From Actinomycetes bacterium (GTDB taxonomy: Bacteria; Actinomycetota; Coriobacteriia; Coriobacteriales; Eggerthellaceae): a stretch of DNA of 64,000 nt. Where the stretch lies: contig JAEZDJ010000065.1 in NCBI GenBank assembly GCA_023429565.1, positions 3,501 to 67,500 of the forward strand, given 5' to 3'. Positions 1 to 64,000 of this stretch are shown here, piece by piece. The translations under genes were made by a program, and so were the position numbers. Under the pieces are notes generated by a model. That model searched no databases. It was not told where the DNA came from and saw nothing but the letters and a program-made list of their open reading frames with translations. Within the stretch, counting starts at the first letter, position 1. Each line of letters begins with the position of its first letter.

Positions 1-2568
1 CGCATCGGAGGCGGCAAGGGATTCCAATTCGCGCATGCGCGCCTCCACGACGCGAGACGCGTAGGTCTCTCGCTCTGAGAGCGTCGCCGCCCTGAGCTTC
101 GCTTCCGACAGCGCTTCCGAAACCCGTGCAACCTCAACTCGAACAGGCCCAACGGCATCTTGAGCTGCAGCAAGCTTCTCGGCACCCGCCTGAAGCTCTG
201 CTTCCAGCTCCGCAAGGCGCCCCTCAAGTTCATCGACGCACGGCCGCGCGTCTGCCACGGTGCGCTCGGCTTCGGCACGTTGGCGCTCGACGTCTTCAAG
301 CTCGCCGCGCACTGCCGCAAGCTTCTCTTCCGCACGCACCGCTTCAGCGCTCATGGAGTCAGTCCGACCCCGGAGCGATGCGAGTTCCTGAGAGAGCTTC
401 AGGCTTTCCCCTTGCGCCCTGCGCAAGGCCTCTTCGGCACCAGACGCTGCGCGCTCCGCCGCGCCCTGCGCGTCATCGGCGGCGACTTTGGACAACCGCA
501 ACTGCCCAAGACGACGGGCACGCGCAAGGGCTCCCTGGTCATCCTCTCGAACGGGTCCTCCAACCGCCACCTTCCCGGCAGGCCACACCACACAGCCGTC
601 AGGCGTGGCAAAACGCACGGGCTGAGAACAGCTCGCATGGGCGTCAAACGCGGCAGAAAGGTCGGTGCAGACAACCACGTCCCCCAGCAACGCCTCCACC
701 GCAGACGCGACTCCGGGATCGCATGACAGGTCATCGACAAGGGCTCTCCCGCCACAAGCACGTGCCGCAGCGCGTGCAGCGGCGGCGGAAGCTGGCCCCA
801 TGGCATTTCGCGCCGCATCGTCGCACGCGACAAGGACGACCTCGCCATCCTCGCCCCGTGAGACCAGCGCCTCTGCAACGGCATTCGCAGCCTGCGCGTC
901 GCTCACGAGCAAAGCCGAGATGTCGGCCCCGAGCAAACGTTCGACCAGCGCTTCCTCCCCCTCTGGCGCATGAACCGCATGGGCGATGGGAGCAAGGGAC
1001 GAATCGAAGCTCTCGGCATGGTTCACGAGCCAGGAAAGCGCAGGTCCCGACTGGGCGGCGCTCGCGCGCTCGACCTCCTCCAGAGCCTTTATCTCAGAGC
1101 CGATGAGCGAGACCTCGTCACGGGCGCCATCAAGCGAGGCGCGCGCCGCCTCGCGGGCTGCATACGCCTCGCCCACAGCCGCACGCGCCGACGATTCCCG
1201 CTCCCCAAGCGTGGCAAGGGCCGCGGCAGCCTCGTCCGCCGCCTTCGTGGCGGAAGCGAGTTCGACCTGTGCGCGGTCCAGCTGGGCCTCAAGCTCCTTC
1301 CCACGACTTGCAACCACTTTGACGTGGGCGAGCCCATTCGCCAAGGCCTCACGCGTCGTCTCGCGCTCTCGGCGCCTGCGCTCGCGCTCTTGTTCGCGAG
1401 TGCGCCGCCCCTCTTCAAGGGAGGACGCTTCGCGGTCAAGCTCCCTGCGACGCGCGAGGAGCCGCTCCCGTTCCTCGGAAAGGCGCGTCACATTCGCGTC
1501 AGCCTGTCCCCGCTCCGCATTCACTTCTGCCTTCTGGAGCTCGGCCTGAGCTCGATCCGCTTCAGCCTGCGTTTTCTTGACCTTGTGGGTCTCCAGCGTA
1601 ACGCGCAGATCGGCCTCATAGCTCTGGGCGGCGCGACGTTTCTCATGCAGCAGAAGCATGGCGCCGTCGATGCGCTCAACCACCGACGATGCCCGCTGAT
1701 GGTTTCGCGCGATCTCGCCCGCGTCGACGCTCTCCCGCCTGATTCTCTCCTGCAGCTCCTCGACGCGCGCCTCGAGGGAGGCAATGGCCGCCCGCCGCTG
1801 GTCGAGCTCGGCCGCAAGCGCATGCTCGCGCGCGTCGGCGTCGTTCCACGAACGCCGCAACGCCCTCAGGTCGTCCACGGCAAGGGCCAGGTTGAGCTCA
1901 CTCAACTCGGCAGCGAGCCCCTGGTAGTCACGGGCACGCTTGGCCTTGCGCTCAAGAGGTCGGAGTTGACGCTCGACCTCGGCGGTCACATCCTTCACTC
2001 GGGAGAGGTGGACATCCATGGCGGCAAGCTTACGCTCGCTTTTAGCCTTGCGCTGCTTGTGTTTGAGCACGCCAGCGGCTTCTTCGATGATCGCTCGACG
2101 GTCTTCCGGCTTCGATTGCAGGATGGAATCCAAGCTTCCCTGCGATATGATGGAATGAGTGCCCGTTCCCAAACCGGAGTCATGCAGGATGTCCAGCACG
2201 TCCATGCGACGCGCGACGACACCGTTGATGAGGTATTCGCTCTCCCCCGAACGGTACATGCGGCGCGTGATGGCCACCTCGTCGAAGTCGACAGGCAACG
2301 TGCCGTCTGAATTGTCCAGCACAAGGTCGACCTCGGCGATTCCCACGCTCTTGCGAGCCGAGGATCCGGCGAAGATGACATCCTCCATGGCCTGTCCGCG
2401 CAGGTTCTTGGCATTGCGCTCCCCAAGAACCCACAGCACCGCATCGGATATGTTGGACTTTCCCGATCCGTTCGGGCCGACGACCGCGGTTATACCCGGC
2501 TCGAGCGTCAGCGCGCTGCGGTCGGCAAACGATTTAAACCCCTTGAGGACAAGCGACTTCAGATACAT
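1..2568 (-). CDS. smc: Chromosome segregation protein SMC, N-terminal 856 codons (gene continues beyond the left edge)
   Basis: Reverse complement from ATG 2568-2566 reads [56 protein letters not shown] (SMC head, Walker A). Spot-checked codons downstream give coiled-coil text (ADRAQAELQKAEVNAERGQA near 1500-1560). No track ORF occupies this minus frame, consistent with one open frame lacking a stop inside the window. Lies 3 nt after the rnc stop. Confidence 0.9.
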   Translation of the reverse strand, partial: MYLKSLVLKGFKSFADRSALTLEPGITAVVGPNGSGKSNISDAVLWVLGERNAKNLRGQAMEDVIFAGSSARKSVGIAEVDLVLDNSDGTLPVDFDEVAITRRMYRSGESEYLINGVVARRMDVLDILHDSGLGTGTHSIISQGSLDSILQSKPEDRRAIIEEAAGVLKHKQRKAKSERKLAAMDVHLSRVKDVTAEVERQLRPLERKAKRARDYQGLAAELSELNLALAVDDLRALRRSWNDADAREHALAAELDQRRAAIASLEARVEELQERIRRESVDAGEIARNHQRASSVVERIDGAMLLLHEKRRAAQSYEADLRVTLETHKVKKTQAEADRAQAELQKAEVNAERGQADANVTRLSEERERLLARRRELDREASSLEEGRRTREQERERRRRERETTREALANGLAHVKVVASRGKELEAQLDRAQVELASATKAADEAAAALATLGERESSARAAVGEAYAAREAARASLDGARDEVSLIGSEIKALEEVERASAAQSGPALSWLVNHAESFDSSLAPIAHAVHAPEGEEALVERLLGADISALLVSDAQAANAVAEALVSRGEDGEVVLVACDDAARNAMGPASAAAARAAARACGGRALVDDLSCDPGVASAVEALLGDVVVCTDLSAAFDAHASCSQPVRFATPDGCVVWPAGKVAVGGPVREDDQGALARARRLGQLRLSKVAADDAQGAAERAASGAEEALRRAQGESLKLSQELASLRGRTDSMSAEAVRAEEKLAAVRGELEDVERQRAEAERTVADARPCVDELEGRLAELEAELQAGAEKLAAAQDAVGPVRVEVARVSEALSEAKLRAATLSERETYASRVVEARMRELESLAASDA

Positions 2569-2571
2569 GCG

Positions 2572-3417
2572 CTACCCTTGCTTGCGCTGCTTCGCCTGGG
2601 CACGCTCGGATTTCTTGCGGGCCTTCTCCTCCGCTTTCGCAGCGGCCTTCTCCGCCTTCGCCTGTTTGGTGGCCGCCACCTTTTCGGCACGCGCGCCCTC
2701 GTCTACACCAAGGCCAAGAAATTCTCCAAGGCGGGCAAGGGTGCTTTTGGCCGCCTGGCTCTCCGCTTCCTTCTTCGTCCGTCCCGTCCCGCGGGCGAGC
2801 CCTTGCGAGCCTGCGTACACCTGGGCGATGAAGGTGCGGTCATGAGGTGGGCCCTGTGTTTCGACGAGCTTGTATGTGGGCGTGATGCCGTCCTCCTGCA
2901 ATTTTTCCTGCAAGGCGCTCTTGGGATTTTCCGGCTCGCGAGCCATGCCCGAGGACATGCGCGGCACGAGCGTTCGCTCGACGAATGCCCGTGCGGCCTC
3001 AATGCCCCCATCAAGGTAGAGGGCGGCCACCACGGCCTCATAGACGTTCTCGAGAGCGGAATGAAGCCCGCGCTTCCCCGTGCCCGTCTCCGACGAGCCG
3101 AAGACGATGATGTCCGCGAAGCCGAGGCCGTCCGCAACGTTGGACAGGCTTGCGCCGGAGACCAAGGCCACCTTGATGCGCGTGAGACCCCCTTCATCGA
3201 GGTCGTGGTAACGGTCAAACGCAATGGTGGCGACGATGGATCCCAATATGCTGTCACCCAAAAACTCAAGGCGTTCATAGGAGTACTTGACAGACCGGCC
3301 CTCGGTGGCGGACGGATGTGTCAGGGCAGACAAAAGCAACTGCTCTTGAGAGAAGCGGTACTCGAGAATGGCCTGTGCACGCTCCAGCTTTCGCTGTTGT
3401 TCTTCAGTCAGTATCAT
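2572..3417 (-). CDS. rnc: Ribonuclease III with Lys/Ala-rich C-terminal tail
   Basis: 281-aa ORF. RNase III signature ERLEFLGDSILG, dsRBD-like C-terminal region, then tail KQAKAEKAAAKAEEKARKKSERAQAKQRKQG. Confidence 0.93.
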   Translation of the reverse strand: MILTEEQQRKLERAQAILEYRFSQEQLLLSALTHPSATEGRSVKYSYERLEFLGDSILGSIVATIAFDRYHDLDEGGLTRIKVALVSGASLSNVADGLGFADIIVFGSSETGTGKRGLHSALENVYEAVVAALYLDGGIEAARAFVERTLVPRMSSGMAREPENPKSALQEKLQEDGITPTYKLVETQGPPHDRTFIAQVYAGSQGLARGTGRTKKEAESQAAKSTLARLGEFLGLGVDEGARAEKVAATKQAKAEKAAAKAEEKARKKSERAQAKQRKQG

Positions 3418-3499
3418 AAGGTGTTCGGACCTTCTGGTAAAAAACGTTTTCGATTGTCATGCAGAGACGAGCGCGCACTTCCTGCCCCGCGCAACTCGA

Positions 3500-4513
3500 C
3501 TAATCCATTGTAGCCGAGGTGCCCCGTTTTGAAACGGTTTGCGCTATTATTTCAGAAACGTTTGCGCGCACGATACCTGCCGTGGTCAGCACGCCATTGC
3601 GTATAGCCGTCTCATTTGACGAGCCGTGGCCAACGATGCAGGCACCCTTGACGCCCAGCAGGGGTGCGCCGCCGTACGTGTCCGGACTCACCTGTGCGGC
3701 AAGGTCCTTTAGGCCGCCCTTGATGGCAAGGGCTCCCAGCTTGGTCACCGGGCTCTTCAACATAAGGCCCTTGAGGGTCTTGAACAACGTCTTCGAGGTC
3801 CCCTCGATGGTCTTCAGACACACGTTGCCCGTGAATCCGTCGGTGACGAATATGTCGTAGTTGGCTGGCAGGATGTCGCTCCCCTCCCCATTTCCGGCAA
3901 AGTTCGGGACGCGATCCTTGAGCAGCAGATAAGCTTTTTGGGCAAACTGCGAGCCCTTTGCCTCCTCCTCGCCGATGTTCAGGAGGGCGACGCGGGGATT
4001 TGGCACGCCGATGACTTTTTCCATATACACGGTCGCCATCTGCGCGAACTGCACCAGGTATTCGGGCTTGCAATCGGCGTTCGCGCCGACATCGCACATG
4101 ACGACGGGCTTCACGGGCGAGGGAATGACCGTGGCGAGAGCCGGCCGCGAGACGCCCTTGATGCGTCCCATGACCAGCGTGGCGGCGGCAAGGCAGGCAC
4201 CGGTTGAGCCCGCCGAGAAAAAGCCTTGGGCCTCCCCCTCTTTCACCAGGCGGCAGCCCACGACAAGGGAGGAGTCCTTCTTCTTGCGGACGGCGTTCGC
4301 CGGATGTTCCCCCATGTCAATGACCTCGGTCGTCACGCGGGCGACGCAGCGCTCATGATGGGATGCGAACGGTTCCACGACCTCGGCCGGTCCGCAGAGC
4401 ACGACATGCAGCGTCTCGTCGGCCGCAAGGGCATCGGCAACTCCCTCGAGGACAACACCGGGAGCATGGTCGCCGCCCATGGCATCGACGGCGATGGTGA
4501 CCTTCTCTGACAT
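3500..4513 (-). CDS. plsX: Phosphate acyltransferase PlsX
   Basis: MSEKVTIAVDAMGGDHAPG... is a typical PlsX N-terminus. Start moved to the internal ATG at 4513, which is preceded by GAAGGGA; the track ORF extends to 4630. Confidence 0.9.
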   Translation of the reverse strand: MSEKVTIAVDAMGGDHAPGVVLEGVADALAADETLHVVLCGPAEVVEPFASHHERCVARVTTEVIDMGEHPANAVRKKKDSSLVVGCRLVKEGEAQGFFSAGSTGACLAAATLVMGRIKGVSRPALATVIPSPVKPVVMCDVGANADCKPEYLVQFAQMATVYMEKVIGVPNPRVALLNIGEEEAKGSQFAQKAYLLLKDRVPNFAGNGEGSDILPANYDIFVTDGFTGNVCLKTIEGTSKTLFKTLKGLMLKSPVTKLGALAIKGGLKDLAAQVSPDTYGGAPLLGVKGACIVGHGSSNETAIRNGVLTTAGIVRANVSEIIAQTVSKRGTSATMD

Positions 4514-4734
4514 AGTGATCCCTTCGTTCGACGGCACATTCCGTGCCAAATCCGCAATGACGCCACAGGTTGCATCAACCGGCAAAGACACGCGGGAGAC
4601 GCTTGCACCGCCAAACGTCAGCCCCGTCAAAGGAGACCGAGCAGAGAAAGCCCCTTCGCCGGCTCACGCGAACGCGAGGTAACGAAGGGGCTTGTCAGGC
4701 GCAGGCAATCCCGTGCGCAAATGCGCAGCTGGAG

Positions 4735-4914
4735 CTAGTCTGTCTCGATGACCTCACGGTTCTTGTAGAACCCACAGTTCGGGCACACGCGATGAGGAAG
4801 TTTCACTTCCCCGCACTGCGGACAAACAGAGCGCGCTGGCGCCACAATCCGGTCATTGCTGCTGCGGCGGGCATGAGTGCGGGACCGACCCATTTTGCGC
4901 TTAGGTACTGCCAT
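4735..4914 (-). CDS. rpmF: 50S ribosomal protein L32
   Basis: Hand translation: MAVPKRKMGRSRTHARRSSNDRIVAPARSVCPQCGEVKLPHRVCPNCGFYKNREVIETD (59 aa, CxxC..CxxC). RBS GAAGGAG lies 8 nt upstream. Below the ORF-track size cut-off. Confidence 0.93.
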   Translation of the reverse strand: MAVPKRKMGRSRTHARRSSNDRIVAPARSVCPQCGEVKLPHRVCPNCGFYKNREVIETD

Positions 4915-4987
4915 GATCTATACTCCTTCTTCAGCCGGACGGTGCATCGCACTTGTCCGTTTCGCTTCGATAAACACGCGAAGTAGT

Positions 4988-5016
4988 ATGGTACCAAAGG
5001 CTGCTTCGCGCCGCAA
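4988..5016 (-). promoter_or_regulatory. Putative sigma-70-type promoter for rpmF (TTGCGG-N17-TACCAT)
   Basis: Minus-strand hexamers at 5016-5011 and 4993-4988, about 70 nt upstream of the rpmF ATG. Confidence 0.3.
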
Positions 5017-5166
5017 GCCCCGATCGCCACGAAAGTGGGTAATGGCACCCAAACGACACTGGCAAGGATCCTTTGGCACCTTTGCAGATGAGCTTGGGAC
5101 ACGTCGAGCCACGTGATCGTTGCGCGAATGCCGGCAGGAAGGCGGGCACAACGAATCAGCGTCCCC

Positions 5167-6981
5167 CTACGCCACGGGACCGAACTGCATCTCGTAGTAG
5201 CGGGCATACGTCCCACCCAATGAGAGCAACTCGTCATGGGTGCCCCGCTCCACCACACGTCCCTCGTCGACAACGGCGATGATGTCGGCGCCCCGGATGG
5301 TTGACAGACGATGGGCGATGATGAGCGTCGTGCGACCTTCAGACAGCTCGTCGAGGGACGATTGGATGGCCCGTTCGCTCTCGTTGTCCAAAGCACTCGT
5401 CGCCTCGTCCAGGATGAGGATGTGCGGATTGCGCAAGAACACGCGGGCAACGGCAATGCGCTGCTTCTGACCGCCCGACAGGCGGGCCCCGCGTTCGCCG
5501 ACAAACGTCTCGTAGGCCTCCGGCAGCCCCATGACGAACTCGTGTATGTTCGCCTGGCGTGCAGCCTCCACGATTTCCGCATCCGAGGCACCGGGCCTGC
5601 CGTAGGCAATGTTCTCGCGAACGGTTCCGCCAAACAGGTACACATCCTGCTGCACGATGCCAATCGCCTCACGCAGCGTGTCCACCTTCACGTCGCGCAC
5701 GTCGATCCCGTCAATTTCAACGGCACCTTCCCGAACGTCATAAAAGCGCGGCAGCAGCGAGCACGCCGTGGTCTTGCCTCCGCCCGACGGCCCTACAAAC
5801 GCGACGGTCGATCCCGCCGGAATCGTCAGGTCAAAGCCCCTCAGCACCTCATGCCGGCTGTCGTAGCCGAAGCGCACGTCACGATAGCGCACTTCACCCG
5901 CGACGGAGCCGAGGCGCCGGCCAGCCTCCGCCTCCTCAAGCGACACGGCGTCCAGCCGGTCTTGCACGTCCGGACGTACGGCCAGCACTTCCATGAAGCG
6001 GCGGAAACCGGCGTAGCCTTTCTGAAACTGCTCAGTGAAATTGATGAGCTGTTCGACAGGCGAAAGGAAGATGCCTATATACAGCGCGTAGATGGCCAGA
6101 TCGGTGGGAGCCAGAGTGCCCGTCGCCACAAAATAGCCGCCCCCCACAATGGTCACGGTATACAGCACGCCCGTAAACGCCGAGTTCACCGCATGGAATG
6201 CGCCCATGAACCGATAGGAGCTCTCTTTGGTGTCCACGAAGCGCACGTTCGTCCGGTCGAATTTCTCGATTTCCACCGCCTCGTTGCCAAATGACTTCAC
6301 CACCCGAATCCCGCCGAGAGAGTCCTGCAAGCGGGCGTTGATGTCGGCCATCTTCCTCCGGTTTTCAGTGAAGATGATGCGCTTGCGATAGTTGCGCCAG
6401 AGGGCGTACGCCGCCATGGCCACCGTTGCAACCAGCATGACCGCGGTAAGCGGCACGTTGATCATGAACAGCAGCACGAACGATCCCGCTATCTTCAGAA
6501 TGCAGATGAACAGATTTTCCGGTCCATGATGGGCCAATTCCGAGATGTCGAACAGGTCGGTCAGAAGCTTGCTCATCATCTCGCCGGTGTTGTTCCTGTC
6601 GTAATAGGAAAAGCTCAGACGCTGATATTGCGCGAACAGATCCATCCGCATGTCAGCCTCCATGCGGGCCCCCATGATGTGTCCCCATGCCGTGATGAAG
6701 TACTGGCATCCGGTCCTCAGGGCATACAGCGCCACGAACCCGAGAGCTATCCACCCGAGCGAGGCCAGAATGACCGAGGGCGCCTCCAGAAAGAACTCCT
6801 TGGTGAAGAAATTGAGAAATTGGGGGAAAGCGAGATCGACGGCCGCAAGAATGGCTGCACAGAACAGATCGAAGAAGAAGAGAAACCGATAGGGTCGGTA
6901 GTAGGTGACAAAGCGGGCAAACACGGTGCGCGCAGACACATACGGCTCAGAGGCCCCAGTCATTTCTTTCTCATTGTCCAT
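5167..6981 (-). CDS. ABC transporter, fused permease/ATP-binding protein (MsbA/MdlB-type exporter)
   Basis: 604 aa. N-terminal six-helix TMD; Walker A GPSGGGKTT, signature LSGGQKQRIAVARV, Walker B ILILDEATSALD. Confidence 0.9.
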   Translation of the reverse strand: MDNEKEMTGASEPYVSARTVFARFVTYYRPYRFLFFFDLFCAAILAAVDLAFPQFLNFFTKEFFLEAPSVILASLGWIALGFVALYALRTGCQYFITAWGHIMGARMEADMRMDLFAQYQRLSFSYYDRNNTGEMMSKLLTDLFDISELAHHGPENLFICILKIAGSFVLLFMINVPLTAVMLVATVAMAAYALWRNYRKRIIFTENRRKMADINARLQDSLGGIRVVKSFGNEAVEIEKFDRTNVRFVDTKESSYRFMGAFHAVNSAFTGVLYTVTIVGGGYFVATGTLAPTDLAIYALYIGIFLSPVEQLINFTEQFQKGYAGFRRFMEVLAVRPDVQDRLDAVSLEEAEAGRRLGSVAGEVRYRDVRFGYDSRHEVLRGFDLTIPAGSTVAFVGPSGGGKTTACSLLPRFYDVREGAVEIDGIDVRDVKVDTLREAIGIVQQDVYLFGGTVRENIAYGRPGASDAEIVEAARQANIHEFVMGLPEAYETFVGERGARLSGGQKQRIAVARVFLRNPHILILDEATSALDNESERAIQSSLDELSEGRTTLIIAHRLSTIRGADIIAVVDEGRVVERGTHDELLSLGGTYARYYEMQFGPVA

Positions 6982-6987
6982 GCCGCC

Positions 6988-6993
6988 ATTGTA
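6988..6993 (-). promoter_or_regulatory. Candidate -10 box (TACAAT) placed for a leaderless ABC-exporter mRNA
   Basis: Minus strand reads gggTACAATggcggcATG. Only 6 nt separate the -10 from the start codon, and there is no Shine-Dalgarno sequence. Confidence 0.3.
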
Positions 6994-7045
6994 CCCTACC
7001 GGCGGAAAAGACGGCTGGAAATCGAAAGGGAAGCACCCGTCACGC

Positions 7046-7075
7046 GGGAAAATGCCGAAGGAAGCCCTCTTCGGC
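7046..7075 (-). terminator. Putative intrinsic terminator after yceD
   Basis: Minus strand: TAA-agcgc-GCCGAAG-agggcttc-CTTCGGC-ATTTTCCC. Confidence 0.4.
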
Positions 7076-7080
7076 GCGCT

Positions 7081-7644
7081 TTAGCGCCCTTCTTCGAAAG
7101 GAAATCCCTCGAGAGCAGCGAACGGACTCGGTCGAGTCTCTCCCCGCCTTGCCTCTTCGTCGTTGCCCACGCACCCACACGGGCCGGCATTGAGATCGGC
7201 GCCACACGTCGGGCACAGGCCCTTGCAGTGGTCATCGCATAAAGGAACGAGGGGGAACTCCAGGAGAAGCGCCGCGACGATGAGCGGCTCGATATCCACG
7301 ACACCGCCTTCAGGCAGCACGTCAAACTCATCCTCATCCAAGTCTTCCGGCACTTCGGAATCGGCTTTCAGCAGAAAATAACCCTCGATGTCTCCCTCGA
7401 CGGAAAACGGAAAATCATCCAGACACCGGGCGCACGACGTCTCCGCCTCGCCCTCGACAGTGCCGCAGACGAGCAGGGCGTCGCCCGTGTTCGTGACGTC
7501 GACCTGCCAAGACAGCGGACGGGCAAACCGATACGAATCAGGACCGGCCTTGATGACAGGCAGTGCGGCCTCACCGTCAAAGTGGGTGCACTGTGCGGGA
7601 GTGAACAGCTCGTTCGGAATATGAATGCGCGTGGAATCCATCAA
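7081..7644 (-). CDS. yceD: DUF177 (YceD/YlbN) large-ribosomal-subunit accumulation protein
   Basis: 187 aa. Acidic, with paired Cys motifs (CARC ... CDDHCKGLCPTCG) as in YceD. Sits in the conserved neighbourhood with rpmF and plsX. Confidence 0.8.
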   Translation of the reverse strand: MMDSTRIHIPNELFTPAQCTHFDGEAALPVIKAGPDSYRFARPLSWQVDVTNTGDALLVCGTVEGEAETSCARCLDDFPFSVEGDIEGYFLLKADSEVPEDLDEDEFDVLPEGGVVDIEPLIVAALLLEFPLVPLCDDHCKGLCPTCGADLNAGPCGCVGNDEEARRGETRPSPFAALEGFPFEEGR

Positions 7645-8114
7645 CGTCCAGCAGCGAGGGAATTGGCGTTCAGACGATCACGGCAGCGACGCACGTTGTT
7701 GAGCAAGGTGTCGAGACTCTGCTCAACATGCCCAAACACCTCGTCAGCGTAATCCTCGGCACCGGCACGCGTCTGTCGCTCCAACTCGCGGGCGTCGGCG
7801 AGAACCTGATCCGCCTGCTGCTGTGAAATGCGGACGATCTCTTGCTCGCTGGCAATGGTCATGGCCTGGCTGCGAGCATCCTCGATCATGCGGTTGGCCT
7901 CAGCCTCGGCATCGTCGAGAAGGCTCTGACGCTCGCGCACAATCTGGCGGGCCTGAGAAAATTCGCTGGGAAACGTGTCGCGAACTTCATCCATGATCTC
8001 GAATACCGCGGCAATATCCACCTGCCGCATGGTGTTTTTACCAAAAACCGGCTTCGAATCTTCAAGAAGAATCGAGAGCTCCTCGAGCAGCCCCAAGACT
8101 CCTGTTTCGTCCAT
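7641..8114 (-). CDS. Conserved coiled-coil protein (ATP-synthase-b-like helical text), function unknown
   Basis: MDETGVLGLLEELSILLEDSKPVFG... then Glu/Arg/Ala/Gln-rich helix. Start ATG at 8114 follows GGTGGAAGGA. 4-nt overlap with the yceD start. Confidence 0.7.
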   Translation of the reverse strand: MDETGVLGLLEELSILLEDSKPVFGKNTMRQVDIAAVFEIMDEVRDTFPSEFSQARQIVRERQSLLDDAEAEANRMIEDARSQAMTIASEQEIVRISQQQADQVLADARELERQTRAGAEDYADEVFGHVEQSLDTLLNNVRRCRDRLNANSLAAGR

Positions 8115-8416
8115 GATAGTCCTTCCACCCAAGCGTGCTGCGTTTCAACTGCATCAATGCATACACCACCGCCTACGCGCATGCGTCAAGATATTCTAAC
8201 AGGTTTACGGTCAATTCCAAGCGCCACTGCATAAACCGCGCATATTTCACCACGTCGGAACCGTATCGTTGATTTTATCGAAGAGCTTTTCCCTCAACCG
8301 GAGGCCTTTGCCCACCTGCTGCATTCTGCGAAAAGGAGAAGAGGAACGCCCGCTCAAAGCTGTGCGAACGACCTGGACTCGCGTCGTGCGGCATCGTGGA
8401 CCCCTGGCGTGCCCGA

Positions 8417-8899
8417 TCAAGCCCAGTCGAATTTTCCCGCAAGCGCCTCAATCACGCAGGGAGGAACGAACTGCGCCACATCGCCATGCAAGCTTGCGAT
8501 CTCGCGCACGATGGACGACGAGAGATACATGTATTGGGGCGGCGACATGATGAACAGGGTTTCCAGCTGCTGGTCGAGCTGATAGTTGAGCGCCGTCATC
8601 TGGAATTCGTATTCAAAGTCGGTGATGGCACGAAGGCCCTTGATCACGACCGATGCGTCCATTTCCCGAGCAAAATCAACCAACAGGCCCGCAAAGGGCT
8701 CAACACGCACGTTCGGCAGGTGACTCGTCGCCTGGCCGATGAGCCTCACGCGCTCCTCAAGCGTGAAGAGGGGCTGCTTGCCGGGGGAAGCAGCCACCGC
8801 CACGACAACCTCGTCGACGATTTGGGCCGCACGCGTGATGACGTCGAGGTGCCCGCTAGTGATGGGATCGAACGTCCCCGGAGTGAGTGCACGTTTCAT
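8417..8899 (-). CDS. coaD: Phosphopantetheine adenylyltransferase
   Basis: MKRALTPGTFDPITSGHLDVITRA (T/HxGH nucleotidyltransferase motif), 160 aa. Confidence 0.93.
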   Translation of the reverse strand: MKRALTPGTFDPITSGHLDVITRAAQIVDEVVVAVAASPGKQPLFTLEERVRLIGQATSHLPNVRVEPFAGLLVDFAREMDASVVIKGLRAITDFEYEFQMTALNYQLDQQLETLFIMSPPQYMYLSSSIVREIASLHGDVAQFVPPCVIEALAGKFDWA

Positions 8900-9489
8900 G
8901 GTGTTGGCATTCCTTCTTCGTTTTTCAGAATATCCACGACAGTATCACCGTATTTCCTGCGAGATGCAAGCACAAAACCGCAGGATGCCACAGCTTCGTC
9001 CGTCTGTCCGGACGTTGTCACGGAATGCTCGTAAGCCACAAGGACACGCGGCGACAACGCCCCGCCCTCACGGAGCACAGAGACAAGCCCCAGCACGTCG
9101 GTTGCCGGATAGGCGTACGGCGGGTCAAGCAGGACGAGGTCAAAGGGAGGCTGGGCGCGCAGGGCGGGACTTCGCAGCACGTCGATCCGCCGGATGCGCA
9201 CGGCGGGTGCGGCGAGGCCAAGGAGGTCCACGTTGTCTTGCAAAACCCTGAGAGCGGCTCCGTCGCGTTCGCAAAACTGGACGCTTGCCGCCCCACGCGA
9301 GAGAGCCTCCAGCCCCAGCGCTCCCGACCCGGCAAACGCGTCAAGAACGACGGCTCCGTCAAAGCTACCGCGTGCGCTGCACAGGGAGCTCATGAGGGAC
9401 TCGCGAACCCGGTCCGTGGTTGGCCTGGTGTCCTTCCCCTTCGGGGCCTTGATCACACGACCTCGATATGCTCCGGCAATGATACGCAT
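8896..9489 (-). CDS. rsmD: 16S rRNA (guanine966-N2)-methyltransferase RsmD
   Basis: MRIIAGAYRGRVIKAPKGKDTRPTTDRVRESL, SAM motif LDAFAGSGALGLEALSRGA, DPPY. 4-nt overlap with coaD. Confidence 0.9.
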   Translation of the reverse strand: MRIIAGAYRGRVIKAPKGKDTRPTTDRVRESLMSSLCSARGSFDGAVVLDAFAGSGALGLEALSRGAASVQFCERDGAALRVLQDNVDLLGLAAPAVRIRRIDVLRSPALRAQPPFDLVLLDPPYAYPATDVLGLVSVLREGGALSPRVLVAYEHSVTTSGQTDEAVASCGFVLASRRKYGDTVVDILKNEEGMPTP

Positions 9490-9490
9490 T

Positions 9491-11707
9491 TCAGCCTCCT
9501 TGCACCAGATGCTCGATGGGAAAGACCATCCTCATCTCGCGCGCAAGGGCACGATGTCCCGGCAAGCTGAGGTGGGGATCCCCCTCCATGATGGCTGCCG
9601 CGTCAGCGTGGGCGGCCTCGATGACGGCACCGTCACGCATGACGTTCACCAGCTTGAGACCACCTGCGCCATGCTGGCGATTCCCTAGGATATCGCCCTC
9701 GCGACGCAACGACAAATCGTACGAAGCCAATTCGAACCCATCGTCGGTTCGCTCCATCGCAGCCAAGCGCGTGAGCGCCGTGTCGGACTTCGAAGCCGAA
9801 ATCAAGTGGACCTCAGCTGATTTGGTGCCACGCCCCACGCGGCCACGCAACTGATGGAGCTGTGAGAGACCGAACCGATCGGCATCCTCGATGATCATGA
9901 CGGTGGCGTTTGGCACGTCAACGCCCACTTCGATGACCGTGGTGGCCACGAGCACCTGCGAATCGCCCGTTGAAAACCGACGCATGGCTTCCTGCTTCTC
10001 CTTGCCGGCCATACGGCCGTGCAACAGCTCGACGCGATACCCGGCAAAGGTCTTTGCCTGGAGGAACGCAGCCTCCTGCTCGGCGGCCGCCACATCGTCT
10101 CCAGCCAAGTCGTCATCGCTTTCGATGCTGATGGCCGCATACTCCGTGCCCTCCTCGTCAGCCTCTCTGGTTCGCCCTCCCCCCTTCGCGTCACGTTCGT
10201 CACCTGATTTTCCAATCAAGGGGCACACGACATACACCTGCTCGCCACGCCCAAGGGCCGCAAGCGCCGCATCGTAGGCACGTCCACGCTCTGACTTTTG
10301 ATGCACCAAGGTCACGCGCTGCACCGTGTCAAAGGGCCGATGCATGAGATAGGACAGCGTCAGGTTTCCAAACAGGGCAAGCGCCAGCGTACGCGGAATG
10401 GGAGTGGCCGTGAGATAGAGGGCATCGGGAGCCTGCCCCTTTGCCAGAAGGGCGGCACGCTGGTCAACGCCGAACCGTTGCTGCTCGTCGATGACGACGA
10501 GCGTGCAGCGGGCGGGAGCGACGTCGTCCTCCAAAAGGGCGTGCGTACCAATCAACACGTCGACCGTTCCGCCGGAGACACGCGCGATTATGGCCTCCCG
10601 CTCCCCCGAAGGCGTCGATCCCGTGAGCAGCTCCCAGGTGATGCCTGCCGCATCGAGCAAAGGACCCAGGCTTTTGCCATGCTGGCGTGCCAAGACCTCG
10701 GTGGGCGCCATGAACAGCGCCTGCCCCCCCGTGTCGGAGGCCGCCGCCAAGGCAAAGGCGGCAACGATCGTCTTTCCCGTTCCCACATCGCCGAGAAGCA
10801 TGTGGCTTGCCGCCTTCGGAGCGGCCATCGCCGCCAGGATGTCATCACGCGCCGCAACCTGCTCCTCCGTGAGGGAGAAGGGCAGCGAGGCCGCAAAGGC
10901 TCGCAGGCGCGGCCCGTCGACGGCGTGGCTCACCGCGGGAAGCCCGGCGGTGCGCGCCTGCTCCTCGCTCATGAGCATGAGCTCCAAGAGGAGGAGCTCT
11001 TCGTATACGAGGCGTCGGCGGGCCTCGGAGGCCTCGTCGATGGCTTGGGGGAAATGAATGGATTCAAGCGCGGCACCACGGCTCATGAGGCGATATCGCG
11101 CCCGCAGGTCAAGCGGAAGGGGATCATGCAGCCCTTCGAGGGAGGAAAGGGCGTTGTCCACGAGGCGACGTACCCATGCCGTCGAAAGCTTTTCAGAAGC
11201 GGGGTGGACGGGGATGATCAGCCCCGGGGCAACCGCACCCCCCTCGAGGACCTCGATGAAGGGATTCGTCATCCGCTTGAACCCGTAATTGAACTCGAGC
11301 TTGCCCGCAACGGCAATGCGTGCGCCGGCTTTGACGGAGTCCATGAGCCACGGCTGCCTGAACGCCGTGACCATGAGCAATCCCGAATCGTCGACGACCG
11401 CGATCTCCACCAACGAAAGGCGCGGCTTGGGACGCTTCAGCTTGATCTCGTGCACGGTCCCTTCAATGGTGCATTGCTCGCCTATGCGGGCTTCGGCCAC
11501 CTTCACCTTGTGGGACATGTCAATGTAGCGACGGGGGAAATGCGTCACCAAGTCACGCACCGTCCGGATACCCATCGCCTCGAGGATGCGCACCCGTGCC
11601 GGGCTGGCCAAACGAACTCGACCAACCGGCTCGTCGAGCATGAGCGTGGCCGCCAGCCGGTCGGGGCCCACCCCGCTCTCGCCGTTCTTCGACATCGTCC
11701 CTGTCAC
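9491..11707 (-). CDS. recG: ATP-dependent DNA helicase RecG
   Basis: 738 aa. Wedge domain, GDVGTGKT (Walker A), DEQQRFG (DEQH box). The start may instead be the ATG at 11695. Confidence 0.92.
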   Translation of the reverse strand: MTGTMSKNGESGVGPDRLAATLMLDEPVGRVRLASPARVRILEAMGIRTVRDLVTHFPRRYIDMSHKVKVAEARIGEQCTIEGTVHEIKLKRPKPRLSLVEIAVVDDSGLLMVTAFRQPWLMDSVKAGARIAVAGKLEFNYGFKRMTNPFIEVLEGGAVAPGLIIPVHPASEKLSTAWVRRLVDNALSSLEGLHDPLPLDLRARYRLMSRGAALESIHFPQAIDEASEARRRLVYEELLLLELMLMSEEQARTAGLPAVSHAVDGPRLRAFAASLPFSLTEEQVAARDDILAAMAAPKAASHMLLGDVGTGKTIVAAFALAAASDTGGQALFMAPTEVLARQHGKSLGPLLDAAGITWELLTGSTPSGEREAIIARVSGGTVDVLIGTHALLEDDVAPARCTLVVIDEQQRFGVDQRAALLAKGQAPDALYLTATPIPRTLALALFGNLTLSYLMHRPFDTVQRVTLVHQKSERGRAYDAALAALGRGEQVYVVCPLIGKSGDERDAKGGGRTREADEEGTEYAAISIESDDDLAGDDVAAAEQEAAFLQAKTFAGYRVELLHGRMAGKEKQEAMRRFSTGDSQVLVATTVIEVGVDVPNATVMIIEDADRFGLSQLHQLRGRVGRGTKSAEVHLISASKSDTALTRLAAMERTDDGFELASYDLSLRREGDILGNRQHGAGGLKLVNVMRDGAVIEAAHADAAAIMEGDPHLSLPGHRALAREMRMVFPIEHLVQGG

Positions 11708-11815
11708 CTGCCAGTCACGATGCGGACGGAGGCATCCCGCTCTGTGATCTGCGGCGGAACGCTCCCGTTCCGTCGCAGCGCGTCTGATCTGATGCCCTGC
11801 GCCCGCATGCCTCGC

Positions 11816-13447
11816 CTATTCGACCGACATCACGACGGGATAGAGCGGCTGGTCACCGCGGTGGGAATCGATCTCCAGATCATCGTATTCACCCTGAATG
11901 CGTGCAAGCAGAGCCTCAAATTCGTCATCGCCGAGTTGATCGCCCGCAAGAATGGTCAGCGTGTCGGCATCGTCGGCGCCCATGCGCTCGAGCAGCTGCA
12001 GGACCACATCGTCGACCGTTGTGCCGACCGCCTCGATCAACCCGTCAGCGATGCCGATGACATCCCCGTTCGCTATGGGATTGTCATGCGCGTCCTTCGC
12101 ATCCTTGATGGCATGGGTGACCTCGCCGGTCTTGACGTCGGCATACGCCTCGGTCATTGCCGCGACGTTCTCCTCAAGGCTGCCGCCCTCGACGATGCCG
12201 AACAGCGCCGAGAACGCCTGCGGGACGCTGGTCGTGGGCACGACGGCACACGGCGTCTCGGACAGGTCGCAAGCGCTTTGGGCGGCCATGATAATGTTCT
12301 TGTTGTTCGGAAGGATGACCACTGCGTCGGCGTTGACCTTGCCCACCGCATCAAGAAGATCCTTCGTCGAGGGATTCATGGTCTGACCACCCGACACGAC
12401 CACGTCAACGCCCAAGCTTTCGAGTATCTTCGCGTTTCCCTCTCCTGCCGCCACCGCGACGAACCCGAGCGGCTTGCGCTCGGCCTCCTCCTCCGCCGCA
12501 AGGGCCTCGGTGCGGGCGGCGCTTTGAAGCTGCATGTTGTGGATATGGACCTCTGATATCTGTCCACGGGCAAGCATGTATGCCAGCACTTTGTCCGGCT
12601 CGTTCGTATGAACATGAACCTTGAAGTCGGGATTCTGGCCGACCAGCAGCTCGCAGTCACCCATCGTCCCAAGAAAATCAAGGCCTTCGGTGATCTCAAG
12701 CTCGTCCGATCGGACGAGGAACTCGGTGCAATAGCGGTACGCCGACCCCTCCCAGTCGTTGATCTGCTCGATCTCAACCTTCGGAGCAATGCCGCGCGCA
12801 AAGGCAAGCTCGTCCCCCAACGGTCCTTCTTTGCCAGTGAGGGCAGCGACGAACGCGTCGAAGAAGATTGCCAGTCCGAAACCGCCCGCGTCGACGACTC
12901 CATTGTCCTTCAGGACGGGCAGCAGGTCGGGAGTGCGCTGCACCGACGCATACGCCTCCGCCACAACGGCCTCCAAAACCTCATCGGTTTCCAGCTTCTT
13001 CTTGCGCGCATGGCGTGCGGCAGAAGCGGAATCCTTGAGCACGGTCAGGATGGTGCCTTCGACCGGCTTGCGCACGGCCTGGAACGCAACGCTCACCGCA
13101 TGGGAAAGGGCTGCATCGATGCTTTCGGCATTCAGGGACTCATGGCCCACGCTGCCTTCGCACAGGCCACGAAGAATCTGCGAGGTGATGACGCCGGAAT
13201 TGCCGCGGGCACCCATGAGCGCTCCGGTTGTGACAGCTTTGCGAACCTCAGTGCCATCCGCACCGATCGGCAGTCTGGCAAGATTTTCCACGACCGTCTC
13301 GAGCGTGAGGGACATGTTCGTGCCCGTGTCTCCGTCGGGGACGGGGAACACGTTAAGGCGGTTGATCTCGTCCTTGCGTTCGCTCAGCACCTTGCTCGCT
13401 GCGGCTATGCCGTTGAGGAGGTCGTTCGCGGTGTAGGATTCTGGCAT
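11816..13447 (-). CDS. yloV: DAK2-domain fusion protein YloV
   Basis: DGDTGTNMSLT Dak2 phosphatase-domain motif plus a DegV-like C-terminal half. Start ATG at 13447 follows AGGAGAG. Confidence 0.88.
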   Translation of the reverse strand: MPESYTANDLLNGIAAASKVLSERKDEINRLNVFPVPDGDTGTNMSLTLETVVENLARLPIGADGTEVRKAVTTGALMGARGNSGVITSQILRGLCEGSVGHESLNAESIDAALSHAVSVAFQAVRKPVEGTILTVLKDSASAARHARKKKLETDEVLEAVVAEAYASVQRTPDLLPVLKDNGVVDAGGFGLAIFFDAFVAALTGKEGPLGDELAFARGIAPKVEIEQINDWEGSAYRYCTEFLVRSDELEITEGLDFLGTMGDCELLVGQNPDFKVHVHTNEPDKVLAYMLARGQISEVHIHNMQLQSAARTEALAAEEEAERKPLGFVAVAAGEGNAKILESLGVDVVVSGGQTMNPSTKDLLDAVGKVNADAVVILPNNKNIIMAAQSACDLSETPCAVVPTTSVPQAFSALFGIVEGGSLEENVAAMTEAYADVKTGEVTHAIKDAKDAHDNPIANGDVIGIADGLIEAVGTTVDDVVLQLLERMGADDADTLTILAGDQLGDDEFEALLARIQGEYDDLEIDSHRGDQPLYPVVMSVE

Positions 13448-13543
13448 GGTGGGTCTATCTCTCCTTAGCATGGAGCTTCGTCCGCGAACCGCCGCGGGAG
13501 CCGCACCTGGCGGACGAAGCTCTCCTTCGATTGCGAGGCGCGA

Positions 13544-13891
13544 CTATTTGCGCACCTTGACGCCCTGCACATGCACCTCGACGCCGTCGAGCGGCACGCG
13601 TGCATACTCCTTGAGGGCAAACGAAACCTGGTCGATGAGATTCTGGGAAACGGTATTGATGTTCGTGCCATACTCGATGACGACGTACAGCTCGACGTGC
13701 ACACCCGCGTCGGTCGTCGTGACGACGACGCCACGACGCAGACGCGACGCAGGAAGTATCTTTGCGATTCCGTCGGCGGCGGAAGGGGCCGCCATACCGA
13801 CGACGCCATAGCATTCGAGCGCAGCGTTGCCGACCATATCGGCCAAGACGTCGTTTGCGACATGCAGATTGCCGGGAATCGTGTTGCTCAT
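13544..13891 (-). CDS. Asp23/Gls24 family envelope-stress protein
   Basis: MSNTIPGNLHVANDVLADMVGNAALECYGVVGMA is a typical Asp23 N-terminus. Internal ATG at 13891 is preceded by AAAGGA. Confidence 0.88.
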   Translation of the reverse strand: MSNTIPGNLHVANDVLADMVGNAALECYGVVGMAAPSAADGIAKILPASRLRRGVVVTTTDAGVHVELYVVIEYGTNINTVSQNLIDQVSFALKEYARVPLDGVEVHVQGVKVRK

Positions 13892-14015
13892 GGCTATCCT
13901 TTCATGGCACGAAGCGAATCGCGCACGGTTGAGACTGACGAAAGAGTATACCGCAAGCAGGCCCGTCTGTCCGATGCCCCTGCCCGCGGTGCTGCTCATA
14001 CTACACAAAAAATTC

Positions 14016-14045
14016 TTGTAAATCGATAGGTCGATATGGTATAGT
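14016..14045 (+). promoter_or_regulatory. Putative rpmB promoter (TTGTAA-N18 with extended -10 TGgTATAGT)
   Basis: -35 at 14016-14021; TG at 14037-14038; -10 at 14040-14045. AT-rich divergent region between asp23 and rpmB. Confidence 0.5.
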
Positions 14046-14111
14046 GTGAAGGCTTTTTTGTCATCAACGGTTTTCTATAAGACCTGAACCGAACGTAATG
14101 GAGTGAGAGCG

Positions 14112-14303
14112 ATGTCGAAGGTTTGTGAAGTTTGCGGTAAGGCTCCCGTCGCGGGGCGCAGTGTCAGCCACTCTCATCGAGTGACGAACCGCATGTTCCG
14201 TCCGAACATACAGAAGATCACGATCAAGGACAAGAGCGGTCATGTCCACAAGGCCAACGTGTGCACGAACTGCATGAAGGCTGGCAAGGTCGAGCGCGCC
14301 TGA
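14112..14303 (+). CDS. rpmB: 50S ribosomal protein L28
   Basis: MSKVCEVCGKAPVAGRSVSHSHRVTNRMFRPNIQKI... Start ATG at 14112 follows GGAGTGAGAG. Confidence 0.93.
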   Translation: MSKVCEVCGKAPVAGRSVSHSHRVTNRMFRPNIQKITIKDKSGHVHKANVCTNCMKAGKVERA

Positions 14304-14330
14304 CGCACCGCACTCTCCCGATTTCATGAC

Positions 14331-14358
14331 AAAGCCCGCGAAAGCGGGCTTTTTGCGT
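14331..14358 (+). terminator. Rho-independent terminator (probably bidirectional)
   Basis: AAAGCCCGC-gaaa-GCGGGCTTT followed by TTTGCGTT. A second hairpin CCAGGGGCA...TGCCCCTGG lies nearby, before the convergent gene. Confidence 0.8.
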
Positions 14359-14447
14359 TCATCCCTGTTCGTCGATCCACCAGGGGCAGGCGGTGGCCCA
14401 TGCCCCTGGAACGCGTCCGACCGCCTGGCAGATGGCCGGCAAAAGCC

Positions 14448-15167
14448 CTATTCCACAACCAGCAGCCGATTGCAGATCGGACAGGTGGCAAGAGGACGCT
14501 GCGCCTTCAGATCAATGAGGCGTCCCCCATCGATGGCCGCGCGGCATACGCCGCAACGTCCGTCGCGCAAGCGTCCGATGGCAACGCCGCTGCCCCGAAG
14601 CGCTGCCTTGTCATATGCTTCGGAAAGCTCGGGCGAAAGCACGGACGCGAGGGGTATCCGTTGCGCCTCGAGTCCGGCGATTTCGTCTTTCAGGGCGTTA
14701 CCTTCCTCCCGAAAGGCATCGATGGCTTCGCCCTCCCGTCGATCGAGCTCCGCCAACGCAGTCGCCACCTGCGCCTGGACACCCTCGATCCTCGCCAGAT
14801 CCTCGCCAAGCTTGGCCAATTCCTCTTCGAGCGCATTGCGGCGCTTGGCAAAGCCATTGAGTTCTTTCGTGCGCGTCTCGACGCTGCGGTAATCACCGCG
14901 CGCGGCGTCGATTTCCTCCTGAACCCGCTTCTGCTTGGCTGCAAGGGACTCGTCTTCGTCGCTGATGCGGTTGAGCTTGCCATTGGCCTCGGCATGCATC
15001 TTTTCCAGCTGGTCGCGCTTTATCTCGATCTCGCGTCTTTTCTCACGGGCTTTCAGGATGACCTTGCGCTGCGGCAACTCCTCATAGCGCTTGTTCGCGC
15101 GCATGAGCTCGAGGTCGATATGCTGCATTCCCAGCATGGCAGCAACATCGTCGGTTCTCGCTTGCAT
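14448..15167 (-). CDS. COG1579-type coiled-coil protein with C-terminal C4 zinc ribbon
   Basis: Coiled coil followed by CGVC...CPIC. Start ATG at 15167 follows AAAGGGG. Canonical partner of the upstream Nif3 gene. Confidence 0.82.
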   Translation of the reverse strand: MQARTDDVAAMLGMQHIDLELMRANKRYEELPQRKVILKAREKRREIEIKRDQLEKMHAEANGKLNRISDEDESLAAKQKRVQEEIDAARGDYRSVETRTKELNGFAKRRNALEEELAKLGEDLARIEGVQAQVATALAELDRREGEAIDAFREEGNALKDEIAGLEAQRIPLASVLSPELSEAYDKAALRGSGVAIGRLRDGRCGVCRAAIDGGRLIDLKAQRPLATCPICNRLLVVE

Positions 15168-15299
15168 GAAACCCCTTTCATTTCCATTCGAATATCTCTC
15201 ACATGCGGGCCTTGCCGGCCTACAGGCCCCTGACCCTCCCATTGACGGCGGATTCCCAGGATGCCGAACCGCCTTGCCGGAGATGTGCCCAGGGAAGCC

Positions 15300-16115
15300 T
15301 CATACTCTCAGCGATTCAGGATACGCCCAATTTTCATCTTGATCGATCACGGCGATCATCTCCTTCGGAACCCCAGCCTCTTCCACCGCCGAAGCGAGCA
15401 CCGCGACAAGGGGGAGTTCGCTCGTGTCATGCCCGAGTTCGATGACGGCGAGTCCCGCCTGCGAGAGAGCAAGCGCCTCATGGTATTTGACCTCGCCGCA
15501 AACGACACAGTCAACCCGGGCCCGCAAGCACAGCCTTCCCAGATCCCCGATTGCACCGGTGCAGGTGACAATCCGTTCGACCGCGCGGTCGAAATCGCCC
15601 CAAACGCGCGGTGCGCGGGCGAAAACCGACGTGCAACGGGCGGCAAGCTGGCCAAGCGTGAGAGAGTCATCGTCGTCGCGCACGCTGCAAAGTTGGCCGT
15701 AGCCTTTGCTCGGCGCTTCAGCCGCCCGCATGGCCACAGACTCGAATTCCAAGCTGAGCATTTCCGGCAACACCTGCTGGGCACGTTCGCTCACGTCGAG
15801 CGCCGTGTGGTAGGAGAGCAACGCCACGCCGTCTTCGATGGCCCGCCACACCAGTGCACCGGGCTCAATGCCCACCGAAGCTGCCGGAAGAAAGGACGTG
15901 GGAGGATCAAGGAAGGCGGGATGATGGGTCACCAGCACATTCGCACCTCGACGTGCGGCCTCCTCCACCGCCTTCACCGTGGGATCGAGGGAGACGGCAA
16001 CTCCCTTGACAAGACGGGCCGGGTCACCGACCGTCATGCCGGTGCGATCCCATCCCTCGGCATCATGAGCCGGAAACATCTCCAACAGCGCATAGTCAAG
16101 CGCGCCGACCGTCAT
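15300..16115 (-). CDS. Nif3-like dinuclear metal-centre protein (YbgI/YqfO family)
   Basis: MTVGALDYALLEMFP...ANVLVTHHPAFL...GHDTSE pattern. Track ORF extends to 16202; the internal ATG at 16115 fits the family N-terminus. Confidence 0.82.
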   Translation of the reverse strand: MTVGALDYALLEMFPAHDAEGWDRTGMTVGDPARLVKGVAVSLDPTVKAVEEAARRGANVLVTHHPAFLDPPTSFLPAASVGIEPGALVWRAIEDGVALLSYHTALDVSERAQQVLPEMLSLEFESVAMRAAEAPSKGYGQLCSVRDDDDSLTLGQLAARCTSVFARAPRVWGDFDRAVERIVTCTGAIGDLGRLCLRARVDCVVCGEVKYHEALALSQAGLAVIELGHDTSELPLVAVLASAVEEAGVPKEMIAVIDQDENWAYPESLRV

Positions 16116-16234
16116 CGCAAAGCCTTGTTTGGACAGCACGCCCGAAGCCCGCTGAGCAAGACCTGCCCGATCCACCTCATCAACACCGCCCACTGTAACC
16201 ATAGCGATCAGCCCTCTTTCGTAGTCGAAAACGT

Positions 16235-17074
16235 CTAGGGTTCGATGGTAACTTCTCGACGGTCGCCCGCTGCTGTCGGAACCGTTACCGTTCGATAACC
16301 TGCTTCGTACATGAGGCGATATGCTGCAGGGATGTCACGTGCAACATGTGCGGGAGTATGGGCGTCGGTGCCGACCGTGCAAGGCACTCCTGCACGGCAA
16401 AATGCAGAAAGGAGCTGGGGCGAGGGAAACATCTCCTTGCACGCGTAATACGATCCCGACGTGTTCACCTCGACCATTCGCCCGGATTCGGCCGCCGCTT
16501 CCGCGGCATGCTCGTAAAGGGGAGCCACGTCATAGGTGGGATAGCGGTTGAATTTCTTCGACAGGTCGGGGTGGGCCATGACATGGAAAGGCATGTCCGA
16601 CAAAACAGCTTCACACCATAAGTCAAAGTACCGCTTCCATATCTGATCGGGAGCATCTGGCTCGTCCCACCTTCCCCGCTGAGAGGGGTCGTCAAACGGC
16701 CAGGCATCCACAAAATGGACCGAACCCAAAATGAGGCGAAAGGGGGCGAGCGAAGCTTCCGCGATCTCACGGTCCTCATCGGCGCCCAGCCAATCGAGCT
16801 CACAGCCCGTGATGAGCTCGATTCCCGGATTGGCCTCGCGTGCAGCCTCGATCGCAGCGAGATACTCCTCGATGCGGGAGGATGGCATGGACAGGTATGC
16901 TGTCGGGTCAAAGGCATCCGAAAGGGGATAATGTTCGGTGATGCCAAGCGTGGTGATGCCGGCTGCGACCGCTGCCGACACCAGTTCGTCCACCGATCCT
17001 TCCCCATGTCCGCAGAATCCCGTGTGAGAATGGGTATTTATCAGTTCCACGCTCTCTCCTTCCAATGGAGACAA
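16235..17074 (-). CDS. PHP-domain histidinol-phosphatase family protein (HisJ-like)
   Basis: INTHSHTGFCGHGEG N-terminal PHP motif; GSVHF; VGTDAH. Confidence 0.8.
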   Translation of the reverse strand: MSPLEGESVELINTHSHTGFCGHGEGSVDELVSAAVAAGITTLGITEHYPLSDAFDPTAYLSMPSSRIEEYLAAIEAAREANPGIELITGCELDWLGADEDREIAEASLAPFRLILGSVHFVDAWPFDDPSQRGRWDEPDAPDQIWKRYFDLWCEAVLSDMPFHVMAHPDLSKKFNRYPTYDVAPLYEHAAEAAAESGRMVEVNTSGSYYACKEMFPSPQLLSAFCRAGVPCTVGTDAHTPAHVARDIPAAYRLMYEAGYRTVTVPTAAGDRREVTIEP

Positions 17075-18249
17075 GGCTCGATGGCCGAAATGAACGCATC
17101 CACATCATGCTCTGTCGTGTACCGCCCCATCGAGATGCGCAGGGCTCCTGCAGCCCGATCGCCGTCGATGCCCAAGGCGCGCAGCACATGGCTGGGCTCA
17201 AGAGAATGGGATGAGCAGGCAGAGCCGCCCGACACCCCAAAGCCTCTCATGTCAAAGCGCAGGATGAGCGTCTCGCTCTCCAGGCCGTCTGCCAACACAT
17301 GCACGATATTTGGCAGGAACGACTCACTTCCAGGCTCCACGTCAACGGTTGAGGCTATGCCGTCGATGGAGGAAAATGCCCCATACAGTCGGTCACGCAA
17401 GACGCGAAGCCGAGCTGCCTCCGCCTCCTGCGCACCGCATGCCGCCCGGCACGCCGCGGCAAATCCCATGGCACCGGCAACGTTCTGCGTGCTGCTTCGT
17501 CGCCCCGACTCCTGGCCCCCGCCCAGCATATAGGGCTCGAACGGTGTGCGGGCCTTGAGATAAAGCGCCCCGACTCCCTTGGGGCCACCAACCTTATGGG
17601 CCGAGAACGATGCCGCATCCACACCCAAATCCGCAAGGTGAAGGGGAACTTTGCCAAGCGCCTGGACGGCATCCGTGTGCATGAGAGAGCCGCCTTCATG
17701 TGCGACGCGCGTCAGGTCTGCGATGGGCTGCAGGCTGCCGACTTCGCTGTTCGCGGCCTGAATGGACACGAGCACCGTGCCGTCCTGCAGCGCCTCCTCG
17801 AGCATAGGTGGCTCAATGAACCCCTGGCGATTTGGACGCAGACGGGTGACCGAGAACCCCTCCGACTCAAGTCGCCTCGCCGGTGCGAGCACAGCATCAT
17901 GCTCGACGGCCGAGACGACGACGTGCGGGGCGATGCCGTCGCGACGGCGGCGGTCGGCGGCAGCATGCGCAATGCCGATGAGCGCCGTGTCATCGGCCTC
18001 CGTGGCGCCCGAAGTGAACACGATCTCGTCCGGACGAGAGGCACCCAAGTCGAGGGCTATGCTGCGGCGCGCGCCCTCGAGCGCGGCAAAGGCGGCCCGG
18101 CCGGGAGTGTGAAGCGAGTTGGCGTTGCCTCCCACTGCCATGTTGGCACGACCCGGCTGGCTGTAGGGAGCCATGGCCTCCGCCGCCTCTTCGCAGAGAG
18201 GGGCCGTCGCCGCATAGTCAAGATACACGTAGTCGTTCGAGAACGCCAT
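17041..18249 (-). CDS. Cysteine desulfurase (NifS/IscS class V aminotransferase)
   Basis: MAFSNDYVYLDYAATAP..., SAHKVGGPKG (PLP lysine), SGGSACSS active-site loop. Its ATG overlaps the rpe stop by 1 nt (TGATG). Confidence 0.88.
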   Translation of the reverse strand: MAFSNDYVYLDYAATAPLCEEAAEAMAPYSQPGRANMAVGGNANSLHTPGRAAFAALEGARRSIALDLGASRPDEIVFTSGATEADDTALIGIAHAAADRRRRDGIAPHVVVSAVEHDAVLAPARRLESEGFSVTRLRPNRQGFIEPPMLEEALQDGTVLVSIQAANSEVGSLQPIADLTRVAHEGGSLMHTDAVQALGKVPLHLADLGVDAASFSAHKVGGPKGVGALYLKARTPFEPYMLGGGQESGRRSSTQNVAGAMGFAAACRAACGAQEAEAARLRVLRDRLYGAFSSIDGIASTVDVEPGSESFLPNIVHVLADGLESETLILRFDMRGFGVSGGSACSSHSLEPSHVLRALGIDGDRAAGALRISMGRYTTEHDVDAFISAIEPCLHWKERAWN

Positions 18250-18956
18250 CACGCGACCCCCTTCCCGGACAAGGCGGACAAACGCGCACCCTCGGCGGCA
18301 GCGACGATGTCGACAAGGGCCCGCGCAGGGTCGTCGGCGCCGAACACTGCGTTGCCGCACACCAAGACGTCAGCACCTTTCGCCGCGACCAGGGGCGCGG
18401 TCTTGACGCCAATGCCTCCATCAACCTGGATAAGCGGCGAGGCGCCTACCGAGCGGGCCATCTCGGCCACACGGGCGACCTTGCCTTCGCTGTCCTCTAT
18501 ATAACTCTGTCCGGAGAATCCCGGCTCAACGCTCATGATCAGAACCATGTCGATGTCGCCGATAACCGGTGCCAAGACTCCGGCCGCCGTGCGGGGCTTC
18601 AAGCTGACAGCCGCCTTTGCCCCCGCGGCATGAATGGCCGAGATGGCGCGTGCAAGGCCATCGGCGTCAAGGGCCTCGGCATGCACCGTGACGGAATCGG
18701 CTCCCGCATCCAGAAACCATGGCAGTTGCTCAAGGGGATTCGTGATCATGAGATGCACGTCGAGAGGCAGCTTGGTCACCTTCCTCAACTGCTTCACGAC
18801 AGGCACGCCTATGGTCAAGTTGGGAACGAAATGGCCGTCCATGACATCGACATGGACAAAGCCTGCGCCCGCTTCTTCGATGAGAGCGATGTCCCGCCCA
18901 AGATTCATGAAGTCGGCCGAGAGGATTGACGGTGCGACTCTCACCGATTCGAACAT
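18249..18956 (-). CDS. rpe: Ribulose-phosphate 3-epimerase
   Basis: VAPSILSADF...HVDVMDGHFVPNLT...MSVEPGFSGQ...DGGI. Confidence 0.93.
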   Translation of the reverse strand: MFESVRVAPSILSADFMNLGRDIALIEEAGAGFVHVDVMDGHFVPNLTIGVPVVKQLRKVTKLPLDVHLMITNPLEQLPWFLDAGADSVTVHAEALDADGLARAISAIHAAGAKAAVSLKPRTAAGVLAPVIGDIDMVLIMSVEPGFSGQSYIEDSEGKVARVAEMARSVGASPLIQVDGGIGVKTAPLVAAKGADVLVCGNAVFGADDPARALVDIVAAAEGARLSALSGKGVA

Positions 18957-19105
18957 GTTGGCCTCCTTGTCAGTTCGGTTGCCTCCATTCTAGCGCAAGG
19001 GCGCGCGAACGCTCCAACCAAGAAAGGCAGCGGAGCAAAACAACACGCCTCATCACCGATTCGCTACATCCCGGCTCCTCTCCCCCGCTTCATTCCCAAG
19101 GACGA

Positions 19106-19111
19106 TATAAT
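19106..19111 (+). promoter_or_regulatory. Candidate -10 box TATAAT upstream of the MGMT-like gene
   Basis: Perfect hexamer 33 nt before the ATG. No convincing -35. Confidence 0.25.
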
Positions 19112-19143
19112 GAAAAGCCCCTCCGATTCAAAAGAAGGTTTTC

Positions 19144-19629
19144 ATGCATGCACGTTTGGCCACGCCTTCGTTTTATTCATATCGCACCCCTTTCGGCCCC
19201 GTCACCCTCCGATCCGACGGAAGCGGCATCACCGACCTCGCGTTCGGCACTGTCACCTTCGACGGGAACCTTCGACCCAGCGACCTGACTAACCGGGCGG
19301 CAAACGAATTGCTTGAATTCTTCGCCGGCAAGCGGCGCTGGTTCGACGTGCCCGTCAATCCGACAGGAAGCGCCTTCCAACAGATGGTTTGGAGCGAGGT
19401 ATGCCATATTCCCTACGGAGAAACGCAGACCAACGCACAGGTGGCCTCATCCTTAGGGAAACCTGATTCCTATCGCGTCGTCGGAAGCGCCGTGCGGCGC
19501 AATCCCGTGCCAGTACTCATTCCCGGGCACCGCGTGGTCGGCGTCGACGGCCACCCCCTCGGCACCGGTGCCGAGGCGAAAAGAGCGGAATGGCTCCTTG
19601 GCATCGAACGCCGAAACGTCGACTCCTGA
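19144..19629 (+). CDS. Methylated-DNA-protein-cysteine methyltransferase homologue lacking the acceptor cysteine (PGHRV instead of PCHRV); alkyltransferase-like
   Basis: FQQMVWSEVCHIPYGETQTNAQVA...RVVGSAVRRNPVPVLIPGHRVV aligns with the MGMT DNA-binding domain. Codon 19525-19527 is GGG (Gly128) at the Cys position. Confidence 0.8.
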   Translation: MHARLATPSFYSYRTPFGPVTLRSDGSGITDLAFGTVTFDGNLRPSDLTNRAANELLEFFAGKRRWFDVPVNPTGSAFQQMVWSEVCHIPYGETQTNAQVASSLGKPDSYRVVGSAVRRNPVPVLIPGHRVVGVDGHPLGTGAEAKRAEWLLGIERRNVDS

Positions 19630-19744
19630 AACGTTTCGACGTGGCCCTCCCCAGCGACTTCAGCAGGGAAGAAGACACAACTGTACCGGACAGGACAAGA
19701 GAGGAAACCTGTTGGAAAATCTGAGCGGATACAGCTCGAACGTC

Positions 19745-21748
19745 ATGTTCGGCCTGGTGAGCTTTCCCTTGATAGCCCTTGCAATTACGCTGCCGTACAT
19801 GATAGTCCAATACCGCAAGTTTGGATCGATTCCCTGGCTGCGCACCGTCATCGTCTATTCGTTCGTCTTCTATCTGATGGTCGCCTACTACATGGTGATC
19901 CTCCCCCTGCCCGAAGACCGGACGGCTTACGTGGCGTATGCCGCACAGCCACAGCTGACGCCCTTCCTGTTTGCGCGAACCATCCTTGAAGCAATGGCCA
20001 GGTCGGCCAGCAATCCCTCCACCTGGCTAGGCCTGATCAAGAATCCAACGGCATACGAGGCCTTTCTCAATATCGTTCTGCTGGTTCCCCTTGGCATGTA
20101 TCTTCGCTACTATTTCAGGCGAACGTGGTGGCAAACGTTGCTTATCGGATTTGGCACCACCCTGTTCTTCGAGCTTTCGCAGCTCACCGGCCTTTGGGGA
20201 ATCTACGCACATCCCTACCGACTGTTCGACGTCGACGACCTCATGCTCAACACGCTTGGTGCGATGACCGGATACTGGCTGGCGGGGCCTCTCATGCGAA
20301 GGCTGCCGGACATCAGGATAGTCAACGAGGAGGCACGGGAGGCGGGCCTGCGCGCGGGAGCGCTGCGTCGCGCTCTCTCGTTCGGGCTGGACACCGTTGT
20401 GGCGGCAATGGCGTCAGGTGGCATGACCGCGCTTCTCTACTCCCTGGGATCAGGAGGCGCGGCAGAAGCGGCGGGCCTCCCCTGGGGAACGGCAGCGTAC
20501 GCAGCGGCGCTGGCAAGCTTTCTCTTGTTCTTCGTCGCCATTCCATGCCTCACCCACGGCCAGACCCTCGGCCAGAAGCTTCTGCGCCTGTGCATCGTCA
20601 GGCCCGACGCCCGGATCGCGAAGTGGTACCACTATCTTGCGCGGTACGGATTGCTATACCTCTTCGTCGCGCTTCCCTTCGTAGCGCTCGACGGCATCGT
20701 TTCCTTCGGCGGGACGGACGCTTCAGAACTGGGATCGACATCTGACTTCTTCGAGCGATATCGGACGGAACTCATCTGGATATGGCTTGTCCTCATGGCC
20801 ACATGGGCCATCACACTCCTCTTCAGAGCCGTGCACGCCGCCCACGCCAAAGAACCATTCATCATGTTGAACGGGCTGATCAGCACAACACGCGTCATGT
20901 CGGTGGAGGGAGCCGCACGCGAACGTGAGCGGCGGGCAGCACTCGACGTCAGCCAGGTCGCGGCACTTGAGCGCGCACTAGCCGACGACGGCATTCCCCT
21001 TTCAGACCTCATGGCCCGTGCGGGGGCCGCCGTCGCCGTCGCCGTGCGCCAGCAGGTGCCCGACCCGGCCCCCATCGTCGTGCTTGCCGGTGCGGGCAAC
21101 AACGGAGGCGACGGCTGGGTTGTGGCGCGGCTTCTGGCCGAAGCCGGCTATGCCGTCACCCTGATGGCACCCGACCTGGCAGAACGCCTCCGCACCGAGC
21201 CCGCCCGCACGACGGCGATCGACGCGTTCGTCGCCACGGCACGGCAAGACCTGCCGCTTCGCGTGATTGTCCGTCCCGAAATTGACCAACTTGACGGCGC
21301 AATGGAAGACGCCGCCGCGATAGTCGACGCAATGCTGGGCACCGGCTTTTCGGGAGACGAGGTGCGGGAACCCTTCGCACGCTGGATCGAATGCGCCAAT
21401 CAGCGGCGATTCGAGGGGTCACGCAGGCCGGGGCACGGAAGGCACCGAAGGCGAACGCGTGCCCGAAAGAGCCATGAAATCGACAAACGGCGAAGCATGC
21501 CCGAGCCGGCAAAGGGTGCGCCTTTTGCCGTCGCCGTTGACGTCCCAAGCGGACTCTCGGCGCAAACCGGAAAAGCGGCGCGGCCCTGTTTTGCCGCCGA
21601 CCTCACCGTCACCATGCTTGCGTTCAAGCCAGGACTGGTCACACCCACAGCGCAACGCTACACGGGAATTGTCCGCCTGGCAGAACTCGTCGACACGAAA
21701 CCCTATCGGGAGAAATTGACGGCCACGGGCCAAGGAAGCGTCGATTGA
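19745..21748 (+). CDS. Membrane fusion protein: VanZ-like + RDD domain + NAD(P)H-hydrate epimerase (YjeF_N/NnrE) domain
   Basis: - VanZ-like block: LLVPLGMYLRYYF...FFELSQLTG...DVDDLMLNTLGAMTGYW.
- RDD-like block: RRALSFGLDTVVAA...HGQTLGQKLLRLCIV.
- C-terminal NnrE motifs: LAGAGNNGGDGWV, DAMLGTGFSG, DVPSGL.
- Start uncertain: the track ORF begins at 19568 and would overlap the upstream gene. Confidence 0.75.
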   Translation: MFGLVSFPLIALAITLPYMIVQYRKFGSIPWLRTVIVYSFVFYLMVAYYMVILPLPEDRTAYVAYAAQPQLTPFLFARTILEAMARSASNPSTWLGLIKNPTAYEAFLNIVLLVPLGMYLRYYFRRTWWQTLLIGFGTTLFFELSQLTGLWGIYAHPYRLFDVDDLMLNTLGAMTGYWLAGPLMRRLPDIRIVNEEAREAGLRAGALRRALSFGLDTVVAAMASGGMTALLYSLGSGGAAEAAGLPWGTAAYAAALASFLLFFVAIPCLTHGQTLGQKLLRLCIVRPDARIAKWYHYLARYGLLYLFVALPFVALDGIVSFGGTDASELGSTSDFFERYRTELIWIWLVLMATWAITLLFRAVHAAHAKEPFIMLNGLISTTRVMSVEGAARERERRAALDVSQVAALERALADDGIPLSDLMARAGAAVAVAVRQQVPDPAPIVVLAGAGNNGGDGWVVARLLAEAGYAVTLMAPDLAERLRTEPARTTAIDAFVATARQDLPLRVIVRPEIDQLDGAMEDAAAIVDAMLGTGFSGDEVREPFARWIECANQRRFEGSRRPGHGRHRRRTRARKSHEIDKRRSMPEPAKGAPFAVAVDVPSGLSAQTGKAARPCFAADLTVTMLAFKPGLVTPTAQRYTGIVRLAELVDTKPYREKLTATGQGSVD

Positions 21749-22031
21749 AGCGAGGCCGTCGGCCACGCGAGCCCGTTTCTTGCTGGGCGAGCGAAGAAAC
21801 CGCAGGCGTGCTGGCGGCACGTCGAGGATTCCTGAGCCTGATCCAGCGGGAAACGGGCCAGCTGGACGGCGTGCCGAGTTAGTCGGCGCTTCCCGAGGAG
21901 GATGACGCCTGACCTGTCGCATTGGGCAGACGGCTTCGCCCCGCTTGCCGCCATGCGCAGGCGCGCCTCCACAAAGACGATGCGCTCGGGGATGCCCCGC
22001 CTTCGCAAAGCACTCGAGGGGTCAGGATGGG

Positions 22032-23033
22032 CTACAGACCGTAAAACTCGGTCGTGAGAGGGCGGCTCGTGAGCAAAGCCGCCGCCTCGCGGGGATCGTC
22101 ACCACCCCAGACAATGCCACGCACGACATCGGTGATGGGAAGCTCCACGTCATAGTGGTCAGAAAGGGTCTTGAGGGTCTTGCAGGCGAGCGCGCCCTCC
22201 GCCACCATATGCGTCTGTTCCGTGAAATCGTCAAGCGTGCCGCCTGCGGCAAGCAGCTTGCCGAAACGACGGTTGCGAGAATGCTCTGAGGTGCAGGTCG
22301 CTATGAGGTCCCCTGTGCCCGCAAGCCCCATGCAGGTGATGGAGCGTCCCCCCGCGCGAACGACAAGGCGGCTCATTTCCGCAAGGCCCCGCGTCATGAG
22401 CATGGCAGCCGTGTTGTCACCGTATCCGATGCCGTAGGAAAGGCCCACGGCAATGGCGATGACGTTCTTGAACGCCGCGCACAGTTCAACTCCGCACACG
22501 TCGTCGCTCATGTAGGTGCGAAACGAGTCTGTCGCAAAAAGCTTCTGGAAGAATTCGGCCGTGTCCCGCGACGAGCTGGCGATGACCGTCCCCGACGGAA
22601 TGCCCTTGATGACTTCTTCCGCATGATTCGGTCCTGAAAGCACGGCAAGCCGATGAGCCCCGCCCATTTCAGCTTCAAACACTTCGACAGGCAGCAAGCC
22701 GCTCCCGTCCTCCACCCCCTTGGAGCAGATGATGACAGGAAAATCGGCATCGACCACATCGGACAGCGCACGAGCGACTCCGCGCATGAGACTTGAGGGG
22801 GTGACGATGACGGCCGCCCTTGCCCTCAGCAGCGCGTCACGATAGGACAGGGTGGCGACGATGCTTTCATGCAGCTCGACATCGCTCAGATAGCGGCAAT
22901 TTCGATGCTCCGCGTTGATGCCCTTCACCACTTCGGGCTTGCGTGCCCACAGTCCCACGTTGCAGCCGTTTCCGGCCAGCAGCTGGGCAAGGGCCGTGCC
23001 CCATGACCCCGCTCCGATGACGGCTATCTTCAT
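22032..23033 (-). CDS. gpsA: NAD(P)H-dependent glycerol-3-phosphate dehydrogenase
   Basis: MKIAVIGAGSWGTALAQLLA..., 333 aa. Confidence 0.93.
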   Translation of the reverse strand: MKIAVIGAGSWGTALAQLLAGNGCNVGLWARKPEVVKGINAEHRNCRYLSDVELHESIVATLSYRDALLRARAAVIVTPSSLMRGVARALSDVVDADFPVIICSKGVEDGSGLLPVEVFEAEMGGAHRLAVLSGPNHAEEVIKGIPSGTVIASSSRDTAEFFQKLFATDSFRTYMSDDVCGVELCAAFKNVIAIAVGLSYGIGYGDNTAAMLMTRGLAEMSRLVVRAGGRSITCMGLAGTGDLIATCTSEHSRNRRFGKLLAAGGTLDDFTEQTHMVAEGALACKTLKTLSDHYDVELPITDVVRGIVWGGDDPREAAALLTSRPLTTEFYGL

Positions 23034-23042
23034 GGCAGGCTC

Positions 23043-23702
23043 CTATGCTCTCTTCTTGCTGCCGACGCGGCTTTCCGTTCCCGCCCGAAGGCGGCTTATG
23101 TTTTCGCGATGAGCCCACAGGACAGTGAGGCCAACCAGGGCGCACAGCACGACCGTCGGCCAATTGTCCCAGAAGAAGAACAGCGCGAGAAACGGACAGG
23201 CGACCGCGGCGGCTATCGAGCCCAGTGACACATACTTCGTGATCACGACGACCACGATGAAGATGGCAAGCTCCAAACAGGCCCCAACGGGACCGAACAC
23301 CATAAAAAGACACCCCACGGCGACGGCTATGCCCTTTCCTCCCTTGAACTTCAGCCAGGGGCTGAAGACATGCCCCCAGACACACGCAAGGAAGGAGATG
23401 CCCAGCATGGTGTCATAGCTCACGGGAGAGCCGGGCGCGAGGCCCCCTCCCGGCAAAAGCCACCAGCTGAACGCCAGGGCAAGGACCCCTGACAGCAAGC
23501 CTTTCCCGAAATCGAGAACGAAAACGGCATACCCGCCCACCTTGCCCATGGTGCGAATCGCATTCGTCGTGCCGATGTTTCCCGAGCCATGCTCGCGGAT
23601 GTCCGTATGATAGAACACCTTGGAGATGATGAGCCCAAAGGGAATGGAGCCCAAGAGAAATGCCACGACAAAGAGCGCGGCGGGCGCAAAGAGATACTGC
23701 AT
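23043..23702 (-). CDS. plsY: Glycerol-3-phosphate acyltransferase PlsY
   Basis: GSGNIGTTNAIR motif; polytopic; 219 aa. Confidence 0.92.
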   Translation of the reverse strand: MQYLFAPAALFVVAFLLGSIPFGLIISKVFYHTDIREHGSGNIGTTNAIRTMGKVGGYAVFVLDFGKGLLSGVLALAFSWWLLPGGGLAPGSPVSYDTMLGISFLACVWGHVFSPWLKFKGGKGIAVAVGCLFMVFGPVGACLELAIFIVVVVITKYVSLGSIAAAVACPFLALFFFWDNWPTVVLCALVGLTVLWAHRENISRLRAGTESRVGSKKRA

Positions 23703-23710
23703 TGGTTCAC

Positions 23711-25024
23711 TTAGTCCTTTTTCTTGAATTTGAGCCTGATAGGCGTTCCGACAAGGTCAAAATTCTCCCGCATGCGGTTCTCGAGATAGCGTTCATAGTT
23801 GTCATCGACCAAATCAGAATGGTTCACGAAGAAGGTGAACTGGGGTGGACGGACCGCAGTCTGCGTGACGTACTTCATGCGGAGCACGGCCTTGCCCTTG
23901 GTGACCACATGCCCAACCTCTCGAATGCCCTGCAGCCAGACGTTGAGCCGGTTCGTCGGAACGGTCTGACCGTAGTTCTCGTACGCCGTGTCCACGGCAT
24001 CCCAGATGCGGTCGACCTTTTTGCCCGTGAGGGCAGAAATGGCGATGACAGGCGCATAGCCCACGAATCCGAGGCGGTCGGCGATGCGCTCACGTATTTC
24101 TGCCTTGGCTTCCGGCCCTTCGACGAGATCCCATTTGTTCAGCACGATGACCATGGCGCAGCCACGGTCGGCCGCGAAGTTGGCAACGCGCTGATCTTGA
24201 TCGGTGAGGCCGATTGACGAGTCGATCACCAGGAGCGCCACATCGGCCCGATCGATGGCCCTCATGGCACGCACAAATCCGTAATACTCCACGTCTTGGT
24301 CAATCTGGCTTTTGCGTCGCAGGCCGGCCGTGTCGACAATGGTGTACTGCTTCCCCGCATGCTCGATATGGGTGTCGATGGCATCGCGCGTGGTGCCGGC
24401 GACATCGGACACGATGGAACGCTCGCCCTGCGCGAACCGGTTCATCAAAGACGACTTGCCCGCATTGGGCCGCCCGATGATGGCCACGTTGATCGACGGA
24501 CTTTCCTCCTCGCCAGGACGACCGACATCGCGAATGGATTCGATGAGGGAGTCAAGCAAGTCGCCTGTCCCATGTCCATGCAAGGCCGAAACGGGCCAAG
24601 GATCCCCCAGCCCCAACTTATAGAACTCCCACGTCTCATCCATGCGGCCCGGCGTGTCCATCTTGTTCACAACGAGGAACACCGGCTTGCCTGATGCATG
24701 CAGGATGCGCGCGACCTCCTCATCCTCAACCTGGATGCCGGTCCTGCCGTCGACGACGAACACGATGGCATCCGCTTCGCTCGCGCCAGCGAGCGCTTGG
24801 TTGCGAATGGATCCTTGGAACGCATCGTCGTGTCCCGTCTCGATTCCGCCCGTGTCGATGAGCGTGAAGGGAACTCCGTTCCAGTCGGTTTCATGGTATG
24901 AGCGATCACGCGTGACGCCGCGCATCTCATGGACGATGGCCTCATCAGCCTGAGCTATGCGGTTGACGAACGTGGACTTGCCAACATTTGGCCGACCCAC
25001 CACCGCGACAATTGGTAACGACAT
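23711..25024 (-). CDS. der: Ribosome-biogenesis GTPase Der (EngA)
   Basis: Two G domains (GRPNVGKST and GRPNAGKSS) plus a KH-like C-terminus; 437 aa. Confidence 0.94.
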   Translation of the reverse strand: MSLPIVAVVGRPNVGKSTFVNRIAQADEAIVHEMRGVTRDRSYHETDWNGVPFTLIDTGGIETGHDDAFQGSIRNQALAGASEADAIVFVVDGRTGIQVEDEEVARILHASGKPVFLVVNKMDTPGRMDETWEFYKLGLGDPWPVSALHGHGTGDLLDSLIESIRDVGRPGEEESPSINVAIIGRPNAGKSSLMNRFAQGERSIVSDVAGTTRDAIDTHIEHAGKQYTIVDTAGLRRKSQIDQDVEYYGFVRAMRAIDRADVALLVIDSSIGLTDQDQRVANFAADRGCAMVIVLNKWDLVEGPEAKAEIRERIADRLGFVGYAPVIAISALTGKKVDRIWDAVDTAYENYGQTVPTNRLNVWLQGIREVGHVVTKGKAVLRMKYVTQTAVRPPQFTFFVNHSDLVDDNYERYLENRMRENFDLVGTPIRLKFKKKD

Positions 25025-25052
25025 GACACATCCTCACAGGTTGATTCTTCAA

Positions 25053-26513
25053 TCACAGGCCGGCTTCGCGCTCGGCCAGGTCGGCAATCTCCCGCAGGAA
25101 ACCCGATGCGTTACAGGATACCACGGACAGGTGCGCCCCCGTGGCGTTTTCCATATCCTCAACCGTCATGTCGTCAAGCGTGACCATGTCATCGTTGAAA
25201 ACGACGCGGGGGACGGCGTAGAGGATTCCCCCTCCCCCGCTCCGCCGTCCAAGGCCGTCGGCATGGCGGATAGCCTCGACGATGTCGACGCCGCACAGGA
25301 GGCCGGTGACATCGACGTTGCCTCCGAAAAAATCGTTCTTCACAAAAAACGGCTCAAAGCGATCAACGAGCTCGCTCCGGGAGACAAGGGGCAGGAGGAA
25401 CTCGCGGGTGGCATAGCCCGCAAGGTAGCGGACGCGCAGGTTTGAGCGACGAAGGCACTCCGCCGCACGGCCGACAAGCCCCTCCTCTTCCGCCTGCGTC
25501 CAGTCGTCGACAAACGAGCGTATGATGCCAACGCCATCCTCGAACATGCCAAAATCGCCGTACCAACTGGCAGGGGGCAGGTTCTCGATCAGGCTGGCGC
25601 CATAGGCTCGCGAGTAAAACTCGTCGGCCGCAAAAACCCACGGGGTGCCACGGTCGGCAAGAGCCCGACGCTGGAACGGGATGACAAGATCCATCACGGC
25701 GTGAGCGGCTTCCTGGCCATCGAAGCTCCGCGTGAACTGCCTTTGATGTTTCGTGAACCCCAAGGGCACGATGCACACGTCCACGATGCCGGGACGGGCG
25801 TAAGCCCATCGCAACGTTTCCTCAAGCACCGCCCCGTCGTTCTCGTCAGGCATGAGGACGATCTGCGCGTGAAACTCGATGCCTGCATCCAGCAGGCGAT
25901 CCAGCACGTCGATGCCATGCTGGGCATGGCGTCCGATGATGCGTCGCCGGACGTCGGCATCGACCGCATGAAGGGACACGCGCAAGGGCGAAATGCGCTG
26001 CTTGACGATGCGCGCCTCATCCTCTGCGCTCAGGTTCGTGAACGTCACGAACGTGCCTGAAAGGAAGCTCAGGCGGAAGTCGTCGTCACGCAGCGTGAGG
26101 GAGGGGCGCATGTCGTCGGGAAGCTGTCTCATGAAACAGAAGATGCACGCATTGCGACACTGTTTCACGCCGTCGAACACGACGCCCTCGAACTCGAAAC
26201 CCCAGCGCTCGCCCTCCTCGCGCTCGAGCATCACCTCGCCAGCATCGCCCTCGAGATCAACGTATCCAACCAGCATGGCGTCATCGGCAGAAAGCCAGCG
26301 CCAGTCGATGAGGTCGCGCACGGGATGTCCGTCGACCGCCGTCACGAAGCAGTCCGGTTCGAACCCGGCATCGTCTGCGGGGCTGCCAGGCTCGACGCCA
26401 ATCACCCGCGCACGGGGCCTTTGGACCCTGCCGACGCAAGACGCAGCCCGCTCCACATCCTGTGGAGGGTACACCGGCATCGGCTCTCTCATCCCTGCAT
26501 CGCTCACCCGCAC
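25053..26513 (-). CDS. DUF512 / PDZ-domain radical-SAM-like protein
   Basis: PDZ-like N-terminus (VEPGSPADDAGF), CRNACIFC (Cx3Cx2C), DUF512-like C-terminus. Conserved position upstream of der. Start probably downstream of 26513. Confidence 0.78.
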   Translation of the reverse strand: MRVSDAGMREPMPVYPPQDVERAASCVGRVQRPRARVIGVEPGSPADDAGFEPDCFVTAVDGHPVRDLIDWRWLSADDAMLVGYVDLEGDAGEVMLEREEGERWGFEFEGVVFDGVKQCRNACIFCFMRQLPDDMRPSLTLRDDDFRLSFLSGTFVTFTNLSAEDEARIVKQRISPLRVSLHAVDADVRRRIIGRHAQHGIDVLDRLLDAGIEFHAQIVLMPDENDGAVLEETLRWAYARPGIVDVCIVPLGFTKHQRQFTRSFDGQEAAHAVMDLVIPFQRRALADRGTPWVFAADEFYSRAYGASLIENLPPASWYGDFGMFEDGVGIIRSFVDDWTQAEEEGLVGRAAECLRRSNLRVRYLAGYATREFLLPLVSRSELVDRFEPFFVKNDFFGGNVDVTGLLCGVDIVEAIRHADGLGRRSGGGGILYAVPRVVFNDDMVTLDDMTVEDMENATGAHLSVVSCNASGFLREIADLAEREAGL

Positions 26514-26535
26514 CGCGCTCCGTCCACGCCGCCCG

Positions 26536-27372
26536 CTACAGCGCTTCCAAGCGCGCGACTACGGCATCAATATGATCTTCAGGAGTGGAGGCGCCCGCAG
26601 TGACGCCGACCACCGCGCAGCCCAAGAACCAATCATCGTCAATCTCGTCAGGCGTTTCCACATGATGGGTGCGCGGACAGGCAGCGGCGCAGATGTCGGC
26701 GAGCCGCGTGGTGTTAGAGGAGTTCCTACCGCCAATCACCACGATAGCATCCACCTTTCCGGCAAGCGACGCCGCGGCCTCCTGGCGCTGGCGCGTCGCG
26801 AAGCAAACTGTGTCCTGGACCTCGGGATCGATGCCGCGCCCTTTCAGCCCCTCGACAACGGACTCAAGCGCCTCGCGCGTCTGGGTGGTTTGGACGACGA
26901 CGCCGACCGATCCCCTGAGGGAATCCGAAACGTCTTCTGGGCCCCCGGCAACCACCACGTCGCCGCCGACTTCGCGGGCATAGGCCACCAATCCCTCGAC
27001 CTCCGGATGTCCCGCCTCCCCCACAACCACCACATGCTCGCAGCGACGCGCGAGATCGGCCGCAGCCTTCTGGGCACGCGCCACATGCGGACACGTCGCA
27101 TCGATCACCTCAAGCGATCGAGCCTCCACCGCATGCCGCACCTCGGGCGTCACGCCGTGGCTGCGGATGATGACCGAGCCGTGGTCCACCGCATCCGGGC
27201 CGTCGACGGCCCGGATGCCCCGCTCGGCGAGATCGGCCACAACCTGGGGATTATGGATGAGAGGACCGAGGGTGGATGCGCCCTCGCCGCCCTCGGCAGC
27301 CACAAGGGCCATGTCGAGCGCACGGCGCACGCCATAGCAGGCACCGGCATGCGTTGCCTTGACAACCTTCAT
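26536..27372 (-). CDS. ispH: 4-hydroxy-3-methylbut-2-enyl diphosphate reductase
   Basis: MKVVKATHAGACYGVRRAL..., IDATCPHV, GGRNSSNT. Confidence 0.92.
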   Translation of the reverse strand: MKVVKATHAGACYGVRRALDMALVAAEGGEGASTLGPLIHNPQVVADLAERGIRAVDGPDAVDHGSVIIRSHGVTPEVRHAVEARSLEVIDATCPHVARAQKAAADLARRCEHVVVVGEAGHPEVEGLVAYAREVGGDVVVAGGPEDVSDSLRGSVGVVVQTTQTREALESVVEGLKGRGIDPEVQDTVCFATRQRQEAAASLAGKVDAIVVIGGRNSSNTTRLADICAAACPRTHHVETPDEIDDDWFLGCAVVGVTAGASTPEDHIDAVVARLEAL

Positions 27373-28229
27373 GGGCGGACCTCCTTTGCCCTTTCGCTCA
27401 CGGCAGATGCACCGCCCAAGCCAGCCCTCGCCGCCTCCGCAGCCTCGATCTCCGCAACAAGCTCCTCGGAGGTGTGCACCGGCACGGGATGTTTGGCAAA
27501 TTCCTCGGTGAAATCGCGACCGCCGGGAAAGAGGGCTCCCATGTCAACTTGATCGGGGGAAACGCGCTGCGACAATGCAAAGCACTCGCGCATCGCATAC
27601 CAGGTGCATCCATCAAGTCGATCCTCCTTCGGCAGAAAGTCGAAGTCGCTCACAACCAGAGGATTGCCATACTCGATGGTGATTTTTGGGAAGCGGAAGA
27701 ACTTGCCCTTCTGCTTCACGAGCTCGGCGTTGCGCACCGTCATGGGAAGAAGGGGTGCATGCCCCATCTTCGCGATAAAGGCCGCGCCCGAATGTATTTC
27801 TGGAGTCATCGAGCCCTTTCCGCGACGGGTTCCCTCCGGAAGAATTCCCACCACCTCGCCATTCCGCAGCATGCGTGTCGCCCGCTTGATGGCCGTCCGG
27901 TCCGCCGCGTCCCGTTTGACCGGAAAGGCGCCCACTCGCGAGAGAATATGCCCGACCAGCCCATGGACGTTGCCGAACAGGGTCTCGCGCCCCAGGAAGC
28001 GCACCCACTGCGACGGACGGGCCGCCAGATACATGAAGGCCACGTCGAGGAAGGAGGTGTGGTTGCTGACGACGAGCACCCCGCTCTTGCCCTGGAAGCG
28101 CCGCAAGTTCATGCGACCATCCACCCGATAGCGGAAACATATCTTAAAGACGAAGGCGAGGAAGCCATAGATCAGATTTCCCAGCAGATGGGGCACCTGC
28201 CGCTCGGACGACGTGCCCCCAAGGGGCAT
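27369..28229 (-). CDS. plsC: 1-acyl-sn-glycerol-3-phosphate acyltransferase
   Basis: NHTSFLD (HX4D) and PEGTR motifs. Internal ATG at 28229 avoids overlap with cmk. 4-nt overlap with ispH. Confidence 0.85.
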   Translation of the reverse strand: MPLGGTSSERQVPHLLGNLIYGFLAFVFKICFRYRVDGRMNLRRFQGKSGVLVVSNHTSFLDVAFMYLAARPSQWVRFLGRETLFGNVHGLVGHILSRVGAFPVKRDAADRTAIKRATRMLRNGEVVGILPEGTRRGKGSMTPEIHSGAAFIAKMGHAPLLPMTVRNAELVKQKGKFFRFPKITIEYGNPLVVSDFDFLPKEDRLDGCTWYAMRECFALSQRVSPDQVDMGALFPGGRDFTEEFAKHPVPVHTSEELVAEIEAAEAARAGLGGASAVSERAKEVRP

Positions 28230-28261
28230 GTCCCATAGTTTCTCATAAGGAAGCACGAGTC

Positions 28262-28966
28262 TCACAGGGACCTTTCTCCGCCATTGGCACGTTGGACCAT
28301 GCGCTCGCGCGCCAGTTCGCGGATATCCTCGATGACCCCCTCGATATAGCATCCGGTCGAGTTGAGAAGCACGGCGTCGTCGGCAGGCCTGAGAGGAGAG
28401 GCCGCGCGTGACGAATCATGCTCGTCACGGCGGCGGATGTCGGCGAGCACCGTTTCGTAGTCGATCGACCCGATGCCGCGATCGACGTTCTGCCGCACGC
28501 GGCGATGCGCCCGCTCCTCGTCGGATGCGGTCAAGAACACCTTGAGCTCCGCGGCGGGGAACACCGTCGTGCCGATGTCACGCCCTTCCACAACGAAGTT
28601 GCCCTCGCCACCGATTCTCCGCTGTTGCAGGACCAGCGCCTCGCGAACGCCAGGCACAGCAGACACGGGACTGACCGCCTTGTCGATCTGCTCGGTGCGA
28701 ATCGCATCCGTGACGTCAACGCCCCCGATGGAAACACGCTTTGGCGTGGGGTCGCCCTCCTCGTGGCCGAAGTCTATGTCGTATGCACGGGCGATGCCCG
28801 TCAGGCCCTCTTCGTCATCCAAGGCGACACCGTCCTGCAGCGCCTGCCAGGCAACAGCGCGATACATGGCTCCCGTGTCGAGGCAGGAGAAGCCAAGCTC
28901 GCGTGCGACAGCCTTCGCGACCGTCGACTTTCCGGCCCCGCTGGGCCCATCAATGGCAATGATCAT
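28262..28966 (-). CDS. cmk: Cytidylate kinase
   Basis: MIIAIDGPSGAGKSTVAKAVA...LDTGAMYR. Confidence 0.93.
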   Translation of the reverse strand: MIIAIDGPSGAGKSTVAKAVARELGFSCLDTGAMYRAVAWQALQDGVALDDEEGLTGIARAYDIDFGHEEGDPTPKRVSIGGVDVTDAIRTEQIDKAVSPVSAVPGVREALVLQQRRIGGEGNFVVEGRDIGTTVFPAAELKVFLTASDEERAHRRVRQNVDRGIGSIDYETVLADIRRRDEHDSSRAASPLRPADDAVLLNSTGCYIEGVIEDIRELARERMVQRANGGERSL

Positions 28967-30300
28967 CGCGCCAACCTTTCGATGTCTGAGAGAAAATGGG
29001 GGTAGCTGACGTTCACTGCAGCGAAATTCTCAACCTCGACCGGCTCATTTCCTGTCAATCCCGCGAGGGCCCATGTCATGGCAAGCCGGTGATCGTTCTT
29101 CGAGTCAAACACAATGCCTGCCGGGACCCGCATATCGGGACGTCCTTCGATATAGAGGTCATTGGCATCGATCCACGCGTCGACGCCAAGAAGAGCAAGA
29201 CCTTCCACCACGGCTGCCAGGCGGTCCGTCTCCTTCACGCGCAATTCGCCAACCTCCCGAAACACCGTCACTCCGCGAGCGCGAGAAGCGACCAGCGACA
29301 GCACCGGCACCTCGTCGACCAGAGACGGTATCTTGTCCGCCGGAATCTCACATCCCCTGAGATCCGGCGTGTAGGAAGCAGATATGATGCCAGAGGGCTC
29401 CTTGCCGGCCGCGCCGGTGCGGCGAACGCTCACGTTGGCGCCCATGCGCTCAAGCGTGCGGGTGAAACCGATGCGGGCGGTGTTCAGGCTGACGTCCTCC
29501 ACCTGAAGAGAGCTGCCCGGCATCATGAGCGCAGCGCAGACGAGAAAGGCGGCAGAAGACGGATCTCCCGGAACCTGCACCTCGCATGCTTTTGGAACGC
29601 TGGGACCCTGCACGCTTGCCGTGCGTTCCGCGGCAGTCGTCGGCACGCCGAATTCGGGCAGCATGAGCTCCGTGTGATTGCGCGAAGGCGAGGGCTCGTT
29701 GACGACCGTCGTGCCTTCAGCATAGATGCCGGCAAGCAAGATGGCAGTTTTAAGCTGAGCCGAAGCCATCGGTGCGTCGTAGGTTATCGCATGCAAGTCG
29801 GATGTGCCACATACGGAGAGCGGCAGGGTCTCGCGGCCTTCGGGTGCAAAATGCACGCCCATCCGCATAAGGGGAGCCGTGATGCGCCGCATGGGACGAG
29901 TCCTGAGAGACGCATCCCCCGTTATCTCGACCTTGATGTCCCACGGAGCAAGCATGCCCATGAGAAGGCGAGCCGTCGTGCCCGAATTGCCACAGTCAAG
30001 GGGACACTCGGGCTGCACGGGCCCTTCTGAACCCCATCCCTCTATGCCGCCAAACAGGCTGCCGTCAGGGCCCTTCTCAAGCGCAACGCGAGCTCCAAGC
30101 TGCCTGACCGCAGCGATGGACGAGCGGACATCCTCGGAATCCAGAAGCCCCGACACGCGTGACGTTCCCTCGGCCATGGCGGAAAACAACACCGCACGAT
30201 GGGAGAGAGACTTGTCTCCCGGCACGGCAACGGCGCCGCGGAGAGGCGAAGGCAGTGGATTGACGGTGACGGTTGCCAGGGGCTTATTCGACATGGACAT
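28963..30300 (-). CDS. aroA: 3-phosphoshikimate 1-carboxyvinyltransferase (EPSP synthase)
   Basis: VPGDKSLSHRAVLF, ...LRVKETDRL.... Start taken at the MSMSNKPLA methionine; the track ORF reaches 30384. Confidence 0.9.
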   Translation of the reverse strand: MSMSNKPLATVTVNPLPSPLRGAVAVPGDKSLSHRAVLFSAMAEGTSRVSGLLDSEDVRSSIAAVRQLGARVALEKGPDGSLFGGIEGWGSEGPVQPECPLDCGNSGTTARLLMGMLAPWDIKVEITGDASLRTRPMRRITAPLMRMGVHFAPEGRETLPLSVCGTSDLHAITYDAPMASAQLKTAILLAGIYAEGTTVVNEPSPSRNHTELMLPEFGVPTTAAERTASVQGPSVPKACEVQVPGDPSSAAFLVCAALMMPGSSLQVEDVSLNTARIGFTRTLERMGANVSVRRTGAAGKEPSGIISASYTPDLRGCEIPADKIPSLVDEVPVLSLVASRARGVTVFREVGELRVKETDRLAAVVEGLALLGVDAWIDANDLYIEGRPDMRVPAGIVFDSKNDHRLAMTWALAGLTGNEPVEVENFAAVNVSYPHFLSDIERLAR

Positions 30301-31474
30301 GCTCCTTCGCCGCAAGGGGGCTGAACGACACCGCGAATCCCGCATTGATGAGATGGGCGGACAGTTGCCCGACATCTCCCTCATCCGTGAGCACCAAGCT
30401 GAGAACGGCGCTGTCCTCCGTTATATGGTCAATCTCGATGGACTGGATGTTGCAACCCACCGAGCTCGCGATGGTCGTGGCCTCGGCAACGACACCCTTG
30501 CGATCCTCCATGGGGATGCGCACCTCAAGCAGTTTCTCAGTCGAGGGGACCCACGCGGCGGGCAGCGAGCGGCGGGCATCGGCAGCATCGGCGAGCAAGG
30601 AGGTGAGCTGAGGACGATCGCCGGCAGCAAGCGAGTCGGCGAACGACCCGATGATCCCCTGCATCTCAACCAAGCCCGCACGGAGCGCCTCGGCATTGTC
30701 GAAGGCGATGCCGCACCACAGTTCGGGAGATCCGGCCGCAATGCGCGTCGAGTCTTTGAAGCCGCCTGCGGCAAGCCTCATGAGGGCCTGCTGGTCGTCA
30801 GCGTGGCGACAGGCCAATTGCATGAGCGCGGAAGCCACGATATGGGGCACATGGCTCACGATGGCAACGGCATCGTCATGAGCCTCGCGTGGCAGCGCGA
30901 TGACGCGAGCGCCGAGGCCCGTGATGAGCTCATGGAGCCGAGAGAAGTGCTCAGCCGGCGTCGTGGCATCGGGGCAGAGTATCCAGTGCGCGCCTTTGAA
31001 CAGATCGGGCCGGGCGCCGTCGATGCCGCTTTTCTCAGAACCTGCCATCGGATGGCCGGGCACGTAGTTTTCGGGAGCAGGGAGCGTGCTGTTTGCCAAA
31101 GAGCTGATGCGTCCCTTGGTCGACACGGTGTCCGAGACAACGCCCCGATAGTCCCACGAGGCAAGGTCGGAAAAATACCCCTCGACCGCAGCGATGGGAG
31201 TCGCCACCATCACCAGGTCGCACCCCTGCTCGACAAACTCCTGAAACGCCGGCTCGTCCGGCAGCGCCGCCTCCGTCACCCATCCGCGCTCAAGAGCACG
31301 CTCGACCGTGGGACCGTCAACATCGACCCCCAGCACGGCCACGCCCGGAAACGACCGGCGCACGGCAGCGGCGAATGATGCCCCAACGAGACCAAGGCCG
31401 ATGACGGCGATGCGGTCAAAGGGCCGCTGGTTGGATACCTGATCTGATTGCTGTCCTGTCATGGACCCGATCAC
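30284..31474 (-). CDS. tyrA: Prephenate dehydrogenase with C-terminal ACT domain
   Basis: IAVIGLGLVGASFA Rossmann motif, HPMAG, C-terminal ACT-like segment; 396 aa. Confidence 0.88.
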   Translation of the reverse strand: MIGSMTGQQSDQVSNQRPFDRIAVIGLGLVGASFAAAVRRSFPGVAVLGVDVDGPTVERALERGWVTEAALPDEPAFQEFVEQGCDLVMVATPIAAVEGYFSDLASWDYRGVVSDTVSTKGRISSLANSTLPAPENYVPGHPMAGSEKSGIDGARPDLFKGAHWILCPDATTPAEHFSRLHELITGLGARVIALPREAHDDAVAIVSHVPHIVASALMQLACRHADDQQALMRLAAGGFKDSTRIAAGSPELWCGIAFDNAEALRAGLVEMQGIIGSFADSLAAGDRPQLTSLLADAADARRSLPAAWVPSTEKLLEVRIPMEDRKGVVAEATTIASSVGCNIQSIEIDHITEDSAVLSLVLTDEGDVGQLSAHLINAGFAVSFSPLAAKEHVHVE

Positions 31475-31532
31475 CTTTCATGTCAATGCAACGCCCGGCG
31501 CGTCCCGCCGGCACGGTGCCGCTATTCTAGCA

Positions 31533-32396
31533 TTATAGGTTCGCCTGTGCGCGAGGACCGCCGATGGCGCGGCGAAGCGCCTCCTCTTCTTCACGCGAGA
31601 GAATCCGCCATGATCCACTTGGCAGGTCCCCAAGACCCACCGGACCAAACGTGTCCCGATGGAGCGCGAGCACCGGATGCCCGATCGCTCGAAACATGCG
31701 CCGCACCTGACGCTTCCGTCCCTCATGTATGCCGATGCGCACGACCGCGCGAGACATCGATCGAGCGCGCTTGATGGCAACGTACTCCTTTGACGATCCA
31801 GGAGGAGCGACAGGAGGCACGCAGAGCGAACGAAGCGCCTGATCGGCATCAGGCCCCGAGAGCAACTCGACCTCGGCCGGCAACGTGGGCCCATCGTCCA
31901 GCTCAATGCCTGCCCGCAGGCTCTCCAAACGCCGTTCCCCCGGACACCCCTCAACCAGCGCGGTATAGCTTTTCGTCACATGTCCGGCCGGACGGAGAAG
32001 GGCATGCCCGAGGTCGCCGTCGGTGGAGAAGAGCAGCAGGCCCGTCGTGTCGCGGTCGAGCCGTCCAATCGGAAACAGCCCAGGATAACGGGAAACAGGA
32101 ACTAGATCAGCCACCGTCGGCCGTCCCTGAGGGTCCGACATCGTGGTGAGAATGCCGATGGGCTTGTGCAGCATGATGGTGACCGGGACGCCCTCCCGCC
32201 GCACGACGATGCCGTCAACCGCCACTTCATCCACAAGCGGGTCGACCTTGCTGCCAAGCTCGGTGACAACCTGGCCGTTGACGGTGACGCGTCCCGCCGT
32301 CATAAGATTTTCAGAACCACGGCGGCTCGCCGCGCCGGCCCGTGCCAAAAACTTCTGCAGGCGCAGAGGCACAACGCGATTGTCGTCTTCGGTCAC
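31533..32396 (-). CDS. rluB: Pseudouridine synthase, RsuA/RluB family with S4 domain
   Basis: LRLQKFLARAGAASRR (S4) and GRLDRDTTGLLLF catalytic motif. GTG at 32396 is preceded by GGAGG; the track ORF starts at TTG 32456. Confidence 0.8.
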   Translation of the reverse strand: MTEDDNRVVPLRLQKFLARAGAASRRGSENLMTAGRVTVNGQVVTELGSKVDPLVDEVAVDGIVVRREGVPVTIMLHKPIGILTTMSDPQGRPTVADLVPVSRYPGLFPIGRLDRDTTGLLLFSTDGDLGHALLRPAGHVTKSYTALVEGCPGERRLESLRAGIELDDGPTLPAEVELLSGPDADQALRSLCVPPVAPPGSSKEYVAIKRARSMSRAVVRIGIHEGRKRQVRRMFRAIGHPVLALHRDTFGPVGLGDLPSGSWRILSREEEEALRRAIGGPRAQANL

Positions 32397-32558
32397 ATAT
32401 CCTCCAATAAAAGCGGACTTTTCAGGACTCCTGGCACCACCATGCCTCACGTCCAAGCAGGTGCGGCAAGCTCGATCGCGCGCGAGATGCTGAACGCACG
32501 TTCAGCAAAGGGCAACGGGATTCCCTTCTGCGCACGGCGACGGCCGTGCGCCAGGAGA

Positions 32559-33362
32559 TCACTCGTCATCGGTCTCGAACGTCAATTCGTCGAAATCGAT
32601 CTTGTCCACCACTCCGAAACCCGAAGAAAGCGCTTCGTCCAGCATCTGCTGAACCGTGGTGGAAGGAGCATCCTCCGAAGGGTTTCCCTGCCCAGAAAAC
32701 GTCTCGGCCTCGTCGTCGAACTCGAACTCGAGGCCGTCAAACCCGTCACGATGAACACGGGCATCCTCAGCGACGCGCACGGGCTCGTGAACGACGCCGA
32801 GCCGTTCCCGGATAAACGCGCGGGTGTCGTCATCCGGCGCAAACAGGTCAAGGTCAGGAAGATCGGCGGTTGAGCGAAGGCCAAACTTCTCCAGAAAGAC
32901 GCGCGTCGTCGCATACAGGGTTGGATTTCCCGGCGCGTCAGCCGTGCCGGCCTCGCGCACGAGTCCCTTCTCAACCAACGAGTTGATGGAACTGTCAGAA
33001 CTCACTCCCCGCACGGACGCAACGCCGGAACGCGTGACGGGCTGCCCATAGGCAACGACGGCAAGCGTCTCAAGAGCCGCTTGGGAGAGCTTGCGCGTGT
33101 CCCATGACAGCACGTACCGCTCGATGAGTTCATGGAAGACGGGATGGGTATACAGACGCCATCCGCCAGCCACCTCACGCAGCTGAACGCCGCGATCCTC
33201 AGCCTCGAATCGCGCCTTCAATTCCACAAGCGCCGACTCGACCTCGCCGGGATCGACCTCCAGCATAGTGGCGAGGGAGATGACGCCCACCGGTTCGTCA
33301 GTGACGAACAGCAGCGCCTCGAGTGCGCCCGTAAGCTGGCTTTCCTGCAAACCTGAGAACAT
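32559..33362 (-). CDS. scpB: Segregation and condensation protein B with acidic C-terminal extension
   Basis: GALEALLFVTDEPV..., two winged-helix repeats, then an Asp/Glu-rich tail. Confidence 0.88.
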   Translation of the reverse strand: MFSGLQESQLTGALEALLFVTDEPVGVISLATMLEVDPGEVESALVELKARFEAEDRGVQLREVAGGWRLYTHPVFHELIERYVLSWDTRKLSQAALETLAVVAYGQPVTRSGVASVRGVSSDSSINSLVEKGLVREAGTADAPGNPTLYATTRVFLEKFGLRSTADLPDLDLFAPDDDTRAFIRERLGVVHEPVRVAEDARVHRDGFDGLEFEFDDEAETFSGQGNPSEDAPSTTVQQMLDEALSSGFGVVDKIDFDELTFETDDE

Positions 33363-33365
33363 TCC

Positions 33366-34169
33366 CTAGCCCCTCCCCGCTCCATCGCTCACCGACGTGA
33401 GCGGATCATCGTCAGACATGAGCAAATCTCCCGACCCCTCGACAAAGTGGATCCCCATGTCCCCAAATTGCTCGCTCTGTTCAATCGTCACCAGGGATCT
33501 CTTGTAGAGCTCAAGGACTGCCAAAAACGTCACGACGACCACAGGCGTCGGCGTGCGCGCGTCAACCAAATCAGAAAAGGCAAGGTTCTTTGCGCCCGCT
33601 ATCCTCCGATGGATGGCATGCATGTATCCTTCGACGGGTATGGGCTTTGCCGCTATATGCTCCGACTCGAGCAGAAACGCCTCGCGGCGGGCATAGGCGG
33701 CAGCGGCCGAAGCAGCAATTCCGTCGAGAGTCGTGCCCTTGAGGTAATCGGGCATGAGGCCAAGGAAGCAGGGATCGGGGCCAAAAGGACGGGAATGCAT
33801 GCGGCCTTCCGAGATGAAACGCGTATGCAGTGCGGCAGCGGCGTTCTTGTGCTGCTTGTAGACAAGCAGGCGTTCCACCAGCATGTCGCGAGCCTCGCTG
33901 GGCGCCAGCTCCTCCAGCTCGTCTTCCATCGCGTCCCGCTCGCGAGGCAGGAGACTCTCTGCCTTGATTTCAAGAAGGGTTGACGCCACCAGGAGAAAGT
34001 CGCTCGCCACATCGAGGTCGAGATTGTCCATGCGGGCCACCTCGGCCAGATACTGGTCGGCAATCTGAGCGATGGAGATGGCCCCGATGTCAACCTTTTG
34101 CCGGCTGACCAAATACAGCAACAGATCGAAGGGGCCCTCAAAACTGTCTATGCGCACCTTGTACGACAT
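33366..34169 (-). CDS. scpA: Segregation and condensation protein A
   Basis: FEGPFDLLLYLVSRQKVDI... kleisin N-terminus; 267 aa. Confidence 0.9.
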   Translation of the reverse strand: MSYKVRIDSFEGPFDLLLYLVSRQKVDIGAISIAQIADQYLAEVARMDNLDLDVASDFLLVASTLLEIKAESLLPRERDAMEDELEELAPSEARDMLVERLLVYKQHKNAAAALHTRFISEGRMHSRPFGPDPCFLGLMPDYLKGTTLDGIAASAAAAYARREAFLLESEHIAAKPIPVEGYMHAIHRRIAGAKNLAFSDLVDARTPTPVVVVTFLAVLELYKRSLVTIEQSEQFGDMGIHFVEGSGDLLMSDDDPLTSVSDGAGRG

Positions 34170-34177
34170 GGGCCACG

Positions 34178-34852
34178 CTAGACGTCAAAGGGGAACAGGA
34201 GGTTCGCCACATTTCCAGCCGTGGCATTGAGATACAAGCCGATGGGATTGAAGTTGAGGACGTAGGGCACCAGGATGACGGCGACCATGAAGATGGGGAA
34301 CGCATATCGCTGCACCTTGTAATAGGTCGGCAGGTATTTTCTCGGGAGGAAGAACGCGAAAATGGACGAGCCATCCAACGGAGGGATGGGCAAGAGGTTG
34401 AAGAACATGAGATAGAGGTTGATGAGAGCAAACATCGGCAAGAACATCAGATAGAAATAGGAGAACAGCTCGTTTTCCACCACAAGGGTATGCGCAGGCG
34501 CATACAGCACCCAAGCAATGATGGCGGCAAGAAAAGCCAGGACGAGGTTCGCGGCGGGACCCGCAAGGCCGACGATAAGGTCTCCCTTTCGGGGATCCTT
34601 GAAGTATGCCGGATTGTACGGAACAGGTTTCGCGTAGCCAAACACCGGCATGCTCATGGCCATAAGCAGCAGCGGCATGATGATCGTGCCGAAGGGGTCG
34701 ATATGCTTGAGCGGATTCATGGACAGGCGTCCGGCGCGTTTGGCGGTTGGATCACCCAGCTTATAGGCTGCGAGGCCATGCATGGCCTCATGGCACACGA
34801 TGGCTGGGATGAAGCTGAGTATGGAGCAGATGATATAGGGTATTGAAGTCAT
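34178..34852 (-). CDS. Site-2 (M50) family membrane metalloprotease
   Basis: HEAMHG (HExxH) in the first TM region; polytopic. Start set at ATG 34852 because the longer track ORF would overlap trmL. Start uncertain. Confidence 0.75.
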   Translation of the reverse strand: MTSIPYIICSILSFIPAIVCHEAMHGLAAYKLGDPTAKRAGRLSMNPLKHIDPFGTIIMPLLLMAMSMPVFGYAKPVPYNPAYFKDPRKGDLIVGLAGPAANLVLAFLAAIIAWVLYAPAHTLVVENELFSYFYLMFLPMFALINLYLMFFNLLPIPPLDGSSIFAFFLPRKYLPTYYKVQRYAFPIFMVAVILVPYVLNFNPIGLYLNATAGNVANLLFPFDV

Positions 34853-34974
34853 AATGCCAAACAGTCTACCGCATCGCATCGCCAACCCCGTCCCGAACGG
34901 GGAAATTTCACAAGTGGAAACGCACCCGCCCTGGTGGCGCATCACAGAATCGGCCCCCGAATCGTCTGAGAGCC

Positions 34975-35436
34975 TTATTCCAAACCAGGGCACCCCCGCT
35001 GTCGGAGCGCTTCATAGGCGCCAATCGCCACGGCGTTCGAAAGGTTGAGGCTGCGCAAGCCAGCCCGCATGGGAATGCGGACGCAGCGGTCGGCGTAACG
35101 TTGAACAACGCCGTGGTCGAGGCCTCGACTCTCGCGACCAAACAGCAGAAACGCCTCCTCGCCGTAGCTCACGTCCGTGAACGCACGCGACGCCTGCCCT
35201 GTGAACAGGTGCAGCTCTCCCGTGCCATGAGCCTCGAGAAACGCCTCCACGCATGGCCAGCGCACGATGTCGACCTCATCCCAGTAGTCACAGCCCGCAC
35301 GCGCGAGGTTCCTCTGGGTCAAATGGAACCCCAAGGGTTCGACCACATGCAACCGCGCACCGATGCAGGCGCAGGTCCGCGCGACGTTTCCGGTGTTTTG
35401 CGGAATCTCCGGCTCAACCAGCACGATGTTCAGCAC
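34975..35436 (-). CDS. trmL: tRNA (cytidine/uridine-2'-O-)-methyltransferase TrmL (SpoU family)
   Basis: MLNIVLVEPEIPQNTGNVARTC..., LNLSNAVAIGAYEALRQ. Confidence 0.9.
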   Translation of the reverse strand: MLNIVLVEPEIPQNTGNVARTCACIGARLHVVEPLGFHLTQRNLARAGCDYWDEVDIVRWPCVEAFLEAHGTGELHLFTGQASRAFTDVSYGEEAFLLFGRESRGLDHGVVQRYADRCVRIPMRAGLRSLNLSNAVAIGAYEALRQRGCPGLE

Positions 35437-35445
35437 GTCAGCTCC

Positions 35446-37501
35446 TCAAAGGAGTTCCTGCTGGCGCGCCATTTCGGCCTCCAGCTCCTCCGTGAGCGCA
35501 AACCATTCCTCCTCGGCCGATGCCAGACGCCGCTTGAGGTCCGCGTGCTCGGCGACCGCATCAGAGCTGGCATCTTCGTTCATATAGAAGGCGGGATCGG
35601 CCATGAGCTCCAGCAACTCAGCCATGCGAACGCCATCACGCTCCATCTGCCGGTCCAGATCGGCAATGCGCTTGCGATGGTTCTTGAGCGCCGAATAGGC
35701 ACGATTGCGAGCCTCAGCCTCGCGACGCTTCTGGTCCTTCGTTTTCGGGGCGCTGCCGCGGGGTGCGGTCAAGTCAGACGCCTCGGCGTCGTGTCCAGGA
35801 CCGAGCGCCCTGGCCGGTTTCCCAGACGCACCCCTCCCGTTCGCCACGGCAGGAGCAGGTTTCTCCATCACCTCATCCACAAGGGAGGGTGAATCGGGAA
35901 CCGACCCGTCGGTCTGGCCGCTTTTGAAGAGGTAATAGCCGTAGTCACCATCGTAGTTCGACACTTTGCCCGGAACAACTTCGACGATGCGGTTCGCCAC
36001 GCCGCTGATGAGATGGCGGTCGTGCGTGATGAACACGATGGTTCCCTCGAAGACTTTAAGCGCCTGCTCGAGAATGTCGGCACTGGCAATGTCCAGATGG
36101 TTGGTCGGCTCGTCCAGGCAGAGCAGCGGGCTCGGCGCAACAAGCATCTTTGCCAAGGCGAGACGGCTTTTCTCGCCGCCAGAAAGCACGCCCACCTTCT
36201 TTTCGACGTCATCGCCCACAAACAGGAACGCCCCCAACAGCGTGCGAACCTGCGAGATGCTCCATCCCGGAGCCACGCGGTCCAGCTCCTCGAACACGGT
36301 GTTTCCCGCATACAGCTCTTCCAGCTGATGTTGGGCATAGTAGGTTTTGCTGACGTGCACGCCGTAGTCGATAGTGCCCGCGTCGGGCGAAAGCACGCCG
36401 GCAATCATCTTGAGCAAGGTTGATTTGCCGGATCCGTTCGGACCGACGAGCGCCACCTTGTCACCCCGGTAGAGCGTGAGGTTCAGGTCGTCATGCACGC
36501 GCTTCTCCCCGAAACCCTTTGCCACCCCCTCCATTCGCACCACCATGTCGCCTGTGCGGGGAGGTTGCTTGAAATTGAAATGAACCTTCTTCTTTTCCTC
36601 GGGAATCTCGATGCGTTTGATCTTCTCGAGCTTCTTGACACGGTCTTGGACCTGCTTTGCCTTGGTCGGTTTGTAGCGGAATTTCTCAACGAACGCCTCC
36701 ATGTGCGCGATCTCTTCCGCCTGCTTCGACGCCTCTGCGCGCAAACGCTCAATGCGCTCGGCGCGCGCCTTCAGGTAGGCGGTGTAGTTCCCGCGGTAGA
36801 GGCTCACCCCGCCGTTGTCGATCTCCGCAACCCGATCCACCATGTTGTCCATGAAAGCACGGTCGTGGCTGACCACGACCACGGTTCCCGAATAGCCCCG
36901 GAGGAAGCCCTCAAGCCATTTGACGCTCTCCAGGTCCAGGTGATTCGTCGGCTCGTCAAGCAGGAGCACCTCAGGGTTGCGGATGAGCAGTTTGGCCAGA
37001 GCGATGCGCATCTGCCAACCTCCCGAAAACCCCGCAGCCGAGCGTTTCATGTCCGCTTCCTTGAAGCCCAGGCCGAACAGCACGCCTCGCACCTTCGCCT
37101 CGATGGTGTAGCCGCCCAAGGCCTCGTAGGCGTCTCGGGCCCGGCCAGCCGCAGCCAGCTGCTGCTCCGTTGGATGGTCGCCCAGGTCAGACTCAAGCTT
37201 CTGGAGACGTTCCTCAGCTTCCAGCACCTCCACCTGGGAGGAGAGGACTTCTTCGAAGATGGGGCGGTCGCCCATCTCGATAGCCTCCTGTTCGAGATAT
37301 CCCACCCGAGCGCCTTTGGCGAACAGCACGCGGCCGTCGTCGGCGTCCTCTTCTCCGGTGATGATGTTGAGAAGCGGTCTTGCCTGCCCCGTTGGGGCCG
37401 ACGAGCGCCAGGCGGTCATATTCTTCCAGACGAAACGTCACGTCGGAAAACAACGTGCGTCCTCCAAATGACTTCGAGAGATGTTCGAGCTGCATGATCA
37501 T
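35446..37501 (-). pseudogene. ABC-F family ATPase (Uup-like) interrupted by a frameshift inside the first Walker A motif
   Basis: Frame 1 (from ATG 37501) reads [42 protein letters not shown], then drifts into nonsense. Frame 2 resumes [18 protein letters not shown]... one nucleotide later (orphan nt at 37375). It continues through two full ABC cassettes and a coiled-coil C-terminus. Confidence 0.8.
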
Positions 37502-37698
37502 GGTGTCGGTGTGCTTCCTTATGCGATGTCAACAAAACGGGACGCCGGCTTGCCGAACGTCCGCCTTCCCATGATAGCGGAAGAAGCCGTTTATGGAGAA
37601 GCGGCTTCTTCCTCCGCAAAAAAGCACCGAAATGAAGCATGCGGCATGCCGAGAGACCATCTGTCGAGGTCGAAATTCGAATTCAAAAAAGTAAGCCC

Positions 37699-37727
37699 TT
37701 GCGCACTCAAGCATCTACCGTTAGAAT
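37699..37727 (+). promoter_or_regulatory. Putative tRNA-Val promoter (TTGCGC-N17-TAGAAT)
   Basis: Hexamers at 37699-37704 and 37722-37727, about 33 nt before the tRNA. Confidence 0.5.
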
Positions 37728-37759
37728 ACTTGAGCACGTTGAAATGAAAACGTCACTAT

Positions 37760-37834
37760 GGTCGCTTGGCTCAGCGGGAGAGCATCGCCTTCACACGGCG
37801 GGGGTCACAGGTTCAAATCCTGTAGCGACCACCA
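37760..37834 (+). tRNA. tRNA-Val (anticodon CAC), CCA encoded
   Basis: Hand-folded cloverleaf: acceptor GGTCGCT/AGCGACC, D arm GCTC..GAGC, anticodon stem TCGCC/GGCGG with loop TTCACAC, T arm ACAGG-TTCAAAT-CCTGT, discriminator A plus CCA. Confidence 0.9.
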
Positions 37835-37843
37835 GAAACTTGC

Positions 37844-37882
37844 AGGTCATCGGGTGCTTTTGTCCGATGACCTTTTTCTTTT
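37844..37882 (+). terminator. Rho-independent terminator (can serve both convergent units)
   Basis: AGGTCATCGG-gtgcttttgt-CCGATGACCT followed by TTTTCTTTT. Confidence 0.8.
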
Positions 37883-37892
37883 GCCCGCAGCA

Positions 37893-38405
37893 TCATTCAG
37901 ACAGCGTGAATTTCCACGAGCAGCTGCACGTGTCGTCGGTGACGTCCGGAAAGCAACTCAGACAGATGGCCGACAGACGGTCGTCGATGCCATGGGCAAA
38001 TGATGGATGCTCCAAAATGCCCACCGATTTGCAGGGATGATAGCCAAGCCCTTTGTCATGCCGGGCTTTTTGCACCCGACACACTTCGATGCGATAGATG
38101 ACGGCATCGCCTTCCCAGTGCACGCTGCTTTCGTTTGCGAGCGACTGGAAGCGAAGCGGCAGGGCAGCAGCCAGTCCTTCAAGGCCGGGACGCTCCCCCA
38201 ATCCGAGCAGTTTCTTGATCCGACGGGCTTCGGTGAGCCCGAACCGATCCCATGCCTCGATGTCGTAACGCATCGCCACGTCCATGCCGGCATCTTGCTC
38301 GACGGCCTGGAACCACACACCGTCGAGCGCGATGGCGTTCTTCGCATATGCCTCCACCAATGCTTCGAGCTTCTCTCTTGAAAGGCTTTTGACCGCCTCG
38401 TTCAT
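37893..38405 (-). CDS. Cys-rich hypothetical protein (resembles DUF6125 / ATC-hydrolase-like family from memory)
   Basis: MNEAVKSLSREKLEALVEAYAKNAIALDGVWFQAVEQ... with C-terminal CxxxxxxxxC..CxC cysteines. ATG at 38405 follows GGAAGGGGA. Confidence 0.6.
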   Translation of the reverse strand: MNEAVKSLSREKLEALVEAYAKNAIALDGVWFQAVEQDAGMDVAMRYDIEAWDRFGLTEARRIKKLLGLGERPGLEGLAAALPLRFQSLANESSVHWEGDAVIYRIEVCRVQKARHDKGLGYHPCKSVGILEHPSFAHGIDDRLSAICLSCFPDVTDDTCSCSWKFTLSE

Positions 38406-38763
38406 GCCATCCCCTTCCACCGCATGCGTTTCGCTTCTCCAAACATGTCACGAGACCACGTGAGAAGGAAGCCCCTTCCCCGTCGCCTTCTCTGTCAGTA
38501 TAGGAGAGCAAGCTCGTGCCGTCGTCGGCCAACAAAAGGAGAATGGGGCATGTCCTGCCGGACACGAACCCATGACAACCCAAGATGCTGTCCAAGTCCT
38601 CCGCAAACGAACGGCGCAAAGTCCGTCCGGGGATTACGGGACGCGGCAAAGGGTTGCCTTGCGACGCACCGCTCATCGATGGGAGGACTGAGGTTTTCGC
38701 ACGAAGACCCATCGGTTCCGAACTTTGTCAACGAACGTGCATCCGCGTGTAAGATGACTGCAT

Positions 38764-39870
38764 CTATCCACCTGACGGGCCGGAACGACGAACCGCCCAG
38801 GCGTCCAGAAACGAAAGGGTGTCGCCCAGCGCGGCCAAAGCCGTGTCTTCGTCGAGGAAAAACTGGTACTCGTGATGGACCGTCTGTCCGTCTCGGTCAA
38901 AAAAGCGAGACACCGTGGGAACGCCGTGGGCATCCAAGGCGGCAAGCAGGACCCGTGCCTGCGATTCAAACGATCCGGTATTGCCATCGGTCACGTAGGT
39001 TGGCGGAAAATGCTCGGACGCCTGCAACGCTAACGAGACCTGGGCAAGTGCGGCATCATCCCTCCAATCCCGCCGGCCCATATACGCCCATCCGATCTGC
39101 CCAAAAAGAAAGCTGAGGACCGGGTCTTTGACCTCTGCAAGTTCAGCGAGGTCATAAGGCCCGCAATAAAGAAGCATGCCCTTGATGCCGGTCTCTCCCA
39201 AACAGCGCTCGATGCCCATCTGGTCAGCAAGGCGGCAATCGGTCTCGACAGCAGCGTACTGGCCCGCTATCTGAGCTCCGGCGGAATCGCCCGCAAGGCA
39301 GAATGCGTCAAAATCGATGGCATACCGATCCCCATGGACAAGGAGGAAGTCGATGCACTCGCCAACCTGCACGACCGGAGCGGGATAGATCGTCTCGGGA
39401 GCCAGCGCATAGTTCATGACGAAGACGTTGTGGCCCTGCTGAGCCAATGCGCTCGCAAAATTGGCCACATCACCCTTGTCTCCCCCAACGAAGGCGCCGC
39501 CATGCACCCAAAGCACCGTCGCCCGCGGCGTTCCGAAACGAGGACGGTAAAGATCGACGGTGTTCTGCGGAAATCTCGAGGGGTAGACCAAGTCGACCTC
39601 AATCAGGATGTCTTTGTCATCCACAACCCCGCAAGACGACTTCGCATAGGCAGGATCCCTGAAAAGGGCTCTGATGAAACGAGCAACCGGAACAGGAGTT
39701 GCGCGAGTGGCCAAGCAAGCAGCAAGGGCGATGCCCCCAACGAGACCGGCTGAGCCAGCAAGGACCCGCATCCAAAGCGGAGATCGGCCACCCGACAATA
39801 GCCCAACGCTCATGCACACCACCTCAACTCTCATTTGGCATAAGGAGATTGTACCTGAGAAAGTGGGCAT
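38764..39870 (-). CDS. Alpha/beta hydrolase, hormone-sensitive-lipase-like esterase with N-terminal membrane anchor
   Basis: HGGAF (oxyanion HGG) and GDSAGA (GxSxG nucleophile elbow). Hydrophobic N-terminus VLAGSAGLVGGIALAACLA. True start may be internal (about 39771). Confidence 0.8.
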   Translation of the reverse strand: MPTFSGTISLCQMRVEVVCMSVGLLSGGRSPLWMRVLAGSAGLVGGIALAACLATRATPVPVARFIRALFRDPAYAKSSCGVVDDKDILIEVDLVYPSRFPQNTVDLYRPRFGTPRATVLWVHGGAFVGGDKGDVANFASALAQQGHNVFVMNYALAPETIYPAPVVQVGECIDFLLVHGDRYAIDFDAFCLAGDSAGAQIAGQYAAVETDCRLADQMGIERCLGETGIKGMLLYCGPYDLAELAEVKDPVLSFLFGQIGWAYMGRRDWRDDAALAQVSLALQASEHFPPTYVTDGNTGSFESQARVLLAALDAHGVPTVSRFFDRDGQTVHHEYQFFLDEDTALAALGDTLSFLDAWAVRRSGPSGG

Positions 39871-40074
39871 GAAGGGGTATTCGTCCTGGAGGAACCTGGG
39901 GTGGCCCAGATGGCGTGCCGCCAGACGTCGTCAACCCACTCCACACAGCCGGTGCGAACCTTGGCTTGCGGCCTCCAAGATGGCGCCCCAAGCCATCGAA
40001 TCCACCCGCGGCCGCAATTGAAAGCCACGGAGATCGAGAGCGATCCTGAAAGAAAAGGCCGCACTGTCCCCAAC

Positions 40075-40104
40075 TTGAAAAGAAAAAGGTGGAAACGGTA
40101 CACT
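40075..40104 (+). promoter_or_regulatory. Putative promoter TTGAAA-N18-TACACT for the small ORF
   Basis: Hexamers at 40075-40080 and 40099-40104 in a locally AT-richer stretch. Confidence 0.4.
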
Positions 40105-40137
40105 ATGCTTGTAGGCAACTCGAGGAAGGGGCGAAAA

Positions 40138-40341
40138 ATGGACAGACTGACAAGATGGTTTGGAGACGAGGCCACCGCGCCATCAAATCCCAACGCCGCG
40201 ATCCAACGTTGCTGCGAATACGAGGACAGCATGCTTTCGCCGGCAGGAGTGCAAAGGCTGATCGCCCTCTGCCCGGATGGCTATGAATCCATACTCAAGA
40301 CCAAGGACAAGGATCTGCTGGTCGTAGGCACCATCTGGTAG
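40138..40341 (+). CDS. Hypothetical 67-aa protein
   Basis: MDRLTRWFGDEATAPSNPNAAIQRCCEYEDSMLSPAGVQRLIALCPDGYESILKTKDKDLLVVGTIW. RBS GGAAGGGG lies 6 nt upstream, and it has its own promoter-like hexamers. Confidence 0.45.
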   Translation: MDRLTRWFGDEATAPSNPNAAIQRCCEYEDSMLSPAGVQRLIALCPDGYESILKTKDKDLLVVGTIW

Positions 40342-40539
40342 AGCGCCCCACATGCTCGACTATCCTTTCAAACCTTTGCGTTTTGCCAGCATTCTCCCGG
40401 GCCCCTCCCCGTCGCGCTTCGCCCGAAGCGGATCGCCCGAGAGGAAGTCCACGCAGGTTTTCGCTGATCGGCAAAAGGGAAGAAACGCTATACTGGTGCA
40501 ATACCGCTTTTGCATAGAGATCAAAGGAAGAACACTGCC

Positions 40540-41586
40540 ATGAGCATCGACAGCTTTGAGGCGAGCCGCAAGCGCTCGGACGAGATTCGCGCTGAACTGC
40601 CTGTCCACCCAGAAAAGTACACCATGCTGACCGGCGACCGCCCGACCGGTAGATTGCACCTGGGCCACTACTTCGGTACCATCCGTGAACGCGTCGCTTT
40701 GCAGGACCTGGGAATAACCACACGCGTCATCATCGCCGACTACCAGGTCATCACCGACCGCGACACCACAGAGCACATCCAGGACAACGTGTACAACATG
40801 GTCCTGGACTACCTCGCCTGTGGCCTCGACCCTCAAAAAACCCTGATTTTCACCCACTCCGCCGTTCCTGCCCTGAATCAGCTCATGCTTCCTTTTCTGT
40901 CCTTGGTCACCGAGGCCGAGCTGCAGCGCAACCCCACGGTCAAGTCGGAAATGGAGGCATCGGGCCACGCCTTGACAGGACTGCTGCTCACCTATCCCGT
41001 GCACCAGGCGTGCGACATCCTGTTCTGCAAGGGCAACATCGTGCCCGTCGGCAAGGACCAGCTGCCGCACATCGAACAAACCCGCCTCATCGCGCGCCGC
41101 TTCAACGAGCGCTACAGCAACGTGTTCCCCGAACCCGAGGGCGTGCTGAACGATGCGGTCGAGATTCCCGGACTCGACGGGCGCAAGATGTCGAAGAGCT
41201 ACGGCAACGCCATCAGCCTCTGCCTGAGCGACGAGGAGACGACGAAGCTCATCAAGAAATCGAAAACCGATTCTGAGCGCATGATCAGCTACGACAAGGA
41301 GAATCGTCCCGGCGTCTCTGCCCTGCTGACCACAGCCTCCCTCTGCACCGGGCGCACGGAAGAAGATATCGCCTCCGAAATTGCCGATGCTGGCTCCGGA
41401 ACGCTCAAGAAATACGTCGCAGAAAGCGTGAACGACTACCTCGCTCCCATCCGCGCACGCCGCCGCGAGCTCGAAAAGGACATGAGCTACATCAAAGACG
41501 TGCTGCATGAAGGAAACCGCCAGGCAAACGCGATCGCCGAAGCTACGCTCGACGAGGTTCGCGAGGCCATGGGCATGGTGTACTAG
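40540..41586 (+). CDS. trpS: Tryptophan--tRNA ligase
   Basis: TGDRPTGRLHLGHYFG (HIGH) and KMSKS. ATG at 40540 follows AAAGGAAG. Confidence 0.92.
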   Translation: MSIDSFEASRKRSDEIRAELPVHPEKYTMLTGDRPTGRLHLGHYFGTIRERVALQDLGITTRVIIADYQVITDRDTTEHIQDNVYNMVLDYLACGLDPQKTLIFTHSAVPALNQLMLPFLSLVTEAELQRNPTVKSEMEASGHALTGLLLTYPVHQACDILFCKGNIVPVGKDQLPHIEQTRLIARRFNERYSNVFPEPEGVLNDAVEIPGLDGRKMSKSYGNAISLCLSDEETTKLIKKSKTDSERMISYDKENRPGVSALLTTASLCTGRTEEDIASEIADAGSGTLKKYVAESVNDYLAPIRARRRELEKDMSYIKDVLHEGNRQANAIAEATLDEVREAMGMVY

Positions 41587-41640
41587 GCACTGAATTCGCA
41601 CTGTCTCTTCTGCATGTTTTCTGAACCAGATCATCGATTC

Positions 41641-41670
41641 TTGGCACGAGACGGCATTTTAGGATAGAAT
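41641..41670 (+). promoter_or_regulatory. Putative tRNA-Met promoter (TTGGCA-N18-TAGAAT)
   Basis: Hexamers at 41641-41646 and 41665-41670. Same -10 as the tRNA-Val promoter. Confidence 0.5.
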
Positions 41671-41689
41671 AGCTGAGCGCTTTGCACAG

Positions 41690-41764
41690 GGGCCTATAGC
41701 TCAATGGTGGAGCAGGGGACTCATAATCCCTTGGTTGCAGGTTCGAATCCTGCTGGGCCCACCA
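41690..41764 (+). tRNA. tRNA with anticodon CAT (elongator Met, or Ile2 if lysidinylated), CCA encoded
   Basis: Acceptor GGGCCTA/TGGGCCC (G1-C72, so not an initiator), anticodon loop CTCATAA, T arm GCAGG-TTCGAAT-CCTGC. Confidence 0.88.
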
Positions 41765-41774
41765 TCATCATGTC

Positions 41775-41807
41775 AAGCCAGTTCCTTTAGGAGCTGGCTT
41801 TTTTTGT
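41775..41807 (+). terminator. Rho-independent terminator after tRNA-Met
   Basis: AAGCCAGTTCC-ttta-GGAGCTGGCTT followed by TTTTTTGTTGTT. Confidence 0.8.
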
Positions 41808-41942
41808 TGTTCCTAGCCAAGCGTCGACACACGTTCAACAATCCAAGATGAAGGAATGACCGGAGCAGCATCCGTCCCCGCCACACAGCACCACAAAACA
41901 ACCCCATCGTATCCTCCGACATCTGTGCCCTTGATGAACCTC

Positions 41943-41972
41943 TTTCCATCCGCCTCGCCCATTGTTTATAAT
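41943..41972 (+). promoter_or_regulatory. Putative promoter of the kinase/HAD/RLP operon (TTTCCA-N18-TATAAT)
   Basis: Perfect -10 at 41967-41972. Leaves a C-rich leader of about 135 nt. Confidence 0.4.
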
Positions 41973-42111
41973 CGCACGGAGTTCGAAGCGCGATGCCTGG
42001 CATGCAGATCCATGCATCACCGTGCGCACCCCTGCCCCGCACCACCCCCCTGCAGCACCCGACCTGCCCCTCATGACAGACACAGATCAGGTTGTACCAG
42101 AAGGGAACGCC

Positions 42112-43650
42112 ATGGCACAGTACTACCTCACCTATGACGGAGGAACGCAGAGCACGAAAGCCGCCCTGTACCGCGACGACATGACATGCGTGGCCCAACA
42201 CGCCGTGCCGAACCACATCCGATATCCCCAAGCCGATTGGGCCGAAATCGATGCAGACGACTACGTCGAGGCAGTGCGCACCTGTGTTCGCGCCTGCCTC
42301 GAGCAGAGCAACATCGACCCCAACGATGTACGCGCCCTTTGCGGCGATGGGATCATCTGCGGCGTCTTAGGCATCGGGAAAGACGGCAAAGCGGTCACTC
42401 CCTACATTCCCTATCTGGACTCACGCGCAAATGGTATCGCCGAGGAACTGAACGCCCATCCTGATCCGCTGTGGGTCAGCGAAAGCGGCAACAACCGCGT
42501 TGATCCGTTTTACCCCCCGGTGGTTGTGAAATGGCTGCTCGAAAACCGCCCGGGCTTCCGAGAAGAAGTGGCCAAGGTGGTGCCGAACGGCTCCTACATC
42601 GCAGCCCGTCTTGCCGGCCTTTCGGCGGAAGGGGCGTTCATCGACAGCGCCACCCTGTCAGCCTGGCTGGTTGGGTTCGACGCCATGAACAAGCAGTGGT
42701 CCAAAGCCCAGATGGACAATTTGGGCATACCTTTCGACATCCTCCCCTCCATCGTCAATCCTTGGGACGTCATCGGTACCCTGTGCGAGGACGAGGCGCA
42801 CAGCATGGGGCTTCCGGCAGGCATCCCCATCATCGCGGGCGCCGGCGACACCATGCAAAGCAATCTTGGGTGCGGGCTGGTGGAGACCGGCATGGCCGCG
42901 GACGTGGCGGGCACGGCAGCCATGTTCACCGTCATGGTCGACGGCATACACGAGCAGCTCAGCCGAGAATCCAACCTGCTCTTTTCGGTGGGCACTCTAC
43001 CAAACACCTATTTTTACTGGGGCTACATTCGCACCGGAGGCCTTTCGCTGCAATGGTTCCGCGACAAGATATGCGACCGAGCGGACGACCCGGCGTTCTA
43101 CGACGACATGCAGGAACGGGCAGCCGCCGTACCCCCGGGAGCACGAGGCACGCTCTTCATCCCCTATCTCACCGGAGGCACCGGAGAGCTCGCGAACAGC
43201 AGCGCAGGATTCGTCAACATGACATCGAAGAGCGATCAGGCGGAAATGTGGCGCTCCATATTGGAATCTATCGCCTATGAATACCGTTCCCTGACGGATT
43301 CCTTGAACGAATGCGGCATCAGCATCGACAACGTCGTCATCACCGAGGGCGGCAGCAAGTCATCCCTCTGGAACCAGATCAAGGCAGATGTGCTGGAAGT
43401 TCCCACCTACACGCTCCAGAAAAGCGAAGGAGCCCTTCTGGCGAACGCCGTCATGGCAGCCTACGCCATCGGCGACGTGGCGGACTTCAAAGGCGCCATA
43501 GCTCGCTACGTCGAGAGGAAGGACGAGTTCACTCCCGAAAGCACAGCCTGCACGCGCTATCGCACAGCCTTCGGCGTGCAGCAGCAGCTGGTCAAAGAAA
43601 CCATGAAGCCGTCGTTCGATCTCATCAAGGGGCTGCAGGCCCATGAATGA
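42112..43650 (+). CDS. FGGY-family carbohydrate kinase (xylulokinase/ribulokinase-like)
   Basis: MAQYYLTYDGGTQSTKAALY... N-terminal actin-fold phosphate-1 motif; 512 aa; RBS AGAAGGGA. Track ORF starts upstream at TTG 41962. Confidence 0.85.
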   Translation: MAQYYLTYDGGTQSTKAALYRDDMTCVAQHAVPNHIRYPQADWAEIDADDYVEAVRTCVRACLEQSNIDPNDVRALCGDGIICGVLGIGKDGKAVTPYIPYLDSRANGIAEELNAHPDPLWVSESGNNRVDPFYPPVVVKWLLENRPGFREEVAKVVPNGSYIAARLAGLSAEGAFIDSATLSAWLVGFDAMNKQWSKAQMDNLGIPFDILPSIVNPWDVIGTLCEDEAHSMGLPAGIPIIAGAGDTMQSNLGCGLVETGMAADVAGTAAMFTVMVDGIHEQLSRESNLLFSVGTLPNTYFYWGYIRTGGLSLQWFRDKICDRADDPAFYDDMQERAAAVPPGARGTLFIPYLTGGTGELANSSAGFVNMTSKSDQAEMWRSILESIAYEYRSLTDSLNECGISIDNVVITEGGSKSSLWNQIKADVLEVPTYTLQKSEGALLANAVMAAYAIGDVADFKGAIARYVERKDEFTPESTACTRYRTAFGVQQQLVKETMKPSFDLIKGLQAHE

Positions 43651-44296
43651 TCCCCTCATCGTCCGTGCCGCCATTTTCGACTTCGACGGAACCCTCTTCG
43701 ACTCTTCACCCGCCTGGGAGGAGGTGTTGGTCGGATACCTCGACGACTTCGGCGTGCCCGCGCCCGAAGGATGCATCATGGACGAAGTCAAGGCGCTGGG
43801 GCTGCTTGGCGGCGCAAAGAAGTACAGAGAAAGCTACTCTATACCCCGCACGCCCGAGCAGATTGTCGCAAGCTGGCGCAAGGCTATGGGCACGCGCTAT
43901 CGCGAAGACATTCCCCTGCATGCGCACGCACGCACCTATCTTGAAAAACTCAAGGACCAAGGCGTCTATCTGGCGCTGGCGACCGCCATGGAGAGAGACT
44001 TCGTGGAGAGCGCCCTTGAACGCACGGGAGTGGACGCACTCTTCGACCTGGTGGTGACCACCGGCGATCTGGGCGTCGACAAGGGAAGCCCGCGCATTTT
44101 CGAATACTGCATCGAGGCTGGGGCGGCCACAAACGAAACCTCGGTGGTGTTCGAAGACTCCCCCACCGCAGCACGCGTATGCCAAACCGCAGGCATTCCC
44201 GTCATTGGAGTGTTTGACGGGATGTCCGAGCAAGATTTCATGCGCATGCAACCCTATTGCGTGAAAACGATCCGTTCTTATAGCGAACTGCTCTAA
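43643..44296 (+). CDS. HAD-superfamily hydrolase (beta-phosphoglucomutase-like subfamily IA phosphatase)
   Basis: AAIFDFDGTLFDS (DxDGT motif I), ...VFEDSPTAA.... ATGAATGA overlap with the kinase stop. Confidence 0.85.
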   Translation: MNDPLIVRAAIFDFDGTLFDSSPAWEEVLVGYLDDFGVPAPEGCIMDEVKALGLLGGAKKYRESYSIPRTPEQIVASWRKAMGTRYREDIPLHAHARTYLEKLKDQGVYLALATAMERDFVESALERTGVDALFDLVVTTGDLGVDKGSPRIFEYCIEAGAATNETSVVFEDSPTAARVCQTAGIPVIGVFDGMSEQDFMRMQPYCVKTIRSYSELL

Positions 44297-44316
44297 CGCC
44301 AAAAGGAGGCTCACCC

Positions 44317-45630
44317 ATGGGAACGACACACTACGACCCGATCATCTTCTGCCAGACGGAATCCCTCGACCTTGAGGAATTCGTTGTGGCAACCTACCTT
44401 GTCAAGGCCGACACAGCCGACATCCTCATGCGTGCCGGTGCAGTCGCGGTGGAGCAGACCACCGGGACCTGGATGCGCGTGCCCGACGAAACCGACGAGG
44501 TGCGCCGCAAGCATGTCGGGCGCGTCATAGCCGTCTACAACGTGCCCGGATACGAAGTCACCTGCCCCGACCGCACGCGAACCTGCATCATGAAAATAGC
44601 CTTCCCTTGGAAGAACTTCGGGCATCAGCAGCCCGAGATGCTTTCCACCGTGTTCGGAAACATATCCATGACCGAACATCTGCAGCTGCTTGACCTTGAA
44701 TTTCCCAAAACCTTCACCGACGGCTTCGCCGGTCCGCAGTTCGGCGTGCAGGGCGTGCGCGACATCATTGGAGTGCACGACCGTCCGCCCGTGCTTGCCA
44801 TGATAAAGCCCTGCACCGGGATACCGGTCGATGTCATCGAGCGCCAATTCTACAACCTGGCCATGGCGGGGATCGACATGGTGAAAGACGATGAGCTCAT
44901 AGCCGACCCGGAACATGCCCCCTTCTATGAGCGCCTTGAAGCATGCCTGCGAGCCAGCGAGCGAGCCTATCAGGAAACGGGACACCGCACCCACTATCTT
45001 CCCAACATCACCGATCGACAGGATCGCCTCTACGACAAGGCGCGCAAGGCGGTCGAGATGGGTGCCACCATGCTGATGCTGAACGTCCACGCGAGCGGTT
45101 ATGGAACCATGTCGGCACTTGCCGACGACCCGCGCATCAATGTGCCCCTTCTCGCTCATCCCTGCTTCGCCGGAGCGGCGTATATGGGAAGTGACTCGGG
45201 GCTCTCCTCCCACCTCATTCACGGCAAGTTCATGCGTCTCGACGGCGCCGACATGGTGGTCTATCCTTGCGCCTACGGCAAGGTCCCCACCCTGCCCGAT
45301 CGCTATGTTCGCATTGCGCAAAGCCTTCTCAGCGGCTTCAACGGCCTGAAGAACGCCTTCCCCTCCCCCGCAGCCGGCCTGTATCCCGGGCTGGTCCCCC
45401 AGGTGCTGACCGACCTGGGAGAAGACATCCTGCTTGGCGCAGGGGCCGCCATGCACGCGCACCCCGACGGGCTGCGTGCTGGCATCCTCGCGCTCCAGCA
45501 GGCGGCAGAGGCATGGAAGTTAGGGGTGCCTTTGGAAGAGTATCGCCGCGACCATCCCGAGCTGGATGCTTCGCTGAACATATGGCCGGAATTCTGCCCC
45601 GGAAAATCAATCTACGAACTGACCAACTGA
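44317..45630 (+). CDS. RuBisCO-like protein (form IV RbcL homologue)
   Basis: DRPPVLAMIKPCTGIP...AMAGIDMVKDDEL aligns by eye to RbcL GRPLLGCTIKPKLGLS...GGLDFTKDDEN. C-terminal SPAAGL and LLGAGAAMHAHP match RbcL loops. RBS AAAGGAGG. Confidence 0.85.
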   Translation: MGTTHYDPIIFCQTESLDLEEFVVATYLVKADTADILMRAGAVAVEQTTGTWMRVPDETDEVRRKHVGRVIAVYNVPGYEVTCPDRTRTCIMKIAFPWKNFGHQQPEMLSTVFGNISMTEHLQLLDLEFPKTFTDGFAGPQFGVQGVRDIIGVHDRPPVLAMIKPCTGIPVDVIERQFYNLAMAGIDMVKDDELIADPEHAPFYERLEACLRASERAYQETGHRTHYLPNITDRQDRLYDKARKAVEMGATMLMLNVHASGYGTMSALADDPRINVPLLAHPCFAGAAYMGSDSGLSSHLIHGKFMRLDGADMVVYPCAYGKVPTLPDRYVRIAQSLLSGFNGLKNAFPSPAAGLYPGLVPQVLTDLGEDILLGAGAAMHAHPDGLRAGILALQQAAEAWKLGVPLEEYRRDHPELDASLNIWPEFCPGKSIYELTN

Positions 45631-45664
45631 CATTGCCGCAAGGCGGGAGATCAGAAGGGGTGCT

Positions 45665-45702
45665 GGGGCCAGCCGGAGCATGTTCCGGCTGGCCCCTTTC
45701 GT
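45665..45702 (+). terminator. Bidirectional GC-rich terminator hairpin
   Basis: GGGGCCAGCCGG-agcatgtt-CCGGCTGGCCCC followed by TTTCGTT. Lies between convergent genes. Confidence 0.75.
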
Positions 45703-45753
45703 TCGGCATGCCGTTTTCGAACGCCTGAGGGGAACGCGAAACACCTCACGCGC

Positions 45754-45972
45754 TCAACCCAGCTCCTTGAAAAATTCCTTTGCGGAATCGCTTGTCACAA
45801 GCCGTTTGTCTATCAATCCAAAATAGGTCGTTTTCGGAGCAGAATGCTTTTTCTTGCAGGTCCCAATGCATCCGAACTTCAGAGAGCATCCCGCCTCCTT
45901 GGCGCGAGCCTTGAGTTCCTTGGGATCGAAATCGGTGCAACGCTTGCACACTTTGACCTTCTTCATGGGCAT
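45754..45972 (-). CDS. Hypothetical 72-aa Lys- and Cys-rich protein
   Basis: MPMKKVKVCKRCTDFDPKELKARAKEAGCSLKFGCIGTCKKKH... Strong RBS GAAGGAGG 5 nt upstream. Confidence 0.65.
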   Translation of the reverse strand: MPMKKVKVCKRCTDFDPKELKARAKEAGCSLKFGCIGTCKKKHSAPKTTYFGLIDKRLVTSDSAKEFFKELG

Positions 45973-46167
45973 CCTCCTTCAGATCGTGGTCCTCAGCTCC
46001 AAGGCGCCGCGATGTCGCGTGCGTACGCCAAAAGGCGCGAGGGGGTACAGCAAACGCTTCCAACCGTCAACCGCAGATCGAAGGCATATTCACATTCTAC
46101 CGCACACGCTCCTTCTCTTCCCCGTCGTCTCGGCTGGCGTTATTATGGTCATGAGGAGGTGATTTTC

Positions 46168-46311
46168 ATGGTCTATAAAACAGGCGAGAAGCCCGGAAAG
46201 GGAACCTACCGGTGCACGCTGTGCGGAGAGATCGTCGTGCTGGATGACGATTCGGACGCCCTGCCACCGTGCCCCAAGTGCTTCCACACCGAGTACGAGA
46301 AGGTATCCTAG
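46168..46311 (+). CDS. 47-aa zinc-ribbon protein
   Basis: MVYKTGEKPGKGTYRCTLCGEIVVLDDDSDALPPCPKCFHTEYEKVS (CxxC...CxxC). RBS GAGGAGG upstream. Only visible as the tail of a longer track ORF. Confidence 0.7.
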   Translation: MVYKTGEKPGKGTYRCTLCGEIVVLDDDSDALPPCPKCFHTEYEKVS

Positions 46312-46357
46312 AGCACCGTCAAGCGCATCGCTAGACAAGGTACGCCATGAAATCAAA

Positions 46358-46394
46358 AGAACCCGCCGATAAGCCAAAGCTTTCGACGGGTTCT
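46358..46394. terminator. Shared hairpin terminator between the Zn-ribbon gene and tRNA-Asn
   Basis: AGAACCCGCCGA ... TCGACGGGTTCT (one mismatch). T-rich runs on both strands after the stem. Confidence 0.55.
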
Positions 46395-46407
46395 TCTAAA
46401 ATTCAAA

Positions 46408-46482
46408 TGGCTCCCCGGGTAGGATTCGAACCTACAACCCTCCGGTTAACAGCCGGATGCTCTGCCGTTGAGCTACCGAGGA
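46408..46482 (-). tRNA. tRNA-Asn (anticodon GTT), CCA encoded
   Basis: Reverse complement: TCCTCGG-TA-GCTC..GAGC-A-TCCGG-CTGTTAA-CCGGA-GGGTT-GTAGG-TTCGAAT-CCTAC-CCGGGGA-G-CCA. Confidence 0.9.
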
Positions 46483-46516
46483 ATAGTCGCGAACCTCTCG
46501 GAACGCGCAAGTGAAA

Positions 46517-46544
46517 ATTATACCCGAACTGCAGATATGCGCAA
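46517..46544 (-). promoter_or_regulatory. Putative tRNA-Asn promoter (TTGCGC-N16-TATAAT)
   Basis: Minus-strand hexamers at 46544-46539 and 46522-46517. Confidence 0.5.
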
Positions 46545-47090
46545 TACCGATTTTTGCATTTTTTCAGGATGCGCCTGTCGACCCAATCCAACCGGAAGCG
46601 CTTCTTTGGCGCAGCCGTTCAACCCTCTCTCAACAGGGGCTTCCCCTCATCCACGCACTTCGGTGCCAGCCATCCGCCCTCTTTTCCTTTTCCGGTTCTT
46701 CAAAGGAAAAAGACCGGGATCTGCATACAGAGACGCTGTTTCATCCCCGTTCCGATGAAAAGGTTTGCCAGACGAATATCTCATACCGAAAGGATTAGCA
46801 TCAGCTTGGCTCAGTTTGAAATACTGAATTCTCTTCCCTCATATCATATGGGGGACACAAAGACCCATGGCCTCTTCATACTTCACTGCGTTCGGAACGG
46901 ACCTTCGTCTTCGCGCTGTCTGTCCAAATGCCCCCATCGTTTGTTGGTCGTATTTCGCAGCTTAACCTGCACACCGCCCGCAGCAACGTTGAAGGGGCAG
47001 GAGAAAAGAGAGAAGGAGACGCAGGGGAAGACGGACCGACGCACCAAGATCGCACTAGACGACGGGAGAAGAATGAAAGAGGAGGAGAAC

Positions 47091-49496
47091 ATGGCCGATT
47101 CCATCGAGGCCTCCACGCAAGAACATTGGGGGGAAACCAACGGAAAGAAATATCGCCGCGGCTCGCGCCTGCCGAAAAAAACCGACAGTCGACCACCGGC
47201 CCCCACAGCGGAGACCCCGAAAGTTCCTTGGACGTGGGAAGAAGACGGCATGACCGTCATACGCGGCACGGCACGAAGCGCTCCGGGATGTCATAACGTA
47301 TGCGGCATCCTTTCCTACGTGAAAAACGGGAAGCTGATCAAAGTGGAAGGCGATCCAGAGGACCCCTATAACCAAGGGCGGCTCTGCAGCCGTTGCCTCT
47401 GCATCCCCGACTATGTCTACCACGAGGATCGTCTGCTGCATCCGATGAAGCGAGACCGCTCAAACCGCGGCAAGGACAAGTTCGTAGAGATCTCGTGGGA
47501 CGAAGCCTATGAGATCATCACGCGCGAGTTTAAGCGGATCGTCGACACCTACGGCGCTGACAAGATTGCCATGTGCCAAGGCACGGGTCGCGACATCCAT
47601 CAGGTCACGCGGCTGAACGCCTGCATAGGATCTCCCAACGAAGGCGTGCCATACTTCGCTGGCAACTCCTGCTATCTGCCCCGCATCGCCTCAATGGCAT
47701 GCATGCTGGGCGGCTCCTGCGTCATGGACTGCTCCCAGTTCCTTCCCAAGCGTTACGACGATCCGCGCTACACCGTGCCCGAATATTGCATCGTCTGGGG
47801 CCACCAGCCCTTTTACAGCAACGCTGACGGTTTTTACGGACACTGGATCACGGATTTGATGAAACGCGGAATGAAAGTGGCCGTCGTCGATCCCCAACTC
47901 ACCTGGCTCGCCGCCCGGGCAGGAAAAGACTGGTTACGCGTGCGTCCCGGCGGAGATGGCGCGTTGGCCATGGCCATGCTGAAGATCATCTGTGACGAAA
48001 AGCTCTACGACCAAGATTTCTGCGATATGTGGGTCTATGGTCTAGAAGCCGTTTGCGAGCGCGTCGGCGAAATGGACTTGGACGATCTCTGCGAAAGGGC
48101 ATGGGTCGACAAGGAAGATGTCGTCCGCGTAGCCCGCACCTACGCCTCCGCACATCCCGCCGCCATCCAGTGGGGAGTTGCACTCGACCAGCAGACGGGT
48201 GGACAGCAAGCCGCTCATGCCATCACGGCAATGTGGTGCATCACCGGTAACCTTGATGTTCCGGGTGGCAATGTCATGGGAGACGCCTGTTGGGGAATCG
48301 ATCAGCCAAACTGGGTCGGCACGTGGGGATGGGACGAGCTCATGACCGAGGAAGAGCAGTCCAAGCGCATTGGCGTAGAACGCTACCCCATGTTCGCCGT
48401 CGGCTTCAAGAACCTGTCCTCCAACGCCACCATTGAAGCGTGGCAGCGTGGCGAGATCCCCATTCGCGGCGCCTACATCGTCACCAACAACTTTCTTGCC
48501 ACGATGGGAGCCCAGGCCGAGCAACAACTTGAATGGTACAAAAACATCGACTTCGTCGTGGTTTCAGACCTTTTCATGACACCCACCATGATGGCGCTTG
48601 CCGATGTCGTGCTGCCTGCCGCCACCTATGAGGAACGCGACGGATTCGGCGGGCTTAACGCCTACAGAATCAGCTGCATCAACAAGGCGATCGAACCGGT
48701 TGGTGACTCCAAGCCGGACAACACCATCTTTCTCGAATTAGGAAAACACCTGACCGATGCAATCAAACCCGCCAATAGCGATATCGCCTGGCCATGGGCC
48801 AGCGTCCAAGAGATGTGGGATTACGCGCTCGAGGACGGCGGATTCACTTGGGACGAACTGCGCGATTCCACATGGAAGTACCCTGAGTTCAAGTATCGCA
48901 AATACGAAACGGGAGACCTGCGGCCCGACGGCCAACCAGGTTTCCGCACTGAGACCGGACGTGCGGAAATCTATTCCATGGTGTTCCATCACACCTCGTG
49001 GTCAGGCCTCGATCCGCTGCCGAGCTACGTCGAGCCGGTGGAAAGCCCTTACAGCGCCCCCGACGACGTTGCCGAGTATCCCTATATCGTCACCTCCGGT
49101 GCCCGCGTGCCGCACTTCTTTCACTCCGAGCAGCGCCAGATCAAAAAACTCCGCACCCTGCATCCTGACCCGCTCGCGTATCTACATCCCAGCACTGCCC
49201 GCGCACACGGCATAGAGGAGGGCGACTGGATCTGGCTGGAGAACAAGCACGGCAAATGCAAATACAAAGCTTCGTTCAATGACACCTACGACCCCCGCGT
49301 ATTGCAGGCGGAGCATGGCTGGTGGTTCCCGGAACGCAAGAATGACGCCGAAGAAAACCTGGACGAGGAAAAGAAGGGATTGTTCGGCGTTCTCGAGTCG
49401 AACATCAACAATCTGGTGCCTTTCGATGCGGGCGTGTCAGGCTTTGGCTCGAACTACAAGGCCATGATGTGCAAGATCTACAAGGCCGATAAATAG
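47091..49496 (+). CDS. Molybdopterin (bis-MGD, DMSO-reductase superfamily) oxidoreductase catalytic subunit A, no Tat signal
   Basis: 801 aa from the ATG after GAAAGAGGAGGAG. Blocks: SAPGCHNVCG...EGDPEDPYNQGRLCSRC, ITGNLDVPGG, HGWWFPE. C-terminal beta-barrel text resembles the acetylene-hydratase/pyrogallol-transhydroxylase branch (from memory). The 179-codon upstream extension in the track is low-complexity. Confidence 0.85.
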   Translation: MADSIEASTQEHWGETNGKKYRRGSRLPKKTDSRPPAPTAETPKVPWTWEEDGMTVIRGTARSAPGCHNVCGILSYVKNGKLIKVEGDPEDPYNQGRLCSRCLCIPDYVYHEDRLLHPMKRDRSNRGKDKFVEISWDEAYEIITREFKRIVDTYGADKIAMCQGTGRDIHQVTRLNACIGSPNEGVPYFAGNSCYLPRIASMACMLGGSCVMDCSQFLPKRYDDPRYTVPEYCIVWGHQPFYSNADGFYGHWITDLMKRGMKVAVVDPQLTWLAARAGKDWLRVRPGGDGALAMAMLKIICDEKLYDQDFCDMWVYGLEAVCERVGEMDLDDLCERAWVDKEDVVRVARTYASAHPAAIQWGVALDQQTGGQQAAHAITAMWCITGNLDVPGGNVMGDACWGIDQPNWVGTWGWDELMTEEEQSKRIGVERYPMFAVGFKNLSSNATIEAWQRGEIPIRGAYIVTNNFLATMGAQAEQQLEWYKNIDFVVVSDLFMTPTMMALADVVLPAATYEERDGFGGLNAYRISCINKAIEPVGDSKPDNTIFLELGKHLTDAIKPANSDIAWPWASVQEMWDYALEDGGFTWDELRDSTWKYPEFKYRKYETGDLRPDGQPGFRTETGRAEIYSMVFHHTSWSGLDPLPSYVEPVESPYSAPDDVAEYPYIVTSGARVPHFFHSEQRQIKKLRTLHPDPLAYLHPSTARAHGIEEGDWIWLENKHGKCKYKASFNDTYDPRVLQAEHGWWFPERKNDAEENLDEEKKGLFGVLESNINNLVPFDAGVSGFGSNYKAMMCKIYKADK

Positions 49497-49518
49497 CAGC
49501 CAGGAAGGAATGAAAGAC

Positions 49519-49863
49519 ATGGCATATCAAGGCATTTTGGTAGACGTTGACTTCTGCACCGGCTGCGAAGCCTGCATCCTCGCCTGCCAGCAGGAACACG
49601 GCTACTCCGAGAAGGAGTACGGCCTGACCATCACGAAGCTTGGCCCACTGCACATCAACGAGTCACAAAAGGACTACCAATACGATTTCATCCCACAGTT
49701 CACCAAATGGTGCGACCTCTGCAAAAACCGCGTGAGCAAGGGCAAGCGACCCACCTGCGTGCAGCATTGTCAGGCACAGTGTCTCGACTGGGGTGACATG
49801 GAGGACCTCGCGAAGAGGATCGACTCCACCAAGCAGATGATTGTCGCCATCACTCAGGCCTAA
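49519..49863 (+). CDS. Small 4Fe-4S ferredoxin-type electron-transfer subunit A (114 aa)
   Basis: MAYQGILVDVDFCTGCEACILAC (Cx2Cx2Cx3C) and CDLC...CVQHCQAQC. RBS AGGAAGGAA. Confidence 0.85.
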   Translation: MAYQGILVDVDFCTGCEACILACQQEHGYSEKEYGLTITKLGPLHINESQKDYQYDFIPQFTKWCDLCKNRVSKGKRPTCVQHCQAQCLDWGDMEDLAKRIDSTKQMIVAITQA

Positions 49864-49936
49864 GGTCAATCGAGCCGACGTCACCCGAGCGCAGGGTGCT
49901 GGCCAAGGCAATAGAACGAGGGGAAGGAGGTCAACC

Positions 49937-50137
49937 ATGACTCAACAGTTTGAAGATGATTTTGGCGGACGAATCGCCGAGAGGCTGATGCATGTCGACG
50001 TGCGCATGGCCGGTGTGAATAGCCATGAAATCACACAGCCAGAACGCGAGCAAGGACATATCGACTGGAAGGATCAAAACTCCGCCAACATGAAGAAGAT
50101 GGCGCGCGGCGAAGTCACCCCCATCTACCACCAATAA
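49937..50137 (+). CDS. Hypothetical 66-aa soluble protein
   Basis: MTQQFEDDFGGRIAERLMHVDVRMAGVNSHEITQPEREQGHIDWKDQNSANMKKMARGEVTPIYHQ. Very strong RBS GGAAGGAGG 6 nt upstream. Confidence 0.6.
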   Translation: MTQQFEDDFGGRIAERLMHVDVRMAGVNSHEITQPEREQGHIDWKDQNSANMKKMARGEVTPIYHQ

Positions 50138-50215
50138 CCGTCGCGCCTCTCCCGCGATGGGGAAACACGATGCCGAGCACGGGAGCGCACAAGACGAAGG
50201 CGGCACCGCTCCAAG

Positions 50216-50250
50216 CGTGCTGCTGCGGCGAGAACCGCCGCAGCAGCACG
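50216..50250 (+). other. Perfect 15-bp GC-rich hairpin (5-nt loop) in the 220-nt gap inside the cluster
   Basis: CGTGCTGCTGCGGCG-agaac-CGCCGCAGCAGCACG. No U-tract follows. Confidence 0.6.
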
Positions 50251-50357
50251 AGACAGACCGTCCCATCAGCACGGCAAGACAATGCCCGCGATGATGGAAC
50301 AAACGGATTGCCTCACAAGCGCAATCTCGACCGACCACACGAAGCAAAGGAAAAACC

Positions 50358-51416
50358 ATGGCACAAAACAAGACCATCGATATCAACATGCACTTCCTGC
50401 CCACCGACTTGTTCACCGACGAACAGGTGCTGAACGGTTTTCTGTACTCTGCGCCTGTATCGTTCGGCATGAAGGCTTACATCGACAAGACGCCAGACGG
50501 CGCAAAAGACCAGCTCATCCTGGAGTATCCTGAGGGCAAGCAAATCCTCAACTATGTCGAGGGTGACTATACGCTTGAGACGAAGCTCCAGGCCATGGAC
50601 GAAAGTGGCGTGGACATCGCCCTTCTGCGCATGCCTGTGTGGCAGGAATGGCTGCCGCTGGATATCTGCAAGATCGTGAACGACCAGGCTGCCGAGATGT
50701 GCAAGCGTTCGGGCGGACGCCTGTACGCCAACGCCGTCGTCCCACCGTGGAACCGCAAAGAGGACATATACGAACTCGAGCGCTGCATCGGAGACCTAGG
50801 GATGGTGGGCGTGCAGCTGGCCTGCTGCTACGGCGACCGCTTCCTCGACGACCAACTCTTCAAGCCCTACCTTAGGGTCATCAACGACAAAAAGATCCCG
50901 GTCGTCGTGCACCACACGCCCGGCCAGAACGCCTACGATAACTTCGACGAGTACACAGTGTTACGCCGCGAGCTCGGCCGCGTCCATGCGCAGGCGGCAG
51001 CAGTGGGCCGAGAGATCTATTCGGGCATGTTCGACGAGTTCGAAAACTTGAAGTTCATACACACCATGTTTGGGGGCAACTGGTTCAGCTTGCAAAACAT
51101 CTTGGCCCCGCACCGATCCACCAAGAAGAAAGAGGCCATGAATCGTCTCGTCACCAACGTCGACCATGAGGCATATGACCGCTATCTGACCAACAACATT
51201 TATTTCGATATGACACATCCCATGAGTTGGGGAAAGGATCAACTCGAGTGTGCTGTGAAGGTGAGCGGAGCCGACCATCTGCTGCTGGGTTCATCGTTTC
51301 CTGTGTTCTATGAGTGGATGGCCCGCTCCGTGGAGTCCATCAACGCCATGAGCGTACCTCAGGAGGACAAGGACCTCATGCTGGGCGGCAACGCGGCGAA
51401 GCTGTTCAATTTGTAA
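50358..51416 (+). CDS. Amidohydrolase_2 (PF04909-like; ACMSD/LigW/LigI fold) family protein with non-canonical active-site positions
   Basis: TIDINMHFLP N-terminus, VVVHHTPG, YFDMTH, LLGSSFPVF. 352 aa. RBS AAAGGAAAAA. Confidence 0.75.
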   Translation: MAQNKTIDINMHFLPTDLFTDEQVLNGFLYSAPVSFGMKAYIDKTPDGAKDQLILEYPEGKQILNYVEGDYTLETKLQAMDESGVDIALLRMPVWQEWLPLDICKIVNDQAAEMCKRSGGRLYANAVVPPWNRKEDIYELERCIGDLGMVGVQLACCYGDRFLDDQLFKPYLRVINDKKIPVVVHHTPGQNAYDNFDEYTVLRRELGRVHAQAAAVGREIYSGMFDEFENLKFIHTMFGGNWFSLQNILAPHRSTKKKEAMNRLVTNVDHEAYDRYLTNNIYFDMTHPMSWGKDQLECAVKVSGADHLLLGSSFPVFYEWMARSVESINAMSVPQEDKDLMLGGNAAKLFNL

Positions 51417-51537
51417 GACGAGCGATCGGCGCACCGGCTTACTGAAACCAGTGCGCCGAAGCGAAAGAACGTCGACCAGCATCTTTCTGAAAAAACTATG
51501 GATGCCCGTAAGGGGGGCGTCCGAAAGAGGGGAAACT

Positions 51538-53010
51538 ATGAACAATCCTTCTGCCGCTGCAACCGGTGCACCTGTGACGAAATCCATGGAGAAAACACCG
51601 CCTTACGCCTGGCCATGCCTGATCGTGTCCTTGCTCGCGGGCATCGGCATGGTGTTCGCCTGGATGTGGCTGCCAAGCGTCACGTTCCCGGTGTTCAATA
51701 GCTGGCTCACCGAGAACAATGCGTTTTTCGCAAACCCCGCTAACTTCGGCCTGCTTTCCAATGTCATGGGGCTCGTTCCCATCGGTGCCCTTATCATGGC
51801 CCTTCCCACCACGTTTCTCGTACGCAAATTCGGCCCGAAAGCCACGACGCTTATCGGTCTCGGTGCCGCAGTCGTAGGGACGTCGCTGAGTGCAGCCACC
51901 GTAGGTGGCGACTTCTATCTCTTCTTGGCGGGACGTTTCATCCTCGGCCTTGGGCTTTCCACCTGCGTAGTCGCAGGTCCCACTTGTGTATCCATATGGT
52001 TTCCCGACTCCACGCGCGGACGTGCCATGGCCATTTGGTCCTGTTGGGCCCCCATTGGCATCTTCCTGTCCAACTTCGTCAATGACAGCGTGTACCATCT
52101 GGCAGGTTCAAGCATCGCAAACCTTCAGTGGGTGTGGGCGGCGGTCGCCCTCGTGCTGGGCATCGTGTTTGCCGTCGTGTTCCGTGAACCACGCGCCGAA
52201 GAGCGTTCGCAGGTATCGCCCGAACGCAAACCGCTCAAGGCCGTCCTGAAGTTCTTCAAGAGCCGCCAGCTGTGGTGCCTCATCGTCATGTTTGCCATCT
52301 TCAACTACATGAACTACGCCTTCAGCCAATATCTGAAAACCTGGCTCCAAACCCCCGAACTGCTTGGCGGCTTGGGATGGGATGCGACGACTGCCGGCCT
52401 CTGGGGCGGCCTGATTGTAGCCTGCGGTGCCCTCGCCCCCATCGGCGGCCTTATCCTCGACAAGACGCCCAAGGACAAGAAGTACCTCTGCGTGGTCGTC
52501 GGCATCTTGGGACTCACCATCTGCTCAGCCCTGGCGTTCCATGCCGAGTTCTTCATCCCGTACGTGCTGTTCTTCTGCATTGGAAACATGATGCTGAACG
52601 CCTGCTGCCGCCCACTCGTTCCGACATTCGTATTCAAGGGCGGCGCCACCGCTGTCGCGTTCGGCCTGTCCTTCCTGACGCTAGGGCAGTACGCCGGACA
52701 GATTGCCACAAGCTACGTGCTCACACCGTTCAGCAACGGCCTCACCGCGGCCTCCAACGTAGCCATCGAAGCCAAGAAAGCCGTGCTCGCTGCGGGAGGC
52801 TCCCCTGCCGATTTCGGTGCCGCCATCGACCAGGCCGCACAAGAAGCGCTTGTGCAAGGCATCCATGTGGACCCGATGCTGGCCTTCTGGGCGCTCGTGC
52901 CCATCGGCATCATCGGCTGTCTGCTGAGCTTTGGCGTCATGCCTTCCAAGAAGCGGGCTGGCACTCCCGCCAGCAATCCCGCTGAAGACCAGACGGCATC
53001 CCAGCATTAG
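51538..53010 (+). CDS. MFS transporter 1
   Basis: 490 aa with about 12 hydrophobic segments. RKFGPK loop between TM2 and TM3. RBS AAAGAGGGGAAA. Confidence 0.85.
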   Translation: MNNPSAAATGAPVTKSMEKTPPYAWPCLIVSLLAGIGMVFAWMWLPSVTFPVFNSWLTENNAFFANPANFGLLSNVMGLVPIGALIMALPTTFLVRKFGPKATTLIGLGAAVVGTSLSAATVGGDFYLFLAGRFILGLGLSTCVVAGPTCVSIWFPDSTRGRAMAIWSCWAPIGIFLSNFVNDSVYHLAGSSIANLQWVWAAVALVLGIVFAVVFREPRAEERSQVSPERKPLKAVLKFFKSRQLWCLIVMFAIFNYMNYAFSQYLKTWLQTPELLGGLGWDATTAGLWGGLIVACGALAPIGGLILDKTPKDKKYLCVVVGILGLTICSALAFHAEFFIPYVLFFCIGNMMLNACCRPLVPTFVFKGGATAVAFGLSFLTLGQYAGQIATSYVLTPFSNGLTAASNVAIEAKKAVLAAGGSPADFGAAIDQAAQEALVQGIHVDPMLAFWALVPIGIIGCLLSFGVMPSKKRAGTPASNPAEDQTASQH

Positions 53011-53047
53011 ATTCTGATTTGCGACGCGGCTCGGCTCCATTGCAAGC

Positions 53048-53078
53048 GGGCGGCTTCCCTTTTGACCGGGAGCCGCCC
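53048..53078 (+). other. GC-rich hairpin between the two MFS genes
   Basis: GGGCGGCTTCCC-ttttgacc-GGGAGCCGCCC (one bulge). No U-tract. Confidence 0.4.
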
Positions 53079-53141
53079 ACCAAACGGCAGCTCGCCATCC
53101 GATAAACCTGTATCCCCATGCACGGGGAGAAGGGATTCATC

Positions 53142-54854
53142 ATGAGCGACTTCAAAAAGCATTCTTACGACAACAGGCACCATCGCCAAGCAGGCCCCCT
53201 TTTCCATTCACCTGTTTCAGGTCCCCAACATCTCGCAGCGGAACAAGCTCACAACCATTACGACGGCAAGACCCGAAGGGGCATCGACAACGCGAGAAAC
53301 AACCAGCACAAGGGATGGATCGTGTTGTTCGTGATGCTGTTCTGCGGCATCATCGTCATCATGAACCAATTCAAGGTGCCCACGTTCATGCCCGCCCTCA
53401 TGGTGGATTTCCACACCGATCCAGGCACGACTGGATGGCTCATGTCTGTCATCGCCCTTGCCGGCATCGTCACGGCCTTCCCATCCGCGTTTCTGCTCAA
53501 CCGTTTCGGGCCGAAGAAGATCGGCCTGTTCGGCTTGGGATTCATGATCGTCGGTTGCGCAGTAGGAGCAGCAGCATCTTCCTTCGCTCAACTCATCGTC
53601 GGTCGTGCGCTCGAGGGCATCGGCGTTGCCATGATGGGCGTCGTGGCCACCACTGTCATCTCCATGTATTTCCCCCGGGAGAAGGCCGGGCTTCCCATGG
53701 GCATCTGGAATCTATGGTATGTCGTCGGGTCCACACTCGCCTACAACATCGGCGTGCCCATGGCTCTCGTGCTTACCGGAGATCCGCACAACTGGCATGC
53801 CTGGTGGTGGTTCTCAGATGTGCTCGCATTCGTGTCTTTTGTGGCGTTTGCCCTGTTTGTAAGCGTCCCCTCTGCAGGCAAGGGAATCGCCGCCAGATGT
53901 GAGCGTCAGACAGGCAAGCGACAACACCGGCCCGCCTCTATCCTACTCGAGAGCTTCAAAGTCAAACGGATGTGGCTGTTCGGACTCGGCTTCTGTTTCC
54001 TTATGTTCACATCGCTTGCGGTGCTTACCTGGATTCCCACCTATGTACAGGAAATCGAGCTCGACCGGCTCCTGGCCGAAGGCGTGATGCTTGCTGACGC
54101 ACAAGCCTCAGCCGGGATCGCCGGCGGCTCGATGGCATCACTCGGGTTCGCGGCCAGCATCCCCATGGCGCTCGTGACGGCATTTCTGTTGGGCAAGTTC
54201 CAGAGCCTCAGGTCACGCAACGCCATGGTGATCATTGCCGGATTCTGTGCGTTCTTCTATGTGGGCGCGTTTTTGGTCCCCTACGAGTACCTGCCCGCTT
54301 ACCTCGTGCTGCTGGGACTCGAGAGCGGTTGGACATCGGGCGTCGTCTGGTCGATGGTGCCCGTCACCATGCCCAAGCGCGTCACCATGCCCATCGGCAT
54401 GGCCATCATCATCTTCTTTCAAGGTGTTTCGAACCTGCTGTGCACGCCGACCGTGGGTTACATCATAGGAGTCGACCAAACTTGGACACATGTCGCTCCT
54501 CTGTGCGCAGTCACGGCAGCCATGGGCACCGCTCTCTGGATCATCTACGTGATCATGAAGCCACCTGTTTTCGAGGAGGACGAGGAACCGGTCTCAAAAT
54601 CGAGACGGGACATCGCCGACGCCGTTTCAGGAGCAACCAGCCTCTCGACCGTAGCGGCTTCGCTTGGCCTAGACGGCAGAGAGCCCCACCCTCCCTCCTG
54701 CGCCCCTCCGGGAACGACATCGAAATCCGCCAAGGATATCGATGTCACAACCGGAGCAACTCCAGGGGTGGCAAGCGCCTGCAAGGATCTAGAGCTCGAC
54801 GCGATAGACAAGGTGTCGGCTCAGCTTGGAATCAAGCCGCCCGGCACGGCATGA
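53142..54854 (+). CDS. MFS transporter 2 with ~100-aa hydrophilic C-terminal tail
   Basis: 570 aa. NRFGPKK loop; 12 hydrophobic segments; tail EEDEEPVSKSRRDIADAVSG... Confidence 0.85.
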   Translation: MSDFKKHSYDNRHHRQAGPLFHSPVSGPQHLAAEQAHNHYDGKTRRGIDNARNNQHKGWIVLFVMLFCGIIVIMNQFKVPTFMPALMVDFHTDPGTTGWLMSVIALAGIVTAFPSAFLLNRFGPKKIGLFGLGFMIVGCAVGAAASSFAQLIVGRALEGIGVAMMGVVATTVISMYFPREKAGLPMGIWNLWYVVGSTLAYNIGVPMALVLTGDPHNWHAWWWFSDVLAFVSFVAFALFVSVPSAGKGIAARCERQTGKRQHRPASILLESFKVKRMWLFGLGFCFLMFTSLAVLTWIPTYVQEIELDRLLAEGVMLADAQASAGIAGGSMASLGFAASIPMALVTAFLLGKFQSLRSRNAMVIIAGFCAFFYVGAFLVPYEYLPAYLVLLGLESGWTSGVVWSMVPVTMPKRVTMPIGMAIIIFFQGVSNLLCTPTVGYIIGVDQTWTHVAPLCAVTAAMGTALWIIYVIMKPPVFEEDEEPVSKSRRDIADAVSGATSLSTVAASLGLDGREPHPPSCAPPGTTSKSAKDIDVTTGATPGVASACKDLELDAIDKVSAQLGIKPPGTA

Positions 54855-55002
54855 CGGGATCTCGCAACAGCATGTCCTACGTAAGGGATACGCTCGGCAG
54901 GAGGGGTTTTCAATCTGATCCCTCTTGCCGACATCGGGTTGTGGAACGGATCGGGGGCTTTTGCAGAGCTCATCATTTCGTCTGAGACCAGCGGGTCGTC
55001 GT

Positions 55003-55011
55003 CCCCCCCCC
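55003..55011 (+). repeat. C9 homopolymer tract in the LuxR upstream region
   Basis: gtcgtCCCCCCCCCgatag. The longest single-base G/C run I saw in the window; the 7-mers I noticed lie inside recG and rpoD coding sequence. Confidence 0.9.
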
Positions 55012-55033
55012 GATAGATAGCGACATTTTGCGG

Positions 55034-55039
55034 TATACT
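55034..55039 (+). promoter_or_regulatory. Candidate -10 box TATACT for the LuxR gene
   Basis: Lies 23 nt downstream of the C9 tract and about 97 nt before ATG 55136. -35 weak. Confidence 0.25.
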
Positions 55040-55135
55040 CGCGGCGGGAGCCTGCCGGGCAGGGGACGTTCGCTCTTCGGACATATCGCGAGCAGCTCCT
55101 CCGGGGCATTTTTCATGGGTCAGTTCAAGGGGGAA

Positions 55136-56608
55136 ATGGCAATGAAAGAGGATAGGGCCGTCTCCAAACGCCGTCTCGGCGCTATGGAGTTGTTGGGGAT
55201 CTGCGGATTCGCATTCTTTTTCGGATGGATGCTTGTTGCGTTTTATTGGCTGTTCGTCATATTCTTGCAGGATATTCCCATCGCTCTGCGCGACGGCATC
55301 CAACTTTTCATTTTCATCGGAATGGCATCAGGCTACATGGTCCTTCATCTTGTTGCCAAGAGACTCGAAATCAACCGAATCGCGGTTCCCATGCTGGCTG
55401 CCGAGGCAATGCTCACACTCCTCTTGCCCTTATGCGCATTGGCCTTGAGCTTTGGCATCGCGCTGCCGGTCCCGCTGCTCTGCGGCGTCAACCTCCTCAC
55501 CGGCCTATGTGGCGCTTCCCTCACAGTCGGTTGGTTGGATGTCAGCAGTCGCATACGACTGCTGAGCCTTGAGCGATTCACGAGCCTATCACTCGTGGGC
55601 GGAGGAATTCTTTTCTTGTTCGTCGCGTTAATGCCAACCAATATGCAGCCGTTTTTCTGCATCATGTACGCGCTCGCAAGCATCGGCCTTCAGGCATTCG
55701 CTGGAGCTCGCGCCAGGGACGACACCGATACGTCGACAATCAGACATCAAAAGAGCCCATGGAAATTCACCAAAGAGATCGAGCCATCGCTTGTGGCATT
55801 CGGCATCGTGTTTGGACTCACGTTCGTTTACCTGTTCAATTCAGGAACTGATGCAGTGCTCGTCGGTCTGCTCTTCGTTATTCCGGGCGCGGGAATCGTC
55901 GCTGCGTTTGCCCTACAAGGCAAGGCCATCGGCATCATAGCGATCCAACGGATCCTGCTTTGCGTGACAGTTCTGGCCTGCCTCGCCATTCCCTTCTCCA
56001 CCGAAAGCGTGCAGCTCGCCTGCTCTTGTCTCGTCGTCGCCTCCTGGGCTGCGTTCATCTCCATCAACTACGCCCTCGTCGTCAAGAAGAGCATCAGACA
56101 AGAAGACACCTCAGTGTTCCGACAAATTCCTCTCAGGCTGGTGTTCAGTGCCCTAGGGTTCTTTCTTGGCTGGGGCGTAGCGACCGCTATCACCGCATAT
56201 TACGGTGCCCACTCCGATGCCTTCACCGTCGTGCGCCTCTCGATGGCATTCATCTTGGTTGCCGTCATCATGCTGTTCTTTCCCGTCGATCGCCATCATG
56301 ACGATGTCGCGCACAACAACAACACCGCTCCCTCTCCTTTGTCCTTGGAGTCCAGCACGAAAGAACCGTTCGACAGTCGCTGCGCGGCCGTTGCCGAGCT
56401 CTACCAGCTTTCTCCCCGAGAGACCGACATTCTCAAGTTCCTCGCCAAAGGGCGCAACGCCGCCTATATCCAGAGCAAGCTGACCATATCCCCACATACC
56501 GTCAAGAGCCATATTTACAACATCTACCGCAAGCTCAACATTCATTCCCAACAGAAGCTCATGGATTTCGTTGAAGACTGCCCGATCGATGGACCAAAAC
56601 CAGGTTAG
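55136..56608 (+). CDS. LuxR-family transcriptional regulator with polytopic N-terminal membrane domain
   Basis: About 400 aa of repeated hydrophobic helices, then LSPRETDILKFLAKGRNAAYIQSKLTISPHTVKSHIYNIYRKLNIHSQQKLMDFV (GerE/LuxR HTH). ATG at 55136 follows AAGGGGGA. Start uncertain: 55115 or 55142 are alternatives. Confidence 0.85.
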   Translation: MAMKEDRAVSKRRLGAMELLGICGFAFFFGWMLVAFYWLFVIFLQDIPIALRDGIQLFIFIGMASGYMVLHLVAKRLEINRIAVPMLAAEAMLTLLLPLCALALSFGIALPVPLLCGVNLLTGLCGASLTVGWLDVSSRIRLLSLERFTSLSLVGGGILFLFVALMPTNMQPFFCIMYALASIGLQAFAGARARDDTDTSTIRHQKSPWKFTKEIEPSLVAFGIVFGLTFVYLFNSGTDAVLVGLLFVIPGAGIVAAFALQGKAIGIIAIQRILLCVTVLACLAIPFSTESVQLACSCLVVASWAAFISINYALVVKKSIRQEDTSVFRQIPLRLVFSALGFFLGWGVATAITAYYGAHSDAFTVVRLSMAFILVAVIMLFFPVDRHHDDVAHNNNTAPSPLSLESSTKEPFDSRCAAVAELYQLSPRETDILKFLAKGRNAAYIQSKLTISPHTVKSHIYNIYRKLNIHSQQKLMDFVEDCPIDGPKPG

Positions 56609-56793
56609 GGAACCGAAGCGCAAACAGAGCTCGGGACGCTCTATCGCGACAGCGTCCGCCTTCCCCTCGCAACCGCCGAACTTCATTCATACTCCTTTTC
56701 AAAGCCTCATGCTCTTATGCTGATTCCATCGACGCATACCCGTTGCATGAGAAGCTCATACTCCCGCCATGCTTCACTTCAGTAATCCCGAGA

Positions 56794-56815
56794 GGGGCGG
56801 ATCACATGGGGCGGA
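56794..56815 (+). repeat. Direct repeat GGGGCGGA-N6-GGGGCGGA upstream of Mo-enzyme B
   Basis: Copies at 56794-56801 and 56808-56815, 38 nt before ATG 56853. Confidence 0.7.
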
Positions 56816-56852
56816 CACCCGACAGGTCCGAGTGAACGCGAGAGGAGAAGCA

Positions 56853-59231
56853 ATGGTGGAAAATGCAGTCACGGAAAAGGACCGCGACGAGATAGGAACA
56901 TCCAAAGAAGAGAATCAGTTCAATTTCGGTGCCGGAGAAAAACAGGAGGTCGACCCGCGCTGGAAGCATCCCGGCAAGTGGCAGTATGAAGAAGACGGCA
57001 TGATCGTCACCCGTACGTCAGTGTGGTCCGCGCCGGGCTGCCATGAGGGCTGCGGCGTGTTGGTGTACTCCGACAAAGACACCGGGAAGTTCATCAAGTG
57101 CGAGGGCGATCCAGACGATCCCTACAACCGCGGCGCACTATGCCCGCGCTGTCTGGCTTTCAAGCAGGTCCAATTTCATCCCGACCGCATTCTGCACCCC
57201 ATGAAACGCTCCGGCGAACGCGGCCAAGGCACATGGAAACGCATCACCTGGGACGAGGCGCTTGATACCTGCTATCGAGAATTCCGTCGAATTTCCATGA
57301 CCTACGGCGGCGACTCCATCCACGCGCTGCGCGGCACCGCCCGCGACAACCAGTGGCAGGTCGGCCGCATGGCCAACACATTCGGAAGCCCCAACGAGTA
57401 CGGCTTCCTGTCCGGCACGGCATGCTATCTACCCCGCCTGTCACTCATGATCATGACATACGGAGGAATGCTCATTGCCGACTTCTCACAGTTTTCGGCA
57501 CTGCGCTACGATGATCCGGAGTGGATATGCCCCGAATGCACTATCGTATGGGGCTGCAACCCCACCATTTCCAATCCTGATTTCTTCATGGGTCACTGGG
57601 TCACCGATGCCATGAAGCTAGGCTGCAAGCTCATCTCCGTCGAACCACGTGTGACCTGGCTTGCGGCCCAGGCAGACATCCACCTGCAGCTGCGACCGGG
57701 CACCGACACGGCACTTGCATTGGGCATGATCAAGGTCATCGTGGACGAAGACCTCTACGACCATGACTTCGTTGACAAGTGGACTTACGGCTTCGACGAG
57801 CTGGCCGCTCGCGCCGGAGAGCTGTCGCTAGATCAGGTAGAAGAAATGACCTGGGTTCCCAAAGACAAGATCGCCAATGCCGCACGCTTGTTTGCCACCT
57901 CTCATCCAGCAAACGTCGTATGGGGGCTTGCCGTGGACATGCAGAGCCAAGGAACCCCCTGCGCGGCCGCCATCGCAGCCCTGTGGACCATCACAGGCAA
58001 CCTAGACGTGCCGGGTGGCATGTGCTATACCGCATCACCCATGGGAGTCGACCAGCCATCCGCCGGCGCGTGGGGCATTTACGATCTCATTTCAGAGGAG
58101 ATGCAGAAGAAGCGAGTAGGGTGGAAAGAGTTTCCCATGTACCGCTATGGCCTCACCCAGGCGATGCCTGACATGTGTCTAGAATACATGGAAAACGACA
58201 AGGTCAAAGGCGTATGGATTCAGACATCCAACGGCATCGCCTGCATGAGCTGCGAGGTCGACCGTTGGTATAAGGCCATGAAGAAGCCTGAGTTCATTGC
58301 AGCGGTCGACATCTTCATGACACCGACCATCCAATCATGTGCCGACATCGTCATGCCAGCGCAAACCTGGGCCGAGAAGCACTCCGTGCGCGCTCACTAT
58401 TATTTTCTGTCCGCCATCACCGGTGGCTGCACGGCCGAGGGCGAGGCGAAATCAGACTGCGAGATCAACCGCGAACTAGCCCAATACTTCGACAACGACG
58501 ACGAATTCAACCGCGCCATCGAACGCCCCGAGGGCAAACAGCACACCTGGCCGTGGGAAACAGAGGACGAGGTCTATGACGAGATCGTCAAACCCTCCGG
58601 CTTCACGTTTCAGAACCTCATGGAACATGGCCCCGTCTATCAGAAATACATTTACAAGAAGTATGAAAAGGGCCTCATGCGTCCCGATGGACTACCCGGA
58701 TTCAACACCCCTACCGGCCGCATTGAACTTTACTCCACGTTGTTCGAAAAGTTCGGCTACGACCCGCTGCCCTATATCGAAGAGCCCGGCATCGGCCCCG
58801 TCACCACGCCAGACCTTTATGAGAAATATCCGCTCATTATGATTACCGGTGCTCGCACGACCTCGTTCTTTCATTCCGAGCATCGTCAGATTCCTTATCT
58901 GCGTCAGCTGACGCCCGACCCATGGGTGCAGATACATCCACGCACTGCCTCAGCGCTCAACATCAACGAGGGCGACTGGGTTTGGATAGAGAACCACCGC
59001 GGCCGCTGTCGGCAGCGTGCCCGCATCACATTCGAAGTGCATGAGAAGGAAATCGCCGCACAGCATGGGTGGTGGTTTCCCGAGCAGGACGGAGCGGAAC
59101 CGAACTTGTATGGGCTCCGACAGTCCAACATCAACCAGCTTCTGGCAAACAAACCAGGCACCACCGGCTTTGGTGCCGATTTGAAATGCACGCTCTGCAA
59201 GGTCTATCGCTGCAAAGAGGAGGAACTGTAA
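56853..59231 (+). CDS. Molybdopterin oxidoreductase catalytic subunit B (paralogue of subunit A), no Tat signal
   Basis: 792 aa from the ATG after GAGAGGAGAAG. Shares the blocks W.YEEDGM, SAPGCHEGCG, EGDPDDPYNRGALCPRC, ITGNLDVPGG and HGWWFPE with subunit A. Confidence 0.85.
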   Translation: MVENAVTEKDRDEIGTSKEENQFNFGAGEKQEVDPRWKHPGKWQYEEDGMIVTRTSVWSAPGCHEGCGVLVYSDKDTGKFIKCEGDPDDPYNRGALCPRCLAFKQVQFHPDRILHPMKRSGERGQGTWKRITWDEALDTCYREFRRISMTYGGDSIHALRGTARDNQWQVGRMANTFGSPNEYGFLSGTACYLPRLSLMIMTYGGMLIADFSQFSALRYDDPEWICPECTIVWGCNPTISNPDFFMGHWVTDAMKLGCKLISVEPRVTWLAAQADIHLQLRPGTDTALALGMIKVIVDEDLYDHDFVDKWTYGFDELAARAGELSLDQVEEMTWVPKDKIANAARLFATSHPANVVWGLAVDMQSQGTPCAAAIAALWTITGNLDVPGGMCYTASPMGVDQPSAGAWGIYDLISEEMQKKRVGWKEFPMYRYGLTQAMPDMCLEYMENDKVKGVWIQTSNGIACMSCEVDRWYKAMKKPEFIAAVDIFMTPTIQSCADIVMPAQTWAEKHSVRAHYYFLSAITGGCTAEGEAKSDCEINRELAQYFDNDDEFNRAIERPEGKQHTWPWETEDEVYDEIVKPSGFTFQNLMEHGPVYQKYIYKKYEKGLMRPDGLPGFNTPTGRIELYSTLFEKFGYDPLPYIEEPGIGPVTTPDLYEKYPLIMITGARTTSFFHSEHRQIPYLRQLTPDPWVQIHPRTASALNINEGDWVWIENHRGRCRQRARITFEVHEKEIAAQHGWWFPEQDGAEPNLYGLRQSNINQLLANKPGTTGFGADLKCTLCKVYRCKEEEL

Positions 59232-59590
59232 TGGCGCGCAATGGGATTCTTGTCGACTATCAGTACTGCACGGGGTGTTATTCATGCGAAGTCGCCTGTC
59301 AAGCCGAGCATGAGCTGCCACTCGAACAATGGGGCGTACGCGTCTTGCAAAATGGTCCTTGGCCAGTCAAGGACCATGAGGGCAACGAGACGGACAGCTT
59401 CATCTATGACTTCATCCCTTCATTCACGAAGATATGCGACCTATGCAACGCCCGTCAAGACAAGGGTAAGATTCCCACCTGCGTGTTCCACTGCCAGGCG
59501 AAGTGCATGGAGTTTGGTCCGATAGATGAGTTGGTGAAAATTCTCGATGCCAAGCCGCAGCAGTACCTCTGGGTGCCACCCTGCGCATAA
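59231..59590 (+). CDS. Small 4Fe-4S ferredoxin-type subunit B (119 aa)
   Basis: MARNGILVDYQYCTGCYSCEVAC...CDLC...CVFHCQAKC. Its ATG overlaps the upstream TAA (TAATG). Confidence 0.85.
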   Translation: MARNGILVDYQYCTGCYSCEVACQAEHELPLEQWGVRVLQNGPWPVKDHEGNETDSFIYDFIPSFTKICDLCNARQDKGKIPTCVFHCQAKCMEFGPIDELVKILDAKPQQYLWVPPCA

Positions 59591-59654
59591 GGCTCAAACT
59601 GCACGAGAGCAGGGCAACGCAGCATCGCTCCAATCTCGCTTTGAAGAGGACTTT

Positions 59655-59683
59655 GACATCCCTCGAATAAGGCGAGGGATGTC
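59655..59683 (+). promoter_or_regulatory. 11-bp perfect hairpin covering the Shine-Dalgarno region and first ATG of the downstream gene
   Basis: GACATCCCTCG-aataagg-CGAGGGATGTC. The 3' arm contains GAGGG and ATG 59679. Confidence 0.55.
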
Positions 59684-59687
59684 CATC

Positions 59688-60356
59688 ATGGCCAATTTCG
59701 CCACTTCCCAAGCGACCGAACAGGACAAGGAGCCATCCATGGACCACCAAGGCCTGAAAGACAGCATCAGCCGAGCACCGAGCACATCGCGTCCCGCCCT
59801 GGAACGCCTGCTCCTACACGTCACCGCTGGTGATTTGGTCGTTCCTGATTGGCTCCCCTACCTTGACGGCGCAAAAAACCATCGAGATTTCTTCGACGCC
59901 ATTTACGGCGACGAGGAAAAGAAGGAAACCCTCGTCTGGGCCGAATGGGCGAAGATGTCACACAAGGGCTGGATCAACCGTTTTGAACCGGATATTTGTC
60001 TGCAGAATGTAATCATCGAAGCCGATGGACTGCCCATCGGCTTCGAAAGTGGGGTTATGCTGGCTCCCACAGGAAGTCGCGACACCCTCACGAACTTCTA
60101 CGTGTTCAAAAGCAATGCCTTCAACACGAGCGCGGCAGAGTTCGTCACATCCATCGGTGGCGCGTTCTGCTGCGCGGGATACGCCTTCTTAGGTGTCTAC
60201 GGCCTCTACCGATACCGAGGAAACGTCATCCTCGAAGGGTGGCAGGTTGAAAGGCCCCCTCGCCCATTACCCGACGTACTCACACCCGTTTCAGCAGATA
60301 GCATTTGTGAATCCTCGGATTGCGCTCGAAATCATGGGGAATGGTACTCGCGGTGA
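59688..60356 (+). CDS. Hypothetical protein with a single C-terminal hydrophobic helix (tail-anchored?)
   Basis: MANFATSQATEQDKEPS... 222 aa. Hydrophobic segment FVTSIGGAFCCAGYAFLGVYGLY near the C-terminus. Start could be 59679. The last 77 nt overlap the convergent rlmL 3' end. Confidence 0.55.
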   Translation: MANFATSQATEQDKEPSMDHQGLKDSISRAPSTSRPALERLLLHVTAGDLVVPDWLPYLDGAKNHRDFFDAIYGDEEKKETLVWAEWAKMSHKGWINRFEPDICLQNVIIEADGLPIGFESGVMLAPTGSRDTLTNFYVFKSNAFNTSAAEFVTSIGGAFCCAGYAFLGVYGLYRYRGNVILEGWQVERPPRPLPDVLTPVSADSICESSDCARNHGEWYSR

Positions 60357-62580
60357 TGTCCTCGATGGAGACGCCATACTTTGCCAAGGCGTCCACGTCG
60401 GGCTTGAAGGTGCGCAGATTGCACGAGAACACGGCTTCTCCACCCTCCGACAAAAGACGCGACACCCCTATCAGAAGCTCCACGTGATCACGCTGGACGT
60501 CCCAGGTCCGCGTTCCCATCGCCTTGGAGTTTGAGAAGGTGGGAGGATCCACGAACACCAGGTCAAAACGGCGCGGGCTGCGACGGGTCTCGGTGATCCA
60601 TTCCATGACGTCGCTCCGCTCGAAGCTGTGTTCGGGGCCCTCGAAGCCGTTGGCCGCCATGTTGCGACGCGCCCACTCAAGATAGGTCTGGGACAGGTCG
60701 ACCGTCGTGGTCGAACACGCTCCCCCACCTGCAGCATGAACGCTTGCCGCACCCGTATAGGCAAACAGGTTGAGGAAATCGGCGCCCTTGGCCTTCGACC
60801 CCACCAACTCACGAGTCAGGCGGTGATCGAGAAACAGCCCCGTGTCCAGATATCCCGACAGATCGACCTCCAGCAGATAGCCATCCTCCTGCACCTGAGT
60901 GACGTACGAGCGCCGCCCCGCTGCCCGATATTGGCTTCCACCCCGGTCGCGCTGACGAACCTTGGAGAACACGTGGTCAGGACGCACGCCTAACACCACC
61001 GGCGCAAGCACCAGCACATCGTCGAAACGACGCTGGGCCTTAGCGGCATCGATGGACGAGGGGGCAGCGTATTCGGCGATATGGAGATACGTGTTCCCCG
61101 TGGCGCTTCCGGCGCCTTCGAACAGGTCGATGGCAACCGCATAGTCGGGCAGATCGGCATCATAGACGCGGTAGCAGGTGATCCCTTCGCGCTTTGCCCA
61201 CTTACGACGCTCCTTGGCCGCCTTGTGAAGGCGGAATGCGAATTGCTCGGAGTTTTGCTCGAACACCTCGATGCGATGCTCTGCGCCGCCTGCCGGATCA
61301 GGAACCGTCGCGACGGCCGGCTTCGTTGGCGGCCGATCGAACACGGAGGCAGACAATGCCACGCGGTCCTGCCCAAGGCACGCCCTCACGGCCGGCTCCA
61401 CACCAAAACGCGCCGCGACGCCCTCGCCCCCCGCAACGGCAAACACCGAACCTGCAGGAGATGCCAAGGAGGCTTGCGTGAAAGACGTCGCCTCCGCTTG
61501 GGCCTGGGCTTCCGACATGACGCCGTCTCGTGCTGACATGACGCACGCAATCAGGCAACGGGCAGAGCCGCCCTCCTCCTGCGCAGACACGGCTGCCACG
61601 CGCTCGACTATGCCAGCCATGCCCTCTGCGTCAGCAAACTCGATGCTCACCGCCTGACGGAGGCCTGCGCGCTTGACACGGCCACGTGCGCGGGAAATGG
61701 CGGGAGACGACGTGCTTGCACCGGCAAAACGGACATGGGAGAGATCGGGCGGAGCCGATGCCGGCATATCGACGGCGCCCGGCGTGACCGCCGAGGAAAG
61801 GCCCCGTTCGAAACGCTCGTCAGCCTCATCCAGCAGTTCTCCCCACACTTCCTCGTCAAAGGACGACCATCCTCGAAAGCCCCAGCGGCCTCGCGTGAGG
61901 CCAGGAGCCACGTCGCATGCCATCGAGGCCGCCTCCACGACAAGTGCGCCGTCGCCGCACGAAGGGTCGACGCAGGCGGCGTTCGTCGAAGCGAGCGCAG
62001 GCCACCCGGCCAAAGCAAGCAACCCTGCTGCCAACGCGCACTCAAGCGGAGCCTCGTCTCCGTCTTCGGGCGAAAGGTAGGTGCGGCGATAGAGCGACTC
62101 ACCCGACAGGTCGATCGATATCGTCGCCTTGTTCTCGCGCACCCTGACGTCAACGATCACGCCAGGATTGTCCACGTCGACGTCAGGACGCTGGCCCCAC
62201 ACGTCGCGCAGGCGGTCACAGACCGCATCCTTCACTTTGAGCCCTGTGAAACGCGTGTTGCGCAACGCGTCGTTCATGCCATGTCCCTGCACCGCCATGC
62301 TCACGCCGCGGGAAATGACGTCCTCCCAAGGAAGAGCCTTCACCCCTTCGTAGAGCGCATCGGCATCGACGGCTGCCACGCGACCGACGACCAGCGTCAC
62401 GCGGGACGCAAGGCGCGACCACAGGCAGACCTTGAGCGCATGACGCGCGTCGCAGAAAAAAGCCACGCCCCCGCCGAGGGGACGCACACGTCTGATCCCG
62501 ATATGCCTGATCTCCTCAGCCAAGGGCCTCTCCAATCCCGCAAGGCAGCTGGCGAACAGTTCAAGGTTTTCGTTTTCCAT
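60280..62580 (-). CDS. rlmL: Bifunctional 23S rRNA methyltransferase RlmK/L-like (THUMP + two class I MTase modules)
   Basis: MENENLELFASCLAGLERPLAEE (THUMP N-terminus), DPSCGDGALVVEAA and FAYTGAASVHAAGGGA SAM motifs, DPPTFSNSK. Track start is TTG 62595; the ATG at 62580 is more likely. Confidence 0.85.
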   Translation of the reverse strand: MENENLELFASCLAGLERPLAEEIRHIGIRRVRPLGGGVAFFCDARHALKVCLWSRLASRVTLVVGRVAAVDADALYEGVKALPWEDVISRGVSMAVQGHGMNDALRNTRFTGLKVKDAVCDRLRDVWGQRPDVDVDNPGVIVDVRVRENKATISIDLSGESLYRRTYLSPEDGDEAPLECALAAGLLALAGWPALASTNAACVDPSCGDGALVVEAASMACDVAPGLTRGRWGFRGWSSFDEEVWGELLDEADERFERGLSSAVTPGAVDMPASAPPDLSHVRFAGASTSSPAISRARGRVKRAGLRQAVSIEFADAEGMAGIVERVAAVSAQEEGGSARCLIACVMSARDGVMSEAQAQAEATSFTQASLASPAGSVFAVAGGEGVAARFGVEPAVRACLGQDRVALSASVFDRPPTKPAVATVPDPAGGAEHRIEVFEQNSEQFAFRLHKAAKERRKWAKREGITCYRVYDADLPDYAVAIDLFEGAGSATGNTYLHIAEYAAPSSIDAAKAQRRFDDVLVLAPVVLGVRPDHVFSKVRQRDRGGSQYRAAGRRSYVTQVQEDGYLLEVDLSGYLDTGLFLDHRLTRELVGSKAKGADFLNLFAYTGAASVHAAGGGACSTTTVDLSQTYLEWARRNMAANGFEGPEHSFERSDVMEWITETRRSPRRFDLVFVDPPTFSNSKAMGTRTWDVQRDHVELLIGVSRLLSEGGEAVFSCNLRTFKPDVDALAKYGVSIEDITASTIPHDFERNPRIHKCYLLKRV

Positions 62581-62638
62581 GAAACACGAATCCAATCGAG
62601 TCAGCGAGAAGCCTCCTCACATCAGCGACCGGTACATT

Positions 62639-62672
62639 CCGCACCCCCTGCGCTTCAGGGAAGGGGGTGCGG
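62639..62672 (-). other. 10-bp GC hairpin nested inside a longer-range 11-bp pairing (62607-62617 with 62691-62701)
   Basis: CCGCACCCCC ... GGGGGTGCGG; outer pairing GAAGCCTCCTC ... GAGGAGGCTTC. Confidence 0.5.
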
Positions 62673-62716
62673 AAGAGCCGATGACCATTGCGAGGAGGCT
62701 TCGCGGCGTCGGGCAA

Positions 62717-62742
62717 TCTCGCCGGCCTGCAGGCCGGCGAGA
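62717..62742 (-). terminator. 26-nt perfect palindrome 2 nt after the rpoD stop (U-tract-less terminator candidate)
   Basis: TCTCGCCGGCCTG|CAGGCCGGCGAGA. Confidence 0.5.
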
Positions 62743-62744
62743 CC

Positions 62745-63974
62745 CTAATCTTCCAAATAGTCCTTCAGCTTCGACGACCGGGACGGATGACGCAATTTTG
62801 CAAGCGTCTTGCTCTCGATCTGCCGGATTCGCTCACGCGTCACGCCAAACTCGCGGCCGACTTCCTCAAGCGTGCGAGGATGCCCGTCCTCCAGCCCAAA
62901 ACGCAGAGCGATGACCTTGCGCTCTCGTTCGGCCAGACCGTCAAGAACCTTTGAGAGCTGTTCCTGCAGCATGCTGAAACTTGCCGCATCGGGGGGGACG
63001 ACGGCGGCGTCGTCCTCAATGAAATCGCCAAGCTGGGAGTCCTCCTCTTCGCCGATGGGCGTCTCGAGAGAAACCGGCTCTTGCGATATCTTCTGAATCT
63101 CCCGCACGCGTTCGGCAGTGAGGCCCATTTCCTTGCCGATCTCCTCCGGCGTTGGCTCGCGGCCGAGCTCCTGAAGCAGCTGGCGCTGAATGCGCACCAG
63201 TTTGTTGATGGTCTCAACCATGTGCACCGGAATGCGGATGGTCCGCGCTTGGTCTGCAATGGCGCGTGTGATGGCCTGGCGGATCCACCAGGTGGCGTAG
63301 GTTGAGAACTTGAAGCCCTTCGTGTAATCGAATTTCTCGACGGCACGGATGAGCCCCAAATTGCCTTCCTGGATGAGATCGAGAAACAGCATCCCGCGTC
63401 CCACATAACGCTTGGCAATGGACACCACAAGGCGGAGGTTCGCTTCGATGAGCTGCTGTTTCGCATCAAGGCCCACCTGCTCGATACGGCCGAGGCGACG
63501 CTTCTCGCGACGATCGAGCTCGGCGCCCTCGTCTTCGGCCCGCTCAAGCTCTTCGGTGGCGGCGACTCCGGCCTCTATCTTCATGGCCAAGTCGATCTCT
63601 TCGGCAGCCGTCAACAGCGGCACCTTGCCGATCTCCTTGAGATACATGCGAACAGGATCGCCCGTCAGCATGGTGACGGAGGCATCGGCGTTGCGCTTGC
63701 GCGACTTCACCTTCGACTTGCCAACTTTGGGCAACTGCACGTCGACGGTCGCCTTGAGTTCCTCCTCGGGAATTCCCTCGAGCAGGTTCTCGTCGTCGTC
63801 ATCATCCGACAGGCTGCCTTCGATCTTGTCGTCGTCGAGCGAATCGGTCACGTTCGCATCGGGCTCTTCGCCCAGCGCATCGTCGTCGTCCAGTATCTCG
63901 TCAGTCTCGATCGGGTTTTTCGCAGCTTGATCCTTTTCATGCACAGACACTTGCTTCTCTGAGGCTTGGGCCAC
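62745..63974 (-). CDS. rpoD: Primary RNA polymerase sigma factor (sigma-70/RpoD)
   Basis: [34 protein letters not shown] (region 2.4-3.0), region 4 [19 protein letters not shown], acidic N-terminus. GTG start preceded by GGAAAGGAAG. Confidence 0.93.
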
Positions 63975-64000
63975 GTGATCTTCCTTTCCGATTGTTCACG

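Follow-up and report, generated by a model that had tools for sequence, protein, structure and literature searches.

The window, a stretch of 64,000 nucleotides from the genome of a gut-type anaerobe (Eggerthellaceae), carries at positions 42112-45630 of its plus strand a single transcriptional unit of three genes: one for an FGGY kinase, one for a HAD-IA phosphatase and one for a RuBisCO-like protein (RLP). The stop codon of the kinase and the start codon of the HAD gene share 8 nt (ATGAATGA, 43643-43650), and the spacing between the HAD and RLP genes is 20 nt. The features of the region are as follows.

41690-41764, plus strand: tRNA-Met gene (Rfam tRNA, 73.3 bits; ARAGORN anticodon CAT), the upstream bound of the unit
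41943-41972, plus strand: promoter-like TTTCCA-18-TATAAT, agreeing with the consensus at 10 of 12 positions and lying 140 nt before the start codon of the kinase gene
42112-43650, plus strand: FGGY-family carbohydrate kinase, 512 aa, kinase clade "K1" (Pfam FGGY_N 3e-37, FGGY_C 2.4e-23)
43643-44296, plus strand: HAD-IA phosphatase, 217 aa (Pfam HAD_2 3e-22)
44302-44309, plus strand: ribosome-binding site AAAGGAGG of the RLP gene, 7 nt upstream of its start codon, read from the sequence
44317-45630, plus strand: RuBisCO-like protein, 437 aa, "ENK" type (Pfam RuBisCO_large 6.5e-36, RuBisCO_large_N 4.2e-10)
45665-45706, plus strand: intrinsic terminator, a hairpin (45665-45696) with a GC-rich stem of 14 bp and, after it, a T-rich tail
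46408-46482, minus strand: tRNA-Asn gene (ARAGORN), the downstream bound of the region

The terminator hairpin has a free energy of -39.4 kcal/mol (z = -5.2 relative to shuffled sequences, none of 200 being equally stable). Promoter-like matches in the region number two against 1.3 expected, which is near chance and makes the site at 41943-41972 weak evidence. The operon starts directly downstream of the tRNA-Met gene, for which a scan for promoters and terminators found a promoter-like site (41641-41670) and a terminator (41775-41800) of its own, and an Rfam search of the operon leader returned no riboswitch. Further upstream, a long minus-strand ORF (40360-41634) was rejected as spurious antisense to the true gene there, which encodes a Trp/Tyr-tRNA synthetase (40510-41586, plus strand). 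The three genes and their signals had been described in a first-pass annotation as one unit in a strict anaerobe. The genes and signals were confirmed, with strong domain matches; the overlap, the 20-nt gap, the common terminator and the conservation described below all argue for a single unit, and the Eggerthellaceae are indeed strict anaerobes.

An orthologous kinase-HAD-RLP triad was found at the window and at eight further loci (L001, L002, L004, L006, L008, L089, L168 and L169). Leaving out L006, a near-identical relative of the window, identities to the window are 60-74% for the RLP, 52-61% for the kinase and 35-49% for the HAD protein. The hosts span Bacillota and Actinomycetota, and include Eggerthellaceae, Lachnospiraceae (Lachnotalea glycerini), other Bacillota MAGs and a Tissierellia MAG. 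The triad, whose presence elsewhere the first-pass annotation had proposed to check, is thus linked in distant anaerobes and in four gene orders: kinase-HAD-RLP, kinase-DUF1097-HAD-RLP, RLP-HAD-kinase and kinase-RLP-HAD. Of the roughly 12 loci in the window's subclade, 8 have the HAD gene, which is absent from L007, L085, L086 and L170, the first of these being a Synergistaceae locus with kinase and RLP genes. The genes were earlier said to have no linked transporter or regulator; this holds within the window but not for the orthologous loci, which usually carry a SorC-type or YhfZ-type regulator and can include the DUF1097 membrane protein.

The kinase, whose N-terminus agrees with those of its orthologs, scores below every NCBIfam equivalog cut-off (for example, 206 bits against 380 for XylB and 137 against 528 for LsrK). 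It is 49-61% identical to kinases of other RLP loci in its clade and 46-47% identical to a group of kinases nested inside the same clade, which close FMN-riboswitch riboflavin operons of the order ribD-ribE-ribA-ribH-kinase. No RibB domain was found in these operons within the DNA examined. The pairing of an RLP with an FGGY kinase, for which the first reading knew of no precedent, appears in no publication in the literature that we searched. The HAD protein is predicted to be a competent phosphatase, its catalytic motifs (D13-x-D15-G-T17, K147 and E171-D172) being invariant in seven orthologs. Among solved structures it comes closest to the Thermotoga sugar-phosphate phosphatase TM_1254, and it matches phosphoglycolate phosphatase models only weakly. 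The likeness to MtnX drawn earlier stands as an analogy, but not as a relationship: MtnX is another type of HAD protein, and BLAST gave no match between the two.

The closest characterized relative of the RLP in both sequence and fold is MtnW (YkrW) of Bacillus and Geobacillus (38% identity). In a PDB sequence search it matched MtnW (2oek) at 1e-86 and the far more distant DeepYkr type (3qfw) at 3.5e-33, and its AlphaFold model (pLDDT 87.8) gave 2oem, Geobacillus MtnW, as best fold match (TM-score 0.85/0.91). The lysine carbamate and the Mg2+ ligands are common to MtnW and the RLP, and in both the distal pocket is hydrophobic. The RLP nevertheless lies outside the MtnW clade. The catalytic base of MtnW, Lys98 in Geobacillus, is replaced by Asn115, and both NCBIfam MtnW models are missed (scores of 366 and 321, with cut-offs of 409 and 513.6). 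There are 41 Lys98-type RLPs flanked on each side by 3 kb or more; MtnX lies within 2.5 kb of every one and MtnB beside nearly all, and an FGGY kinase occurs within 6 kb of none. Homologs of MtnK, MtnA, MtnB, MtnX and MtnD were found neither in the 64-kb window nor at any locus of the subclade. The residue exchange, the missed cut-offs and the lack of nearby mtn genes rule out identity with the methionine-salvage MtnW and bear out the original placement of the RLP as a form IV protein that methionine salvage does not explain; by its gene content and sequence, the operon is predicted to serve another pathway.

The RLP keeps much of the active site of the bona fide RuBisCOs of forms I-III, with E60, T65, W66, N123, K175, K201, D203, E204, H294, K334, G381 and G403 all present. 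The metal and carbamate set and the residues of the P1 phosphate site are conserved, and eight positions (E46, N115, K164, K190, D192, E193, H281 and K322, corresponding to spinach E60, N123, K175, K201, D203, E204, H294 and K334) are invariant across 84 ENK sequences. MtnW, in contrast, lacks E60, N123 and K334, and the GNG-type RLPs lack E60 and K334. In RuBisCO these three residues handle CO2 or the carboxylate. Unlike RuBisCO, the RLP lacks T173, K177, R295, H298, H327, S379 and G404 (C166, P282, A285, V315, A352 and A377 stand for K177, R295, H298, H327, S379 and G404), and would therefore be unable to bind the C5 phosphate of ribulose bisphosphate. It also scores far below the cut-off of the form III model, and its operon has no phosphoribulokinase. 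Where RuBisCO contacts C4, C5 and the second phosphate of its substrate, the RLP has M, C, P, A, V and A, small or hydrophobic residues that fit a short substrate with a non-polar end.

The wider ENK clade offers 53 loci flanked by 3 kb or more of sequence; 31 of them have an FGGY kinase within 6 kb, and 38 have kinase or PTS genes. Seventeen of the 53 have a phosphatase within 2.5 kb, and since these enzymes represent five unrelated families (HAD-IA, MtnX-like, Cof-type, PHP and His_Phos_1), the phosphatase step looks integral.

Our preferred, if tentative, reading is that the three genes form one horizontally acquired operon whose products would phosphorylate a small keto-sugar-like compound, rearrange it through an enediolate and dephosphorylate it, in the presumed order kinase, RLP, phosphatase. 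The kinase would take a short ketose, 1-deoxyketose or dicarbonyl (C4-C5) and phosphorylate it at its terminal CH2OH, with 3,4-dihydroxy-2-butanone the preferred candidate, then an erythrulose-type tetrulose, then 4,5-dihydroxy-2,3-pentanedione (AI-2). The small or hydrophobic distal residues and the presence in the kinase clade of kinases from riboflavin operons with no RibB in view both suggest a C4-C5 ketose or 1-deoxyketose as substrate; on the same grounds the pentulose, hexulose or polyol suggested by the first-pass annotation is probably too large. The single phosphate would be held in the P1 site, where carbamylated Lys190 and Mg2+ (ligands D192 and E193) may form a 2,3-cis-enediolate much as in RuBisCO, which the RLP would then tautomerize or isomerize; the MtnW mechanism would be unusable, since its base is Asn115 here. 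The HAD phosphatase would hydrolyze the product, as MtnX does after MtnW, and in some relatives the released carbonyl compound may pass to the nitroreductase, Fe-alcohol or short-chain dehydrogenase, glyoxalase-fold or xylose-isomerase-fold enzymes encoded nearby. Similarly, the R. rubrum (Rhodospirillum rubrum) DeepYkr RLP, a 5-methylthioribulose-1-P 1,3-isomerase whose substrate also has a non-polar end, moves a carbonyl along a ketose-1-phosphate via enediolates, although its partner is a cupin methylsulfurylase rather than an FGGY kinase or HAD protein. Against this reading, a route that spends ATP and ends in a phosphatase yields no obvious energy, a simple proton-transfer isomerase needs no strict conservation of E60, N123 and K334, and the HAD gene is missing from some loci, only about a third of ENK loci having an adjacent phosphatase.

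That conservation speaks for a doubtful alternative, in which the RLP forms or cleaves a C-C bond rather than isomerizing its substrate. This would be either a short monophosphorylated ketose, which the RLP would carboxylate and then cleave (for example, dihydroxybutanone-4-P to 3-phosphoglycerate and acetate, or erythrulose-1-P to 3-phosphoglycerate and glycolate), or a 3-keto acid-sugar phosphate, which it would decarboxylate. The residues for enolization, CO2 addition, hydration and cleavage are all among the invariant ones, and the changes are confined to those binding the distal end and second phosphate; K177, however, is lost. The gene set resembles cbb operons, in which phosphoribulokinase and CbbY/CbbZ accompany RuBisCO, and the kinase and HAD protein would take the corresponding roles, the latter as a clean-up phosphatase. 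The weak phosphoglycolate phosphatase matches are consistent with this, as is the His_Phos_1 protein adjoining the RLP in L057, from the family of cofactor-dependent phosphoglycerate mutase, but the phosphatase partners in the window's subclade are too regular for mere repair enzymes and the operon has no bicarbonate-related or carbonic anhydrase gene. The RLPs of D-apiose catabolism, which reportedly decarboxylate or transcarboxylate 3-oxo-isoapionate-4-P, offer a precedent for carboxyl chemistry on C4-C5 skeletons, and they too use a small monophosphorylated keto compound from a dedicated kinase. Their kinases are of the DUF1537 type, however, the apionate genes are absent here, and the RLP scores 159 against a cut-off of 700 with the NCBIfam OiaX decarboxylase model. 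Some relatives do carry ascorbate/keto-gulonate-like genes (EIIC-GAT, EIIA_2, AP_endonuc_2 and Aldolase_II).

It is unlikely that the operon serves the breakdown of a small polyol or related compound such as a tetritol or tetrulose, akin to the erythritol and threitol pathways. In such a module the RLP would shift a carbonyl or epimerize a ketose phosphate to give a central metabolite (for example, erythrulose-4-P or a triose phosphate), and the HAD protein would have an accessory or regulatory role rather than catalyze the final step. The neighbors of relatives favor such a role. GNG-type RLPs lie in erythritol-like clusters with TIM, RpiB, FAD dehydrogenase, FGGY kinase and ABC transporter genes, which we take to match EryH/EryI/EryB/EryA of Brucella. 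ENK loci carry short-chain and FAD dehydrogenases, AP_endonuc_2, a MIP channel, Dak1/Dak2, PTS EIIC-GAT and SorC regulators, and L. glycerini is one cultured carrier. The view in a genome paper that most RLPs are isomerases or epimerases also agrees. The operon in the window nevertheless has no dehydrogenase, transporter or downstream isomerase, a polyhydroxylated tail would call for a polar distal pocket, and the HAD gene is translationally coupled to the kinase and widely kept in the subclade. Brucella erythritol catabolism (EryA, EryD and the xylose-isomerase-fold racemase EryC) and the Lsr system (LsrK, the SorC-type LsrR and the enediol-type isomerase LsrG) do share the combination of FGGY kinase, SorC regulator and isomerase, and the P-O-CH2-CHOH-C(=O) motif of their phosphorylated products is one that the RLP site would accommodate. 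Here, by comparison, the isomerase would be the RLP and a phosphatase is added, LsrF/G and EryB/H/I are absent from the window, and neither the kinase nor the SorC regulators specifically resemble LsrK or LsrR, which also counts against our preferred reading.

An anaerobic version of the methionine salvage pathway, or of a route that recovers 5'-deoxyadenosine by-products, with an MtnW-type enolase and an MtnX equivalent, is highly improbable: MtnW is the nearest characterized relative and gives the best NCBIfam match, the hydrophobic pocket is alike, and in both systems an RLP is paired with a dedicated phosphatase after an earlier kinase, but Lys98, the MtnW cut-off scores and the mtn genes are all missing, the HAD subfamily differs, the kinase is FGGY rather than MtnK, and a strict anaerobe could not carry out the dioxygenase step.

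Judged from sequence, this RLP is not the methionine-salvage enzyme but a member of an unstudied family that keeps the CO2-handling residues of RuBisCO, and the reaction that it catalyzes, on a small phosphorylated keto-sugar, is therefore probably an undescribed one.

The first-pass annotation had described an FGGY kinase gene, a HAD phosphatase gene and a gene for a RuBisCO-like protein (RLP) as a single plus-strand unit at 42112-45630, and this arrangement is confirmed by the domain matches of the three products, by the close junctions between the genes and by the terminator that follows them. The end of the kinase gene overlaps the beginning of the HAD gene within ATGAATGA, while the 20 nt between the HAD and RLP genes contain AAAGGAGG.

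Features of the operon and its flanks
40510-41586, plus strand: class I Trp/Tyr-tRNA synthetase, the real gene opposite a 424-aa antisense ORF
41943-41972: promoter-like TTTCCA-18-TATAAT; such matches occur at about chance level in the region
42112-43650, plus strand: FGGY kinase, 512 aa; Pfam FGGY_N (3e-37, 129 bits) and FGGY_C (2.4e-23, 83 bits), both above cut-off
43643-44296, plus strand: HAD-IA hydrolase, 217 aa; Pfam HAD_2 (3e-22, 80 bits)
44317-45630, plus strand: RuBisCO large-subunit homolog (RLP), 437 aa; RuBisCO_large (6.5e-36, 124.5 bits) and RuBisCO_large_N (4.2e-10, 40.3 bits), both above cut-off
45665-45706: terminator, a 14-bp GC-rich hairpin with a T-rich tail (-39.4 kcal/mol, z = -5.2)
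46408-46482: tRNA-Asn gene, downstream of the unit

The hairpin at 45665-45706 is a convincing terminator. Directly upstream of the unit is a tRNA-Met gene with its own promoter and terminator (41641-41800), and Rfam gave no riboswitch in the 140-nt leader, a tRNA being its sole match. Downstream of the operon lie a gene for a DUF1451 zinc-ribbon protein (45844-46311) and, at 46554-53010, genes for a 980-aa molybdopterin oxidoreductase with its 4Fe-4S partner, an amidohydrolase and an MFS transporter; reductase clusters of this sort are typical of Eggerthellaceae, and this one is unrelated to the RLP operon. Two further ORFs were considered and rejected: the 424-aa minus-strand ORF at 40360-41634, which is the longest of the stretch and has no Pfam match, is spurious antisense rather than a partner gene, and the 437-aa ORF at 23711-25024, a candidate second RLP copy, turned out to encode the Der GTPase.

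The three genes had been proposed to serve one pathway, and their co-conservation was checked among comparison loci carrying related genes (those with L numbers). Lack of co-conservation would have spoken against the proposal, but the orthologous triad is kept at seven further loci (L001 from Lachnotalea glycerini, L002, L004, L008, L089, L168 and L169), with identities to the window proteins of 49-61% for the kinase, 35-49% for the HAD and 55-74% for the RLP. Kinase and RLP occur without the HAD at L007 (Synergistaceae) and L085. With K, H and R for the three genes, the orders found were K-H-R, K-DUF1097-H-R, K-DUF1097-H-AP_endonuc_2-R, R-H-K and K-R-H, and these differing orders argue for selection on the linkage of the triad. 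Regulators at the orthologous loci are of SorC or YhfZ type (in the cultured Lachnotalea glycerini the cluster runs SorC-kinase-DUF1097-HAD-RLP), and accessory genes encode DUF1097 membrane proteins, xylose-isomerase-fold proteins, a nitroreductase, an Fe-alcohol dehydrogenase and glyoxalase-fold proteins. A metagenome scan added at least five loci with an identity of 50% or higher, among which L002 recurred once.

The best solved relatives of the window RLP are the 2,3-diketo-5-methylthiopentyl-1-phosphate (DK-MTP-1-P) enolases, or MtnW, of Geobacillus, Alicyclobacillus and Bacillus (1e-86 to 2e-75), and among structures 2oem gives the best superposition with its AlphaFold model (pLDDT 87.8; TM-score 0.85/0.91, 38% identity). 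The protein is a sister of this methionine-salvage enolase, and it misses both NCBIfam MtnW equivalog cut-offs (NF007095, 365.8 versus 409; TIGR03332, 321.1 versus 513.6). Lys98 of the enolase (G. kaustophilus numbering) is reportedly the N-terminal-domain general base that abstracts the C1 proton, a role associated with the work of Imker et al. 2007. Asn115 of the window RLP aligns with this lysine; Lys is found there in every RLP that adjoins MtnX, the phosphatase following MtnW. The carbamylatable K190 and the Mg2+ ligands D192 and E193 are invariant and the RuBisCO large-subunit fold is kept; this set and fold are common to the whole superfamily and do not discriminate MtnW. Homologs of mtnX, mtnB, mtnK, mtnA and mtnD were absent from the 64-kb window and from every locus of the subclade of close relatives. 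The label '2,3-diketo-5-methylthiopentyl-1-phosphate enolase', which clade members carry from JGI pipelines and in one NCBI MAG record (a 52%-identical relative), is very likely wrong for these proteins, since the catalytic Lys98 is missing from every sequenced relative down to 42% identity.

In the window RLP, canonical RuBisCO active-site residues are kept at 12 of 19 positions, the changes being T173M, K177C, R295P, H298A, H327V, S379A and G404A; whereas bona fide RuBisCO (forms I-III) has the C5-phosphate binders R295, H298 and H327 together with K177, the window RLP lacks all four. On the form III RuBisCO model it reaches 218.8 (cut-off 497), and on the model of OiaX, the 3-oxo-isoapionate-4-P decarboxylase (NF042437), it reaches 159.2 (cut-off 700); OiaX of the apiose pathway is partnered by a DUF1537 kinase, whereas the partner here is an FGGY kinase. 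With both RuBisCO domains and some RuBP-binding residues lost, the window protein is assigned by its sequence to form IV (RLP) in the broad sense. It has a complete Mg/carbamate centre and P1 phosphate site, and retains the three residues that hold CO2 or carboxylate in RuBisCO. Lost, however, is the site that would take the C4-C5 end and a second phosphate, its region now being small and hydrophobic.

In all, 88 and then 164 RLPs from the comparison loci were aligned with a spinach RbcL reference sequence in which 19 of 19 landmark residues fell at their published numbers. Residues at spinach positions 60, 123 and 334 (E46, N115 and K322 of the window RLP) define three types.

RLP types by residues at spinach RbcL positions 60, 123 and 334
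Lys type (MtnW): G, K, and S, N or T; MtnX adjoining in 41 of 41, FGGY kinase in 0 of 41
ENK type: E, N, K; 84 sequences including the window RLP
GNG type: G, N, G; neighbours TIM, RpiB, FAD dehydrogenase, FGGY kinase and ABC transporter

Lys-type RLPs nearly always neighbour MtnB and often MtnA, MtnK and MtnD, and every ENK- and GNG-type relative has Asn at the Lys98 position. ENK-type proteins additionally retain K175, K201, D203, E204 and H294, with T173, K177, R295, H298, H327, S379 and G404 replaced. In the subclade of the window RLP, positions 173, 177, 295 and 298 have M, C, P and A/S. Position 327 is V except in L086, which has C; position 379 is A except in L085, which has C; and position 404 is A except in L086 and L087, where it is G. 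At the GNG loci (L026, L032, L049, L050, L051, L054 and L062) the TIM-like and RpiB-like genes and their companions form a set that resembles Brucella erythritol catabolism, with the RLP standing where the EryC racemase would.

Neighbourhoods were counted at the 53 ENK loci whose flanks reach 3 kb or more on either side. An FGGY kinase lies within 6 kb at 31 of the 53, and kinase or PTS EIIA_2/EIIC-GAT genes are present at 38; this phosphorylation by kinase or PTS suggests that the substrate is external and carbohydrate-like. A phosphatase lies within 2.5 kb at 17 of the 53. Since the adjoining phosphatases come from five unrelated, interchangeable families (HAD-IA, MtnX-like HAD, Cof-type HAD, PHP and His_Phos_1), there is good evidence that dephosphorylation belongs to ENK pathways. 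Further neighbours include class III aminotransferases, FAD dehydrogenases, short-chain dehydrogenases, a MIP channel and Dak1/Dak2, and from this variety of context ENK RLPs are a broad, functionally varied, uncharacterised radiation in anaerobes.

In a separate ENK subclade the genes run FGGY kinase-class III aminotransferase-RLP, often with an MtnX-like HAD next (L014, L019, L022-L024, L027, L056, L077, L106, L107, L110, L115, L145-L147 and L150), which suggests an amino-sugar or amino-polyol variant. At L009, L025, L030, L091, L092, L100 and L111, ENK RLPs adjoin PTS genes (EI, EIIA_2, EIIC-GAT) and PHP-family phosphoesterases without a kinase, and the PTS seems to replace it. Two distinct RLP paralogs share a cluster at L016 (4157-5473 and 9998-11314), L111 (9995-11311 and 14863-16200), L096 and L133, suggesting consecutive RLP-catalysed steps. 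Larger clusters at L130 (173-10917) and L057 (4057-14811) combine an RLP with a glycerol-3-P-dehydrogenase-like trio (DAO, Pyr_redox_2, DUF1667), two different FGGY kinases, a short-chain dehydrogenase and AP_endonuc_2, and the Clostridium thailandense RLP is partnered by a MIP channel and Dak1/Dak2; these surroundings are of glycerol or dihydroxyacetone type.

The window HAD has HAD-IA motifs I-IV (DxDGT, S/T, K and E/D-D), with D13, D15, G16, T17, K147, E171 and D172 invariant across seven orthologs; on these motifs it may be a mutase instead of a phosphatase. Homology to the MtnX type, which is HAD / Put_Phosphatase in Pfam, was not seen: Fictibacillus MtnX found no BLAST match among the window ORFs at E < 1e-6. 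The kinase reaches none of the XylB, GntK, GlpK, LsrK, FucK, AraB or RhaB NCBIfam equivalog cut-offs, no close solved relative of it was found, and kinases from ten loci likewise reached no cut-off of the curated models, except for one ordinary GlpK. Specific membership in an AI-2 (Lsr) system was rejected: the kinase is not LsrK-like (137 versus a cut-off of 528), and the SorC regulators of orthologous loci are not specifically LsrR-like, being closer to SorC/DeoR (about 1e-31) than to LsrR (5e-17). Lsr-type partners (lsrF/lsrG, lsrACDB) were absent from the orthologous-locus gene tables, and AI-2 is plausible as a substrate on chemistry only. The 90% cluster of kinase P0182 lists 426-aa 'L-cysteine desulfidase' members; its count of 3,726 includes mis-clustered proteins and is not used as an abundance measure.

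Kinases 46-47% identical to that of the window were found in riboflavin operons of the order FMN riboswitch-ribD-ribE-ribA-ribH-kinase (L171, 5733-10566; L174, 3761-8551; also L172 and L175-L177). The kinase is the last gene, with gaps before it of 32 and 12 nt, and by Rfam the FMN riboswitches are confined to these rib-operon loci. Their ribA products (199-202 aa) are GTP cyclohydrolase II alone, and no DHBP-synthase (RibB) domain was present within the 15-20 kb examined around the operons. In a kinase tree they nest inside the RLP-linked kinase clade. This nesting, together with the rib-operon position without RibB in view, suggests 3,4-dihydroxy-2-butanone, or another short 1-deoxyketose like it, as the compound phosphorylated by the clade, and the rib-linked kinase may supply the four-carbon riboflavin precursor. 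At L174, group II intron domains (Rfam RF02001, RF01998, RF00029) lie at 1372-2478, just upstream of the riboflavin operon.

Our best reading, which we hold tentatively, is a route from kinase through RLP enediolate rearrangement to release by the HAD. The kinase would make a phosphate ester; the RLP would form a Mg-bound enediolate and re-protonate or otherwise rearrange it via the Lys190 carbamate, not an MtnW-type lysine; the HAD would release the product, which in some genomes neighbouring reductases or isomerases would then process. The motif P-O-CH2-CHOH-C(=O)- is common to phosphate esters of dihydroxybutanone, erythrulose and 4,5-dihydroxy-2,3-pentanedione (DPD, AI-2). It would set the 2,3-enediolate on Mg2+ exactly as RuBisCO does, and a methyl end would suit the hydrophobic pocket of the RLP.

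Carboxyl chemistry, either carboxylation with cleavage or decarboxylation, is the main alternative, possible but doubtful, and would give the HAD a clean-up role like that of its counterparts in cbb operons; it is favoured by the strict retention of E60, N123 and K334. Somewhat less probable is a polyol or tetrulose catabolic isomerase feeding central metabolism. It is also conceivable, at rather long odds, that ENK RLPs, the window RLP among them, are working 'mini-RuBisCOs' of anaerobes. Their machinery for carboxylation, hydration and cleavage would have been kept in full, while the distal pocket would have been reshaped to take a short monophosphorylated (deoxy)tetrulose; they would carboxylate and cleave, or decarboxylate, this substrate, with the FGGY kinase comparable to phosphoribulokinase and the HAD to CbbY or CbbZ. 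If so, 3,4-dihydroxy-2-butanone-4-P and CO2 could, for example, give 3-phosphoglycerate and acetate, and the same kinase clade could supply the four-carbon riboflavin precursor where a rib operon lacks RibB. Methionine salvage is largely excluded and very improbable: this RLP lacks the catalytic lysine, scores below the cut-offs of both MtnW models and has no mtn genes as neighbours.

The window Der GTPase is 80-83% identical to its Eggerthella, Gordonibacter and Arabiibacter counterparts. The same operon occurs in the nearest genome record, 'Actinomycetes bacterium OH_SBrB_24' (RLP 98%, kinase 92%, HAD 90% identity), and beyond that lineage RLP relatives are at best 75% identical or less. Those that carry a name belong to Bacillota, Tissierellia, Synergistaceae and further anaerobes rather than to Eggerthellaceae, and in a neighbour-joining tree the window RLP nests among Bacillota and Synergistota sequences. 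These relatives, this placement and the flanking tRNA genes indicate that the operon was probably acquired horizontally. Its position between tRNA-Met and tRNA-Asn looks island-like despite an ordinary GC content, and no integrase was seen among the ORFs of the stretch around it.

In the literature searched, no paper linked an RLP with an FGGY kinase or with erythritol, an FGGY kinase with riboflavin genes, or described a bacterial dihydroxybutanone kinase; earlier mention in subscription journals is possible for each. What range of functions RLPs cover was still called unknown in a 2020 genome paper. Pathways in which an RLP works alongside a kinase and a phosphatase are of a known kind, but the RLP clade and the partner kinase family are new. 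To our knowledge only a handful of RLP functions are known, each of which revealed new enolate chemistry and a new pathway. The present operon, from strict anaerobes, packs three enzymes into a compact and mobile unit that is directly testable. Because its RLP is a sister of MtnW yet keeps the CO2-handling residues of RuBisCO, knowledge of its reaction would reveal how the active site of RuBisCO shifted between proton-transfer and carboxylation chemistry, and would also correct the widespread automatic enolase label in the clade. The rib-operon kinases without RibB in view, in turn, could be a hint that gut Bacillota draw the four-carbon riboflavin precursor from a source not yet recognised.

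Follow-up and report, generated by a model that had tools for sequence, protein, structure and literature searches.

The 64-kb window, by which we mean the whole stretch of DNA analyzed, contains a 13-kb block of ten genes that follow one another on the plus strand in the order and at the coordinates originally claimed; every open reading frame was found, and all ten genes are intact. The block is wedged, as had also been proposed, between a tRNA-Asn gene and rlmL/rpoD. All three neighbors could be located on the minus strand: tRNA-Asn (GTT) at 46408..46482, detected by ARAGORN and Rfam, RlmK/L (rlmKL) at 60280–62595, and an RpoD-type sigma factor at 62745–63974. The same tRNA-Asn is the left neighbor in nine related loci, ~1 kb upstream of the Eadh1 ortholog, and the position between tRNA-Asn and rlmKL is that seen in Ellagibacter and Adlercreutzia relatives. 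The RlmKL of the host is just 71–75% identical to named Gordonibacter and Arabiibacter proteins. Upstream of eadh1, the non-coding leader/promoter region of 608 nt (46483..47090, plus strand) matches no Rfam family and gave no convincing site in a sigma-70 search; it contains palindromes at 46739–46760 and ~46682–46712.

The first three genes make up the predicted Eadh1 operon. Its catalytic subunit, MoA (47091..49496, plus strand, 801 aa), is a bis-MGD molybdoenzyme predicted to act as the urolithin M5 C4-OH dehydroxylase; in BLASTP, it is 93% identical over 800 aa, gap-free, to WP_114602618.1, the Eadh1 of Gordonibacter sp. 28C. The small iron-sulfur subunit, FeS-A (49519..49863, plus strand, 114 aa), gives weak matches to Fer4 and DmsB-like models and has nine Cys residues in the pattern CxxCxxCxxxC ... 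CxxC-x11-CxxxCxxxC, which would be enough for two [4Fe-4S] clusters; its orthologs in related loci are 61–82% identical. The third gene (49937..50137, plus strand) encodes a 66-aa protein of no known family, and related loci keep it in the same place, with 46–78% identity. The site of primer oMB-Eadh1-R is the stop codon of the G. pamelaeae ortholog of this gene, with two mismatches, and the third gene therefore lies inside the Eadh1 expression construct. The published Eadh1 and Eadh2 expression constructs each took in a small third gene. The characterized Eadh1 turns urolithin M5 into M6 by taking off the C4-OH, with a kcat/Km of 729,000 s-1 M-1 (PMC12771579).

Between this operon and eah lies the GC-rich 15-bp hairpin that had been noticed previously (50216..50250, plus strand); its stem is perfect (50216–50230/50236–50250, with a 5-nt loop), and no T tract stands beside it. 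Seven of the eight loci examined also have GC-rich hairpins in this intergenic space, though different ones, and the hairpin sequence is not conserved among related loci. The following gene (50358..51416, plus strand, 352 aa) has an amidohydrolase_2 fold and is the predicted ellagic acid lactonase-decarboxylase, Eah or EAL. Its PF04909 score is 69.8 bits against a cut-off of 26.4 (Pfam), and it is 90% identical, full-length and gap-free, to WP_114602621.1, the Eah that converts ellagic acid to urolithin M5 (PMC12771579); the authors' Eah reverse primer exactly matches the end of the ortholog on the Gordonibacter sp. 28C contig. An enzyme of the same fold and length from G. urolithinfaciens DSM 27213, EAL ROT88165.1, has been characterized independently (Xie et al., bioRxiv 10.64898/2025.12.05.692447). 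Its identity to the window protein is ~81%, as estimated via the closely related G. pamelaeae and L067 orthologs (L067 being a metagenome contig). The preprint names 14 pocket residues in the G. urolithinfaciens enzyme, and 13 of them are identical in the window protein (H12, L64, N65, Y66, V67, D70, Y71, H185, H186, R204, R208, H287, and V316), whereas position 320 is Val there and Trp here.

Two MFS transporters come next, both matching PF07690 (MFS_1). The first (51538..53010, plus strand, 490 aa) has the hydrophobic segments of polytopic transporters, and its orthologs in related clusters are 58–91% identical. The second (53142..54854, plus strand, 570 aa) carries a long, hydrophilic, non-conserved C-terminal tail; orthologs in Gordonibacter loci are 74–88% identical, and several other lineages have none. 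The LuxR-type regulator (55136..56608, plus strand, 490 aa; alternative starts at 55115 or 55142) is polytopic, as had been claimed, with ~10–12 hydrophobic stretches spread over residues 26–381 and a C-terminal GerE helix-turn-helix domain at residues 424–478 (Pfam). Its orthologs at the same position are just 48–66% identical, and because of this the inducer could differ from that of the orthologous clusters.

The last three genes form the predicted Eadh2 operon. MoB (56853..59231, plus strand, 792 aa), also a bis-MGD molybdoenzyme, is predicted to dehydroxylate urolithin M6 at the C10-OH. It shares 93.4% identity with the Mo protein encoded on L067, and in five related clusters luxR is followed by orthologs with 87–94% identity. 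FeS-B (59231..59590, plus strand, 119 aa) is 86.6% identical to its L067 ortholog. The published Eadh2 cloning primer was designed on the G. urolithinfaciens sequence; the gene-specific 19-mer of this primer, oMB-Eadh2-R, exactly matches L067 at the stop codon of the third gene of the Eadh2 operon, downstream of the two orthologs just described. MoB is thus predicted to be Eadh2 from the primer site, synteny, and elimination rather than from comparison with strain 28C WP_114601864.1 itself. The characterized Eadh2 takes the C10-OH off M6 to give urolithin C (PMC12771579).

For the last gene, two details of the original prediction did not survive. Its product had been given 222 aa, but homologs form 57 clusters of ~180 aa, and the start is most likely at 59739 (59739..60356, plus strand, 205 aa) because all 29 aligned homologs begin at that Met; the gene shares its final 77 nt with the 3′ end of rlmKL. 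It had also been called tail-anchored, but the hydrophobic stretch is modeled by AlphaFold2 as a β-hairpin and falls below the threshold for a transmembrane segment in the three orthologs scored. The protein is modeled as a soluble helical bundle plus seven-stranded sheet (pLDDT 88) with an unmatched fold, the best E-value against PDB folds being 0.15.

Pfam bears out the earlier domain calls for the amidohydrolase, both transporters, the LuxR protein, and both Mo subunits, each of the latter containing PF00384, PF01568, and PF04879. The paralogy of the two Mo/ferredoxin pairs is likewise confirmed and goes well past what chance would give: MoA shares 43% identity with MoB over 762 aa (E = 0), FeS-A shares 43% with FeS-B (E = 4e-36), and the motifs quoted previously are seen in the alignments.

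In gene content, gene order, and orthology to characterized proteins, the block corresponds to the eam (ellagic acid metabolism) cluster of Gordonibacter sp. 28C, G. urolithinfaciens, G. pamelaeae, and Ellagibacter isourolithinifaciens (PMC12771579). By exact-sequence look-up, MoA and the amidohydrolase share 90% clusters with RDB58485.1/WP_114602618.1 and RDB58488.1/WP_114602621.1 of Gordonibacter sp. 28C, respectively, and these are Eadh1 and Eah according to Table S5 of PMC12771579. The window proteins are 90–93% identical to their characterized counterparts (Eadh1 93%, Eah 90%, Eadh2 ~93%), and ferredoxin partners, small third genes, MFS transporters, membrane LuxR, and upstream tRNA-Asn are common to both. 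The order MoA–FeS–small ORF–Eah–MFS–(MFS)–LuxR–MoB–FeS–third gene is seen again in Gordonibacter, Ellagibacter, Adlercreutzia sp. ZJ176, and several MAGs. Judged from these sequences, the block is very probably an orthologous copy of the Coriobacteriia eam cluster, carried by an uncultured gut Eggerthellaceae bacterium; the published counterpart converts dietary ellagic acid to urolithin C. The eam system has already been described (Bae et al., PNAS 2025, PMC12771579), and the novelty of the block is low. The original interpretation is supported: the envisaged route, substrate-inducible and cytoplasmic, with a PF04909 enzyme followed by two successive Mo-dependent dehydroxylations, has been demonstrated for the orthologous cluster, and ellagic acid/urolithin, the first-named candidate, is matched by orthology. 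Gallate/pyrogallol or lignan substrates and transhydroxylation chemistry, also offered then, are not borne out.

The correspondence is not exact. In cultured Gordonibacter, a module encoding a 511-aa protein, a 145-aa protein, a SufS-like protein, and SufE stands between the second MFS gene and luxR, whereas the compact ten-gene block lacks it, as does the whole window. The window also has no Eadh3, its Eadh2 third gene has a 25-aa C-terminal extension overlapping rlmKL, and its LuxR is just ~66% identical. Among more distant systems, the cytoplasmic catechol dehydroxylases of Gordonibacter type (Hcdh, Cldh, and relatives; DMSO reductase superfamily), likened here without a direct tree, have in common a TAT-less bis-MGD subunit, a small 4Fe-4S partner, adjoining MFS and membrane LuxR genes, substrate induction, and a catechol requirement. 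The eam enzymes differ in acting on urolithins and in removing the hindered C4 and C10 hydroxyls rather than para hydroxyls, as their authors note (PMC12771579). The nearest solved structure by sequence is acetylene hydratase of Pelobacter acetylenicus (PDB 2e7z; E = 1.8e-71 for MoA and 1.9e-88 for MoB), a cytoplasmic enzyme that belongs to the same branch of the superfamily and likewise has an N-terminal [4Fe-4S] cluster; it is, however, a tungsten-containing monomer that catalyzes hydration without redox turnover and has no ferredoxin partner, whereas the window enzymes are orthologs of reductive dehydroxylases. Eah shares fold and family with LigW/ACMSD-type decarboxylases (best solved relatives, LigW 5-carboxyvanillate decarboxylases, E ~5e-11), but the sequence similarity is low, and its reaction joins lactone opening to decarboxylation of ellagic acid.

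Several other readings could, in principle, account for such a locus. It is improbable that this is a true eam cluster that has been functionally altered, being poorly active or following another route, such as one leading from ellagic acid via M5 and urolithin D to urolithin C. The missing four-gene sulfur-mobilization/accessory module and the sequence divergence would fit such a change, as would the formation of urolithin D from M5 by Eadh2 in vitro and the urolithin D route noted in pigs, where urolithin D is a major intermediate (PMC12771579). But at least five other loci also have compact clusters that lack the module, among them L067 with its exact Eadh2 primer match, and a housekeeping class-V aminotransferase is encoded elsewhere in the window. 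Moreover, no gene is damaged, and the catalytic subunits are under strong purifying selection, with amino acid identity of 87–94% against ~50–59% identity at 4-fold sites. Quite improbable, too, is a merely eam-like paralogous catechol dehydroxylase cluster for another polyphenol (gallate/pyrogallol, lignans, catechins, or dopamine-type catechols). The Gordonibacter and Ellagibacter genomes hold more than 30 uncharacterized enzymes of the family (PMC12771579), many homologs are 47–60% identical, and the LuxR sensor has diverged; against this stand the 90–93% identity of the catalytic subunits and Eah to characterized proteins, when paralogs within the cluster share just 43%, the synteny, which is complete out to the tRNA-Asn, and the conserved EAL pocket.

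There is hardly any chance that the enzymes are respiratory or assimilatory reductases for an inorganic or S-/N-oxide substrate (formate dehydrogenase, or thiosulfate/polysulfide, DMSO/TMAO, or nitrate reductase). The top NCBIfam matches by E-value are indeed the Fdh-alpha, PhsA, and DmsA models, but these fall far under the curated cut-offs (e.g. 234–248 bits versus 666 for Fdh-alpha), and no respiratory-reductase model reaches its cut-off with the cluster proteins. Neither a twin-arginine (TAT) motif nor a transmembrane segment was found in either Mo or FeS subunit, and the cluster encodes neither a membrane anchor nor a DmsB-type subunit with four clusters. With acetylene hydratase as the nearest structure and urolithin dehydroxylase activity demonstrated for the orthologs, orthology effectively refutes this reading. 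Membership in a respiratory clade with matching accessory genes, one of two outcomes originally named as counting against the proposal, is thus not what we find. The other, constitutive expression unresponsive to aromatics, does not describe the orthologous cluster, in which 13 genes of Gordonibacter sp. 28C are induced >1,000-fold by ellagic acid (PMC12771579).

Taking the block as an eam cluster, we infer that this copy is active, and a pathway can be proposed. The membrane LuxR would sense ellagic acid or a metabolite, its presumed ligand, and switch on the cluster, and the MFS transporters would carry ellagic acid and urolithins across the membrane, in presumed directions and with presumed substrates. 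Eah would open one lactone ring and decarboxylate the product to urolithin M5, and cytoplasmic Eadh1 (Mo-bisMGD subunit, two-cluster ferredoxin, and 66-aa protein) would take off the catecholic C4 hydroxyl to give M6. Eadh2 (the paralogous Mo subunit, ferredoxin, and 205-aa protein) would then remove the C10 hydroxyl to give urolithin C for export. The small ferredoxin and the catalytic subunit's N-terminal [4Fe-4S] cluster would relay electrons to the molybdenum center. Published work on the orthologs has demonstrated that ellagic acid induces them, what reaction Eah catalyzes, and with which regioselectivity and kinetics the two dehydroxylases act (PMC12771579); the 7–10% sequence divergence from the characterized enzymes could shift substrate preference. 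Which physiological donor supplies the electrons, and what the two small third genes do, are matters of inference. Dehydroxylations in G. urolithinfaciens are reportedly promoted by H2, and H2 acting via a hydrogenase has been suggested as the electron source.

The ten plus-strand genes are a system that has already been described and that is biochemically characterised in close orthologues, namely the ellagic acid metabolism (eam) cluster of Bae et al. (PNAS 2025, PMC12771579). In BLASTP, the first molybdopterin oxidoreductase (MoA) is 93% identical to WP_114602618.1 over 800 aa, and the amidohydrolase is 90% identical to WP_114602621.1 over its full length, both without gaps. Exact-sequence look-up gives the same pairs: MoA shares one 90% cluster with RDB58485.1/WP_114602618.1 of Gordonibacter sp. 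28C, and the amidohydrolase shares another with RDB58488.1/WP_114602621.1 of the same strain. Supplementary Table S5 of the published study (PMC12771579) lists WP_114602618.1 as Eadh1 and WP_114602621.1 as Eah, and in strain 28C the orthologue contains an exact match to the authors' Eah primer. The 4Fe–4S proteins, the MFS transporters, and the LuxR-type regulator are all co-located in the window cluster, as they are in eam. Further, the amidohydrolase is identical to the ellagic acid enzyme of Gordonibacter urolithinfaciens (EAL) at 13 of the 14 pocket positions that were mutated or docked by Xie et al.

The reactions are known from the orthologues. With purified Eah, ellagic acid becomes urolithin M5; loss of the C4 hydroxyl through Eadh1 then gives M6, and loss of the C10 hydroxyl through Eadh2 gives urolithin C (PMC12771579). 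These conversions were demonstrated for the enzymes of strain 28C and of G. urolithinfaciens (PMC12771579; Xie et al.), and 13 eam genes rise more than 1,000-fold with ellagic acid, an induction demonstrated only in Gordonibacter sp. 28C (PMC12771579). Given 90–93% identity and complete synteny, the window enzymes would be expected to carry ellagic acid through M5 and M6 to urolithin C. The original prediction of a substrate-inducible polyphenol pathway, with ellagic acid/urolithin as its first-named candidate, thus finds support in close orthologues whose biochemistry has been worked out.

The layout on which that prediction was built was recovered as well. All ten genes are present on the plus strand in the claimed order and with short gaps. 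Pfam places PF04879, PF00384, and PF01568 above their cut-offs in both MoA and the second oxidoreductase, MoB, supports the two small Fer4-type proteins (FeS-A and FeS-B), finds MFS_1 in both transporters, and scores the amidohydrolase at 69.8 bits for PF04909 against a cut-off of 26.4. The protein described as a membrane LuxR sensor combines a C-terminal GerE/LuxR domain with ∼10–12 hydrophobic stretches spread over residues 26–381. The two catalytic subunits are paralogous (43% identity over 762 residues), as are the two ferredoxins (43% identity), and the motifs quoted for each pair are visible in the alignments. The flanks are also as reported, with tRNA-Asn at 46408–46482 on the minus strand and, downstream, genes for RlmK/L and an RpoD-type sigma factor, both on the minus strand. 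G+C content is 55–58% inside the cluster versus 60–64% in the flanks. Immediately upstream of the tRNA, at 43643–45630, lie two genes: one encodes a HAD-family phosphatase and the other a RuBisCO-like protein that resembles 2,3-diketo-5-methylthiopentyl-1-phosphate enolase (365.8 bits, under the 409-bit cut-off); this pair is found upstream of the cluster in no related locus.

The assignment of Eadh2 follows a different route. In strain 28C, Eadh2 sits on a different contig of the draft genome, and when it was sought, no named member appeared in the 1,110-member cluster or in the homologue search. The link was made through the authors' cloning primer oMB-Eadh2-R instead of the sequence of WP_114601864.1. 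The gene-specific 19-mer of this primer has an exact match in a metagenome contig (L067), where the third gene of an operon that begins with orthologues of MoB (93.4% identity) and FeS-B (86.6%) has its stop codon; upstream of these orthologues, the contig also carries Eah, a pair of MFS genes, and one LuxR gene. At the equivalent position in related clusters, MoB orthologues are 87–94% identical. For the companion primer, oMB-Eadh1-R, the annealing site in G. pamelaeae contains two mismatches and lies at the stop codon of the 66-aa ORF's orthologue. Because of where these two primers lie, MoA, FeS-A, and the 66-aa ORF match the unit that was expressed for Eadh1 in the published study, and MoB, FeS-B, and the last gene match the one for Eadh2.

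A respiratory system of the DmsABC, Phs, or Fdh-N type and an acetylene hydratase were considered as alternatives for the Mo enzymes. The respiratory reading is rejected on several grounds. None of the ten proteins scores as high as the cut-off of an NCBIfam model, and the scores for these respiratory types all fall far below. Both Mo subunits lack a twin-arginine motif ([ST]RRxF[LI]K), hydrophobic segments are absent from the Mo and FeS subunits alike, no membrane-anchor gene accompanies the window Mo enzymes, and the last protein of the Eadh2 unit is predicted to be soluble. The β subunits are also only 114–119 aa long with 9–10 cysteines, and are not of the four-cluster kind: each ferredoxin has a CxxCxxCxxxC motif and a second group of five cysteines, which would suffice for two clusters, versus four in DmsB. 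Acetylene hydratase of Pelobacter acetylenicus (2e7z) is the nearest solved structure to both MoA and MoB. It differs, however, in being a monomeric, tungsten-dependent enzyme that carries out a non-redox hydration of acetylene, and we do not claim membership in this group because the window enzymes have orthologues that are partnered by ferredoxins and carry out reductive dehydroxylation. The window enzymes instead resemble the catechol dehydroxylases of the Gordonibacter type. Like these, the window enzymes have bis-MGD catalytic subunits with an N-terminal Fe4S4 domain, in which four N-terminal cysteines (C-x3-C ... C-x2-C) fit one [4Fe–4S] cluster, and lack a TAT signal or membrane anchor, as cytoplasmic enzymes. 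Eadh1 and Eadh2 themselves were placed by their authors inside the catechol dehydroxylase clade (PMC12771579). For the amidohydrolase, the best solved relatives are LigW and ACMSD, of which LigW is the nearer.

The cluster is not confined to this lineage. Among the 55 loci recovered by an amidohydrolase scan of GTDB species representatives, the order Eadh1–FeS–small ORF–Eah–MFS–(MFS)–LuxR–Eadh2–FeS–third gene is also seen in Gordonibacter, Ellagibacter, Adlercreutzia sp. ZJ176, and several metagenome-assembled genomes (MAGs). A tRNA-Asn gene adjoins the cluster upstream in nine loci, and rlmKL adjoins it downstream in an Ellagibacter MAG and in Adlercreutzia sp. ZJ176. Because these neighbours recur across related loci, the position of the cluster appears to be old and not the result of a recent insertion. 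Recent horizontal transfer was considered as the reason for the protein identity of 90–93%. Four-fold degenerate sites decide against this explanation: in the catalytic genes they are only ∼50–59% identical to those of the orthologues, close to saturation (∼30–44% in the LuxR gene and rlmKL). Because these sites have diverged so far, the 87–94% identity of the proteins points to strong purifying selection, unusually strong on Eadh1 and Eadh2. For comparison, the catalytic subunits (47091–49496 and 56853–59231) are 87–94% identical across genera versus 71–77% for the housekeeping protein RlmKL (loci L002, L003, L013, L052, and L067); the window RlmKL is 71–75% identical to the Gordonibacter and Arabiibacter proteins.

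The window copy differs from the published eam clusters in lacking some of their genes. In cultured Gordonibacter strains, the second MFS gene is separated from the LuxR gene by an additional module, consisting of 511-aa and 145-aa proteins with no Pfam match, a class-V (SufS-like) aminotransferase and, in some strains, SufE. In cultured Gordonibacter and some MAGs this module occupies 14686–17995 of locus L003, 16422–20118 of L050, 14518–16524 of L009, and 2619–6203 of L057. It occurs neither in the window cluster nor anywhere else in the 64-kb window, and L067 and a minimum of four further loci lack it too. The window also holds no third Mo enzyme and is, for that reason, without Eadh3. In Ellagibacter isourolithinifaciens DSM 104140 (locus L008), a third Mo enzyme, 41–42% identical to MoA and MoB, is encoded at 19419–21056; it lies downstream of the cluster and is preceded by another LuxR gene, a position that fits the published Eadh3, the urolithin C C8-hydroxyl dehydroxylase. 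No close Eadh2 orthologue occurs in L008 within the 10 kb examined.

The third gene of each unit is less easily placed. The last gene had been described as encoding a tail-anchored protein of 222 aa. The most likely start is instead at 59739, giving 205 aa, as that methionine is the first residue in every one of the 29 homologues aligned. The tail anchor is also rejected: the sole hydrophobic stretch is barely over the transmembrane threshold in the window copy and under it in three scored orthologues, and in a confident AlphaFold2 model (pLDDT 88) it forms a β-hairpin within a seven-stranded sheet, the predicted fold comprising this sheet and five helices. A fold search against the PDB returned no meaningful match (best E-value 0.15), and only 72 relatives emerged when 1.84 billion representatives were searched with a profile; relatives include P0223–P0278 and those at loci L069 and L070. 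In the window lineage the protein is longer by 25 aa at its C terminus, and the gene (59739–60356) shares 77 nt with the 3′ end of rlmKL. Neither of two distant relatives examined adjoins Mo enzymes; the neighbouring gene is ArsC/glutaredoxin-like or encodes a peptidyl-prolyl isomerase. A 66-aa ORF beside the relative in L070 has no homology to the 66-aa ORF of the window. A 2026 preprint reports that, in G. urolithinfaciens, the dehydroxylations are promoted by H2. It is conceivable, though we regard it as rather doubtful, that the 66-aa and 205-aa proteins are true lineage-restricted subunits of no known fold that set electron-donor coupling or assembly of these cytoplasmic dehydroxylases; in that case the compact ten-gene cluster would show the SufS/SufE/511-aa module of cultured Gordonibacter to be dispensable.

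The eam cluster takes dietary ellagic acid through the three initial reactions that lead to urolithin C, which in turn is the precursor of urolithin A, a much-studied metabolite. Finding the genes of the cluster in one more uncultured Eggerthellaceae lineage helps gene-based prediction of urolithin producer types. What is new here is minor and opens no new question: a further uncultured host, a compact, minimal ten-gene layout at the conserved tRNA-Asn/rlmKL site, and attention drawn to the two uncharacterised small partner proteins.

Rfam reported only tRNAs, both when the whole window was scanned at the gathering threshold and in an E-value scan of the cluster; the 608-nt leader of eadh1 gave no riboswitch, for Moco or otherwise. 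Scans for sigma-70 promoters and intrinsic terminators gave sites no more frequent than in shuffled sequence, with no plus-strand site upstream of the operons, and a search for an operator motif common to five intergenic regions yielded only purine-rich or chance matches. The leader contains two palindromes, TTTTCCTTT...AAAGGAAAA at 46682–46712 and TTTCATC-N8-GATGAAA at 46739–46760, which are possible LuxR operator sites; by blastn, they are not conserved in orthologous loci. The 15-bp hairpin noted after the Eadh1 unit does have a perfect stem (50216–50230 paired with 50236–50250). It has no T tract and its sequence is not conserved, and a GC-rich hairpin occupies the equivalent position in seven of the eight loci examined. 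We infer that it may act as a T-less terminator or as an mRNA-stabilising element.
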